Shown here in pieces: positions 1 through 64,000 of a stretch of 64,000 nt of DNA. Source of the stretch: Octopus vulgaris (taxonomy: Eukaryota); contig OX597821.1 of NCBI GenBank assembly GCA_951406725.2, forward strand, positions 9,548,001 through 9,612,000, given 5' to 3'. A program made the translations under genes and the position numbers. How positions within the stretch are numbered: the stretch's first letter is position 1; each line of letters begins with the position of its first letter. The notes beneath the pieces are model-generated. The model was not told the DNA's origin. It worked only from the letters and a program-made list of their open reading frames with translations, and did no database searches.

Positions 1-100
1 TTGGTCGACCCGGGGCTATAGCAGAAGACACTTGCCCAAGTTGCCACGCGGTGGGACTGAACCCGGAACCATGTGGCTGGTTAGCAAGCTACTTACCTGC
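1..100 (-). mobile_element. tRNA-derived SINE, family A (head portion, cut by window start)
   Basis: Matches 9558-9660 and the reverse complement of 18052-18165 (GGTTCCGGGTTCAGTCCCAC B-box-like motif, CTTGGGCAAGTGTCTTCT core). Confidence 0.8.
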
Positions 101-102
101 GC

Positions 103-504
103 CTTGTTCATAACGAAAAGTTAGACAACAATGAAACAGTTGCTTCTAAACTCTACTGTGATCAACGTCATCATTCGAAAGCGGCTTTGAAAAGAAATGA
201 CCCCTGTCTAGTCAACACAAAGCGTGCCATCTTCCACCATGATAATGCTCGTTCTCACACACCTCGACTGACCGAAGATCTCTTCGGATATTCTACAGGC
301 TTTGCTCCTTTTTATCATCACTTGTTGCGGGGACTACAGAACCATTTGAATGGTCTTAAGTTGCATCAATAGAAGAGGTTGAAAATGAGTTGGATTCATA
401 TTTCGCATCAAAACCTAAACAGTTTTACAAACGTGACATTTATAAGCTTAATAAGAGATGGGATGACGTTCTAGAAAGCAATGGAAATTATGTTAATGAA
501 TAAA
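103..504 (+). pseudogene. Decayed Tc1/mariner transposase, C-terminal fragment
   Basis: ORF 187-372 has IFHHDNARSHT (mariner HDNARPH) and YSTGFAPFYHHLL..LQNHL (degenerate YSPDLAPSDYHLF); disrupted. Confidence 0.75.
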
Positions 505-1405
505 TCTTTATTTCTTTATTGCCCACAGAGAGCTAACCATAGAGGGAGAAATAATGACAGGCAAAGGGATTAAGTCGATTACATCGACGGCAGTGCGTAA
601 TTGATACTTTTTTACGCGACCTCGAAAGGAAGACAGTAAAGTCGACCTCGGCGAAATGTGAACCCGGAACGTAACGACAGACGAAATACAACTAAGCATT
701 TCGCCCGACGTGCTAACGATTCTGCTAACTCACCGCCTGTTAACGAATAAATATTATTTTCTACTCTAGGCAGAAAGCCCAACATTTTTGGGGAGGGGCG
801 CAGTCGATTACATCGACCCAAGTGTGTAATTGTTTACATTGACCCCAGTGGTATTTATTCACATCGATCCCAGTGGTATTTATTTAATCGACCCCCTAAA
901 TGGTGAAAGGTAAAGCAGACCCCGGTGGGAATTTAGCGCAATGACAGACGAAATACCTCTAAGCATTTCGCCTGGCGTGTTAATGTTTCTTATTCTTTTA
1001 TTGCCCACAAGGGGCTAAACATAGAGAGGACAAACAAGGGAAGATAAAGGGATTATGTCGGTTACATCGACCACAGTGCGAAACTGGTACTTAATTTATC
1101 GACCCCGTAAGAAGGACAGGTGATGTCGACCTCGACGGAAATTGGATTTTGAGCGTAAGATAGACGAAATACCTATATCTTTACTACCCACAAGGAGCTA
1201 AACACAGAGAGGACAAACAAGGACAGACAAACGGATTAAGTTGATTATATCGACCCCAGTGCGTAACTGGTACTTAATTCATCGACCCCGAATGGATGAA
1301 AGGAAAGTCGACCGCGGTGGAATTTGAACTCAGAACGTAGCGGCAGACGAAATACTTCTAAGCATTTCGCCCGGCGTGCTAATGTTTTTGCCAGCTCGCC
1401 GCCCA
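505..1405 (-). mobile_element. Cluster of about 4 tandem or partial copies of SINE family B
   Basis: Repeated blocks reverse-complementary to 7265-7500 (GTCGACCTCGGCG, ACATCGACCCCAGTGCG, TTATTGCCCACAAGGGGCTAAAC); the most complete copy is ~1178-1405. Confidence 0.8.
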
Positions 1406-3599
1406 TTAACGAATAAATGGGCTTTTTCAATATTAACAGCGACTCTAAACTCGGCCATAACATTTGCGCCGACCTGATACATAAAGATACAAATGCAAGC
1501 ACAGACACACATACATACACCCATATATGGATGAATGTTCTGATATAATAAAACATATATGCGCACGTGCTTTCAGGAAAGCAGTAAAATGACTTACTAT
1601 TATTGAATAGTACCTAACCTTTGTATACGGCTTCCATTTAATTATTGAACCTTGGAACTTTTGCGGAAAAGTACCAAAAACTCGTTGCAATTTATAATCA
1701 TATTTATTATATTTAGCGTAATATCAGTAAAATATGATACGACTTAGTTAGGTATCAGACGATACTGTAGAGCTTTTTCGCAAATCATACGTATAATTTA
1801 TATACTCGTGCTGGAAAAGTTTTAAGTCATCTTTGCAGATTCTCGTCAAATTTATGAAATCATATTCACATATTTATTCCAAATACTGAGCAGTGCAATG
1901 TGAAGGTATTTGTCTCATTTCCCCACACAAAGATGGATTTATACAGTCATAATTTGTTCCCAATATTAAATATAAAATTATATGTTAATATCGGGAAAGT
2001 GGTGTCAACATGTGCGCGTGCGGGGGTGCTTTAGTGTGTACACACATAGACTCACTCATCCAGATATACATATACATGTATAAAGATATATAGGTATGAA
2101 TATATATGTATATACATATATACACACACGCGCACACACATATATACACACGCACATACACTCACACATTTTAATAATACTAAAACTCTAGGGATGTTTT
2201 GTGTACGCTAAATATCTGACAAATTCTATATTTCATCTTAATTTTTTTTTTACCATAGTTATTTTCATACTTACCTTCGGCAATGCCACATATTTTTGTC
2301 ACATTTAGACCTCTATTTATTAATGAAAACGAGTAAACACAATTTTTGCGTTTACTCGTGACGTCAATACATATACACACATACAGATTACAGACATATA
2401 TTGAATGTCATGGCGTGTCAATCAACGCGAACACCCGTCTGCTATCTCTGACATATACACAAACACATAGTCTTCGCGCTTTCTAGAAAAAAGTTTAAAA
2501 AACCTGGACTTTTGACGTACACAGTATTTTAATCACTTAGAAATTTTTCAACTAAATTAATTTTAAAAATATAAGTTGTTCCTACAGTAAGTATTTATAT
2601 TTTAGCCCTCTTTAAACAGACAATATTAATGGCATTTTCTTTAATTATTTTCAAGTTGGGAATTTCTGTATTTTATATTTATTTACTTTTGTTTTAAAGT
2701 GTAAGATGAGAACGTCAAAGATGTATGTACGTCTATATGAAATGGACGTGCGTGTGTGAAAGAGAGACGGAGAAAGAGAGACAGAGAAAAAGATTGGGAG
2801 TGAGTGAAGGGGTGTGTTGTAATGTATACGTGCAAACGTCAATACATATACGTACATCTTTTTTATGGACGTGTGCATGTGTGTGAGTGAGAAAGATAGG
2901 TAGAGAGAGAGAGAGAGAGAGAGAGTGAGTGAGTGAGTGAGTGAGTGGACGTGTGTGTTCTCATGTATGTGTAAGTGGCTCCTTCTCTGTCTCACACACA
3001 CACACTCGCCCACTTCATATACTCGTTCAAACATCTTTCACTTTCTCCTCTCTCTCACTTTAAAACAAATGTAAATGAATATAATTTTTACAGGAAGTAA
3101 CCAACAAAACCAGCTGATCCGTATTTCAGTTCTGAGAGTCAAAGTGAAAGATCTCCCCAACAGATTACCATTACAATTTTTTTATTTGAGTGATTTCAAT
3201 GTATCTCAGCGCAAAAGATTTGGCTGCTTTTTCTAGCGCGCCCGCTACCATGTAACAGCTATTTATGATAAAGGACCCGAAATAGTTGTTATCTGGTAGC
3301 AGGGCGGGCAAGAAATAACAGCCAACACTTTCATTTTCCGAAGAAAGGAGCCGTTTACGCGTGATTTCGAAGTCAAATTCGTTGAAAGCATGCGAAATAA
3401 CCTGGAAAAGAAAAAAAATCCATAATACAAAACTCCGTTGCTGGGAACTCAGATCTTCTAGGTGACTCGTTGCTCACCTGTAGTCTAGTATATATATAAA
3501 ATTAAGTAGATGTGTTAGGAATGATTGTATGTAAGGAAATACTTGTTAACTTTCTTATCTCCATTTTATATATATATATATTTATATATATAGTGTCGT

Positions 3600-4500
3600 T
3601 AGACCCGACTAGAGTGTTAGACAATACCTATATTGTTAGAAATAAGAGTTAAAAATTCTCATGAATGAAAACATGTACACTAACAGGGACTATAATGTCC
3701 GCAATGTGTTGATGGAGAATGTTTAATACTGACGCGTCACTTTCGGCAATTTCCATCGCCTTATCAGTCACGCTAGTACAGCTTTGTCTCTATCCGGACG
3801 CGCTTCGCCATTGGTATATATGTTTTCGTTATCCAAATAATTGGATGATTTCGCGATTCACTAATATATTTATATAAAATAAATATAAACGATCTTTAAC
3901 CAAAAAGGAGAATTACAAATGTCACTAAATGCCACTAGGGTGTTAGACAACAGCCGCTTTACTAGAAATAAAAGCTAAAACATTCTAATGCTGTAGTTAA
4001 GGCATTTAAATGAAGACATATACTCTAACAGGGACCATAATCGTCCGAAAAGTGCCGATCGAATATGATGAGGCGATTGATAAGGAGACGGAAATTGCCG
4101 AAAGTGGCGCGTCACTATGAGGCATTCTCAATCGGCAGTTTTCGCATGATTATGGTCCCTATTAATGTACGTTTCTTTCATGTGCTTTAACCGCAGCATT
4201 AGAGCGTTTTAGCTAATATTTCGAGCAAAGTAGTTGTTGCCTAACAACCTAGTCACATTTAGTGAGGCATGTATTTCTCCTTTCGGTTGAAAGACTGTAA
4301 ACTGCTGTTCATATTAATTTTATATATACATATAACCGAATCACTAAATGATCCAGTTATTTGGATGAGTAAAATATATATACTAATGGCGAAGCGAGCC
4401 AGTTGGCTTAACAGATAAGGCGTTGGAAATTGCCGAAATGGAGGTGATGCCGTGTAACACCCTAGCCGTATTTGGTGACATTTGTATTTCTCTTTTTCGT
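3600..4500. repeat. Foldback/MITE-like repeat: a ~330-bp unit in direct and inverted copies
   Basis: ACTAGGGTGTTAGACAAC (3934) pairs with GTTGCCTAACAACCTAGT (4253); imperfect pairing extends to ~3740/4440; related copy at ~10600-10960. Confidence 0.65.
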
Positions 4501-4526
4501 GAAACATTGTAGCCTGTTATTCATAC

Positions 4527-4563
<37 letters not shown>

Positions 4564-4882
4564 ACGCATTATGTGTGTATATATGTATGCTCATTAAAAA
4601 TACGTATGCATCATAACAGCGGAAAAAGCAGCTTTCTTCATATGAAGAATATATTGTTTACTTCACCATTTCAATTCTTTGCTGCTAAAGAATGAATTAT
4701 ACATCAGTATAAATATGACATATATTGACAAAAAATAGAATTGTGTATATGCATGCATAAAATAAATCTATATGTATACATAGTTGCTATTTGCTATCTA
4801 ATATAAAAGGATACATTTTCATTATTGGGTGATACAAAGATACCTGCACTTTTACATATGAAAATATACATACATATGTGCG

Positions 4883-4920
<38 letters not shown>

Positions 4921-5178
4921 GTTGATTACTACGTTGTTCAGGTTGGTGTGTGCGTGTGGATACGCATTTAACAAACTTCGTCGACACATTACAATCTTTC
5001 TATTGGCCACCAAAACTTTTGTGTAAAAACGTCATAAACTTGTTCACAATTTTTTTTAAAATTCAGATATATAATGTAGGTTAAAATTTAATGGATGAAA
5101 AATATCAAACCATTAATTTAATTTATATATAATTCATATCTCTTGAATTATCATCTAAAAATTCATACACATTCCGTT

Positions 5179-5210
<32 letters not shown>

Positions 5211-5949
5211 AGTCGTCGTCGTCGTAGAAATTATGTTTATTACTATTATTTTTTTGGTTTGGCTCAGGTTTGGTCGTATATATATATATTGTATGCACAA
5301 AAAGATGTATGACGGCAGCTGTTATTGTGAGTGTAAATAAAGAAATGACTATTATTTTGGGTTTATGAAATACTGAGAAAATGTAGGAGAAGTTCATATA
5401 AACAAAAATTGGTTCCTACGTACGATTCACTATTATGGCTCATCTGAAGAAATCATCAGAGGAATACATTATTACATTTAGTGAGAGAGACGTAATGCCC
5501 AGAATTGAATAGGAGAGGCATTCTATGAGCATTTCGAAAGGGAAGTAGATGGAACGATTTTGCGTGTGCAGGAAAAAATGGACTAAGGAAGATGGGTGAT
5601 GGGACAATGAAAGGGAGACGGGGAAAACAAACAGTAAGTAAAAGGGGAAAAAGGAATATATATCTAAAACAGTAGAAAATAAATGGAGACGAAATAAAAA
5701 TGCGGAAAAAGAAAGGAAAGAGTAAAAATGTATACTGGACAATCACAACAGAGATAATGAAAACTATGAAATACAAAATATATAACATGATGATTTATGT
5801 AAGATAGATATAAAATAGATATAGAGAATAAATACATAAATAAGTCTAAGATATGGGGAAAGATGATCAGAGACGAGTATACACGGAGGGAAAGGAACCG
5901 AGATGACCCAAAGACCAGAGGTTGGAAATGAGCTTAGAAATTAATAATA

Positions 5950-7100
5950 TAACCTTGTTTATATATAAACTATGCTTTGCAAAAATTTTTGTTGCAGTTA
6001 AGCAAACATTTGAGTAATACCACGATGTATGTTTTGTTCAAATTCGCTTGACTTTAAATTTTACCTATATAAAACAAAATTCATTCTTTTCTCCCTGAAG
6101 CCAAAGTACAATTTTTTTCTCTAATCTCATTGTATCATACAGGAATTGATGTTACAATGGGATTTAAGCGACGTTTCGGGAAGCATTACCTCAGCCTGTT
6201 TCCAATTTTGCATCACCTCCTCTTAATGTTCTTTGGGTTGGTTTCCATGACACAATATACTACTCATGAAAGGCAGCGATGTATATGGACAATCCTTCAT
6301 GTACAGATGGTTATCAGACATTTCTTGAAAGTAATTACTTACATAGCTGTTGAAGTTAATGGGACAATATTCATCCTGGAATTATTTCTTTCAGATAAAT
6401 ATAAAGTAAAGGCAAACTAACTTACAAAAAATATATCTGCCGTAATGTGATTACATACTAGTATATTATTTCTGTAACAGATGTATAGCATAAACTCACA
6501 CCCTCGAATGATAGGTAAATGTGATAATCGTATCAACTGTACAATATTATCAGTATAACATTATACAGGTTGTGCAGGTCATTTTGCGCGAACGGTTGTG
6601 TTGTAAGGAAGCCAGTTTGAGTGTTTTGAGACTATATACCAATAAGTAAAGGTTGTTATTACGAATATCGTTTTGTATTTTCCCGATTTTGATTCCCAAT
6701 TTCCATAAAGTTCTTTTTAATATACGATCATTTGAACGGAAACGTTGTTAATGACCATAGTTCAAGGGGGGAAAATGATAATGACATCCGTTCACGCACC
6801 ACTAGGAATTTCTAATGATTCACTAGCAGAACATTGCGCTATACCGTTTTGCTGAAATGATAGTAAAATTTACGTCTAAGGAAAATGATTTGGGAAATGG
6901 CCTATTTCTGTTGCTTTCCTTGGAATGTTAAAAATCATTTGGAGATTAACTGTCGGAATCTGGCTTAATTAATACCTAAAAAATTCAGTCTCACTATATC
7001 TGAAAAGCATGTCATATTGTTGTTGCTATACAGCAAAAATTTCATCAGTATCTGTTATAATATGTCAGTAAACTGATGAGTGAAATAACTATCTTATGCT
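5950..7100 (-). pseudogene. Possible highly decayed hAT (Charlie/Buster-like) transposase
   Basis: Manual minus-strand reading gives motif-like remnants in the expected order (LPYNTTVRAK, VHIHRCL, KRRLNP, HTSWYYSNVCL); many stops and frameshifts. Confidence 0.25.
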
Positions 7101-7264
7101 CGCGAATGCATAAAAGCATTTTGGGGTCATAAAAAAACCATTCTCTTCCATAGCTATTAGTTTCTCTATATCTTTACATTTTGCTCCATTTTCGTTCTAA
7201 CTTTTGTGTTTGCATTTCATAGCTGGGACATAAATGTATTAATAGTTGGGACATAAAAATATCA

Positions 7265-7502
7265 AAGGCGGCGAGCTGGCAGAACCGTTAGCACGCCGGG
7301 CAATATGCTCAGCGGTATTTCGTCTGCCGTCACGTTCTGAGTTCAAATTCCGCCGAGGTTGACTTTGCCTTTCATCCTTTCGGGGTGGATAAATTAAGTA
7401 CCAGTTAAAGCACTGGGGTTGATGTAATCGACTTAATCCCTTTGCCTATCCTTGTTTGTCCCTTCTATGTTTAGCCCCTTGTGGGTAGTAAAGAAATAGG
7501 TA
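7265..7502 (+). mobile_element. SINE family B, full-length copy
   Basis: tRNA-like head GGCGGCGAGCTGGCAGAA...GAGTTCAAATTCC; central GCCTTTCATCCTTTCGGGGT.GATAAATTAAGTACCAG; tail GCCCCTTGTGGGTAGTAAAGAAAT. Confidence 0.85.
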
Positions 7503-7784
7503 TTTTACCGGGATTGTTATGAATAGGGGCAGAAACGTCTGCGAAAACGGTTCACTAACACAGCAAATGTGAATGAGGAACCAACCAACAGACCATAAAA
7601 CTTTCATGACATCACTTCCGGGTCGATATCCGTTTCCTCTCAAATTTTATAATACGGCTTGTAAAACGCCTCTCCAGGAGATTAAGCAAACACACATACG
7701 CAATGTAATTCAGTTCACTAATGTGTTTGTACGTACGCGCGCGTGTGTGTGTGCGTGTGTGTCTGTGAATCTTATATAAAATCT

Positions 7785-7980
7785 TTACTCGTTTCAGTTA
7801 TTAGACTGCGGCTATGCTGGAACATCACTTTGAAGATTTTTTTTTCTCAATGAATCAACACTAGTCCATGTATGTTAAGCATGTTACTATCGGTCTCTCT
7901 AGTCCAACCGTCAAGTTACAGGGACATAAACATACCAACCACAGTTGTCGAGCGGTGCTGGGTATGAACAAAAACACACA
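7785..7980 (-). mobile_element. SINE family A, 3' fragment
   Basis: Similar to 9275-9470 (TTTCAGT.ATT.GACTGCGGC.ATGCTGGA). Confidence 0.65.
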
Positions 7981-8127
7981 CGTAGACATATATACATATA
8001 TGCATGTGTGTTGATGTGTCTGTGAATGTATATATAATTATATCTTTAAATATATCCATGTGAATATACATATTCATGCATGAATACGCGCATGTTTATT
8101 TACTTAAGTTTATAGTTACAAGTATGT

Positions 8128-8174
<47 letters not shown>

Positions 8175-8829
8175 CACTCACACACAGACACAGACACCCA
8201 CACACACACACATACACATATATATTGGAGCATTTACGTATAAACAATAATAGAAAGGTCGCCTCGCACACGCGTTGACGCAGACAGCGACTATACATAT
8301 ACATGAGCACAATCGTACGGTGAATTTTTTAAATTACACATATATATTGTGTGAGTGAGTCAAACCTGTGAGTGATTGTAGTTAATATGCTTATGCGTTT
8401 TTAGGTTAATTTCCTCTATGTAAATAGTCCTTAATTATGTACATTTAAAACCCACTTCGAAAAAAGATATATTTTGGAAAATATTTGTTAGCCGCACGTT
8501 GAATTCCCCATATAATGGAGCCCCAATTAGAGTACAATTATGTATAATATATAAAATGTTTTTATTATATTTGTGTGAAAATAATTGCGCATTGCAAGCA
8601 ATATAGTGAATACGTTAAGAAAATTGTGAAACAGTTTATGTGTCATACAGATGTACATACAGACACACAGACGCGCATACAAACGTATAAACATACATAT
8701 CAATGAGGAGATATCTCAATGTATATATATATATATACATATATACTCATATATATATATTTATGTGTGTACGAATGTGTGCACGTGCCTGAGTGTGAGG
8801 GTCTATGTGTGTGTATGTATATAATACAT

Positions 8830-8903
<74 letters not shown>

Positions 8904-9254
8904 TTTCTACATGTGTACATTTGTATGTATCTCCTTTATGTATGCTTATAGATGAAGCATATGTAAATATATTTTAGAAAATTGTTGAATCACTATTATA
9001 CACATACACGTAAATGTTTCCTTACGACAGAGTGGATTAAAAATAATATCTGTCAAAATGTAAGGATAATTGTGCCAAGTGTGTCAATATTTGATAATTG
9101 TCAAGCATCTCAATGGATTCACTGAAAGCCAAACCGTCAAAATTTTCCAGTAAAGGATAATGTATGCATACATATTCCGCCAGAACTTGCATGCATCCTC
9201 CACCATGTTTTCGTATCATGCGAGCAGACGATGATAAAATAATATATCACTATA

Positions 9255-9672
9255 CTCTTTACTCTTTTTACTCTTTTACTTGTTTCAGTCATTTGACTGC
9301 GGCCATGCTGGAGCACCGCCTTTAGTCGAGCAAATCGACCCCGGGACTTATTCTTTGTAAGCCCAGTACTTATTATATCGGTCTCTTTTGCCGAACCGCT
9401 AAGTGACGGGGACGTAAACACGCTAGCATCGGTTGTCAAGCAATGCTAGAGAGACAAATACAGACAAACATATACACACACATACATATATATATATATA
9501 TACATATATACGACAGGCTTCTTTCAGTTTCCGTCTACCAAATCCACTCACAAGGCTTTGGTCGGCCCGAGGCTATAGCAGAAGACACTTGCCCAAGATG
9601 CCACGCAGTGGACTGAACCCGGAGCCATGGTGTTGGTTAGCAAGCTACTTACCACACAGTCACTCTTGCGCC
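9255..9672 (-). mobile_element. SINE family A, full-length copy
   Basis: Reverse complement of 18052-18449; tail of GAGTAAAA repeats. Confidence 0.85.
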
Positions 9673-10149
9673 ACTATGGAAAGATTCAGACAACAATTCT
9701 AAGATGTCAGTGTTATTTCAGCAAGAACAACAGGCTTACCAGTGTTATACATAAGTACTCATAGGTGAGAGGAGGTTGAGGCGGCAGTATATAATTTTGA
9801 AGGCATATCTTATATTCCAATTGGCTCAAGGAAATTCACACTATCTGATGTAAATCTTGGATGCTCGGTGTTCGTTTTTTTGTGTGTGTGAAAAGTACAT
9901 ATAAATCAAGTTATATAGTGTTAAAAACCGTATCGGTCGCTAAATTAGAATCGATTAAAAGGACAAGTGAAAATAGATCTAAAACATCAACATTAGAACA
10001 AAGAAGCTTTTAATGAGATTCTGTTTGTATGTAAATGCTTTCGTAAATATTCACGTAAACACATGTAGTCACACACACACATCTTTGTGTTTGCGTGTGT
10101 GCGTGTATATATGTGTGTATATATGTATACATACATTCATACACACACA

Positions 10150-10209
<60 letters not shown>

Positions 10210-10521
10210 ATGAAGGGTGAAATTAATTAATTTGGAATAATTATCAATTACACCAAGTAGTCTTCGGCATGTAAAAGCCTCATTCGAGGATCTTATGCTT
10301 TCCTAAAAACTTGATTTCGAAACGTGCGTCCGTAGATAACTTAAAATTGTATGATAGATTGCCGTCAATTCATTCTCTCTTACCTGTTTGTGTCTGCCTT
10401 CCAATTGCTGTTTTTACTGAGATCTCCCTTTTTAGTAGAAGAAATAGCTATAACTCTTTGACTGCTATTTCTAAATTCGGTCTGTGGTAAGGCAATTCGT
10501 TGCTAAACCCTTTATTGCTTA

Positions 10522-10582
<61 letters not shown>

Positions 10583-11139
10583 TGTAAACAGCAGGTTGCA
10601 ATGTTTCACCAAAAAGGAGAATTGTAATTATCAATAAATGTGAGTAGGGTGTTAAAACACACGTACATTGCTAGAAATAAGAGCTAAAAGGCTCTAATAC
10701 TATAGTTAACGCACATGTGAAAACGCATATACACTAAGAGGTACCATAATTGCCCGAAAAATACCAACCGAGAATTCTGACTGGCGTGACAATTCGGTAA
10801 TTTTCGTTGGCATCATCACTTAAGCCAGCTCGGCGTTTGGTTATTTCCGGATCTCCCGCTCTATTAACATATATGTTTTCCCCACCTAAATGTATTTAGC
10901 AATGATTTAGCAATTCGCTAATGTATATACACAAAATTAGTGTAAACAATAGCAAAAAAAAAATAATAATACACATAAATGGCACATATTTAGGAATAAT
11001 TTATCTAATAACTCGGATAATGAGGAAAAACAGAGTCAAGGATGCTCCAGCAATTACAATGAAATTAAAATCATATAAAAATACAGGAATAATACCACGG
11101 ACAGTGAATGCGCTGAAAATTTGCATGCTGATAATACAC

Positions 11140-11528
11140 TTATAGTGGCACTCCGTCGGTAACGACGACGAGAGTTCCAGTTGATCCGATCAAGAGAACA
11201 GCCTGCTCGTGAGATTAACGTGCAAGTGACTGAGAACTCCACAGACACGTGCACCCTTAAAGTAGTTCTCGGCGAGATTCAGCGTGATACCCAGTGTGGC
11301 AATGGCTGGCCCTTTGAAATACAGGTACAGCAGAAACAGAAAGAAAGAATGAGAAAAAGTTGTGTTGAAAGAGTTCAGCAGGGTTCGCAACCACCCTCTG
11401 CCGGAACCTCCTGTAGCTTTAGATGTTTTCGCTCAATAAACACTCACAACGCCCGGTCTGTGAATCGAAACCGCAATCCTACAACAGCGAGTCGGCTGCC
11501 CTAACCACTTGGCCTACACAGCCTCCAC
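11140..11528 (-). mobile_element. tRNA-derived SINE family C
   Basis: Colinear with 28980-29340; minus-strand head AGTGGTTAGGGCAGC...GGTTTCGATTC carries Pol III A/B boxes. Confidence 0.8.
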
Positions 11529-12414
11529 ACATATAAGCAGTGATGGACTTAACGAAAGTCAACTGGGCGAAATAAGACAAAATGGGAAAATGCTAGAAGA
11601 AATGCAAAGAAATGAAGAAAAGGGAAAAATGAGCCGCTAGAGGCTAAAACCAATTGTACATTGAGCGATAATAGGCCATACCGTCCTCTACAAAGCCAAT
11701 GCATACGTCAAAGCATAATATACAAATGCACAGTGAGCACCAGCGGAAGCGCATATGCAGATAGAAGAGCCTCAAAAATAGAAATCACGAAGTTAATGAG
11801 AGATTCAATACGATTCTTAAAATGCATTATTTCTTGCTGACGAACCTGATATGGGGACTAAACAATGTAGAATATGTGCAGTAGTAATTTCTCCATCATT
11901 GAAAGAAAATCATATGCATATGGTACTTTCTTCAGGAATTGCTAGCTATGCTCTGATGAATCGCTGTGCATTTTGAGAACTTAACAGATACATGGGAAGA
12001 CTTATACGATGTAACTGGAGACTCAAGTACAAAATTTCGCAATAGCATCAGGACAATCAATTATCATTCTCACTAGATTGTTAGTTGAAATACTCTTTCT
12101 GTTTATATACACTGATATATCCCTTGATTAAATGTAGTTTGTAATTGTTTTTTCAAAAAATTCCAAAATAGCGTGATGTTTAAATTGCATATGTATATGA
12201 AGAAATAAACGCTTCTATATAAACCCATACATACGTGCATATTATATACATAAATATATTCATACATACAGTCATATATATCTGCATATGTGTGTGTACG
12301 TAAATGTAGTTATTGGTATAAATGGATTCGTGTATAGGTGTATATGTTTATTCGTCTATATATGTATATGTAGATTTGAGTATAAGTGAATTATGTAGTC
12401 GCAGGGATGTATGT

Positions 12415-12482
<68 letters not shown>

Positions 12483-12509
12483 CTGTAGAGCATTTCACCT
12501 GTAAGGTAG

Positions 12510-12800
12510 GGATGTTAGTTAGTTAGTTAGTTAATTTTTTGGCTCAAAAAGCAAAAAAGCAAGGGCATGTAGGGGGGCATGGAGTTATGTACAGGGTGGT
12601 GTTCATGTAAAGAGTTCAGGCCACTTGTGGTCAAGGGAGACTTTGAACCGAGCAGTCGTCGGCATCTTCACCACCTCGTCCGGCAGCTTATTCCACGGAT
12701 CCGCAACCCGGACGGAGAAAGCCCCTCTACTACGATTGAGATGAAATCGTCGCAGATAGAGCTTTTCGGAGTGACCCCGCAGCCGATGCATGATAAGAGG
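12510..12800 (-). mobile_element. 3' end of a CR1-type LINE
   Basis: ORF 12603-12791 RRGAFSVRVADPWNKLPDEVV..TTARFKVSLD is the CR1 ORF2 C-terminal motif; followed by a (CTAA)n tail. Confidence 0.75.
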
Positions 12801-13117
12801 ATGGGTCGAAACGATCGTAATGGCATTACAGTCTCGTGAAACACATTTTCTTCTCTCTCACGTTGTTACATGTATATATGAGAGTCTGTGTGTGTATCAG
12901 TCTGTGTGTATATGTTTATATAATTATATCTACACACACAGACACACATACACACATGCACCTCCGAGCGCGCGCGCACACACACACACACAAAGTGACA
13001 CGCACATATATAAATTAGACTTTAATGTGAACTCGTGTGACTTTCACTTTTGTGACTCTCACTTTTGAATACACAAAGGCAAGTCAAATGAAGTCAAATA
13101 TATATATATATATATAT

Positions 13118-13458
13118 AGGTGAAGGCGCATGGCTCAGTGGTTAGAGCGTCGAGCTTACGATCGTGAGGTTGTGAGCTCGAATCCCGGACTGGGCTGCGT
13201 GTTGTGTTCTCAAGCAAGGCACTTTATTTCACGTTTCTCCAGTTCACTCAGCTGTAGAAATGAGTTGCGACGTCACTGGTGCCAAGCTGTATCGACCTTT
13301 GTCTTTCCCTTGGATAACACTGGTGGCGTGGAGAGGGGAGGCTGGTATGCATGGGCGACTGCTGGCCTTCCATAAACAACCTTGCCCGGACTTGTGTCTA
13401 GGAGGGTAACTTTCTAGGTGCAATCCCATGGTCATTCATGACCGAAGGGGGTCTTTAC

Positions 13459-13462
<4 letters not shown>
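13118..13462 (+). mobile_element. tRNA-derived SINE family D, inserted in (TA)n
   Basis: TGGCTCAGTGGTTAGAGCG A-box and GAGCTCGAATCC B-box; homologous to 24525-24860 and 29470-29790. Confidence 0.8.
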
Positions 13463-13496
<34 letters not shown>

Positions 13497-14036
13497 GGGA
13501 GCGCACGCAAGCACACACACACACACTTTTGATATTTTTTCCTGTTTTATCTTTACTTTTTTAGCCATTTACTGCAGCCGTGCAGTTTAGTCGATTGAAA
13601 AGACCCCAGCATTTATGCCTTTCTTCTAAAAGTTCGTATATATTCTATATACTTCTGCTGCACCTCAAATTTATGGGGACGTAAATACATCAGGATTTGC
13701 TGGGAAGAAACACAGACACGCACACGCATACGTGCAACATACATACAACTTCACCACACAAGCATATATACATGAAGGGCTTCTTTCAGTTTCCGACAAT
13801 AAAATCCACTTAGAAATCTTCGTAGGCTGCTGTAGTTCCCGAGAGTGCCAGGCAGTAAAAGCCAGAATTATGTGGATGTGAAACAAACATCCTACAACAA
13901 AGGACTACCTTATGCATACGTGTATGTATATAAGCATGTACATATATTATTCGTAAACATGTCTACCTCCGTACATTTACAAGGTGTTTATGATACATAA
14001 GTTGAACATCTATATGGGTGTATATATATATATATA

Positions 14037-14091
<55 letters not shown>

Positions 14092-14977
14092 TTGAGAGTC
14101 TGTATATAGATATTTAGACAGATAAAATATGTTTGTATGTTATACATTTAGGGTGTATAATGCATAGAATCACATTTTTTTTAATAAACACACTGTATTA
14201 TATACGAGGGATATATGATAGATTTACATTCAAAGGAGGAAACATCTATTAATCAGCGTCATGAGCAAGGCTATTGAAGCAGCACTTCCTTCAAATCATA
14301 TTCTCTCATCTAAAACGATTAATTTACGCATTACGCAATGAAATGATAATGGTTGACATAAAGTGACAGGACTGTCCAAGTTTCGATCGCGAGAATTAAA
14401 GCAGGTCGCCTCGGTCACAGAGAATAGGAAAAGCAAATCGCGCATAGCAAATACAATTACGTGTGGCAATGATAAGTATTTTGTTCATTTCCATCAACCA
14501 TACTTTTACGTAGAACTTCAAATCAAATGGAGATGCATCAATCATAACTGGCAGATTCATTTCCCGCAGAATAAATATAATCTAATATAATGACATTGGT
14601 TAGTTAGTGAAATTAAAGAACGATTATTTCTATCATCTGCATTTTCGACATGAAAATATGCATAATATTTTTTCGTCTGAATGATGACATTTAGAAAATA
14701 TTTAAGCGTGAGATCTTGCAACTAACATTGCGATCAGTGACGTTGGTGTAATTGGCTTTATAGGAACTCAACATATTCAGCAAATCAGGATTGATTCTAT
14801 CCCATTCACAATACCAGGAAGCAACGTAGAACTCTATAAACACATTCAGAGCAGCAAAAGCCAAATGCATATTATTACTTATATAAAAATAGAAGTGCAT
14901 AATTCAGCTATACTTTTTTACGCTTTACTAATACGTTTTATAAAATGGCTGGGTATGTATGTATGTATGTAAATGTG

Positions 14978-15092
<115 letters not shown>

Positions 15093-15204
15093 ATAACTGG
15101 CAGATTCATTTCTCGCAGAATAAATATAATCTAATATAATGACCTTGGTATTAACAGAAAGTTAGCAGGTGGGTAGTTAGTGAAACTAAAGAACGATTCT
15201 ATAT

Positions 15205-15248
<44 letters not shown>

Positions 15249-15304
15249 GTATGAATATATATATATATATATATATATGCATATACATATACACACACAC
15301 ATAT

Positions 15305-15345
<41 letters not shown>

Positions 15346-15484
15346 CTAATATAGGAGGAAGTCTTTTTACAGAAAAACATTCCATCAAAAATGTGGCAGC
15401 CTATTAAAATACCTTTAAAGGTTAAAATTATAAATAACTTATAAACAAGGACACAGAAATAATTTTCTTTGCTCTTGTTTATAA

Positions 15485-15537
<53 letters not shown>

Positions 15538-15616
15538 TGTATATATATATATAAGTGTATATATATATAAGTGTATATATATATATAATCGAAACCGTGA
15601 TCCTGCGACCGCGAGC

Positions 15617-15647
15617 CAGCTGCCCTAAACACTAGGCCATTGCGCCT

Positions 15648-15693
<46 letters not shown>

Positions 15694-15713
15694 CCTTATG
15701 TATATGAATATAT

Positions 15714-15753
<40 letters not shown>

Positions 15754-16105
15754 ATGTGTGTTTATTTCTATCTAGGTCTCTGTATATATAAACACAATGA
15801 TATAAGAACAGTTTAAATAATAGTATGTTACATATTACAATCAATATATGCTACCAGTTGCAATCAGAATCATTATGGATATAACGTAAAATGAATGACA
15901 ACAGATCGAATTAAATTTATATCATAATGGTTCTGAGAGCATATAACAGCAGTAACTGAAGTACTTTTGTTTATATCTAAAAGTTAATTTAGTGTTCCTA
16001 AATGCTCAGAAATATTGACGGTCTCCAATTTAATGCAAACATACACGAGCAAACGTACATACAAAACACATGCCCACATGAGTATGGATACACATATACA
16101 TCTTA

Positions 16106-16158
<53 letters not shown>

Positions 16159-16298
16159 TGTGTATGAATATAAATACATATAAATATATATATACACACA
16201 TCTATATATATGATTATGTGTGTGAGTATGTATATATATGCATATAAGTATGTTTAATATTATTATTATTATATTATTATTATTATTATTGTTATTGA

Positions 16299-16351
<53 letters not shown>

Positions 16352-16439
16352 GTAGTAGTAGTAGTAGTAGTAGTAGTAGCAGTAGTAGTAGTAGTAGCAA
16401 AGCAGCAGCCCTAAACACTAGGCCATTGCGCCTCCATAT

Positions 16440-16471
<32 letters not shown>

Positions 16472-16494
16472 TTCCTTATGTATATGAATATATT

Positions 16495-16574
<80 letters not shown>

Positions 16575-16915
16575 AATTCTATCTAGGTCTCTGTATATAT
16601 AAACACAATGATATAAGAACAGTTTAAATAATAGTATGTTACATATTACAATCAATATATGCTACCAGTTGCAATCAAAATCATCATGGATATAACGTAA
16701 AATTAATGACAACAAATCGAATTAAATTAACATCATAATGGTTCTGAGAGCATATAACAGCAGTAACTGAAGTATTTTTGTTTATATCTAAAAGTTAATT
16801 TAGTGTTCCTGAATGCTCAGAATATCGACGGTCTCCAATTTAATGCAAATATACACGAGCAAACGTACATACAAAACACATGCCAACATGAGTATGGATA
16901 CACATATACATCTTA

Positions 16916-16972
<57 letters not shown>

Positions 16973-17071
16973 TGTGTATGAATATAAATATATATAAATA
17001 TATATATACACACATCTATATATATGATTATGTGTGTGAGTATGTATATATATGCATATAAGTATGTTTAA

Positions 17072-17102
<31 letters not shown>

Positions 17103-17112
17103 GTTATTATTA

Positions 17113-17197
<85 letters not shown>

Positions 17198-17225
17198 TTA
17201 GTAGTAGCAGCAGCAGCAGCAACAG
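15617..17225. repeat. Tandem duplication of about 790 bp
   Basis: ~15617-16400 and ~16404-17200 are near-identical; both start GCCCTAAACACTAGGCCATTGCGCCTCC and end in (TAT)n(AGT)n. Confidence 0.9.
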
Positions 17226-17921
17226 CAGAAGCAGCAGCAGAATAAGAAATAGAAAGTCGTTGGTACATTATCATATGCTGGAAAATAAATTAAAATGTTT
17301 TTTAGACAATTTCTCCACTTTAATAATTAAATGTATATACAGTTATATGCGTGTGTTTAGTGTTTGTGTGTCTGTGTCTGAGTTCAAATTCTACCGAGGT
17401 TGTCTTTTCAATTCGTAGATTCCGACACGATAAAATACCAGTTGATTTAGGTAAAGTACCAGTAGAGTACTAGCGTCGATGCAAATATTTTAGCACCTCA
17501 TCTAAAACTCAAAAATATTTATGTATCAAAATTTTAAGCCAATTTTACTTTTTGGAATTTACTCTTAGGAATCTTTGTACGTTTTTCATTTGTCACTTGT
17601 CACATTATGTAACGGTTGAGCTGCTCAACTTAAGGTTTCCACTGTGATCTTACCGCACCGTTTGTTTATATTCACGTGAAGATTTTGCATGACATAAACG
17701 GCGCGCATTCTCTCCTGATGACCCCATACACTTGCTGGCTTCCGGTATGCAGAGTTCTCGACTGGTAGCACTTGCATATGCAAGTTGCTTGCAAAACATC
17801 TATATATGTAAGTATATATATATATAAATATATAATATATATATAATATATATATTAACAATGGCGGTGCCCCAGCATGGCCACAGCTCATAAGCTGAAA
17901 CTGGAAAAATCAAAAATCAAA

Positions 17922-17974
<53 letters not shown>

Positions 17975-18002
17975 CTCTGTATATTATAAAATAAATATAC
18001 TT

Positions 18003-18051
<49 letters not shown>

Positions 18052-18449
18052 GGACTGGCTGTGTGGTAAGTAGCTTGTTTACGAACCACGTGGTTCCGGG
18101 TTCAGTCCCACTGCGTGGCACCTTGGGCAAGTGTCTTCTACTATAGCCTCGGGCCGACCAAAGCCTTGTGAGTGGATTTGGTAGACAGAAACTGAAAGAA
18201 GCCCGTCGTATATATGTATATACATATATGCGTGTGTGTGTTTGTGTGTCTGTGTTTGTCCACCTAGCATTGCTTGACAACCGATGCTGGTGTGTTTATG
18301 TCCCTGTTACTTAGCGGTTCAGCAAAAGAGACCGATGGAATAAGTACTGGACTTACAAAAGAATAAGTCCCGGGTTCGAGTTGCTCGATTAAAGGCAGTG
18401 CTCCATCATGGCCGCAGTCAAATGACTGAAACAAGTAAAAGAGTAAAAG
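18052..18449 (+). mobile_element. SINE family A, full-length copy in (TA)n
   Basis: TGGCTGTGTGGTAAG A-box, GGTTCAGTCCC B-box, tail CATGGCCGCAGTCAAATGACTGAAACAAGTAAAAGAGTAAAAGA. Confidence 0.85.
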
Positions 18450-18699
18450 ATATATATATATATATATAATTATAATACTCTATATATTATTATTATTATA
18501 AATAAAATAATCCATCAAGAGAAGGGTGCCGAAACAGTTGTAGTGAAGAATTTTACCTGCCTCTGGAAAAATGTGTCTAAGCTCGTGGAATGCACCCGGT
18601 GGATACGTGTGTGAATATGCATACATACATGTACATAGATATATACATACATACACACGCACATATATATATAACTAGACCAAGTCGTATTTTACTCAA

Positions 18700-18829
<130 letters not shown>

Positions 18830-19389
18830 ATATAAATTTGCTTTATTTTCAAATTCATAAAGACAACGATTCTCACAGATTTTTCTGATTTTCAAAAGTT
18901 GAGAGAAAAAGACGAGGAGCTATGCTACTTTTCTTCTAATCGGAATTCAAAAAAATATATTTTTATTTTGCGAGAAGTTGGTTCAAATTATTTCTGTTTT
19001 GGAAACTTTTTCATTGTTCGAGGATGATCACGTGATCACATTTGAAGAAATGTTTGGTCGTAAGTTAAAGCTGCCATGGTTCAGTAAACATGTGTAGTGG
19101 TAATCCTTCACAGTCAGGGATATATAAATTTTGTCAGATGTAATGGAGGAATTAACATGTCAGTGATGGAAGGAAATTCCCTTTGGTCTTCCATTTAGGA
19201 ATCTGAATTCAAATACGAGTATTCTGTTACTAACCCATTCCTCGAGAAATCTAAAAGTAACAAATCGTATTCTAAATGGATTACTAAGATACATATAAGT
19301 GGAAATTTTATCACTAACATTCCAATTTCTCTCTCACCGTAGAGTGATTTTTTTCCAAAAGCAAACGCAACAACATACACAACAGATAC

Positions 19390-20620
19390 AGAAAAACAAC
19401 TTTTAAAAAATCATGGACAGAAGCAACCACAATCTAGATTCGATACAAAAAGTAACACTAGGACAAGTTTGGAAGATACCTTTTTAGACCCAGCCGGGAG
19501 AACTCTCGACACCCGATGGTACAAGTCGAAGATCAGAAACCAAAGATAATTAGCCTTTGTAAAAAGCACTTGCAGTAATGTGAAATATCTTTCTTCATTG
19601 GGGCCGTTGATGTTCATGGTGGCTCTTTCATACATACTTATATACTGGCACTGACACAGGCAGCCACACTTATACTATCAGTGACATAGACAGTCACACT
19701 TATACTGAGGACACAAATGTATAAGCAGTCAAGGAATATTCTAGTGCCAATCATTTATAGAAAGACCTAGATGCCATATATAATGGGTGAAGAAAATAAT
19801 ATACAATTTAATGCAGTTAAATTCTAATCCCTTCACTACCAAAAAAATTGGTCTCTCACAAGCTGTAACGCGATACTTACGACCAAAAAGAGTGACGTTT
19901 GCTGTGAGATCTGGAGATTGATATGAGCAACGATGCCTCGTTATTGTGGCAGTGTACCATCAAATGACGGATGCATTCTGAGGACGTTCAGAACAACGTA
20001 TTAGATTGTATACTCGTACTATGGAAGCCATTTATATTCAGCTGTCTGGACTGCTGCTCTCAACTATAGTCACCTTACAATGTCAAATTAGTAGCAGAAT
20101 TTGTGACATTTCAGCAGTGCTGCACAAGTGAGATTGCACTATTGGAACAGCTGAGAAACTGGGAGAGACTAAACGTGCTACGAATCTAGACCCAGGAACG
20201 GAGACAGGAGAGCTACGCAGTGCTATAAGTATGGAAGATCCGGGATGGGCTGGTACCAAACTTTGGTATTGAGAGCTACACCAGCTCCTGAATTTGATGT
20301 CTTTACATTATTCCATAGACCCTAACTAGCCCGTCTAGAGTGAGCATAGTATTGCAATAGCTTGGGATTCAAGAGCCTACAGCTATTTAACGGCTTACCA
20401 AAATATCGGGGGGGGGGGGGGCTGGAGTAGGTGTTGGTGTTTTCAGAAACGATTTAACACCTGAAATTCAAAGTTGCAGATGAACCTATATCAAGGCAGG
20501 AAACTCAAAAGATAGTAGGAGTGGCGAAATCCCCTTTCCCCAAAAGTCAATCACATAAGCCTAACCATTGAAAAGGTTCCATTATACTCACAGTCGTATA
20601 AATGTATAAAAGGATAAAAG
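19390..20620 (+). mobile_element. Decayed CR1-type LINE fragment
   Basis: Colinear with 42300-43100 (GATGCCATATATAA.TGG, AATAGCTTGGGATTCAAG, GATGAACC.ATATCAA.GCAGGAAA). Confidence 0.6.
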
Positions 20621-20653
20621 AAATATATATGTATATATATATATATATATATA

Positions 20654-21200
20654 CTAGCAGTTGTACCCGTCGTTGATCGGGTAATAACTTTTACTGCTTC
20701 CCGGGCCGAGAAGCTAGAAAAATGAGTATATCATATAGAAGAATAGTTTTACGGAATCCATTTGACTGCGATGCAACTGAAAATGTTATAGGTCAAGTGG
20801 AACATTTTTGATGGTCTTTCTTTAGTAGACATTTTTTAATTAAGAAATGAGTAATAGTAAAATGGAATTACGAATGCTGTGTCAGTGCTCAACTAGTGTT
20901 GTAGCATTGCATCATTTTTGTTGAGACAAAGTAGTCAATATCATGATGGGAGATACAGGAAAAAGTATTGCACGTCGTGCATTTGTTTGGTGTTCGTTTT
21001 TTGACGGTCTCTTTTTAGTGTATATATTAAATTCTTTTGATTAGGAATATCAGGAAAAAATAGTGAAATGAAATTACAAATGCCTTGTCCTGTCAGTGTT
21101 AGCGCCGAAATTCCGACGCTATTTTACAGGAATGGAAGGCAAAGCAACAGTAAGTATAGTCCAATGAAATTACAAATGATGTGTATACAACTATTGCAGC
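20654..21200 (-). mobile_element. Non-autonomous Helitron-like element (3' end clear, 5' end uncertain)
   Basis: A|CTAGCAG followed by the hairpin ACCCG..CGGGT, the same geometry as the 3' end at 48130-48157. Confidence 0.45.
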
Positions 21201-21448
21201 GTGCAAGGTGTTAATAACAATTTAAGAAAAACACAAAAACCGTTGGATTCACGTCAACATTTAAAATTAATTTGTCAAAATATTTTCGTCGCCTTCCGGC
21301 CGCGACCTGTTCACTGAGAAAAATTACGTGCAGTGCTGCTTCGGTGTTTGTGAGTTTCTTAAATGGCTTATAAACACCTTCCACACTGCAATTGCATTCG
21401 TTCTGGCACACGATCTCAGATAAGATCACTTGCTATGCAAGTACATCA

Positions 21449-21543
<95 letters not shown>

Positions 21544-21882
21544 GAGTATTACACACTGATAACGGGTTACTGCCCAGAAGCCAGGGGCTGATAGTGTCAC
21601 GTAAGTTTAGAGATTTGCAAATAATAATCAGAAACAGACAATATGTCGTTAGCCAGCAAGAGGTGTCTTCCTGGGTTATAAACAACAGTAGCATCGTACA
21701 CTATGGGCCCGCGAGTAGTTATAAAGTCATTGTCGTTCGCCCGGTATTTGAATTAGCAAATTTATTGCCGTTTGTAATTCCAGAATGGGAAATTCAGTCG
21801 GAGAACAACACTCTGCTGATACAATGATAATTCTTTAATTTCGTGTTTTATTAAAAAAAATATACATACATATATACATACA

Positions 21883-22073
<191 letters not shown>

Positions 22074-23013
22074 GTTTGTTTATTGTCGTTCAGGAACCTC
22101 CATCCGTCCTCACATATTCTTTAACACACATTTTTCTGTCAGCGATAAAACTCCAGAAATAACGAGATAAATGCAGACAAATGCATAGAAAAATGGCGGT
22201 TGCTAACACTTACAAGGACTGGCGTATTGATTTATGAACTTCGGTTGAAACACTTTAGTGATGTCACTATAAATTATGTATAAGTACATAATTATTTATA
22301 TTACAGAGTGTTTCAGCTTTATACAGATAATATCTGAAACAAGCGGGAAAGCATAATGTAATTTTTGATTTAATAATGTATCTGTACGTTACACGCCACA
22401 GACACATTATTATATACCTATCCAAGAGATTGGGTAGATTATTGTTCAGTCTCAAACTAAAGTAAAACAATACGTATCTTTAGCTATTATCTTTCCCCAC
22501 GAATTAGGGACTTTGTATATATATTTGAATACAAATAGTTCTAAAAGAGAATTTACATACAATAATTTATACCGAATATATAAATATTGATAGCAATAAG
22601 GGACTGATAAACGTAGTATTAAAACACTGTTATTGCTTATATACTAAAAACACATTACCCTGAACAAATTGTTACGTACGCCTGACGAATATTATTATGG
22701 TAATTCCATAACGTTTCACAAACAGTTAGCCGCATATAATTCTAACAACAAGACGTTAGAAATATTTCTCTTGTGTAAGACGTTCGCAACATAAAATGTA
22801 GAATTGTGTAAGCCCAGGTATACAATAGACTTTAGATTGGACCAGAATATCAGGCTGAACAATGAAGGAGCCGTTAGTGAATTAGCAGAGGACGTATGGA
22901 TAATCTCAGACCAGATCCCCCTTACTCGCCATCCCGGCTTCATCACATCAGTCTCGTTGATCCTGAAGTTTGTTTAAGCATTATCTTCTCATAGACAATG
23001 TGTGAAGCATCCG

Positions 23014-23045
<32 letters not shown>

Positions 23046-23170
23046 CCTAACACATTCTCGCTACAGACACTCACGCCCACACACGCAAATATACACATGC
23101 ACACACAACACACACATAGACACACACACCAGTATATAAACACATTTTGACTGTATAGGCGGAGAGGTAT

Positions 23171-23213
<43 letters not shown>

Positions 23214-23252
23214 TATATGTGTGTGTGTGTTTGTTTATGTGTATGTATGTGT

Positions 23253-23352
<100 letters not shown>

Positions 23353-24198
23353 GTGTATGTACGTATGTGCGTGTGGAAAAGTAGAAGACGAAGAAGAAGA
23401 AGAAGAAGAAGAAGAAGAAGAAGAAGAAGAAGAAGAAGAAAAAGAAGAAGAGCAACAAGAATTAAAAGCGGGAGGATGAGGAGAAGACGAGGATCAAAAG
23501 ATATAAATTTTAATCCCCACCATTTCTAAGAATAGGTGTTGCCAAACTAATTCCTGTAAAAGAAATATCTGTGTAGTGACAACACACACCATTGATTAAA
23601 TTATGTTAGCTGTATCAGACAGTGCTGTCGCGAAGTCCTATCAAGTAATTTAACGATAATCTTCGTAGTGTCTACCAGTGCATTTGCGCGTATATTTTCT
23701 CATATATTTCGAGTTTAGTCTGTTGAACAATATGTAAATATTACACCAAAATATATTGAAAATATATTGGGAAATATATATGCGTTCTTCTTTCCTCTAA
23801 TGATTTGTTGTGGACAGATTGGACATTGATTTAAATCACACAAAATTGAACATCAGCAAGTATGGAAGCGAAAGTATTCTAAATGTGAAAGGTAGCAATT
23901 TTATCAATTCGCTTCAAACAGGAAGTTCTAATATTTCTTTGTATGCGTGATGATAAGCATCAGCTACTTGTGGGAGTAATGAACAGGTCTCTACTATGAG
24001 ATGAGATTGTCAATTGAGAAAATTAATTTGTATGCCAAGTGCAATTTCTCCGACACGTATTTAATGTTAAATAATATTCGAAACAACATTGTGTCTAATA
24101 TTCACTTGACACTTCTTGTTGCGATGATTTGAGACAAAATTTCAAAACTTATGCACAAATTCAATAAAACTCAAGATCGCGCCTCCATATTTGTTTGC

Positions 24199-24262
<64 letters not shown>

Positions 24263-24524
24263 GTCTATCTATCTATCTATCTTTCTGTCTGCCTGTCTGT
24301 TTGTCTTTCTGTCTGTATGTCTGTCTACCCATTCGTATATACATCTCACTCTCTAAGTATGTTTGTATATACACACACTCAGGTTCCCAAGCTTCATAAC
24401 TACATTTATAAGAAAAATAAAGTAACAAATTAGTCGAGAATTGAACTGGCTAAAATATTTTCTGCTGCACCCACTCCAATCAAAAGATAACTATAATTAA
24501 ATATAAGGCATAACTATAATCAAA

Positions 24525-24860
24525 GTTGCATGGTTCAATGGTTAGAGTGTCCGGCTCACAAAAATTAAGTAGTGAATTCGATTATCGCACAGAGTTATAT
24601 GTTGTGCTCTTGAGCAAAACATTTTTTCACACTACTCTAGTTCACTCAGCTGTAAAAATTAGTTGTGACGTTACCGGTGCCAAGCTATATCGTTCTTTGC
24701 CTTTCTTCTGGATAACGTCAGTATTGAGGGGAGACTGATATGCATGAACGAATGCTGATCTTCCATAAACGACCTTGCCTGGTCCTCTGCCTCGGAGGGG
24801 ACATTTCTAGGTGTAATCTCATGGCCATTAATAATCGAAAGGGATCTATATCCTTTTCAC
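24525..24860 (+). mobile_element. SINE family D, diverged
   Basis: Colinear with 13118-13462. Confidence 0.7.
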
Positions 24861-24989
24861 AAGAATGAAAGAAACAGAATCATTAAATCTACATAAAGAC
24901 TGTCCCCGATTGTCAAACAAGATGTTTCCCCTAATAAGGCAAACTTAATAAGGTCATTGGATCATGTATTTAACATCTGAATGATGAAG

Positions 24990-25870
24990 ACAAGACTCTG
25001 CATATTCGTGAAGAAAACAACTTTTAGATTCTGCAGAAACTGTACCACTTTACATTTAGCAATCACAACGTGGTCCATATGGACAACCTCCCAGCACACC
25101 CTGTCCGATATATCATTTAACACCCTGGTTACCATAGTATCTCAAAAAGCACTTACAAATATCTCAGCTACTGGCCTAGACAGATTTCCCACTGAATTCC
25201 TGAAAGATTGCTGGTGAGAATCTTTGAATAATTGCTATATTCCCTTTACATTCCTGCACCTGTCGATTGTCGCAATCTTCAAAGAGTTATCGGCTGATCA
25301 CACTTACCTCTTATATCACCAAATTATTTGAGAAAGCACTAAGATCTCGTGTTCTGAAACTAAGGTTCTGTAGTATAGTTCCTACTTGACACAGCTCCCG
25401 CATCACGTTAATGACATACTAAACGCACTGAGAGCGAGCTCTAATGCTGATATCATATATCTTTACTTCAGGAAGGTCGTCGACAAGATTAACCACACCA
25501 TTCTATTAAAGAAAGCAGCCAACACTGGAGCCCGATGAAAAGAATTTAAGATGATTGGATACTTGCTGCTTTTAAGAACTCAGCATATGTCAATCAAAGC
25601 TCAGCAAGTCCATCGGTGGTCACTCACCACCAAAGAAAAAACAAAAACAAAAATAGTATATTGTGCCAACTCATTTGTATTTTGATATCACTGACGTCTA
25701 CATACACCGCAACATACGAAATTTTGCTGGGGAATCTAAGCTTCAGGAGATTGTCAACAGAGTAGGATATCAGACCATCTCCAATCGATTTCTTTCCTAG
25801 TTGTTATCTGATGGCTGGAAAGCACAATGTGCCGCTAAACCGGTATGTATTTAGCCTAGTTCGGTAAAGG
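24990..25870 (+). mobile_element. Decayed CR1-type reverse transcriptase fragment
   Basis: ATGLDRFPTEFLKDC, LTQLPHHV and DIIYLYFRK remnants match the LINE at 31145-32549. Confidence 0.65.
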
Positions 25871-25959
25871 ATTGAATTTTACCTTTGAAACATATTTTCC
25901 TTGGGGGAAACTCTTTTCATCGCACACCATCATCCTTTTGTTCCCCCGCCTTAAATTTG

Positions 25960-27700
25960 AATACTGTTTTCCGCTGAGGTATCAAGCATTATTCCATCCA
26001 ATACGCCGTGAGTGCAATGTCTTTTGTATTATGGGAGAAATACGCAAGCAACATTGTTTAAATTATGTTATGATGCTATGGACGGTAAAATTCAAGGAAC
26101 TCGCGTGTCTAAGTATATACCATGTCTTCGCTCCTTTAAGCCTCCAGATATAATCGACAAGTGATGTTAAATGTCGTTTAATTATATTTCGAAACTTAGT
26201 GATTTGGTTTTGAAAACATCGGCCGATGCGCCACTATATATATTGCACTTGTATACCACGTTCTTAGTCATACTTTGGTTATCCAGAGGTCCCCTGGATC
26301 AATCACTGTATGTGTATACCTCTTTTATTTTGTTGGATTGTGTACATCGAACGCTGGAGGGTTTGGTTCTGTTCGGTATGCTGGTCGTCAATATTATTGT
26401 GTTAGTAGGTGTTTATTATTTGAAATATTGCTAGTGTTCTTTTTTGGATGGTTATCATGGATATTGTAATTATTGCTCTGTTCGTTGTTAGTGTAATTCG
26501 AGTTATAAACCTTGTCTTTAAGTTGATCTTATGAGATATGGTTGATGTCAAGAAATTTTATTTTGAGTGCTGACTAATCTTTGCTTCAGTTTAGAGTTGT
26601 TAATCCTTTGATTATGATGCTCTAATTTTGATAAATTTACATAGGGTAGTTTTATAGTGTTACGGTTGAATAATTGCTGCAGACTCCACTTTTATGGAAG
26701 CAGCCATAAAGTGCGGGGAAAAATTGTTTCGAGTTCTTAGATGAGATGCTGGAGTTCCAAATTGGGTTATACCAAAGGAAAGCATGGTTTTTATATTTAT
26801 GGTTGGGTTTCTTTGTCTGGGTGGTTGGAGCGACAATTGGATTTTGTAGCGTTAGGTGTTAATTTCTTCTCTATTACAAGTTTTGTGTCTGGGTTTCGGC
26901 AATTTTATCATATGGTTTGGTATTCTATTATCTAGGGTTTTGATATTGTATATGTAGCTATTGTTGTGTTTGGTAAGTTTGTTATAATGAATCGTATTAT
27001 TACTTGTTGAGTTATAAGAGTTGTTATTATTGTCACTACTGCTACTGGCATATTAGATTTTCTCAAGGTATCTGGGCTTAGCTAAGGCTGAGTTATAATA
27101 AGGTGCGTGCATGTTGATTGTATCTCCATTTGCAGATAACCTGGATATTCTAGCCGAGATATTATTAACGAGTCTCCTAAATATTGATGGTTGATGATTA
27201 GATCCAACGTTAATATATTTTAGATTCTCGTTAGCTTTAGGAAACGGCTCGTGTAGACCAGTATCCAAATCATAAGTAGCATCTAAAAGTAGACTATATG
27301 GTATTTATTGATTAGTGTGATGGAGAGTCCAGTATTAAAAAAATTAGAAGTATTTTGTATTTTTCGCGCTGTACTTTACTACATGTATGTAGGAAGAATA
27401 ATGTGTCATCTCTGTATAACCCTCCATTCAATCCAGGAATATATAATTGTATCTGGGATAGGATGTAAATTCCTACAAGGTCAGTTACTTCTGCAGAATC
27501 AAATGATCCCATAGATATGTCAGAAGATTGAAAAAACAGGCTTTACTACAAAATACTACCACTGTTCTTGCGTATCAGTATCGCCAAGTACCAGCCGATA
27601 CGGAGGTGCTGAATCAATTGTAGTGGTTTCTAAAAAATATGTTCCTTCCATTATCTCGTAATGATATTAGTTTCTATAAACGCTACGATTACTTGCGGAT
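25960..27700 (-). mobile_element. Decayed Penelope-like element (RT plus probable GIY-YIG region)
   Basis: MGSFDSAEVTDLVGIYILSQ...GLYRDD (27312-27512) and LKYINVGSNHQPSIF..ISARISRLS (27053-27268) are Penelope/Neptune RT and thumb motifs. Confidence 0.8.
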
Positions 27701-28100
27701 TTCAACATGTACATCCAGTAATGGGGATGTCCTACTGTAGCCGACAATCGAAGGGGAGCTTTTTATGTATGTATGTATGTATGTATGTATGTATGTATGT
27801 ATGTATGTATGTATGTATGTATGTATGTATGTATGTATGTATGCATGCATGTATATATGTATGTATTTATCAATGCACATAGGTGTATATGCATGTGTGC
27901 ATCTATAAGTGTTTACAATATATATAATAATTTGTTCTTTAATATTTCTGCTTGTGTCAGTTAATTATAATAATAATAATAATAATAACAATAATAATAA
28001 TAATATGGCCTACCAATGTATACTATGAGTTTCTTTGCCCTAGGAGTCGGGAAGACACTCGGCAAGAAATGGAAGCAAATTTGAAAGAAGAAAAAAAATA

Positions 28101-28178
<78 letters not shown>

Positions 28179-28979
28179 TATACACGTATTGGAAACAGAT
28201 ATCAACACGGATAGACTCATTCTTTGAAAACTTGTGGGTACCAACACTATTACTTCTTTAATTTTATGAGTCGGTTATAGTGTACTAGAAAATTATGTCC
28301 AAAGATAATTGCAATAAGCGTTTAAATCCTAAACAAGGCACAGTGCAATTAAAATATAAATATATAACATGAAAGAAGAAATATGAGTGATATATAAATT
28401 CGGTTTCTTAATATGTAGATTCGAAGAAAAGCCTTGTTACAAGTATCTGTTTCCTACTGTTAATCGTTGCCAAATTTATATTCTTTCTTATTTGAATCGA
28501 ATCATTATACACAACACTTTCACTTTCATAGTTAATGTTATTGGTTGCTCACTGTGCTCTACGAAAAATTGTAAATTAGCGTGTACTTGTGAAGGACGAT
28601 TCCAAATGTGAATAACACTGAATATCGAAGCAAATCTACAATGAAATAGTAAGTATTCAGTCTAATGAAAGACATTAGAAAATTTATGGTTGCTAAGGCA
28701 TACATCGAAAATATGAAATTTCAAAGTTTAATAGTAAATTTGCTATATATAATTTGCTAAATATTTGATATACGGAACTTTCAGTGATTGCAAGTATATA
28801 CTACTGCGTATTAGATATGTGAAGCAAGCATCTCTCTATTTCCCGATTAGTTATGTTTTCAATATTAACATCAATATATTGTCAGAACCTCACACCTCTG
28901 TTCGTGATGTCTCTGTCGTACTGTACAATAGACATAATGAAATTATAAAGTATAAAAATTTACATATTATATTATAAAT

Positions 28980-29340
28980 ATCGTTGTACTCCGTCGTTTA
29001 AGACGATGCGCGCCCCAGTTGATCCGATCAACGAAACAACCTGCCCGCGAAATTAACGTGCAAGTGGATGAGCACTCCGAGGGCACATTAAAGTAGTTCT
29101 CGAGGAGATTCAGCGTGACACACAGTGTGACAAAGCTGGCTCTTTGAAATCTAGGTACAACAGAAACAAGAAGAAACAGTAAAAGGAATACAGTAGGGTT
29201 CGTCACCACCCCTGCTGGCAACTCGTGGAGCTTGAGACATTTCGCTCAATAAATACTCACAACACTCAGTCTGGGAATCGAAACCACTATTCTACGACCG
29301 CGAATCCGCTGCCCTAACCACTGGGCCATTGCGCCTCCAC
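28980..29340 (-). mobile_element. SINE family C
   Basis: Minus-strand head GTGGAGGCGCAATGGCCCAGTGGTTAGGGCAGCGG; colinear with 11140-11528. Confidence 0.8.
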
Positions 29341-29469
29341 ATTATAAATATACATATATGTACACACGTACACAAGCACGTGCATTCATACAAATGCTTA
29401 CACACACATACACACGTTCACAATATAAGTTAATATATGAATGTGTATATATACATACAGAGAGAAAGT

Positions 29470-29790
29470 CATAGCTCAATGGTTAAGGCGTTGGGTTCGC
29501 AATCATGAGTAGGTTAGTTATATTGCCATACCGGGTTCTGTGTTGTATACTTGCGGAAGACACTGTATTTATCGTTGCTCCTGTTCGCTCACCTGCAGAA
29601 ATGAGTTGTGTTGTTCCTGGTGTCAAGCTGTATCGGCATTTGCTTTTCCCATGGATAACATCGGATGCGTAATGCGAAGAGATGACGCTATGTACAATCT
29701 TCTCCTGACTTGTTGCTCAGATGGTAAATCTTTAGGGGCAATGCCATGGTCACTCAAGACCGAAGGGTTCTTTACGCGTTTTACCCTAGC
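29470..29790 (+). mobile_element. SINE family D, diverged
   Basis: Colinear with 13118-13462. Confidence 0.65.
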
Positions 29791-30759
29791 CTCCCACCAC
29801 CACACGCACGCACATATAACCAGAAAATTTAATTACTGTTTTTATAGATAATCTAAATCGCATTGTGTGTTTAACTTGAGTTATCGATATGAAACGGAAT
29901 ATCACTTTTACTTCTTATATTTTATACTTTGGCTAATGGCGTGAATACATTAATAAGATTTCTATTTATTTACACATCAGATATCTACGACCACCCTCAG
30001 ATAGAATTGGACTAAAAGACAACAGTATCCGTTAAAAGTGCACAGCTGTAAACTTTGTTGTACAGTTATAGTTGTGAGTGCGTGCATGTATGTATGTGTG
30101 TGTGTGTGCTGTGTGTGTTTGTACGTGTGTGTGTGCCCGTGCATTTCAAAAAGTCGTTGATATTGATATTAAAATGATGAATAAATCTTATTAACGAGTT
30201 AAATGAGATCAATATTACCTGAATGATTTGTAGTAAAGGAATACATCACCATTTTTAATAAATGATGACATGCATTGTTATTCTTGTATTAAATTGTTTG
30301 GGTAGAAGTTTGCACATCGGTAAGCGACTGAAACCTAACAGCTAATCGACGTTATTGATTCATTTCCCTCAATATCCCTAATCCTAATTGAAGATTGGAT
30401 ACACATATTGTTGCTGACATTAATATGTCTGAACAAAGATTAACTGTTATTAAATACTTGATATTAAGATTTGTATTAAATTTATAATTAATTGATATAT
30501 AATTTCATGGATAATGTGCTAAAGAGATACCAAGCTGCGCAGAATATCTACCTATTTAGCGGAGTCTTTCTGTCTGTTTGCGTAAACACAAACAAAACGC
30601 GCGCGCGCATGCACACGCACACACATACATACGCACAAACACACACACAGACATATACAGACACATAGACACAAAGAGGGAGACACACACACATACTCAC
30701 GCACAGACACAAACAGACACACATTGATACAGACAGACACACACACACATATAAACTTA

Positions 30760-32549
30760 GATATGTTTCGACCAAAGATTGGTCCAGGCCATGTCTAACT
30801 TAATAGCACCACCTGATAGGATTATTCGAATCCTGTTTAAGTCAAGTTTTGTTTATGGTCCAATCAAGTAGTGAGTTCTTGTTGGGTGAGTTGTATCCAA
30901 TTATGGGTGGCTTATCTGATATTCTTTGAAGGAATCTATCCAGACTCCGTTTAAAGTTGATGGGATCCTTTCCCTCTTTGATCTGCCTCGGGACAATGTT
31001 AAATAGGGCTGGACCTGTTGAGGAAAATAAATTATGTTGCAGTGTACATGTATGCTGTGATCTTGAATTGGGCAGGGTACGTATGGCCCGTGGTCCCAGT
31101 CTTGGATGAACCTTGAAGCTAATGTTAAGGTCGTTTGGGCAAAGTTAGCGGTATATTCTCCACATCGTACAAATGATGTACCGCTCAAGGCCATGCTGGA
31201 GAGAGTAAAGTTTCAAGGTTTTAAAGCGATCCCAATAATCGAGAGCAGCCATGCCTTCAATTCGTTTAGTGAGTGCCCTCTGGGGTGACTCAATCCTGGA
31301 GACGCTTTGTCTTGTATGGGGAGACCACAGTGGGCAGCAATATTCAAGGTCTGGCCGTACAAAGGAGGAGAAAAGTGGTATGATGACACCTTGTTCTCTG
31401 GACCGGAAAGTTCTTAAGATCCAGGAACTCATCCTACGAGCTATATCGACCTTCTTGTTGATGTGTGCACTCCAACTGAGATCGTCATCAACAATTACAC
31501 CCAGGTCTCTGATATTGTTAGAGGCTGTGAGCGGTTCCCCTGAAGGAAGAGAGTATGGCTGTTTTAGTGAGGAATTTCTTCCAAAATGCATCAGCTCAAA
31601 TTTTCCCTCATTCAGTTGCATTTTGTTTCTGTCTGCCCAATGACTCACAGCATATAGATCAGACTGGAGTTGAGTTCCGACTGCTTCTTCATTGACGATT
31701 TGCTGGAGCTTAGTGTCATCAGCAAATATTTTCACTTTGCAGTAATGTACGACACTGGAAAGGTCGTTTATGTAAATTATGAAGAGTAGCGGACCCAAGA
31801 CAGTTCCCTGGGGAACACCGCTGGTGACTTTTGCTGGGCTTGAGTGGACTCCATCAACTACAACATGTTGTGTTCTATTCGCCAGGAAATACTTAATCCA
31901 GTGTAGAACTTTTCCACGGATTCCAACTTTTGCCAATTTTGAGAGTAGGATATTATGGTCTACCCTGTCGAACGCTTTACTGAAGTCAAGATATATGACG
32001 TCAGAGTTCGAACCTGTTCCCAAGGCTTTGAGTACATCTTCAATGTGGTGTAAGAGCTGTGTTAGACAGTCCCTGCCACAGCGAAAGCCATGCTGATTTG
32101 CATTTAGGAGTTTGTGGGTCTCCAGGATGTCAGCTATCCTTGATCTTAACACTGTTTCAAACACTTTAATGATGTGGGAGGTGAGTGATATTGGGCGATA
32201 GTTGACTGCGAGGGATCTGTTTCCCTGTTTGAAAACCGGGATGACCGACTGGGATAGAAACTGCTTCGGTATATAACCTGCGTCTAACGAATTTCTCCAG
32301 AGGGACTGCAAGTTGGTGTCTACATTCCTTCAGGAGACTAGCTGGGAATCTATCAGGGCCTACAGCAGAGTAGTATTTGACCTCATTTATTGCTGTTACG
32401 ATGTCAGTGGCAGTGAAGGTTATGTCTGAGATTTTGTGTTGGGAGTCAACTTCGTTCGCTTCTCTTACATCAATATCAGTGGGAACACTAAAGACAGAGC
32501 AGTATTGTCTCTGCAGTATTTCTGCCATTTCTTTAGCATCGTAAAACAC
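30760..32549 (-). mobile_element. 5'-truncated CR1-group LINE, ORF2 RT domain with frameshifts
   Basis: ORF 31145-32311: NYRPISLTSHIIKVFE, NQHGFR, YLDFSKAFDRV, SGVPQGTVLGPLLF, FADD, RDLGV, VRPDLEYC; upstream frame 32166-32549 has SAVGPDRFP. Confidence 0.95.
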
Positions 32550-34424
32550 TACTCTGCGTGCAATGTAGCCTCAGTAAAATGTGAGACCAATTGTCAAAAA
32601 TTAGGTAACCCCTCATGTCAGTAATTCGAAGGTGTTAATAAAATATTAAAAATCAGAAAAATGTCATTGTCTGGTAATAGAAGAATACGAATATATATAT
32701 ATATATTTTTACTTTAGTTTGGCATATACGTGGGAATGTGGTACCTAATTATACTTCGCACACTAATTTGTATAACCTACATCTGATTCGTGTTATATTA
32801 TTTTATACGTCTGTTACTTGTAGCATATATTATTATGTATCAAAATGAAAAATTTCTCTTCGACCGTCAGGGTTATATAAGACATCGATATCGTAATTCG
32901 AAATCCAGTTTTACGTCCTGTATGGCTATTCTTTTCATCAATACGTGAACAAAAATACAGTACATCTGAAGGATAAAGTTAAGATATTGTCGTGTAATTT
33001 CTTTTTACTATATTTTTTGTTTCAGACTTTGTAAGACAAACTGCTTCCTTACTAGTAATTTTTTGGCGAAGCAAATTTAAAATACATTCATAAAATATAT
33101 TTCAAGTGATTGCATAGGAGAAAATATCTGATTTATGCACATAAATAGAACGTTCGTATATATGTATATCTATATGTATATAGGCATGTGTGTGTTTATG
33201 CGTAGATGTTGAGATAAATTTCATAGAGAAATCAACATTTCCAATACGTCTAATAATTAGATATATTGCATGCCCCACTCTTAATCAAGATTACGTTTCA
33301 TTGACTATCTAATATTTACTAAATTGTTGAGACTGCTTCTCATAACAGATCAAACGCTCAAAACACATTTTTCAATGCTGTCTGTTAATAATGACTCAGA
33401 TTATGACTTCGCTTGAGTAAATGATAGGAATATTAAATAGTTCACTTAATCAAGTATAATTTTTCCATCTCCCGCAAATGTAGAAAAAGAAAGCAGGAAA
33501 ATATATGACTTCTAGTAAAACAATTGAGCTCACAGCAAACAGCTTTCTAATAAATTTAGTCTTGAAAATCGTTGTCAATTACGTTTCAGGTTTCTTAAAA
33601 ATTCTATACAAATGATGTCAGTTGTAGATTCGAGCGACTACATTTAATTAAAATCTAAAATATATTTCGAATGTTGTTGTACAGGGTACTCAGTGTGTAG
33701 TCCAGATGGTTTTAACATGAATCAATTTAGTCTTTAAGATGTATATTTAACAACGCACGTATGCTTTCATTTGATTATTCAGTAACTACCTACAAGAATA
33801 ACGTAACTGTCACAGTATTAGAAAGTTATTAACATTCAGTCATTCTTAGTAAAATTGTGCAGACAGGATTTGCGAAAATCGTGTTGGATTTAATGTACCA
33901 GTTTCAAGTAATCAAGATAAAGTTTTAATCAGACAGTTGCAAGTGAACACTGTTTGCCTCTCAGGCTTGCACACTTTTCGCAAGTTTATGCATGATGGAT
34001 GCAATTATTAAGGTCATGCATGTACAATATACTCCACAGCCACATATTTAATGTATATAACTTGATGTAAAATTAATATTTGTATAGTTATGTAATTGCA
34101 TCTATGATTGTGACCTACGCAGTAGTGCTGAAAGATTCCTAGCTTTTAAGGTGTCACGAAAGGCCTAGTCTGTGGCCCAACCTTTCGAGGTCTTTTAGAA
34201 AAACTGCAATAAGTAAGTGAACCAGGAGAGGAATATGTTGAAAAAAATCATAATTAACTGACCCTCCTGTATTTTCTTTTGGCCCAAACCAGGAGCAATT
34301 TTGAGTAGCCTCTCTTATGTGTGTCTATGCGTGTGTGTGTGTACATGTGTTAGTGCATGCATGTGTGTGTGCAACGGTGTGAGCGTACGCGCGTTGGTGT
34401 GTGTTTGTACGTGTGAGTGTACGT

Positions 34425-34715
34425 GTCTGTGTGTGATGTGTAGGTTTGTTTGTGTACGTGTGTGTGTGTGATGTGTAGGTTTGTTTGTGTACGTGTGTGT
34501 GTGTGATGTGTAGGTTTGTTTGTGTACGTGTGTGTGTGTGATGTGTAGGTTTGTTTGTGTACGTGTGTGTGTGTGATGTGTAGGTTTGTTTGTGTACGTG
34601 TGTGTGTGTGATGTGTAGGTTTGTTTGTGTACGCGTGTGTGTGTGATGTGTAGGTTTGTTTGTGTACGTGTGTGTGTGTGATGTGTAGGTTTGTTTGTGT
34701 ACGTGTGTGTGTGTG
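34425..34715. repeat. 35-bp minisatellite, about 8 copies
   Basis: TAGGTTTGTTTGTGTAC recurs at 34441, 34476, 34511, 34546, 34581, 34616, 34651 and 34686. Confidence 0.95.
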
Positions 34716-37700
34716 TCTGTCTGTCTGTACGCACGCTTTGATTTATCTTCCTTTGCCCATTCTCTTTTGATCGACGCATGTGCACTTTTATTACTTTGCT
34801 TTTCACAAAAGTATATGCACTGCGTTGAGCGTAACTTCCACCGTCGTAGGCGTGACCCTTTGCCAGTTTGACACTGCTATCAAAGCGGTTACAAAATAGA
34901 CTAGCCTATATCAACAATATATACGGGTACCAGCATGCTTGGCTGATTGCGAGTATTTGTATGCGAGTGTGTGAGTCCTTTCATGCGTGTGTGTGCGAAC
35001 GTATGTGTTTCGTATATATTTTGCAGTTCTAAAATTTCCAAGCCGTGTCAATTTTGTGAAAGGTTCATACACAACATATCGCGTAACCACCATTTCCTCA
35101 CGTGTAGTGCATCATGTAGGTTACCTCAGCTTGTGTATATCTCTTCAGATTCTACATATATTCTTACTAAATATCGTATAGATTATACTAACGTGGTTAA
35201 CTGTTCGTTTTAATGAGATAATTGCAGACGCATACCGAAGGCATCTTTCTTTACAATCATGCTGCTATAGCCTCATGTGTGTTACTTTGAACAGGTGGCT
35301 TTTGCCATGAAATAGACGTTGCTATACTGTCGACTAAACTTAGAGAAACTAGGATGGAAGAAAATATTTGGAAGGCATTCTGATATAATGTATCTACACT
35401 TCAAAGCGCTAATTTTCCTTAGGAATTACATGAATGCCCCACATGTCCATGGAATATTTAGACAATTACTCACAAATTTAATGAGAATACAGTTTCAATG
35501 ATCGAAGAATGGGAACACGCATCACCGCAGCCAATGTAGATCCATTTATACATAGAGAAATAATAATCTCAATTATATCTAGGTGACAACATTGAGTGAA
35601 TTATACAGGTGATAATTATAAATAATGGAATTCCACACGTCACGTCGTAAGTGTTGCTCTACATAACACATCAAAATTTCTTCATAAGCGTTTGGAATGC
35701 TTTCTTATAATGAGGAACTTGGTACTAGCGTCAGCCTATTTCAATTATTACCAGGTTGACACAAACACCAAATTACTCATTATATCAGAATATAGGTCGG
35801 TCAGGCTGTTTTCTGGATCTTAATTATTATTGTTTTTCATTTTCATTTTCTTTGTATGTATGTCTCACAGCATAGGCAGTTCAAAGTGTCCGAAGATATA
35901 CTTCATTTTGTTTTGTTTTTTTAAAAGAAGATTTTCTCGTAGAGATCCTCTCTCTCTCATACACTTTCTATACATACTCTAATACAAACACACCTGAATG
36001 TTTTTGAGTGTTTGTTAGTAGGAATGGCTAAATGAATTTGAGCACACTTTGTGTATATATGCAAGTCTTTATTTTCTTGTTTTTTTTTTCTATTCTTTGC
36101 CATTGCGCTAATGTGTGTCTATATTCGTCCATATCTAATTACTGATTTTCGATGACAAGGCGGTCACAGATTGCATCGATATTGCATACTCGGATACAAT
36201 ATAAGACATTCTAATGGAATCATCTGCCACCTCGCTGGCATTAATACATAAAGTTACTATCTTTAGTGACACTAATTCTCCTAAACGCATTTATAGATGT
36301 TGATTTGCCATTCTACCTTACGAGAGATAAATTTAAATATATGTGATATATTAATCGAAATAACTGAATTTCAGTACAGCGTCTTTGATATTGATTATAT
36401 AGTAAGATTAGACAGGCTCATAAAAATATTTAAAATAATTGCTTATAATACTAACACTAAAACTCTCAGAAGCCTAAGATATTTGATATTTGGAAAGAAA
36501 TACAATGAGTGCGGTAACTACAGTTAAATTTAAAACAACAAAAGCCAAAAGATTTACCTCGACAAATATAAAATGTACGAATTATAACGCGCTGCTCTCA
36601 CATTAGAGATTGAAGGTTGTTTAACGGTGGTCATCTATAAAAACATCCGCAATAAAAACTGGGAAAATATATATCATAAAGCAGATTATAATAAATAGCC
36701 GCCACATATAATATGGCGGGAAAGTAACAAAAAATAATATTGATTCTAGCTTCTCAGAAGTTGACATGAAATGATATATTACAGAATCCTGATATTGGAA
36801 TTCCTGCCAGATCTATTTACTGCTGACATAAATGACAAACTAGAGATACCCAAGGGAAAGCTTTCAAAAAAATAAGAACAGATTATTATTTTGGGATATC
36901 AAATGCACATAAATAGGAACATTATTTCTAATGCACAAATATTGTAGTCAAAGAATAACAGCAGCAACAACAACAGCAACAGCAAAAGCATCATGCTGTG
37001 TCTTAATTTTAGATTTGTATTCAATTTTCCTGTCCTTGAATTTATAATCTCAATTCATCCCTCTCACACACTCTTTTTCTCTCTCTCCCTCTCACTTTGT
37101 ATCTTTCCGTGAATCTCTGTGTGCAAAACACATGTTTCAATTGCTACTAAAAGTAGGTAGGGTGTTTATTTACACTTAGGACTTGCTAGTGCGGGAATCG
37201 TAAGGGAATATCTTCGCATTGTTTATGATTAAATTTAGATTTGAATTTAAATTTCTTGTCCCTGTATTTAATTAATTTCCTGATAGAAACATTTCCCCGT
37301 CTTCCCCCATCTGTACACTGGACAAAACCCACCCACCTCCTATCAGCAACCAGAAGATCCTTTTTACCAACGAAACAGCTATTTGGAAAATGGGCCAAGC
37401 TCTCTGAATGGCCGTGAGAATAACGCTCAGTGCACATATATGACTAGACGGCCAACGTAAGCCCCTTGCTCCTAACATAGGAGACCAAACCTGCAACCTA
37501 TCCAGCAGTGCCCACCTCCACCCCACAGAATATCTCCCCCAAAAGGTAAGAACAGCATGTCGAAGAGTATGAACATTAGCTCTTCATTTTCGACGGCAAA
37601 GAAATTGCACCAAATAAATAACGGTAAAGGCAATGCCACCAATACAGTCAACTATAAGAACGAAGACAAACACAAAAGCTCAAAAACAGAAACGCTCAGA

Positions 37701-37999
37701 GACAGAAGAGCATCGATGGCAACAAAGCCACTGCGATTAGAGGAAATAGTCAGAGAATAATAGATTACAACAGTGCTACTACCACTACCAACATTACAAG
37801 CAAATAATAGTAATACTAATGATAACACGCCCAGAGTATAGCATGAGAGTCATTCCTGTTGTGGTGTCACGACGTGGGAAGAACAATGTTACTCTTAACC
37901 ACAATTACCTTCAAGTCACCGTAGGGAAACATGCTTTCCCTATAACACCACTCCGAGTCCTAGAAATACAAGGTTAGCGTCTGGCGGTGTTAAGCTTGT

Positions 38000-39330
38000 C
38001 TCGTGGAAAGAGGAGTCCCTGGAGATTTCGTCGGCAACCACTCTAGAAAAGGTCACTTAATAAAGACACCGATGGTTGTGTCAACGCAGTATCAAAATTC
38101 TCAGGGGTGTAAATGTCAAATACAAAGATATAAGACAATGGATTGAACGAGACTGGCGCTACAAACAGTGTACAAATGTATAGGTGTGGAACCTCAGTGA
38201 TTTGGCTACCAATCCACCTAGGGATGGTATAACTATAAGAAATACTGGAGATTGCACAACCTTACAAATGCTAGCAGTAAATGAGTGATGCCAAAATTAA
38301 ATAATAACTACAACCGCGCTATCAGGACTGGAGCTGTTTATCCTGATCTGTCACGCACGGCAGGCAGGGGGTTTCTGATCAAGCTCCGGCAGGCTGTCAT
38401 CAAGCTATTGATCAGGACCAAAATCGCAGTCAAATGTCCAAAGAAAAGACTGAAACAGAACATGAAGGTAACATAGAAGGTAAGGGTATTAAAGGCCAAA
38501 TTGAAGAAAAATGATACTAGATGCTAAGGTTTGTAACAGAAAAGACTGCTCCAATCAAATAGAAACAGTACGAGGACAAACGGGCGTCAAAAACTACTCT
38601 ATATACAGTGAGCCAGAAGTTAAAAAAAAAAAGGATATTGGAAAGGACCAAGTGGACGAAGGATCCCTTGAAAATGAATTTGGCATCAATGTTTCGACCT
38701 ATAAACCGTTTGCTACTAATGTGGAAGCTTATGATCGGTGTTATTGCGGAAGGGTTATGCAACCATCCAGAAAGTAACAATCTAGTTCCAGAATAACAGA
38801 ATAGACGCAGGAAAAAAAGTAGGTGAAGAAAAGTAGGAGAAGAAAATATTAATTGATAAAGTGATAATTAGAAATTGTAAACGCAGTTTGACGGGACTGA
38901 ATGTAGCATGGCTAGATTACAAAAACGCGCATAATGGTAAGACACAGTCGGATAAATAAAGCAATGACCATTTGCAGACCTGCATAGACAAACTATTAAA
39001 GACAGTTTATAAAGAACAGGTGATGAAGCACGTAATAGGAGAAATGGACAAGAATGAAATACAAAGAGAGCACGTCAGTTAGATCGAAGAGAAACATCTA
39101 CATGGCCAATTTTGGAGAGCACCTCCTGTAGTAGGTGGAACAAGTCGTGGGAGTGGTCAGAAAAGGGTTATTTAAAAAAGAAACTGATAGCCTAACTCCT
39201 AAATGAAGTAGTCCTAGATCAAGCGATAAGTACAAACAACTTGAGGCTAAAATATGTATTGTGAGATGTTGACAGGAAAATTTTAGTCCGTGGAACATGC
39301 AAAGAGACAGTGGCACACATTGTGACAAAA
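38000..39330 (+). mobile_element. Highly decayed non-LTR retrotransposon (R4/Dong-like RT remnants)
   Basis: STYKPF (NYRPI-like) near 38695 and LNVAWLDYKNA (WIDYKKAYD-like) near 38900; A-rich sense strand; many stops. Confidence 0.45.
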
Positions 39331-39556
39331 TACCCCAAGTAAATAACGTCACCTGGTACTTTTTCATAGTATAAGAGATGAAAATTTTGTATGCAGATAG
39401 AAAAAAATCTTTGACAATTCTGTATATACTATGGCAAACAAACATGTTTTATTTCAATAATATTTTATGAAGTATTCAGTAATATCGTAATTAACATTCT
39501 TCTTAAATTATTTATTTAAATAGGAATAAGTATAAGCATGTAAATATTGATCTCAC

Positions 39557-39941
39557 CTCCAGCGGTTTCATTGACACCAGGAATATCTTCACGCCACAAT
39601 ACAAGTGTGATTCGGGTATAAGTGAAAGCCATGAGACAGAATGGTAGTAAATACAGCGCAATGAATAAAAACATCTGATATATAAACTGCGATCTTTGTG
39701 ACCAGCTTGGTCTACAGGACACTAACCATTTCACGTGGTTGTATCTTATTGGAAGACTTCGATATGTTCGTGCTGTTACCAGATCAGGTGACGCCACGCA
39801 CGCGGACAACAGCCAGATCGTAAGAATGATGTTACGGGCCCGCGATGCTGTGCTCTTGAACGAAAGTGGATGGCAAATGGCATACCAGCGCTCAATAGAT
39901 ATTGCACTTAGCGTTAATACAGAAACAGCAACTGACACAGT
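39557..39941 (-). CDS. Internal exon (TM3 to ICL3) of an orexin/allatotropin receptor-like rhodopsin-class GPCR
   Basis: TVSVAVSVLTLSAISIERWYAICHPLSFKSTASRARNII..W...YLLPFCLMAFTY..I..LWREDIPG closely resembles orexin receptors; acceptor TTCTTTTATTTTCCAG|ACT (phase 0) and donor GAG|GTGAGA (phase 1); 385 nt. Confidence 0.92.
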
Positions 39942-40552
39942 CTGGAAAATAAAAGAAGAAAAATAGATTAATGTACTTTAATCGTTTCAAAGGTTTCTCA
40001 GTAAAAATTTGTATCGATTTATTGCAGAACGTCAAATATATAAAGAATGTTGTCAAATTGCAGTCAAAATATTCAAGAATTTCAAATATATGAGGACGTT
40101 TGTCAAATTGCAGTCTGAATATTTTGGAATACTTGATAAATATTTCATTGGAATGGAAACTCTAAAGAGAAAATATTTCTCTCAAAGTCAGAAAACATTC
40201 GTGAAATTTGAACGTGTTTCAATAGAATTCATGGTAATATTCTTTCTGTGAAGAATAATCACGCATAGTATTAAACGAATCGAAAAGTGTATGCTAAGTC
40301 CTCTAAAATTAACAAGCATTAAAATAACTATGTGCATGAAAGTTAGATGTTGAAATAAACATCACAGTAGAAATAGAGGATGCCTTTGAGATAAACACAA
40401 ACGGTGAAAATAAATATAGAGAAAACTTTGAACTTTAAATGAACTACACTAAATGAGTATTTCACGAGATCATTTTTACAAATTGGAAGAACTTGAATTT
40501 ACTTGTTTTGGTGCATAAAGAGTCAAAAGTATATTACGTTGGAAAATTGGTA

Positions 40553-41689
<1,137 letters not shown>

Positions 41690-42058
41690 GAATTTGTAGT
41701 ACCACCGGATTAGTTCAATCCGTATAATGTACATTAAATTATACATAATTATATATAATATTATATGAATATATATATTATTATATGATTATATATATTT
41801 TTTTCTCAGGAACTATTAGACCTGATACCGTGTATTAGCCGGTGTTCTTTCTTACCTTATTAACATCTTATAATCATCTCATAATAATGACTTTTATGAC
41901 TCTTACGACTACCTCAGTCCATCTAAATGTATATATTTGTCGTTACCTCTCATAAAAAGCCTTTGTTTTTTATTTGCAACGTGCATTTTCGTTGAATTTT
42001 CATATTTTACCCTTACATTTCCACGTGTATTTTATATTTTCTTTTTGTAACATAGTTC

Positions 42059-42157
<99 letters not shown>

Positions 42158-42219
42158 GCATTCTGCCAATTTAGCATTCTACCTTTTTATAATTTTTCCT
42201 TTCCTATATATGTATATAT

Positions 42220-43232
42220 ATATACATTATTGGGGTTGCTGTTACGATTAGTTACACATAGAGCCACACGGATTAGCTATGCCGGCAACACAAAAATAAC
42301 GCAAGCAGTCAAAGAATCTGATGATAATCTTCTATAGAAAAAGCTCGATGCCATATATAAATGGACTGAGAACAACATGCAATTAGGGGCAGGCAAATTC
42401 AAATCCTCCTCTACCAGCTAAGTAGTGCTCAGAAGTCGCAACAACGATTTTCAGGAGCAGCAATCCCAGAATCACATACGGTGCGGGATCATGGGATTGA
42501 TATGAGACTCGATGCCTCGTTCCACGTGCATATGACCAAGATGGTGGCAGTGTACAGACGAAAGGCTGGATTGATTCTGAGAACCTTCAGAACAAAAGAC
42601 CAGGAAACTATGTTGGTCCTATGGAGGACATTTTTCTCAGTCGTGGGGACGACACTTATCAGTTGTAGTCACCTTACAGTCTCGGATTAATAACGAAATT
42701 TGAGACGGTTCAGCGCTGCTACACAAGGAAGATTGCATCAATAGAACAGCTGAACTACTGAGAGAGACTGAAAGAGCTACGTCTCTATTCCCTGGGGTGA
42801 GGACGGAAGAGCTCTGCAGTGATATATGTCTGGAAGATACTAGACGGGATTGCACCAAACTTTGGAATTGGACGTCACTGAACGGTTCCAAAAGTCCCAA
42901 CTGTCTGATCTAATGTGATGTCAATGTACTACAATAGCTTGGGATTCAAGGGCTCTCAGCTATTTAACGCCTTCCCAAAATATCTGGAATATTTCCATAG
43001 AGTAGGGGTAGGTGTTTTCGAGAAACAGCTTGACCTCTTGGTATTCAAGATCCCAGATGAACCAATATCAAAGCAGGAAATATCAATGAACCAATATCAA
43101 AAGAAGGCTGCAGCGTTAATTCCCTCCTCCCCCCAAATCCAATCACATAGAATTGGTCAATTAAATGACGATTACACTAACAGTGCCCCAGCCTGGCCTC
43201 GGTCTTAAGGCTTAAACATAAAAGAATAAGGA
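42220..43232 (+). mobile_element. Decayed CR1-type LINE 3' part with tail
   Basis: RDHGIDM...GLILRTFRTKDQETMLVLWRT and NSLGFKGSQLFNAFPK..IPDEP motifs; tail GTGCCCCAGCCTGGCC...AAACATAAAAGAATAAG. Confidence 0.75.
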
Positions 43233-43245
43233 ATATATATATATA

Positions 43246-43279
<34 letters not shown>

Positions 43280-43291
43280 CCTATCTATCCA

Positions 43292-43322
<31 letters not shown>

Positions 43323-43339
43323 GTCTGTCTGTCTGTCTG

Positions 43340-43402
<63 letters not shown>

Positions 43403-43846
43403 ATGTAAGGATGCATAACTCACGAAACTATGGAAGCAAAGTCTAATACTGGAAAGTAGAATCCCGAAGAGAAAGGAAGATAAAAAGTTAGAGCAATATC
43501 CATGCATTTCATACTATTTTTCATATCACCTAAGAAAATCAACAATTAAAATTATTGTTGCATAAGTTCCAACTAAGAGTAAGACAGGGTGCTTTTTTTA
43601 GTAATCCAAATGATCTAAATCTTACTGGAATAATAAACTTTACTTCACATTTTCATACCATCGTTACCCATACGGTGACATATACAGTGACATACAGACG
43701 TAGACATGTATTTCACACACATATGTTTTGCACATAGTATGTAAATATTATATATATATATGCTATACAATATTCATATGCAATACAATTATTTGCATAT
43801 ATATATATGTGTGTGTATGTGTGTGTGTCAGTGTGTGCGTTTACTG

Positions 43847-44018
<172 letters not shown>

Positions 44019-44732
44019 GGTATTTTTTCTCTTCAGCATCAAATTTATACAAACACTTCTTTCCCCTCTTTCAACGAGAAAAGTATAATTGCATGAAAAA
44101 CCATTGGGTGAAAAAAAATCTGTTTTCTTTCTCATCGATATCATTTCTGTCATCAAAACCTCTAGCCGAGTGTAATATTTAACGCAATGAGTTATAAAAA
44201 AAGTATGCCACAACAATCGCATGAAATGCACATCGTTTTTATAGAGGTAATAAATGCGTGTTATATTTATGTGAAGAACTTTGTAAGCTATTTTCTTAAA
44301 AGCCTTAAATTCTGAAATTATTTTTATGGCTAAATGACCATTACCTGTAATAAAAAAAACACATGTATATAAAAAAAGGATGAATAATATCTTTTATCCA
44401 TTCACTGTGCAAATTTAACATGTATTGTGTATTGCAATACAAACTTGCTTCAAATATAATTTTTCCGTATTTGATATAAAATTAAGAAAGGAAACGATGT
44501 CTATACAATTACGTACTTCACGTATATGTATGTATTTATATATATATATATGTATATATAGGTTATAAAATGAGATAGGGGTTGAAAATTCAACCCACCA
44601 TGGGATAATATATATCCAATATACTGCCAGATAGGTACCCAACAAGATTAATACATAGATGTTAAAAATTGTCAAACAATCAGTTCATCTAATGTATTAT
44701 ATGGGTAAAGGTAATAATATTACCGTAAATTA

Positions 44733-45372
44733 ATACTACAAAATTAGAGAATGGAGAAACATACTTAAATCAATAAAACATCAACTATCCGATGATACCC
44801 AATCAATACTTTAATACACCATTACATATGAGTAGAGGCATTATACAAAAAGAGATATACATTAATAGTAAAAAGATAAAGAGATATAAGTAAAAAATTT
44901 CAAATATAATATGCAATTAATCAAAACTGACAGCTGTTTCGGCAGTGAGGGCAGTCATACCTCATTTAACCTATAAGCCATAAAGGCAGATATAAATGAG
45001 GCATTAACAAGGATGCCCCACGGCCTCTTCAGAGAATTAAATTAAATTTGTTAACAAATTTAATTTAATTCTCTGAAGAGGCCGTGGGGCATCCTTGTTA
45101 ATGCCTCATTTATATCTGCCTTTATGGCTTATAGGTTAAATGAGGTATGACTGCCCTCACTGCCGAAACAGCTGTCAGTTTTGATTAATTGCATATTATA
45201 TTTGAAATGTTTTACTTATATCTCTTTATCTTTTTACTATTAATGTATATCTCTTTTTGTATAATGCCTCTACTCATATGTAATGGTGTATTAAAGTATT
45301 GATTGGGTATCATCGGATAGTTGATGTTTTATTGATTTAAGTATGTTTCTCCATTCTCTAATTTTGTAGTAT
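44733..45372. repeat. 640-bp spacerless palindrome (320-bp arms)
   Basis: Centre GTT|AAC at 45052/45053; arms are reverse-complementary with one mismatch seen and no indels. Confidence 0.95.
45073..45178 (+). ncRNA. Hammerhead ribozyme-like core (Penelope-type minimal hammerhead), mirrored on the minus strand in the left arm
   Basis: CTGAAGA-GGC...GCC-GAAA-CAGCTG-TC; palindromic helix III; helix I weak; loop II ~78 nt. Confidence 0.45.
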
Positions 45373-47779
45373 ATGTATATATATATATCTATATGTGTTG
45401 TTTTGTAACTAGGTACTTTTGCAAATAGAGAATGCTCGACATTAGATGTGAAGTGCCAATAATTTCTGTAATAATTAATTTTTAAAAGTCTCATACATCT
45501 GAAAAAAATAACAAAAACATATTTGTTATATTTTTATTTCCAGATTGAATCACGTGCTGGAGAAATGGATGAATGATTTTTTTTCATCCTTGTTATGTAT
45601 CTATCTATTTATCTATTTATCTATCTATTTATCTATTTATTTATTTATTTAAAGTAATGTTTACTGATTTCTTGAATTTCACGAGCACACTTCATTCTCT
45701 CTAGTTCAATTATATTGATTAGTATAGTTGCTTTATAGAATTCTTTCGAACATATATTTCGTATACTAATGGATTCCGTGTTTTCCACAGAATAATTAGT
45801 TTTCAATGAAGTTTGTGTGGTAAATGAATTAATTAGAATATTGTAAGTGCATCGTCATATCGAATCCAGAATGTCAAGATATAGATGAAGAGTACTGAAG
45901 TTGGTCTATATTAAATGCGTGCATATATACTTGTGTGTATGTAAGCGTGTGAATGTTGTGTTCCCTTGTGCCATATTGTTGCCAAGAAATTAATATGCCC
46001 ATTAATTGGTAAATCTTACATTTCCATTTAAAGTAAGGGAACATAATTTTGAACCATTACTACTATTTTCGTTGTTTCTCCAGCACTTCAGAAGGCAAAA
46101 CAAGGAAGCGTTTCCCAACACTCTCTTCCACAAATGACTTGCTGTGCTATACAATAAGAGTACAGAAGGCTAGTCTTTTCCCTTCAGAAACTGTCTCAGA
46201 AACGCCATTCAAGAATACATTGCTAAATCAAAATATAAATATCAACATACACCTCCAACATCTACTGACCGCCAAAGAATTTTACCCGACACGTACCCCG
46301 AAGCCTTCTAACAACTTCTTTATTGCAAAAGTAGAATAAACGAGACAAGGATTTTCACTGATCTGCTTAAAAAGTATTAGAAACTTCAATTTAAGCACTC
46401 ACTTATCAGCCATTTCCCTCGACACACTCAATGCGAATCTGTCCTAAACCAAACTATCACAGTTCGCAGACTTTCGATAAACAAACTCTCTGAGGTACTG
46501 ATACTAGGTAACATTAAACAACACAGTGTGTAATTAAAACTTTGGAAGAGTGTTAATAATCAGATCCCTTTAAAGATTCTTAGTACATGCACAAGGCATC
46601 AACATATCTTCTAGTTTTCGAACATGGAATATTCCATTCACTTAGTTGGATTGTTGAACTGACACTCCGTATGTCTTTCGTCATACCAACTTTAATTTGC
46701 CTCCGTAACCCCCAACTTGATAGCGATCTGAAAATCAGGAAAAGAAAGAAAATCAGAAATCTTCGTAGATTGCTTAGGTCGAAATAAAGGCAGATGCATT
46801 TTTTTTCAATGAACATCAATGAAAAAGTTATACTATCCGATAGTATTGTGTATTTGTGCCAATATGAATCCTGAACCATCTCTATGATGCTCCGGATTTT
46901 GGCTGGACAATATCAGGCCCCTTATACTAAATTACAATATCAGAAGCACTGTATTGATGCATGACGCCACGATTATCTATGTAGACTCACCTACAAATAC
47001 TTAGAAAACAAGAAATAGCATATGAGCTGTAAAAAATCCCAGGAGCACATAAATTATGCTACTTTTTGGTTTTCCTAATATAACACGCCAAGAGTGACGC
47101 AATCTATTGCATATTATCCATATTAACGCATTCCAAAAATCTCTCAACCGCTACTACTCTTTTCTTTGACTATGGCAGGGTACTTTGTAATCATAATCTT
47201 GGTTATACCAAAATAAGAATAACTAAAGACATTATTATGCATTTATATGACAACATGAACTGTACAAACCCGACTGAGTGCAACGCAATACGATTTATTT
47301 CCTCCTGACTGTTTTTTAATTGTGTCTCCTCTGGCACTGAAACAGTTTAGAAAACATCTGTACACATAGTGACCAACGAATGTTCAAAACAATCCAAGAA
47401 TCGTAACGGTAATAGGCATCGGTATACATGAAGGAATAAAATGAAAAGCAAAAGACTGCCTGAAGATAGAGGGTTCTTTTATGTGGAACCACGACCAGCA
47501 ACATCCAATCGATTGCATTAGAATGCTTGGTTTACAAACATGCAAGACAAAATTATCTGTAGATTAGCATGAAAGGTTACATCGACAAAGGACTTCAGTG
47601 GAAGAATGGAGCGTTGAAAATGTCAAATATAGTCCAAACACATTTGGTTTATTCACCAGGAAATATTGAACTCGTGTGTAATCCTAATATGCTCTACGCT
47701 ACCTTTAATCATCTTACTGGTGCTGTCTTATGCGATCCTTGTATTGGTACTAATACGACCTGCAGCTAGAAGTAGCCTA

Positions 47780-48157
47780 TCTTTATATATAAAAGTGTGT
47801 GTCTGTCTCCTACGATTTAGATTTCCTAACTACTCTCACATTTAACCAAAACCGGGTATCTTATAGTTGTGATTTATATCGAGCCCTTCTGGGTATTAGC
47901 GCGCGTCTACGATGAATCTACGATAAAAAAAAAATTACCATCATTTCTTTCCATTTTAATGCCTTTTTTCGCTATTATATAAGGGAAGTAACTCTCTAAA
48001 AATGTCTACGATGAGTCGATGATTTAAAAAAAAAATTACCATCATTTGTTTTCCATTTTTAATGCATTTTTTTGCTATATTTTGGCTATAACTCTCTAAA
48101 AATGCTTATATAGTTATTTCCCTTACAAACCCGAGAAACGCCGGGCGATACTGCTAG
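47780..48157 (+). mobile_element. Non-autonomous Helitron
   Basis: 5' A|TC (TCTTTATATATAAAAG), subterminal hairpin CCCG..CGGG, 3' CTAG|T; internal ~95-bp duplication. Confidence 0.75.
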
Positions 48158-51100
48158 TTACTGATAAAAGTTCAAATGCAATGTAAATCTACTCATTGTA
48201 AAAATAAAACACTACATGTGTCTGCATATGAATATGCGCGTATATTTGCCTTTGCATGTGTGAGTTACAATAATCTGATCGAGATCAGTTTTGCGTTATT
48301 GAAATCTATGTCATATTTATAGTGATAATATTTATGTAGAGGAGAAAAACATTCATAACATATTTAGCTCGGAGACATACACACAAACGCGCGCGTACAA
48401 ACACATTAGCTCACTCACACGCACTGAATGTAAAAAGATTTTCAAAAATAGTGTTTCGCTAATATATTTAAATGTATTTATAAATAAAGACTTAAATCAA
48501 AAATGGACAGTTACTTTGAGTTGGACAAAATTGCATTTGCATTTCATGTGGTAGCCTGAAGTAACATAGTGTGCATAGGTTATCGATCGTCTTCACTGAC
48601 ACGCATTATATTGACTTGTGAACGTAGCATTAACTTCGTGGGATGATTTCCACCCAGTCCAAATTGTATTAAAAACAAGGCAGCTACTCTGAATTTGGTT
48701 GCTTGCAAAAATCGACAACTTTGTGATATTTACTATAAAATGGTATTCTACATTTTGAAATATTATTGTGAGTAAAAAAAAAAAGTTAATTCATGAACAT
48801 ATATGTTTTGAATTTGTCTCTTATTAACGATTGGCTCGACCCCATAACGAAGTCGTTCGTTATTGTACCAATGAGCATATAATTTCGTATTATAGTACAC
48901 GAGCGTACACAGTGGAATTCTACTGATATCTAGTGAGTGGCTGATAAATTATATAACGTGAGGCAAATCACTTCATATTTAGATTCTATGTATAAATTAC
49001 AGCTAAACAACATAAGTTCACTAAAGACTAGGTTATAAAATCCTGGATTATAATTAGTAGCTCTAGCACTATGTCACTTTCTTAAGTAATGGTATATCGC
49101 CTCCGTTTATATAATCACCAAAAATATGTACTACGCATTGAAGTTAAGCATTAATAGGCAACTTTCAAATTTGAGTAACTGATACTAAATAATGAATACT
49201 TCATTTACACATGTCGCTCAGCCATATTTTCGTTTTTACATTAATGGCATGGTCCTCCGTTGGACAGACGAAGATTCTTTAGTGACTTCCTGCATTTATT
49301 TTACATACATATATTCAAATAATTCAGGCTTTCTTCCGACTGCTTCCATCGAGTACTTGTAAAACTTAACCACCATTTTACGTATTAGATAATATCGTTT
49401 TCAATACATTTTATCTTATTTAGAACATATAAAGCCTGAGCAAATACTGTTGATCATTTCTCTTGTTTGTTCATATTCCCATGATCCACCAATCGTTTAT
49501 CATATAATCCCGTAGCATGTTCCTAGTGACGAAATACGTTCAGAACAAACACACATGAAGCCATTAGGTGATGAACAGGAACAACGCGGACAGATATATT
49601 TTTGAGGAGCTCTAACTCTTGTTAGCATTTCTTCGCATACAACTTGAGATAAAGTGTAGCAGTCAAATAAAAGCTATTGTGATGCAGAAGGGAAACTGTC
49701 TGTTGTACACACTAGATTGTGAAATGTTGAAGAGAGCTCTAAGTGGAACTTATGTGTTTGCTGACGTACTCCATTCTACAGTTACGATTTTTACCTTCTT
49801 TTTCTATCACTGTTTTGACTGGCACTCTACTGGTTTCTGTGAAGACACTGCTTTATAAAGTCACCATGTTAACCTATAATAAATGTATTATTATAAACAG
49901 TAACGGCATATCAGTTACCAATGTATGATATGACGTTTCTGAAGAGAGGATTATAACGACTCCGAAATCGCCTTTCATTTTCTTTTATCACCATTTACAT
50001 ATCAACCAAGGCTGTTATGAGAGATATCTACGCGTTAACACTGGCAATATTTACATTCATCTGTCCAAATAGAGCGTTGGATAAAATCTACAGATATTTT
50101 CTTATGTACAATATGACACTGAAACAAAAGTGTTATACCTCCGTTAATATTTGTGACCGTTTACGTGCGTAGCTGTGTGTGTATCTTCTATGATGCATAT
50201 CAACAACATATCTGGACACAAAAAATATTTTCGTTCAAACAAAATCTGGATAAGAACAGTGTTGAAAAAACTATCATCAGTGATATTTTTTCTTTAGTTT
50301 TATAGCGAGTTGTTCATTAAGGAAAATGAAAATTAGCATCATATTTTAATCAACAAGTAAAAGGCCCGATTTTCTTAGTTTATCAGAGGAAAAATTCCGT
50401 AAATAAAATAAACAAATACACAGCGCTACGTTAATTATAGACTATTAATAGACTACATTATTTCTATAAATAAAAAGAATATTGTATTTTGACTACGTTT
50501 TGCAGAAGGATCCAAATTAGAGTAATGCATTATTTATATTATGCTATAAATTGTATGTTTACAAGCGCGAACGTACACCATATTATAAAATAAATAAAAC
50601 GAAAATATGTGTCACAATTGACACAAATTTGTATGGTTATTCAAAATACACAATTATATATATATAATAATTGTTCTAATTTATTTATTCGTATTTATAT
50701 AAACATTATTCCTATTACAAAATACAAAATGACGTAACTTATCAGGGGAAAAATATCTCTGAATACCAAGGCTTATGTGTCTATGAATTAATTGCCTATA
50801 TAAAAATAGCCGGAAATACGTAGTAGTAGCATAAAAGTTTTTGATCACAATATGACATTACATAAAATGATGTATTTATTTATTAAGTATTATTATTATT
50901 ATTATTAATATTATTATTATTATTATTATTTTTGTTGTTGTTGTTGTTGTTGTATAATTAATTAATTAATAATTCAATTTATATATTCTTAACTCTAAAA
51001 TCATTTACTATGATGAAGATAACCTACTTGAAATTTATTATTTACATTTAACTACGAATATAATGATCTATGTTAGAGTCAATATAAATAAATTTATTGG

Positions 51101-51440
51101 TACTTCATACAAAATATTATAAATTAATACACCAAAAATTTTTCAGACATCGTCATTAATTTACTCTTTAAAATCACAAATCTTTAATCAAAATACAAAC
51201 AATTTACAAACTGCCCAATATTTAGTCAAAAATATATTTTCCTCCAGTAATGAATTCAGTTAGATTGAAGAAATTTAAATCGTTCAGTATAATAGTGAGT
51301 GGATAATTTGTACTCTATATAATTGGATTAAGAAATGCTATCTCATTTTATAGTTACGAAGATTTTCCGATATATTCTTTACCTTATTTACCCATTATGT
51401 AATAAATATGTGTACACGGTAAATAGTCACATAAATGCAA

Positions 51441-51507
<67 letters not shown>

Positions 51508-51994
51508 TATATATATACATACATGTATGTATATATATATATATATATACATGTATATATATACATACATGTATGTATATATAAATATATCTATATACAT
51601 ACATGTGCGCATATATGCAAACATATATATATTTATTTATCTATATCTAAAGAACAGAGTGAAAAGGAAGAAAATGGAGTACGTTTCGACAGCTGTTTAA
51701 TGACCATTATTTTTCACACACACGGAATACTTAAACCTAGAATTGGTAGTATACCATAATACTGCCGGCTATCTGGTAATTCTAACAGTGAACGAACACT
51801 ATTTTCTACACTAATACCTTCTTAATGGAATATATATGTATATATAATTCTGAGTACAAGATGCTAAATTACTTGATTTAAATGAGGAAAGTATCTCTAT
51901 AAATGAAAACTCATATATTTTAAAATTTACTACTTACAGAAAAAATATACACAAACATGCATGTTAATAGATATCCACATACATACACACACAC

Positions 51995-52043
<49 letters not shown>

Positions 52044-52047
<4 letters not shown>

Positions 52048-52300
52048 CCAGTGGTTTCGATTCCCAGACCGTGCGTTGTGTGTGTTTATTGAGCGAAAAC
52101 ACCTAAAAGTTCCACGAGGCTCCGGCAGGGGGTGGCGATCCCTGCTGTACTCCTTCACCACTCATTCTCTCACTCTTTCTTCTGTTGACCTACTCGCTTA
52201 GCCAGCGGGGTGGCGTCATTCGAAGAGTAAAACAATGCGAACGCATTGTGACCAGCGATGTGTAGCAACATTTGATGATCTGGTCGGTCACGTGATCCCG
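52044..52300 (+). mobile_element. SINE family C variant
   Basis: TGGCCCAGTGGTTTCGATTCCCAGACC...TTTATTGAGCGAAAACACCTAAA matches the reverse complement of 11400-11480 and 29220-29330, with an internal deletion. Confidence 0.7.
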
Positions 52301-52550
52301 TGATACATACTTACATATATATATATATATATATACTAATATAGATATATAGACATAGTTACATATGCTAATATACACTTACTTATGTACTCATATACGC
52401 ATATTCACATAAACAACATACCTTTATATACAAACAGAAAAATAAATACATCAATTCACCTATATAAATGGATACACCTAGTTATATATATACATATGTA
52501 TGTGCATCCATGCACACACACACACACACAGATATATATATTTATATATA

Positions 52551-52592
<42 letters not shown>

Positions 52593-53822
52593 CATACATA
52601 TACACACATACATATAAAGGTATATACATAAATACGTACATACATAGAAATATACACAATCATACATATACAAAATACATATTGATACATACATATACAT
52701 AGATAAATACATGTACACGCCTTTCATTAATTTCTTCTTACACAGGCGACATATACCAAATTTATACGATCTAACCTGACTAAGTATTTGCCAATTAACT
52801 TTGTACACTTTCATACTCGCCCTTAATTTCCATATAAACTTATTCGAGCTAGTACTGCTAAACCTATCCCTAATTTTAAAATTATACTCATGGTTTGCTA
52901 TTCGTAAAATTCACAAAACAAAATTTGGTGAGTTTGTTAACTTCCCTTGAGTTTTTAATTCCACGTCTAGTTTATTAATTATTCGTAAGTTGGTTCAATA
53001 GTTGCTGAGTTTCATTCCTCGTGAGTTGTGTCAGTCCTCGTCGCCACTGTTATAATCCTTAAAATTTTGGATTGTTATTACGTCCACTTCGGTATACAGC
53101 ATACTTGGTAAAACCAATAAAGTCACGAATATCTCTAACCGTCTACTACGTATTCTGGTACTTCATGTACTTCTCTTTACTTATAGTGACTTAGTTATTC
53201 CATTTGTCCTGTGGGAGGGGTGTACTAATTACCTACAACAATGGCTTTTTTCGTTTCCGTTGAGAGCACGCGATGCTACTAGATCACCTTTCAATATCAA
53301 TTTCTTCATCAGAGGATAATAGATTCTTATTTCATTTTCAAGTATGTGTTATACAAATAAATGAACTGCAGAAAGTTTAGAGTAACAGTGATGCATAATT
53401 TGTTCCGGTGTCGTGACAAAAACTGATTTAACTCTCTTTTATATTATTTCGGCTCATTTATTTAGCATCCTAACTAGACCGGAGATAAGTCAGTTCTTGC
53501 TGATATAATTATAAATCGATTTCTCTATGGAGTGTTTATTTTAAACCACATTTATTTATGTAAATCAATGCCTCGACTTGTAAAAGATAATAGAATTGTA
53601 CTGAAGCTATACCACGTGACGTTATTAAAAGACTCCTTAAATAAGCTTGGATGGGGAAGCAAACGATAAAATTCAATGTTTGGAAGACGAAAATTACTTT
53701 ACCGTTGAAAATTATTTCAAGGAAAAAATGATCTCATGTGTGATCTCTCTCTCTCTCTCCCTCTCTCTCTCTGTCACACACACACAACCATATATATAAA
53801 CACACTCACACGTATATGTATG

Positions 53823-54200
53823 TCTTAATATATATATAAAACTGAGAAAGTGTGTGTGTATGTCTGTGTGTTTCCCTAAAACTTGAGAACTACACAACCA
53901 ATTTCATTCAAATTTTACACATGCCTTACTTAGGGTCCGGGGAGTGTCATCGACAAAACATTTTAACTTTTTGCCTAGGGCGAGCCCACAGCAATATATC
54001 TTCTCCATTACGATTCCCTAAAACTTGAGAACTACACAACCAAATTCATTCAAATTTTACACATGCCTTACTTAGGGTCCATGTAGTTTCATGGGCAAAA
54101 AACATGTTCAACTTCTTGCCTAGAGCCAGCCCATAGCAATATCATATCTTCTCCACTATTTCAATATTACGTGTTAAAAGTGAAACAAAAACATTTCTCT
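53823..54200 (+). mobile_element. Helitron-like 5' end with an internal ~140-bp tandem repeat
   Basis: TCTTAATATATATATAAAA..GTGTGT start resembles 47780; TTCCCTAAAACTTGAGAACTACACAACCA occurs at ~53872 and ~54014. Confidence 0.4.
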
Positions 54201-54683
54201 ATTTTATGTCAGATACTTTCACTTTAACAATAAAAATAATAATAACAATTGAATTATATGTAGTAAGTAATAATTAAAATCAAACTAATGTATAATATAA
54301 TCGTAACATAACAAAAGTAAAAATAGCAATTGGTATAAAATTGCATCAATGACTTGAACTTGAATAAGTGGTTTCACATAAATGGGAATAAATTAAAAAT
54401 AAAATTAGCGTGCAGAAATGGAATAGTCCAGATGGATAATAAAAAAATTAAATTAAAGAAAAGACTATTGTCTATAAAGTATAGAATGTAGAGGAAAAAA
54501 GGTCGCGTTTTTTCGGCTCTGTGTTTTTTGCTCTCTGTGAAATTCGGTAAAAAGAAAAAAGAACAAAAAGTGAATGGTTGTTGGTGTAAAATTTTGAACA
54601 TAGTTAATGAGGTTTCGCGTCTCACTGGTTCTGCGCGTTACACTTTTTCGGTTCGGGAGGCCGTTTCTCGGCCGGAGGCGACT

Positions 54684-56012
54684 ATGAGCCGCCTCCATCA
54701 AGCGGAGGAGATGGAAGGGAGAATTTACTCTGAAATTTCGACGGAAGTATCGACATCTGAGGAGGAGTTGGCGGTGAAAAAGATGGAAGGCACCTACGCA
54801 GGTGTAACGAAGAAGTCAACGGAAAGAGAGATAGACTTGGCTAAGTTGGCGGGCCTCCAGGAATTTGTGAAGGAGGACGAGAACGGTGAAGTTGAGCTGC
54901 TGCATCCAGTAGGGTGCGGAGACTGGTTCCATCGTAGAACCATTAAATATAAAGTATTTATGAATGGAGGTAGAAAGATGGAAGTAATTAACATGGAAGC
55001 AATTGAAGAGGCTCTTAAGCAGACGGGAGAGGAAATTGTGTACATGACGAAAGGATTACAATACGGAACCATAACGGTGCAATTTAAAAGTGAAAAAGCA
55101 GCCAGGAATGTAGCAGCCAAGGTGGTGAGTACAGAAAAGATTTACTTGTTACCCTCGTATCTGAATAGGCGGACAACTAGAATTAGGGTGGAGGGAATAC
55201 CTCCACACCTAGAGGGCGAAGTAATAACGGCTGCGGTTATAAAAGGAAATGAGGATAAGGTGGACATCCTCCACGCCAGTATGAAGTATGAAGGCGTGAG
55301 AGGTGCCACACTGGTTATGAACATTCAAACGGAGACGGATGTTATAGAGAAGATTACGGACAGCATAAAGACTGGAAATATTATTATGAGAGTGTGGGTG
55401 GAGGGTAGGGCGCCCAGGTGCTACAAGTGTGGCCAAAGGGGTCACATAAGAGCCTACTGCCCTCCCCCACCAAAGGAAAAAGAAAAGGAAAGCGTTGAGG
55501 AAGCCTCGGGAGAGGAAGAAAATAAACAGAAACAAACAGAGAAGGAAACGACAGAAGAAGAGGAGATGCAACAAGAGTGGAAAGAAGCGGGAACAAAGAG
55601 AAAAAGAAGGAAAAGGAAAAACTGTGCGAAGCCCCAACCCACCCCGACACCACCCATACCCTTGGAGTCCCATCCTTCCCCTGCAAACAGTAATTCCACC
55701 CACTCCCCGCCTACAAGAAGAATAAAAACAGACACACAGAGCAAAGAAAGTCCCAAGTCCCATTTTTTATTTGTTATACATGGGAGAGACGTACAAAACG
55801 TTAAAAAACTGGTGTTAACCAAGTGGTACGAACACGAAGATTGGAGCTACACGGCTGTGGATGGTGATGATACGGGTATATTGGCGACAAGGTTAGAGGA
55901 AGAGGGTGTGTGTTGGAAGTCAGTGGAAATGAAAGATGAATGGATAGAGAGGGCTAAAAGAAAAACGAATGTTGTGATGGTTAAAAGAGGAATACTAATT
56001 GAAAATGGGTGA
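54684..56012 (+). CDS. L1/Tx1 ORF1 (Gag-like) CCHC zinc-knuckle protein, copy 1 (442 aa)
   Basis: RRM-like blocks (GTITVQFKSE; TRIRVEGIPPHL), VWVEGRAPR-CYKCGQRGHIRAYC = CX2CX4HX4C, acidic tract, basic KRKRRK, Pro-rich linker. Confidence 0.85.
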   Translation: MSRLHQAEEMEGRIYSEISTEVSTSEEELAVKKMEGTYAGVTKKSTEREIDLAKLAGLQEFVKEDENGEVELLHPVGCGDWFHRRTIKYKVFMNGGRKMEVINMEAIEEALKQTGEEIVYMTKGLQYGTITVQFKSEKAARNVAAKVVSTEKIYLLPSYLNRRTTRIRVEGIPPHLEGEVITAAVIKGNEDKVDILHASMKYEGVRGATLVMNIQTETDVIEKITDSIKTGNIIMRVWVEGRAPRCYKCGQRGHIRAYCPPPPKEKEKESVEEASGEEENKQKQTEKETTEEEEMQQEWKEAGTKRKRRKRKNCAKPQPTPTPPIPLESHPSPANSNSTHSPPTRRIKTDTQSKESPKSHFLFVIHGRDVQNVKKLVLTKWYEHEDWSYTAVDGDDTGILATRLEEEGVCWKSVEMKDEWIERAKRKTNVVMVKRGILIENG

Positions 56013-56025
56013 AGAAGGACAGATA

Positions 56026-56059
56026 AGTGATGCTGGCGGATGGGGCCGTCGGTATCGCT
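56026..56059 (+). other. 3' UTR RNA hairpin of the array unit (present in all five complete copies)
   Basis: AGTGATGCTGGCGG-ATGGGG-CCGTCGGTATCGCT, a 14-bp stem with 4 G-U pairs. Confidence 0.65.
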
Positions 56060-56164
56060 CTCATATATCATTTTCATATTCCATTTTGCTCATATATATG
56101 TAATTGTGATGTTCCATGTCCCCATGTCTTGTAATGTCCCCCTCTTCGTTGGCCCCTTGTGGGT

Positions 56165-56170
56165 AATAAA
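56165..56170 (+). terminator. AATAAA polyadenylation signal / element 3' end (repeated in each unit)
   Basis: AATAAAAAA lies ~150 nt after the stop codon, at the unit junction. Confidence 0.55.
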
Positions 56171-56357
56171 AAATCACGCGGTTTTTTCGGCTCTGTGTTT
56201 TTTGCTCTCTGTGAAATTCGGTAAAAAGAAAAAAGAACAAAAAGTGAATGGTTGTTGGTGTAAAATTTTGAACATAGTTAATGCGGTTTCGCGTCTCACT
56301 GGTTCTGCGCGTTACACTTTTTCGGTTCGGGAGGCCGTTTCTCGGCCGGAGGCGACT

Positions 56358-57686
56358 ATGAGCCGCCTCCATCAAGCGGAGGAGATGGAAGGGAGAATTT
56401 ACTCTGAAATTTCGACGGAAGTATCGACATCTGAGGAGGAGTTGGCGGTGAAAAAGATGGAAGGCACCTACGCAGGTGTAACGAAGAAGTCAACGGAAAG
56501 AGAGATAGACTTGGCTAAGTTGGCGGGCCTCCAGGAATTTGTGAAGGAGGACGAGAACGGTGAAGTTGAGCTGCTGCATCCAGTAGGGTGCGGAGACTGG
56601 TTCCATCGTAGAACCATTAAATATAAAGTATTTATGAATGGAGGTAGAAAGATGGAAGTAATTAACATGGAAGCAATTGAAGAGGCTCTTAAGCAGACGG
56701 GAGAGGAAATTGTGTACATGACGAAAGGATTACAATACGGAACCATAACGGTGCAATTTAAAAGTGAAAAAGCAGCCAGGAATGTAGCAGCCAAGGTGGT
56801 GAGTACAGAAAAGATTTACTTGTTACCCTCGTATCTGAATAGGCGGACAACTAGAATTAGGGTGGAGGGAATACCTCCACACCTAGAGGGCGAATTAATA
56901 ACGGCTGCGGTTATAAAAGGAAATGAAGATAAAGTGGACATCCTCCACGCCATTATGAAGTATGAAGGCGTGAGAGGTGCCACACTAGTTATGAACGTTC
57001 AAACGGAGGCGGATGTTATAGAGAAGATTACGGACAGCATAAAGACTGGAAATATTATTATGAGAGTGTGGGTGGAGGGTAGGGCGCCCAGGTGCTACAA
57101 GTGTGGCCAAAGGGGTCACATAAGAGCCTACTGCCCTCCCCCACCAAAGGAAAAAGAAAAGGAAAGCGTTGAGGAAGCCTCGGGAGAGGAAGAAAATAAA
57201 CAGAAACAAACAGAGAAGGAAACGACAGAAGAAGAGGAGATGCAACAAGAGTGGAAAGAAGCGGGAACAAAGAGAAAAAGAAGGAAAAAGAAAAACTGTG
57301 CGAAGCCCCAACCCACCCCGACACCACCCATACCCTTGGAGTCCCATCCTTCCCCTGCAAACAGTAATTCCACCCACTCCCCGCCTACAAGAAGAATAAA
57401 AACAGACACACAGAGCAAAGAAAGTCCCAAGACCCATTTTTTATTTGTTATACATGGGAGAGACGTACAAAACGTTAAAAAACTGGTGTTAACCAAGTGG
57501 TACGAACACGAAGATTGGAGCTACACGGCTGTGGATGGTGATGATACGGGTATATTGGCGACAAGGTTAGAGGAAGAGGGTGTGTGTTGGAAGACAGTGG
57601 AAATGAAAGATGAATGGATAGAGAGGGCTAAAAGAAAAACGAATGTTGTGATGGTTAAAACAGGAATACTAATTGAAAATGGGTGA
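56358..57686 (+). CDS. ORF1/Gag-like zinc-knuckle protein, copy 2
   Basis: Intact 442-aa frame near-identical to copy 1. Confidence 0.85.
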   Translation: MSRLHQAEEMEGRIYSEISTEVSTSEEELAVKKMEGTYAGVTKKSTEREIDLAKLAGLQEFVKEDENGEVELLHPVGCGDWFHRRTIKYKVFMNGGRKMEVINMEAIEEALKQTGEEIVYMTKGLQYGTITVQFKSEKAARNVAAKVVSTEKIYLLPSYLNRRTTRIRVEGIPPHLEGELITAAVIKGNEDKVDILHAIMKYEGVRGATLVMNVQTEADVIEKITDSIKTGNIIMRVWVEGRAPRCYKCGQRGHIRAYCPPPPKEKEKESVEEASGEEENKQKQTEKETTEEEEMQQEWKEAGTKRKRRKKKNCAKPQPTPTPPIPLESHPSPANSNSTHSPPTRRIKTDTQSKESPKTHFLFVIHGRDVQNVKKLVLTKWYEHEDWSYTAVDGDDTGILATRLEEEGVCWKTVEMKDEWIERAKRKTNVVMVKTGILIENG

Positions 57687-58029
57687 AGAAGGACAGATAA
57701 GTGATGCTGGCGGATGGGGCCGTCGGTATCGCTCTCATATATCATTTTCATATTCCATTTTGCTCATATATATGTAATTGTGATGTTCCATGTCCCCATG
57801 TCTTGTAATGTCCCCCTCTTCGTTGGCCCCTTGTGGGTAATAAAAAATCACGTGGTTTTCGGCTCCGTGTTTTTTGCTCTCTGTGAAATTCGGTAAAAAG
57901 AAAAAAGAACAAAAAGTGAATGGTTGTTGGTGTAAAATTTTGAACATAGTTAATGCGGTTTCGCGTCTCACTGGTTCTGCGCGTTACACTTTTTCGGTTC
58001 GGGAGGCCGTTTCTCGGCCGGAGGCGACT

Positions 58030-59358
58030 ATGAGCCGCCTCCATCAAGCGGAGGAGATGGAAGGGAGAATTTACTCTGAAATTTCGACGGAAGTATCGAC
58101 ATCTGAGGAGGAGTTGGCGGTGAAAAAGATGGAAGGCACCTACGCAGGTGTAACGAAGAAGTCAACGGAAAGAGAGATAGACTTGGCTAAGTTGGCGGGC
58201 CTCCAGGAATTTGTGAAGGAGGACGAGAACGGTGAAGTTGAGCTGCTGCATCCAGTAGGGTGCGGAGACTGGTTCCATCGTAGAACCATTAAATATAAAG
58301 TATTTATGAATGGAGGTAGAAAGATGGAAGTAATTAACATGGAAGCAATTGAAGAGGCTCTTAAGCAGACGGGAGAGGAAATTGTGTACATGACGAAAGG
58401 ATTACAATACGGAACCATAACGGTGCAATTTAAAAGTGAAAAAGCAGCCAGGAATGTAGCAGCCAAGGTGGTGAGTACAGAAAAGATTTACTTGTTACCC
58501 TCGTATCTGAATAGGCGGACAACTAGAATTAGGGTGGAGGGAATACCTCCACACCTAGAGGGCGAAGTAATAACGGCTGCGGTTATAAAAGGAAATGAGG
58601 ATAAGGTGGACATCCTCCACGCCAGTATGAAGTATGAAGGCGTGAGAGGTGCCACACTGGTTATGAACATTCAAACGGAGGCGGATGTTATAGAGAAGAT
58701 TACGGACAGCATAAAGACTGGAAATATTATTATGAGAGTGTGGGTGGAGGGTAGGGCGCCCAGGTGCTACAAGTGTGGCCAAAGGGGTCACATAAGAGCC
58801 TACTGCCCTCCCCCACCAAAGGAAAAAGAAAAGGAAAGCGTTGAGGAAGCCTCGGGAGAGGAAGAAAATAAACAGAAACAAACAGAGAAGGAAACGACAG
58901 AAGAAGAGGAGATGCAACAAGAGTGGAAAGAAGCGGGAACAAAGAGAAAAAGAAGGAAAAAGAAAAACTGTGCGAAGCCCCAACCCACCCCGACATCACC
59001 CATACCCTTGGAGTCCCATCCTTCCCCTGCAAACAGTAATTCCACCCACTCCCCGCCTACAAGAAGAATAAAAACAGACACACAGAGCAAAGAAAGTCCC
59101 AAGTCCCATTTTTTATTTGTTATACATGGGAGAGACGTACAAAACGTTAAAAAACTGGTGTTAACCAAGTGGTACGAACACGAAGATTGGAGCTACACGG
59201 CTGTGGATGGTGATGATACGGGTATATTGGCGACAAGGTTAGAGGAAGAGGGTGTGTGTTGGAAGTCAGTGGAAATGAAAGATGAATGGATAGAGAGGGC
59301 TAAAAGAAAAACGAATGTTGTGATGGTTAAAACAGGAATACTAATTGAAAATGGGTGA
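58030..59358 (+). CDS. ORF1/Gag-like zinc-knuckle protein, copy 3
   Basis: Intact 442-aa frame. Confidence 0.85.
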   Translation: MSRLHQAEEMEGRIYSEISTEVSTSEEELAVKKMEGTYAGVTKKSTEREIDLAKLAGLQEFVKEDENGEVELLHPVGCGDWFHRRTIKYKVFMNGGRKMEVINMEAIEEALKQTGEEIVYMTKGLQYGTITVQFKSEKAARNVAAKVVSTEKIYLLPSYLNRRTTRIRVEGIPPHLEGEVITAAVIKGNEDKVDILHASMKYEGVRGATLVMNIQTEADVIEKITDSIKTGNIIMRVWVEGRAPRCYKCGQRGHIRAYCPPPPKEKEKESVEEASGEEENKQKQTEKETTEEEEMQQEWKEAGTKRKRRKKKNCAKPQPTPTSPIPLESHPSPANSNSTHSPPTRRIKTDTQSKESPKSHFLFVIHGRDVQNVKKLVLTKWYEHEDWSYTAVDGDDTGILATRLEEEGVCWKSVEMKDEWIERAKRKTNVVMVKTGILIENG

Positions 59359-59703
59359 AGAAGGACAGATAAGTGATGCTGGCGGATGGGGCCGTCGGTA
59401 TCGCTCTCATATATCATTTTCATATTCCATTTTTGCTCATATAAATGTAATTGTGATGTTCCATGTCCCCATGTCTTGTAATGTCCCCCTCTTCGTTGGC
59501 CCCTTGTGGGTAATAAAAAATCACGTGGTTTTTCGGCTCTGTGTTTTTTGCTCTCTGTGAAATTCGGTAAAAAGAAAAAAGAACAAAAAGTGAATGGTTG
59601 TTGGTGTAAAATTTTGAACATAGTTGATGAGGTTTCGCGTCTCACTGGTTCTGCGCGTTACACTTTTTCGGTTCGGGAGGCCGTTTCTCGGCCGGAGGCG
59701 ACT

Positions 59704-61032
59704 ATGAGCCGCCTCCATCAAGCGGAGGAGATGGAAGGGAGAATTTACTCTGAAATTTCGACGGAAGTATCGACATCTGAGGAGGAGTTGGCGGTGAAAA
59801 AGATGGAAGGCACCTACGCAGGTGTAACGAAGAAGTCAACGGAAAGAGAGATAGACTTGGCTAAGTTGGCGGGCCTCCAGGAATTTGTGAAGGAGGACGA
59901 GAACGGTGAAGTTGAGCTGCTGCATCCAGTAGGGTGCGGAGACTGGTTCCATCGTAGAACCATTAAATATAAAGTATTTATGAATGGAGGTAGAAAGATG
60001 GAAGTAATTAACATGGAAGCAATTGAAGAGGCTCTTAAGCAGACGGGAGAGGAAATTGTGTACATGACGAAAGGATTACAATACGGAACCATAACGGTGC
60101 AATTTAAAAGTGAAAAAGCAGCCAGGAATGTAGCAGCCAAGGTGGTGAGTACAGAAAAGATTTACTTGTTACCCTCGTATCTGAATAGGCGGACAACTAG
60201 AATTAGGGTGGAGGGAATACCTCCACACCTAGAGGGCGAAGTAATAACGGCTGCGGTTATAAAAGGAAATGAGGATAAGGTGGACATCCTCCACGCCAGT
60301 ATGAAGTATGAAGGCGTGAGAGGTGCCACACTGGTTATGAACATTCAAACGGAGGCGGATGTTATAGAGAAGATTACGGACAGCATAAAGACTGGAAATA
60401 TTATTATGAGAGTGTGGGTGGAGGGTAGGGCGCCCAGGTGCTACAAGTGTGGCCAAAGGGGTCACATAAGAGCCTACTGCCCTCCCCCACCAAAGGAAAA
60501 AGAAAAGGAAAGCGTTGAGGAAGCCTCGGGAGAGGAAGAAAATAAACAGAAACAAACAGAGAAGGAAACGACAGAAGAAGAGGAGATGCAACAAGAGTGG
60601 AAAGAAGCGGGAACAAAGAGAAAAAGAAGGAAAAAGAAAAACTGTGCGAAGCCCCAACCCACCCCGACATCACCCATACCCTTGGAGTCCCATCCTTCCC
60701 CTGCAAACAGTAATTCCACCCACTCCCCGCCTACAAGAAGAATAAAAACAGACACACAGAGAAAAGAAAGTCCCAAGTCCCATTTTTTATTTGTTATACA
60801 TGGGAGAGACGTACAAAACGTTAAAAAACTGGTGTTAACCAAGTGGTACGAACACGAAGATTGGAGCTACACGGCTGTGGATGGTGATGATACGGGTATA
60901 TTGGCGACAAGGTTAGAGGAAGAGGGTGTGTGTTGGAAGTCAGTGGAAATGAAAGATGAATGGATAGAGAGGGCTAAAAGAAAAACGAATGTTGTGATGG
61001 TTAAAACAGGAATACTAATTGAAAATGGGTGA
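59704..61032 (+). CDS. ORF1/Gag-like zinc-knuckle protein, copy 4
   Basis: Intact 442-aa frame. Confidence 0.85.
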   Translation: MSRLHQAEEMEGRIYSEISTEVSTSEEELAVKKMEGTYAGVTKKSTEREIDLAKLAGLQEFVKEDENGEVELLHPVGCGDWFHRRTIKYKVFMNGGRKMEVINMEAIEEALKQTGEEIVYMTKGLQYGTITVQFKSEKAARNVAAKVVSTEKIYLLPSYLNRRTTRIRVEGIPPHLEGEVITAAVIKGNEDKVDILHASMKYEGVRGATLVMNIQTEADVIEKITDSIKTGNIIMRVWVEGRAPRCYKCGQRGHIRAYCPPPPKEKEKESVEEASGEEENKQKQTEKETTEEEEMQQEWKEAGTKRKRRKKKNCAKPQPTPTSPIPLESHPSPANSNSTHSPPTRRIKTDTQRKESPKSHFLFVIHGRDVQNVKKLVLTKWYEHEDWSYTAVDGDDTGILATRLEEEGVCWKSVEMKDEWIERAKRKTNVVMVKTGILIENG

Positions 61033-61377
61033 AGAAGGACAGATAAGTGATGCTGGCGGATGGGGCCGTCGGTATCGCTCTCATATATCATTTTCATATT
61101 CCATTTTTGCTCATATAAATGTAATTGTGATGTTCCATGTCCCCATGTCTTGTAATGTCCCCCTCTTCGTTGGCCCCTTGTGGGTAATAAAAAATCACGT
61201 GGTTTTTCGGCTCTGTGTTTTTTGCTCTCTGTGAAATTCGGTAAAAAGAAAAAAGAACAAAAAGTGAATGGTTGTTGGTGTAAAATTTTGAACATAGTTG
61301 ATGAGGTTTCGCGTCTCACTGGTTCTGCGCGTTACACTTTTTCGGTTCGGGAGGCCGTTTCTCGGCCGGAGGCGACT

Positions 61378-62706
61378 ATGAGCCGCCTCCATCAAGCGGA
61401 GGAGATGGAAGGGAGAATTTACTCTGAAATTTCGACGGAAGTATCGACATCTGAGGAGGAGTTGGCGGTGAAAAAGATGGAAGGCACCTACGCAGGTGTA
61501 ACGAAGAAGTCAACGGAAAGAGAGATAGACTTGGCTAAGTTGGCGGGCCTCCAGGAATTTGTGAAGGAGGACGAGAACGGTGAAGTTGAGCTGCTGCATC
61601 CAGTAGGGTGCGGAGACTGGTTCCATCGTAGAACCATTAAATATAAAGTATTTATGAATGGAGGTAGAAAGATGGAAGTAATTAACATGGAAGCAATTGA
61701 AGAGGCTCTTAAGCAGACGGGAGAGGAAATTGTGTACATGACAAAAGGATTACAATACGGAACGATAACGGTGCAATTTAAAAGTGAAAAAGCAGCCAGG
61801 AATGTAGCAGCCAAGGTGGTGAGTACAGAAAAGATTTACTTGTTACCCTCGTATCTGAATAGGCGGACAACTAGAATTAGGGTGGAGGGAATACCTCCAC
61901 ACCTAGAGGGCGAAGTAATAACGGCTGCGGTTATAAAAGGAAATGAGGATAAGGTGGACATCCTCCACGCCAGTATGAAGTATGAAGGCGTGAGAGGTGC
62001 CACACTGGTTATGAACATTCAAACGGAGGCGGATGTTATAGAGAAGATTACGGACAGCATAAAGACTGGAAATATTATTATGAGAGTGTGGGTGGAGGGT
62101 AGGGCGCCCAGGTGCTACAAGTGTGGCCAAAGGGGTCACATAAGAGCCTACTGCCCTCCCCCACCAAAGGAAAAAGAAAAGGAAAGCGTTGAGGAAGCCT
62201 CGGGAGAGGAAGAAAATAAACAGAAACAAACAGAGAAGGAAACGACAGAAGAAGAGGAGATGCAACAAGAGTGGAAAGAAGCGGGAACAAAGAGAAAAAG
62301 AAGGAAAAAGAAAAACTGTGCGAAGCCCCAACCCACCCCGACACCACCCATACCCTTGGAGTCCCATCCTTCCCCTGCAAACAGTAATTCCACCCACTCC
62401 CCGCCTACAAGAAAAATAAAAACAGACACACAGAGCAAAGAAAGTCCCAAGACCCATTTTTTATTTGTTATACATGGGAAAGACATACAAAACGTTAAAA
62501 AACTGGTGTTAACCAAGTGGTACGAACACGAAGATTGGAGCTACACGGTTGTGGATAGTGATGATACGGGTATATTGGCGACAAGGTTAGAGGAAGAGGG
62601 TGTGTGTTGGAAGTCAGTGAAAATGAAAGATGAATGGAGAGAGAGGGCTAAAAGAAAAACGAATGTTGTGATAGGTGAAACAGGAATACAAATTGGAAAT
62701 GGGTGA
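61378..62706 (+). CDS. ORF1/Gag-like zinc-knuckle protein, copy 5 (divergent C-terminus)
   Basis: Intact 442-aa frame; amino-acid changes cluster in the last ~100 aa. Confidence 0.85.
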   Translation: MSRLHQAEEMEGRIYSEISTEVSTSEEELAVKKMEGTYAGVTKKSTEREIDLAKLAGLQEFVKEDENGEVELLHPVGCGDWFHRRTIKYKVFMNGGRKMEVINMEAIEEALKQTGEEIVYMTKGLQYGTITVQFKSEKAARNVAAKVVSTEKIYLLPSYLNRRTTRIRVEGIPPHLEGEVITAAVIKGNEDKVDILHASMKYEGVRGATLVMNIQTEADVIEKITDSIKTGNIIMRVWVEGRAPRCYKCGQRGHIRAYCPPPPKEKEKESVEEASGEEENKQKQTEKETTEEEEMQQEWKEAGTKRKRRKKKNCAKPQPTPTPPIPLESHPSPANSNSTHSPPTRKIKTDTQSKESPKTHFLFVIHGKDIQNVKKLVLTKWYEHEDWSYTVVDSDDTGILATRLEEEGVCWKSVKMKDEWRERAKRKTNVVIGETGIQIGNG

Positions 62707-63051
62707 AGAAGGACAGACAAGTGATGCTGGCGGATGGGGCCGTCGGTATCACTCTCATATATCATTTTTCATATTCCATTTTGCTCATATATATGTAATT
62801 GTGATGTTCCATGTCCCCATGTCTTGTAATGTCCCCCTCTTCGTTGGCCCCTTGTGGGTAATAAAAAATCACGTGGTTTTTTCGGCTCTGTGTTTTTTGC
62901 TCTCTGTGAAATTCGGTAAAAAGAAAAAGAACAAAAAGTGAATGGTTGTTGGTGTAAAATTTTGAACATAGTTGATGAGGTTTCGCGTCTCACTGGTTCT
63001 GCGCGTTACACTTTTTCGGTTCGGGAGGCCGTTTCTCGGCCGGAGGCGACT

Positions 63052-64000
63052 ATGAGCCGCCTCCATCAAGCGGAGGAGATGGAAGGGAGAATTTACTCTG
63101 AAATTTCGACGGAAGTATCGACATCTGAGGAGGAGTTGGCGGTGAAAAAGATGGAAGGCACCTACGCAGGTGTAACGAAGAAGTCAACGGAAAGAGAGAT
63201 AGACTTGGCTAAGTTGGCGGGCCTCCAGGAATTTGTGAAGGAGGACGAGAACGGTGAAGTTGAGCTGCTGCATCCAGTAGGGTGCGGAGACTGGTTCCAT
63301 CGTAGAACCATTAAATATAAAGTATTTATGAATGGAGGTAGAAAGATGGAAGTAATTAACATGGAAGCAATTGAAGAGGCTCTTAAGCAGACGGGAGAGG
63401 AAATTGTGTACATGACGAAAGGATTACAATACGGAACGATAACGGTGCAATTTAAAAGTGAAAAAGCAGCCAGGAATGTAGCAGCCAAGGTGGTGAGTAC
63501 AGAAAAGATTTACTTGTTACCCTCGTATCTGAATAGGCGGACAACTAGAATTAGGGTGGAGGGAATACCTCCACACCTAGAGGGCGAAGTAATAACGGCT
63601 GCGGTTATAAAAGGAAATGAGGATAAGGTGGACATCCTCCACGCCAGTATGAAGTATGAAGGCGTGAGAGGTGCCACACTGGTTATGAACATTCAAACGG
63701 AGGCGGATGTTATAGAGAAGATTACGGACAGCATAAAGACTGGAAATATTATTATGAGAGTGTGGGTGGAGGGTAGGGCGCCCAGGTGCTACAAGTGTGG
63801 CCAAAGGGGTCACATAAGAGCCTACTGCCCTCCCCCACCAAAGGAAAAAGAAAAGGAAAGCGTTGAGGAAGCCTCGGGAGAGGAAGAAAATAAACAGAAA
63901 CAAACAGAGAAGGAAACGACAGAAGAAGAGGAGATGCAACAAGAGTGGAAAGAAGCGGGAACAAAGAGAAAAAGAAGGAAAAAGAAAAACTGTGCGAAGC
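63052..64000 (+). CDS. ORF1/Gag-like zinc-knuckle protein, copy 6 (runs off window)
   Basis: Same ATG context GGCGACTATGAGCC; matches the other copies to the window end. Confidence 0.8.
   Translation, partial: MSRLHQAEEMEGRIYSEISTEVSTSEEELAVKKMEGTYAGVTKKSTEREIDLAKLAGLQEFVKEDENGEVELLHPVGCGDWFHRRTIKYKVFMNGGRKMEVINMEAIEEALKQTGEEIVYMTKGLQYGTITVQFKSEKAARNVAAKVVSTEKIYLLPSYLNRRTTRIRVEGIPPHLEGEVITAAVIKGNEDKVDILHASMKYEGVRGATLVMNIQTEADVIEKITDSIKTGNIIMRVWVEGRAPRCYKCGQRGHIRAYCPPPPKEKEKESVEEASGEEENKQKQTEKETTEEEEMQQEWKEAGTKRKRRKKKNCAK

Follow-up and report, generated by a model that had tools for sequence, protein, structure and literature searches.

HAL1 elements are dispersed and encode a mammalian L1-type ORF1 protein (coiled coil, RRM, CTD). 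They are described as non-autonomous, coding for ORF1p only, and as having several origins (PMC5753468). Telomeric ORF1-only elements of the HeT-A type in Drosophila are said to form head-to-tail arrays of multiple families that rely on the ORF2 of another family, with ORF1-only lineages begetting new ORF1-only lineages (as far as PMC13534243 describes them). Xenopus Tx1L is characterized as a sequence-specific APE-type LINE inserting into an apparent DNA transposon, Tx1D (PMC1950540). In the account of PMC5391098, Dictyostelium TRE5-A.2 lacks ORF2, is mobilized in trans and forms tandems at a targeted site, with ORF1 mediating target detection.

The array considered here lies at the end of a 64,000-nt stretch of the Octopus vulgaris genome (the window; contig OX597821.1). 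It is neither a host gene family nor an artefact, and the octopus system unites ORF1-only elements like those of HAL1 and HeT-A with targeting of a DNA transposon like that of Tx1L. The units belong to the same functional class as HAL1, with a sole ORF homologous to LINE ORF1 and no ORF2. Unlike in HAL1, the modelled ORF1 protein has tandem RRM-like domains plus a CCHC motif and is not of the mammalian L1 type; no parent was found closer than 27–40%, family A lacks poly(A), and the elements are site-targeted and arrayed. Like HeT-A arrays, the octopus trains are head-to-tail, in one orientation, and made up of ORF1-only and complete elements, but they are interstitial (this array is 9.6 Mb from the start of a 119-Mb contig), are housed within a DNA transposon and have no known host function. 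The partner ORF2 differs from the HeT-A comparison in matching L1 best among solved structures, a set that contained no Jockey structure. Partner LINE L resembles Tx1L in its site-specific insertion into a DNA transposon; unlike Tx1D, however, the target is Helitron-like, serves no fewer than seven ORF1-only families or subfamilies, and is reused, with trains reaching 24 units. TRE5-A.2 arose from its partner by deletion and inserts near tRNA genes as its targets, whereas the octopus ORF1 is distant from that of its partner; tRNA targeting was rejected here, with no tRNA genes in 10 host loci. No paper on the octopus system was found in the literature searched, which excluded subscription journals and Repbase. 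The system offers a non-telomeric, L1/Tx1-type parallel to the HeT-A arrays and a natural test of the role of ORF1 in cis.

The array and its setting

The original observation of at least six near-identical head-to-tail units of ~1674 bp was borne out. Within the window, five 442-aa ORFs are intact and a sixth is truncated at the edge (Table 1), with ATGs 1672–1674 bp apart (period ~1,674 bp) and unit-to-unit divergence of 0.09–1.55%. The layout is also as first described, with a leader of ~180 nt, the ORF, a 3' region of ~164 nt and AATAAA (56165–56170 in unit 1), and in all columns listed indels are confined to non-coding homopolymers. No match to a reverse transcriptase (RT) or endonuclease was found inside the array, again as claimed, and an Rfam scan of 53500–58000 gave no ribozyme or other family above chance. 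Family A units lack a poly(A) tail and terminate in ...AATAAAAAATCA.

The array runs 15.7 kb beyond the window, to G000:C8:9627691, and as assembled has 15 units: 12 of family A, then a broken B, an A and an A/B chimera. Units 1–3 are repeated as units 9–11, with 2, 0 and 0 substitutions respectively, and units 5–8 and 12 differ from one another by 0–2. The unit 5 variant is common to units 6–8 and 12 and to an array at C10:47.67 Mb, whose unit 3 has zero substitutions relative to unit 14. Because the units fall into distinct types and families, an assembly artefact was ruled out as an explanation for the existence of the array.

Coding exons of an orexin/allatotropin-receptor-like GPCR gene flank the array (Table 1), and it therefore lies antisense in intron 1 (~172 kb) of this gene, which confirms the neuropeptide-receptor intron first proposed. 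No RNA record was listed as holding the unit. Contigs of four sequencing runs, among them runs bearing the names of two other organisms, span most of it, although contigs cannot show transcription.

Table 1. Features of the array, its surroundings and the encoded protein (window positions unless a G000 or aa coordinate is given; each ORF starts at the unit ATG)
Feature	Position	Strand	Remarks
Coding exon, orexin/allatotropin-receptor-like GPCR	39552..39947	-	TM3-TM5
Left arm of Helitron-like target repeat	53823..54501	+	non-autonomous repeat, ~1.0-1.25 kb
Unit 1, family A ORF1-only element	54502..56176	+
442-aa ORF1 of unit 1	54684..56012	+
3' tail of unit 1	56152..56176	+	GCCCCTTGTGGGTAATAAA...
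Unit 2	56177..57850	+	ORF 56358-57686
Unit 3	57851..59523	+	ORF 58030-59358
Unit 4	59524..61197	+	ORF 59704-61032
Unit 5	61198..62871	+	ORF 61378-62706
Unit 6	62872..64000	+	ATG 63,052; cut by window edge, intact in assembly; nine units beyond
Right arm of target repeat	G000:C8:9627697-9628195		beyond array; hairpin and CTAG
Previous coding exon of the GPCR gene	G000:C8:9760452-9760907
RRM-like domain (predicted)	aa ~78-162 of ORF1
Second RRM/ferredoxin-like domain (predicted)	aa ~161-241 of ORF1
CCHC knuckle	aa 246-259 of ORF1
Acidic/basic C-terminal half	ORF1		low confidence in model

ORF1, partner LINEs and the target repeat

The 442-aa protein is predicted to comprise two RRM-like domains and a CCHC knuckle. 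An ORF1-type protein of this kind had been anticipated, and both the modelled fold and homology to LINE ORF1 agree: the protein matches ORF1 from the genome's own intact APE-RT LINEs with 33% identity over 221 aa (E = 9e-38). The nearest autonomous ORF1 to that of family A, among the best candidates scored, is 33–35% identical. Between families A, A2, A3 and B, core dN/dS is 0.09–0.22, and the ORF1 cores are under purifying selection. A word-based protein search with the 442-aa query gave no match; a profile search found relatives. Five of ten relatives looked up bear names, from Octopus and Argonauta, which confirms the initial guess of a cephalopod source. O. bimaculoides and O. sinensis are among the species with ORF1 relatives. 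Relatives of the protein have already been annotated as host genes. The system poses an annotation hazard, with ORFs liable to be taken for host genes and arrays for satellites.

The ORF1-only group comprises families A, A2, A3, B, C, D and E. They have a 3' tail in common with the autonomous LINEs L, L2 and L3 and with an abundant SINE-like repeat, and ORF1-only units are intermixed with intact APE-RT LINEs in same-strand trains. The partner ORF2 has Exo_endo_phos, RVT_1 and zf-RVT domains, and among solved structures it is matched best by human L1 ORF2 (E = 7e-65; R2, 5e-26). Partner L has a Tx1-type layout, with a CCHC motif in ORF1 and an ORF2 made up of an APE endonuclease, RT and C-terminal zinc domain; L1-Tx1 is the sole L1-type class among the recently active LINEs in Table 1 of PMC13282606. 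As for L3 as a possible specific partner of A/B/C, the exact A/B/C 5' end was present at just one of nine top L3 loci inspected, and the start was similar at two more distant loci. As for an ORF2-bearing parent, for which a search had been suggested, intact LINEs do share the tail, but the ORF1 cores of the ORF1-only families are at closest just 27–40% identical to those of the partners.

Many such arrays occur in the octopus genome, at interstitial positions on many contigs. Some units inside trains are 5'-truncated, and many copies are frameshifted, truncated or hyper-edited (see below). Target duplications of 16–18 bp, a mark of retrotransposition, are present at C10:73.27 and C2:158.83. 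The reading of the unit as an ORF1-only, RT-less non-autonomous retroelement, put forward originally, is supported by the ORF1 homology, the shared LINE tail, dispersed copies with target duplications, and RNA-edited copies.

The earlier description can be extended by three features that it did not include: the fixed site in a multi-copy repeat at which the array is inserted, the mixed-family trains and the autonomous partner. Helitrons begin with TC, end with a hairpin followed by CTAG, and insert between A and T. Empty copies of the target repeat begin with TC-TTTATATATATAAAACTGAG and end with a hairpin and CTAG, bordered by T (19 rows, one with GGTAG; the script stopped short of the 5' end in three). 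Judged by these termini, the repeat fits a non-autonomous Helitron. The empty site reads GAAAAAAG(AAG)ATTTGAAC-ACATGGAGGAAAGC, and 315 exact empty sites were counted. Among 30 loci drawn from the first 100 listed matches to the A/B motif, 21 sit at this one site; the other nine have no host flank, and for four of these one train end is outside the stretch analysed. Of 30 L copies examined, the 26 whose 5' end could be recognised all start at the site sequence. A genome-wide pattern count of filled sites returned only 4 matches, fewer than had already been seen, and is therefore uninformative.

RNA editing and the growth of trains

Clusters of A-to-G changes on the sense strand, with the neighbour pattern of ADAR, mark ten of 194 units, and therefore at least some units were copied from RNA. 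Pooled, these ten have 502 A>G and 104 other changes, with edited fractions by 5' neighbour of 0.48 for T, 0.38 for A, 0.17 for C and 0.05 for G. None of the 194 has T>C, G>A or C>T as its prevailing change, and none of the hyper-edited units is in the window's own array. No long intramolecular duplex was found within one unit, the longest helix being 13 bp. Edited units adjoin unedited ones within trains; three of the ten have their closest unedited copy immediately downstream, and none has it immediately upstream. Editing as a feed for heritable subfamily change found no support (shared sites 63/2236 for A>G versus 32/1398 for T>C, p = 0.39, five hyper-edited host-train units being excluded). 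Hyper-edited genomic copies show that ADAR-edited retroelement RNA can enter the octopus germline, and they carry a risk of being misread as DNA divergence or of spoiling editing calls.

The RT-less ORF1-only unit is probably copied by the ORF2 of the L1/Tx1-type LINEs whose tail and site it shares, and repeated insertion at one site, likely immediately upstream of the first resident unit, builds the trains. Mobilization in trans by the partner ORF2 is proposed because both tail and site are shared. Unit RNA would be bound by its own ORF1 protein and would recruit ORF2 through the shared tail; target-primed reverse transcription would start from a nick 0–70 nt upstream of the first unit, and the 5' end would be joined through pairing with the similar 5' end of the resident unit. 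Local block duplication then likely enlarged the window's array, as the recurrence of units 1–3 suggests.

The trains likely grow at their 5' ends. Pieces of the host left arm are stranded within trains at 20 junctions, 19 of them distinct, and some of the pieces carry the variant proper to that locus. A host-right-like 12-mer occurs at 27 junctions, all preceding D, E or L units, and at none of ~149 A/B/C starts (junction rows were judged by eye; an automatic classifier mislabelled 17). B is wholly upstream of A2 in nine trains and C in five, with the reverse in none. Against this, the age gradient from unit to unit is weak and falls short of significance (13 of 22 trains have rho > 0, p = 0.38; by private changes 14 of 21, p = 0.19). 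D and L may have entered at either end, their 5' 12-mer often being unlike the right flank.

Growth at the 3' end, with each new unit entering between the last tail and the host right arm and the internal host-left pieces being RNA-borne 5' transductions, seems improbable. It would suit the young L copies (~99% alike), which are nevertheless last in trains as a late 3' arrival would be, and the array at C2:158.83, where a CpG-decayed target copy on the 3' side better fits 3' growth or local duplication. Certain tags at 5' junctions are found again in arrays of other chromosomes, as transductions might be, which also points to read-through transcripts or gene conversion. However, none of the A/B/C units has a host-right duplication before it, the trains at C3:20.07, C3:177.6 and C10:43.6 each repeat host-left variants peculiar to their own locus, A2 is either alone in the site or followed solely by D, E, L or B0, and the unedited neighbour closest to an edited copy lies downstream of it. 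Somewhat less improbable, though still unlikely, is that one or two targeted insertions came first and the arrays then arose chiefly at the DNA level, through unequal crossing-over, re-replication or rolling-circle copying of the Helitron. The near-identical unit blocks in the window's array, an array at C5:100.95 that alternates two types, and the Helitron-like host repeat are what this would predict; but trains mix families only 27–61% identical in protein, in an order that differs per locus, units often resemble copies from other chromosomes more than the units beside them (unit 14 is a case), and edited or 5'-truncated units stand within trains.

Tandem amplification of a host gene family for RNA-binding proteins, either domesticated or young (ZCCHC3- or L1TD1-like), was the other reading originally offered; it found no support and is very improbable. 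The selection on the ORF1 core and an ESM Atlas feature match to a ZCCHC3 RNA-binding cluster (0.90, rank 7) are in its favour, but such selection is also expected if a copy must have its own ORF1 to transpose, many copies are damaged, and the units are intronless, LINE-tailed, interleaved with LINEs, and dispersed with target duplications.

Beyond the preferred reading of ORF2-borrowing units reinserting upstream, a broader picture is tentatively offered, with rather less than even confidence: an old octopus guild, HeT-A-like but without a telomere, whose several lineages, saturated at synonymous sites, may keep their own RNA-binding ORF1, share a tail, borrow the ORF2 of a site-specific LINE and, through ORF1 and homology to the resident 5' end, reinsert directly upstream of existing copies, often of their own source copy. 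The Helitron site would then be a time-ordered tape, with ADAR-edited RNA fixed in the germline. The ordered train of each locus is a record of its past insertions. Although their ORF1 proteins are very different, the lineages appear to have one ORF2 and one site in common, and they differ in their position in the train.

The window array and its protein

The tandem array of near-identical units in the original prediction was borne out, with six ATGs spaced at 1672–1674 bp; the 442-aa ORF is intact in five units and the sixth is cut. Units diverge from one another by 0.09–1.55%, and the listed indels are in non-coding homopolymers. Counted as in the 2.8-Gb assembly, where the window is G000:C8:9548001-9612000, the whole array, including the part beyond the window, has 15 units: twelve of family A, a broken B, another A and an A/B chimera. 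Units 9–11 repeat units 1–3 and five units are nearly identical, so duplication of a block, or the copying of several units together, has also contributed here. The array is antisense to an orexin/allatotropin-receptor-like gene and lies in its first coding intron, which is ~172 kb long. A degraded, unrelated LINE RT fragment (RVT_1, E 6e-31) lies in the next intron of this gene (window 31148–32570, minus strand).

The sole Pfam match in the 442-aa protein is a zinc knuckle, and a weak one (E 0.0012); relatives that carry names come from Octopus and Argonauta. An AlphaFold model (11-row alignment) is confident over about aa 45–265. Foldseek matched this model to tandem-RRM proteins (best E 6.5e-6, with low TM scores), and VIA-align placed aa ~78–162 against single RRMs (Z 8–9.6, rmsd 2–3 Å), while the second domain gave weaker structural matches, ACT-like folds among them. 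ORF1 of intact LINEs from this genome is homologous to the core, at 33% over 221 aa (E 9e-38). The unit is very probably an ORF1-only non-autonomous retroelement.

Families, autonomous LINEs and edited copies

The genome has at least 310 exact copies of the A/B motif. When 194 zinc-knuckle frames and 163 units taken from the fetched regions were clustered, they resolved into the ORF1-only families A, A2, A3, B, B0, C, D and E, all 1.65–1.9 kb with an ORF followed by a tail, and the autonomous LINEs L and L2, to which L3 was later added as a third autonomous family. ORF2 is intact in L (1131 aa) and L3 (1128 aa) and encodes an endonuclease, an RT and a zf-RVT domain, and the best solved match of the L protein is human L1 ORF2. 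The tail GCCCCT(T/A)GTGGGTAATAA is common to all ORF1-only families, the autonomous LINEs and an abundant SINE-like repeat. The latter (window 997–1355 and many other places, e.g., locus L049 near 8078) ends in GCCCCTTGTGGGTA(A/G)TAAAGAAATA, as do the LINEs, and this shared tail makes it likely that the repeat is served by the LINE machinery as well. An intact L3 (L199:1772–6506; ORF1 of 446 aa and ORF2 of 1128 aa; 72% to L) forms the 5′ end of its train, with A, B, D and L downstream of it.

Core identity between ORF1 of the ORF1-only families and that of L, L2 and L3 is 27–40%, and A and B group together with good support, apart from these LINEs. Among A, A2, A3 and B, dN/dS of the core is 0.09–0.22 (dS reaches 2–3 and is saturated for B), with the C-terminal half less constrained (mostly 0.3–0.7). 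The core identity and low core dN/dS argue for old ORF1-only lineages needing their own protein and against fresh deletions, provided that the searches overlooked no closer parent.

Clustered sense-strand A>G changes (RNA INTERMEDIATE) were found in 10 of the 194 units compared (of 199), and in none of these 194 was T>C, G>A or C>T the dominant change. Compared with the nearest unedited copy of each, the ten together have 502 A>G changes and 104 of other kinds, with up to 119 A>G per unit in ADAR context; four are listed in the table. The edited fraction varies with the 5′ neighbor (T 0.48, A 0.38, C 0.17, G 0.05) and is highest before G on the 3′ side (0.34 vs. 0.20–0.28), the pattern given for this RNA-editing enzyme by PMC9989829. 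Such clusters make it most likely that these copies were reverse-transcribed from edited RNA. Ordinary polymorphism has no A>G excess, and the window's own array no edited units.

Coordinates of edited units and receptor gene exons
Feature	Position	Remark
Edited unit L018	G000:C10:73266699-73268331	A>G, sense strand
Edited unit L016	C2:158830797-158832443	A>G, sense strand
Edited unit L017	C8:37450519-37452160	A>G, sense strand
Edited unit L125	C8:64982867	A>G, sense strand
Orexin/allatotropin-receptor-like gene exons	C8:9760452-9760907 and 9587552-9587950	

The target site

Both array flanks are multi-copy in the genome. Empty copies read GAAAAAAG(AAG)ATTTGAAC-ACATGGAGGAAAGC (315 exact empty sites) and lie within a 1.0–1.25-kb repeat whose ends are of Helitron type by the usual criteria for such elements. 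Among 30 loci fetched by the left flank, 16 run on into an A/B/C-type start, L3 in one case, and four into D, nine are empty and one is without the site. In another set, the 30 loci made up by the first 100 motif matches listed, 21 adjoin the host site, and at most seven are single units. A recognizable 5′ end is present in 26 of 30 L copies, and all 26 start at the site sequence, preceded in six cases by the host left arm and in 20 by the tail of another unit. Arrays outside the host also exist, with 16–18-bp target duplications repeated at every junction.

The insertion point of the empty site carries GATTTGAAC (e.g., L082 near 1490), with no tRNA gene nearby; read from the other strand it gives GTTCAAATC, which resembles a B box. 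Match spacing suggests tandem arrays of complete L2 LINEs at G000:C27:32961766-32988929 (six copies, ~5.3-kb spacing) and C22:14224726-14241079; the L2 array junction differs from the Helitron site.

Order and growth of trains

Family order is non-random in 24 host-anchored trains, many of whose loci were chosen by likeness to A or A2, which biases the sample. L is the final unit in nine of ten trains containing it (an A unit follows in the tenth); relative to A2, B is wholly upstream in nine trains and C in five, and the reverse order was never seen. Closest relatives elsewhere are at medians of 0.14% (C) and 0.36% (A) for 5′-side families and 0.76–1.74% for 3′-side ones. In 43 host-flank regions, host left-arm pieces occur at 20 internal junctions (19 distinct), and a right-arm-like 12-mer at 27, all before D, E or L and at none of ~149 A/B/C starts (17 junction rows misassigned by script were classified by eye). 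The stranded left-arm piece is the locus's own variant at C3:20.07, C3:177.6 and C10:43.6. Three of ten edited units have their nearest unedited copy immediately downstream in the train; no edited unit has it immediately upstream. The family order, junction pieces, locus variants and edited-unit neighbors favor addition at the 5′ end, and on these patterns trains probably grow there. Other observations run counter to 5′ growth: no significant age gradient was seen from unit to unit (13 of 22 trains, p 0.38), 5′ ends of D and L are often unlike the right flank, some 5′ tags are repeated on other chromosomes, and the variant pattern at C2:158.83 fits 3′ growth or duplication better.

The observed common tail, fixed site, mixed trains, ORF1 selection and edited copies would fit a mechanism of 5′ growth in which unit RNA binds its own ORF1 protein, the tail recruits a partner's ORF2, reverse transcription takes place at a nick immediately 5′ of the first unit already in place, and the new 5′ end pairs with the similar 5′ end of that unit. 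D, E and L retain a 5′ end resembling the target, which would preserve the site upstream of them; its L-type form is mostly lost in A, B and C, which would account for L and D at the 3′ side.

The separate ingredients have all been described before: HAL1 (PMC5753468), arrays of several ORF1-only families at Drosophila telomeres (PMC13534243), Tx1L targeting of a DNA transposon (PMC1950540) and tandems of TRE5-A.2 (PMC5391098). A recent O. vulgaris repeat annotation reports 13 recently active L1-Tx1 families (PMC13282606); its library may already include window-type units, and a term search of its available text and supplement gave no mention of ORF1 or nesting. The combination is without a description in the literature searched, which lay outside Repbase and subscription journals.

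A B unit at G000:C1:74680742-74682336 (L039) is interrupted by an opposite-strand, 5′-truncated B copy, the sole inverted insertion seen in trains. In contigs of runs X5 and X7 the element tail (window 56176) is joined to a second host-repeat position, before ATTCCAGTC; one run with this junction carries another organism's label. At G000:C19:65451-66863 the host repeat is tandemly duplicated (~1.1 kb); one copy is empty, and the following one contains D-L-L.

What the first reader, a model, noticed from the sequence alone, without database searches (positions are those of the whole stretch)
56128..56174. Array unit shares its 3' tail with SINE family B
Seen: the unit ends CTTGTAATGTCCCCCTCTTCGTTGGCCCCTTGTGGGTAATAAAAAAT. 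SINE B copies end CTTGTTTGTCCTCTCTATGTTTAGCCCCTTGTGGGCAATAAAAGAAT (reverse complement of 992-1038) and CTTGTTTGTCCCTTCTATGTTTAGCCCCTTGTGGGTAGTAAAGAAAT (7451-7497), including a small GCCC-CTTGT-GGGY stem-loop. Known: SINEs borrow the 3' tail of the LINE whose RT mobilises them. Inference: a three-part system in which an unseen autonomous LINE supplies RT to both a Pol III SINE and this protein-coding ORF1-only element. The tail also independently marks the unit's 3' end.
Basis: partly seen in the sequence, partly recalled or inferred. Interest (0 to 1): 0.8.

Follow-up and report, generated by a model that had tools for sequence, protein, structure and literature searches.

The report
Octopus half-LINE array sharing SINE tail
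An octopus jumping gene that kept only its RNA-binding protein sits in a head-to-tail array and ends in the same short tail as a neighbouring short repeat, which suggests both borrow the copying enzyme of a full-length element that was not found here.

Summary
Observation confirmed. The last 47 bases of each 1.67-kb array unit match two SINE copies at 39 of 49 columns, a score reached by 0 of 1000 shuffles. The unit encodes an intact 442-aa type I LINE ORF1 (two RRM-like folds plus CCHC; named relatives in Octopus and Argonauta) and no reverse transcriptase. The tail is the end of a larger 3' module: read contigs share the whole ~160-base UTR, or its last ~35 bases, behind different upstream sequence. 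An O. vulgaris sister family, only 25-26% identical in its C-terminal domain, ends in the codons that open this UTR. Its gene models lie on 14 chromosome-sized contigs, 11 of 21 hold repeated copies, and 2 interleave with this unit. That argues for a LINE-type 3' end and against a passive SINE fragment. The autonomous partner was not found (no genome held), so the three-part model stays inferred; L1-Tx1 is my guess. ORF1-only LINE derivatives are known (HAL1, HeT-A, Ag-Sponge): a new variant, moderate interest.

The parts
54500..64000 (+). Head-to-tail array: 5 complete units plus a sixth cut by the window end; period 1672-1675 bases; units differ by 3-26 substitutions
   Evidence: left edge from loose ends behind 54499
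54500..54683 (+). 5' UTR of unit 1 (184 bases; T-rich start)
   Evidence: internal Pol II promoter inferred, not tested
54684..56012 (+). ORF1 of unit 1, 442 aa: two RRM-like domains, one CCHC knuckle (245-260), acidic/basic/Pro linker, ~85-aa C-terminal domain of unresolved fold
56358..57686 (+). ORF1, unit 2, intact
58030..59358 (+). ORF1, unit 3, intact
59704..61032 (+). ORF1, unit 4, intact
61378..62706 (+). ORF1, unit 5, intact; most divergent unit, differences clustered in its 3' third
63052..64000 (+). ORF1, unit 6, cut by window end
56015..56174 (+). 3' UTR module, shared by read contigs with different upstream sequence; its first codons continue the ORF frame to a second stop (R-R-T-D-K-stop)
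56026..56059 (+). 14-bp hairpin at the start of the UTR (z -4.1); the one change in unit 5 keeps the pair
56128..56174 (+). Tail shared with the SINE; repeats at 57802-57848, 59475-59521, 61149-61195, 62823-62869
56152..56164 (+). 4-bp stem with 5-base loop, possible but weak; followed by AATAAA at 56165-56170
7267..7497 (+). Full SINE copy with the shared tail; A- and B-box-like head read by eye (ARAGORN and Rfam find nothing)
1174..1403 (-). Full SINE copy with the shared tail, first of a head-to-tail cluster
991..1173 (-). 5'-truncated SINE copy joined directly to the tail of the previous copy
508..737 (-). Older full SINE copy with the shared tail, between two copies of a 13-base target-like motif
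54256..54499 (.). Unrelated high-copy repeat interrupted by the array; not part of the unit and not repeated between units

Best explanation
The unit is a non-autonomous, ORF1-only derivative of a LINE (a half-LINE, like HAL1), most likely of the L1-Tx1 group. It lost ORF2 but kept its 5' UTR, ORF1 and the LINE 3' end. The SINE took its tail from the same LINE lineage. Likely working: Pol II transcribes a unit and ends it at the AATAAA (inferred); ORF1p binds RNA (fold predicted, binding inferred); ORF2p of an autonomous LINE recognises the 3' end in trans and inserts the copy by target-primed reverse transcription (inferred, partner unseen). Head-to-tail runs start from serial insertion or RT template jumping and are then expanded and mixed by unequal crossover and conversion (mosaic units shown, mechanism inferred). 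Shown: shared tail, ORF1-only anatomy, intact frames, a 3' module shared across different upstream sequences. Not shown: the partner, its clade, transcription, mobility.
For: Tail match far above shuffles, at the exact 3' end of both elements. Two RRM-like folds plus CCHC (pLDDT 91, tandem-RRM hits at E about 1e-5) is type I ORF1, which PMC5203782 (passages) links to Tx1 in non-mammalian animals. Contigs match from 56015-56017 on with other sequence before (X1: 1 contig of 1068 bases, 19 other letters and 10 gaps over ~150; X4: 4 contigs), and 4, 27 and 34 contigs in X2, X4 and X14 match only from 56139 on. So this end belongs to several families. A sister family (P0152 type) ends in RTGK-stop in 13 of 21 models, in register with the window's RTDK-stop; the other 8 of 8 break right after RT into a residue with a G-starting codon, as a splice donor there would give. 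In-ORF indels among reads are 3 of 3 multiples of three; listed read variants in the RRM-CCHC core are 10 synonymous of 20 (expected 21%, p 0.004). The SINE cluster is punctuated by three copies of a 13-base motif (0.02 expected), like serial insertion with target duplications. O. vulgaris has 13 recently active L1-Tx1 families (PMC13282606).
Against: No RT-bearing element with this tail was seen: not in the window (its one RT ORF has another 3' end), nor in viral contigs or metagenomes (58, 61), which hold little octopus DNA. 0 of 150 ORF1 relatives carry an RT or endonuclease family. Unit-SINE tails differ at 10 columns, against 6-9 among the three better SINE copies. Among the 5 units only 5 of 27 variable codons are synonymous, as expected without selection. 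The variant test used only the 40 best supported of 217 rows (36 in the ORF). Type I ORF1 also occurs in I, Jockey, R1, Tad1, L2 and CR1 (PMC4120745), so the clade is open. No target duplication of the array can be read, since its right end is outside the window.
Confidence: 0.6

Rival explanations
1. Shared ancestry, not a shared machine: the SINE and the half-LINE took related tails from different members of one LINE lineage, and the unit now multiplies mainly as DNA (a protein-coding satellite) by unequal crossover.
For: About 80% tail identity, lower than to other tail-bearing contigs; units 98.4-99.8% identical, mosaic, with neutral-looking differences; no target sequence sandwiched between units.
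Against: Frames intact in 5 of 5 units; sister-family models on 14 chromosome-sized contigs imply spread between chromosomes; two X1 contigs continue past the tail into other sequence, as dispersed copies would.
Confidence: 0.25
2. The tail is a 5'-truncated SINE insertion caught at the end of the unit and copied passively.
For: SINEs are 11.6% of the O. vulgaris genome (PMC13282606); truncated SINE copies join head to tail in this window.
Against: No duplication around the 47-mer (longest shared word 4 bases); many contigs match the unit's own version of the last ~35 bases behind other upstream sequence; the UTR is shared across ORF ends only ~25% identical as protein; the stretch supplies the unit's poly(A)-signal hexamer.
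Confidence: 0.08
3. The unit is a domesticated, tandemly amplified host gene for an RNA-binding protein (for example a decoy or restriction factor against LINEs), and the tail is a relic.
For: Intact frames, synonymous excess in the core; feature similarity 0.90 to ZCCHC3-like clusters (a lead only).
Against: Intronless, LINE-like ends, very many divergent relatives in octopus genomes, insertion into another repeat; no expression shown.
Confidence: 0.05
4. Chance or convergence of two pyrimidine-rich ends before a poly(A) signal.
For: Short stretch; part is low in complexity.
Against: 0 of 1000 shuffles for the two best copies; match at the terminus of both elements.
Confidence: 0.02

Closest known systems
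HAL1 (half-L1) of mammals
   Same: Non-autonomous L1 derivative encoding only ORF1p (PMC5753468, passage); coexists with SINEs using the same machinery.
   Different: Here ORF1 is type I (RRM-RRM-CCHC), the link to the SINE is a shared sequence tail rather than poly(A) alone, and copies form long head-to-tail arrays.
HeT-A with TART/TAHRE (Drosophila telomeres)
   Same: ORF1-only element (PMC5786205, passage); head-to-tail mixed arrays (recalled).
   Different: Jockey clade and telomeric; here the array starts inside another repeat, no telomeric position was shown, and the 3' UTR is short.
Ag-Sponge (CR1-derived, Anopheles)
   Same: ORF1-present bipartite non-autonomous LINE (PMC5786205).
   Different: CR1 clade; arrays and a SINE partner not mentioned in the passage read.
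Tx1 clade and SINEU (crocodilians)
   Same: Tx1 elements inferred to mobilise a SINE; tandem SINE insertions sandwiching a target duplication (PMC4494074, passages), as in the SINE cluster at 493-1418.
   Different: SINEU has snRNA heads and codes no protein; membership of this unit in Tx1 could not be tested without ORF2.
Octopus tRNA/CORE SINEs OR1/OR2 (Ohshima and Okada 1994)
   Same: Octopus SINEs cited as CORE-SINEs (PMC4758252, PMC4824008, passages). That 'SINE B' is one of them is recalled, not tested; the original paper was not seen.
   Different: The passages read name no partner LINE for them; bivalve CORE-SINE tails are assigned to CR1 or L2.

Membership tests
ORF1-only non-autonomous LINE (HAL1-like) | Encodes a LINE ORF1-type protein | tested here: met
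   Tandem RRM-like fold plus CCHC directly behind; matches the type I definition
ORF1-only non-autonomous LINE (HAL1-like) | No ORF2 (endonuclease/RT) | tested here: met
   Unit is 1674 bases with one long ORF; 162 bases from stop to unit end
ORF1-only non-autonomous LINE (HAL1-like) | 5' and 3' ends derived from an identified autonomous LINE | not testable with these tools
   No genome held; collection scans empty
ORF1-only non-autonomous LINE (HAL1-like) | Dispersed copies with target duplications, 5' truncation, A-rich end | tested here: inconclusive
   A-rich end with AATAAA present; two X1 contigs run on into other sequence after 56173; array's right end outside the window
L1-Tx1 clade | RT phylogeny | not testable with these tools
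   No linked ORF2; 0 of 150 ORF1 relatives fused to RT
L1-Tx1 clade | Type I ORF1 with RRM and CCHC | tested here: met
   not diagnostic, as other clades have it too
SINE-LINE pair with stringent 3' recognition | 3' tail shared with an RT-encoding LINE | tested here: inconclusive
   Shared with an ORF1-only element and with unidentified contigs; RT carrier not seen
SINE-LINE pair with stringent 3' recognition | Conserved tail stem-loop with compensatory changes | tested here: inconclusive
   20 of 20 cells paired, 0 two-sided changes, only 5 sequences; z about -0.2 to -0.3
tRNA-derived (Pol III) SINE | tRNA-like head with A and B boxes | tested here: inconclusive
   Box-like words by eye; ARAGORN 0 genes; no tRNA hit in Rfam
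HeT-A-like telomeric array | Position at a chromosome end | not testable with these tools
   Array runs off the window; no assembly

The most novel reading that the evidence does not exclude
Octopus carries a guild of deeply diverged ORF1-only elements that share one conserved 3' RNA module with each other, with a SINE and with an autonomous LINE, and build mixed head-to-tail arrays on many chromosomes: a HeT-A/TAHRE-like cooperative system outside Drosophila telomeres. The half-LINEs may supply ORF1 chaperone in trans, or the arrays may mark structural sites such as centromeres or subtelomeres.
Probability: 0.15. Interest if true: 0.8.

Novelty: new variant of a known kind. Interest (0 to 1): 0.45.

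Why it matters
SINEs make up about 11.6% of the O. vulgaris genome (PMC13282606), and the papers read here name no partner LINE for its tRNA/CORE SINEs. This tail gives a direct search handle for that partner. It would also add a mollusc case to the short list of ORF1-only LINE derivatives (HAL1, HeT-A, Ag-Sponge), with the unusual twist of mixed tandem arrays and a UTR more conserved than the protein before it. Practically, these units contaminate O. vulgaris gene models, since at least 21 predicted proteins contain spliced pieces of them.

Tried and rejected
Whole-genome search: no assembly held. The window's RT ORF (31145-32329, minus; RVT_1 E 6e-31) as partner: rejected, its 3' end lacks the tail. 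84 of 93 other open frames were scanned for LINE domains: none (most of the 9 left out were already scanned or overlapped known features). Word-based homologue searches with the whole ORF1 and with a 24-sequence core profile among longer proteins found nothing; both are weak negatives. Tail and UTR motifs in viral contigs and metagenomes: 0 matches, uninformative for an animal repeat. Locus search with the core alignment could not run. Tail motif in 4 of 8 supplement files of PMC9115989: none; 4 files unsearched and 2 too large may bear on this. Rfam: nothing in the window. C-terminal domain: no Pfam or Atlas hit; model pLDDT 59, best Z 5.7 (LAGLIDADG-like), not trusted. Transcription: X1 and X2 are only guessed to be RNA and also cover the flanking repeat, so nothing is claimed; contig depth is not a copy number. 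P0170 joins the sister domain to an endonuclease-like motif seen by eye, with no Pfam support; taken as a spliced artefact. Earlier findings: none returned. Print searches listed no paper on an octopus ORF1-only element; Repbase, Dfam and the Zenodo library of PMC13282606 could not be checked, so it may already sit there under another label.

Full report
Observation. The 47-mer is at 56128-56174 and is identical in 5 of 5 complete units of an array that runs from about 54500 off the window end, with a period of 1672-1675 bases. Four SINE copies end in a related tail (7267-7497 plus; 1174-1403, 991-1173 and 508-737 minus). Aligning the whole unit to each SINE copy finds just this terminal stretch: 39/49, 39/49, 37/48 and 33/43 columns, reached by 0, 0, 3 and 2 of 1000 shuffles.

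Host and protein. Each unit has one 442-aa ORF, intact in 5 of 5. HMMER finds 265 relatives at E up to 0.001 (some are bare zinc-knuckle repeats). Of 10 looked up first, 7 are named Octopus proteins, 1 Argonauta, 2 without an organism. The core folds with pLDDT 91 as two beta-alpha-beta-beta-alpha-beta domains and hits tandem-RRM structures (best E 9.5e-6), followed by a CCHC knuckle just under the Pfam cut-off. That is type I LINE ORF1 (PMC4120745, passages), found in several clades; PMC5203782 (passages) ties such ORF1s in non-mammalian animals to Tx1. There is no room for ORF2. None of the 150 listed relatives has an RT or endonuclease family. The window's only RT frame has a different 3' end; I call it CR1-like from recall.

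The tail is the end of a larger module. I laid contigs of 4 of 24 listed runs on 54170-56205. Contigs of X1 tile the unit from 54508 to 56172, which supports both ends. The AT-rich left flank is a separate repeat that continues differently after 54499 in other copies, so the array interrupts it. Three kinds of loose end matter (342 further rows were not shown). First, one X1 contig of 1068 bases matches 56017-56170 with 19 other letters and 10 gaps and has other sequence upstream, and 4 X4 contigs break at 56015: the whole UTR sits behind other coding ends. Second, 4, 27 and 34 contigs in X2, X4 and X14 match only from 56139, with a recognisably related but different upstream consensus (agreement 0.63-0.88): further families carry the unit's version of the tail. 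From recall, untested, octopus L1-Tx1 elements end in a similar way. Third, two X1 contigs go on past 56173 into other sequence, as dispersed copies would.

A sister family. O. vulgaris gene models contain an 89-aa domain 25-26% identical to the unit's C-terminal domain. 13 of 21 such models end in RTGK-stop, and the window's UTR, read on in the ORF frame, gives stop-R-R-T-D-K-stop. The other 8 of 8 break after RT into residues whose codons start with G, as a splice donor at that place would give (inference). The X4 loose end at 56015, read by hand in that frame, is open and matches this family at 3 of 10 residues in register, a weak hint. The 18 hits lie on 14 contigs of 41-226 Mb. 11 of 21 models hold two or three copies of the domain, and 2 (P0024, P0153) have a near-identical piece of this unit between two copies, which implies mixed same-strand clusters; spacing is unknown because the models are spliced. 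I did not see the DNA of this family, so that it is ORF1-only and carries the full UTR is inferred.

RNA structure. A 14-bp hairpin at 56026-56059, at the edge where the families begin to agree, has z -4.1 (1 of 200 shuffles), and the single change in unit 5 keeps the pair. The SINE lacks it, so it is a candidate signal for the long elements only.

Selection and array history. Listed read variants in the RRM-CCHC core are 10 synonymous of 20 (p 0.004), 13 of 36 over the whole ORF (p 0.025), with no stops; listed indels in the ORF are 3 of 3 in frame (only the best-supported 40 of 217 variants and 12 of 27 indels were shown). Among the five units the pattern is neutral (5 of 27 synonymous), and differences come in patches, pointing to recent DNA-level expansion and conversion. 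No flank sequence lies between units, so serial insertion into one external target is not shown. The SINE cluster, in contrast, is bounded by three copies of a 13-base motif and includes truncated copies fused to the previous tail, like the tandem insertions described for Tx1-linked SINEU (PMC4494074, passages).

Passive capture. The longest word shared by the 30 bases on either side of the 47-mer is 4 bases. The unit differs from the best SINE copies at 10 columns, while those differ from each other at 6-9 (the script alignment gave 17-22 for unit versus SINE through poorer gap placement). With the closer tail relatives in reads, this makes a captured SINE fragment unlikely but does not exclude an old one.

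Mechanism and rivals. Best reading (0.6): a half-LINE and a SINE both mobilised in trans by one LINE lineage, probably L1-Tx1, which has 13 recently active families in O. vulgaris (PMC13282606, text parts 1-2 of 3 and supplement rows). Rivals: shared ancestry with present spread as a coding satellite (0.25), passive SINE fragment (0.08), domesticated gene (0.05), chance (0.02). The decisive element, an RT-coding LINE with this tail, could not be sought properly: no assembly was held, and scans of viral and metagenome contigs were empty.

Comparison with the known. PMC5786205 (passages) lists HeT-A, HAL1 and Ag-Sponge as ORF1-present non-autonomous LINEs; PMC5753468 (passages) describes HAL1. 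SINE-LINE tail sharing is standard (PMC4824008, passages and section 11; PMC4758252, passages; PMC3747384, passages). PMC9115989 (passages, 4 of 8 supplement files), PMC8967140 and PMC9004415 (passages) gave nothing on this element. Ohshima and Okada 1994 and Bao and Jurka 2010 were seen only as references.

Verdict. Observation confirmed, interpretation partly supported. It works like HAL1 or HeT-A; membership of a clade is untested. New variant of a known kind, interest 0.45; the bolder reading, a mixed-array guild with a structural or helper role, has probability about 0.15.

Noticed in passing
window 493-1418 (minus): Cluster of four SINE copies with three copies of a 13-base motif at its ends and inside (0.02 expected): looks like repeated insertion at one target; it mixes SINEs with two different tails (the copy at about 759-990 ends differently).
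   Followed up: partly
window 30769-32570 (minus): 5'-truncated LINE fragment with RVT_1 (E 6e-31), frameshifted and with a stop, ending at a TG microsatellite; CR1-like by recall. Two more diverged fragments of similar kind at 19723-20503 and 42303-43080.
   Followed up: partly
window 39516-39977 (minus): Open frame matching 7tm_1, rhodopsin-family receptor (E 6e-21): a probable host gene or fragment.
   Followed up: no
window 54256-54499: Very abundant AT-rich repeat interrupted by the array; other copies carry a TG microsatellite before 54324 and continue after 54436 or 54499; may be a decayed coding element.
   Followed up: partly
proteins P0024, P0152-P0154, P0161-P0177: O. vulgaris gene models are contaminated by spliced pieces of the sister family, some fused to real genes (for example P0176, P0177).
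   Followed up: partly
window 56040-57686: In unit 2 a frame runs open from the previous unit's UTR through the junction into ORF1 (548 aa); it depends on the T-run length at the junction, which varies from 4 to 6.
   Followed up: no
window 15617-17220: Local duplication of about 800 bases, 92% identical, rich in microsatellites.
   Followed up: no
window 40554-41689: Inverted pair of 277 bases, 96% identical, around a long AT microsatellite.
   Followed up: no
window 34417-34715: 35-base minisatellite, 8.5 copies, 98% matches.
   Followed up: no
window 55746-56009: The ORF1 C-terminal domain has no Pfam or Atlas match; many relatives have some C-terminal domain beyond the linker; fold unresolved.
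   Followed up: partly
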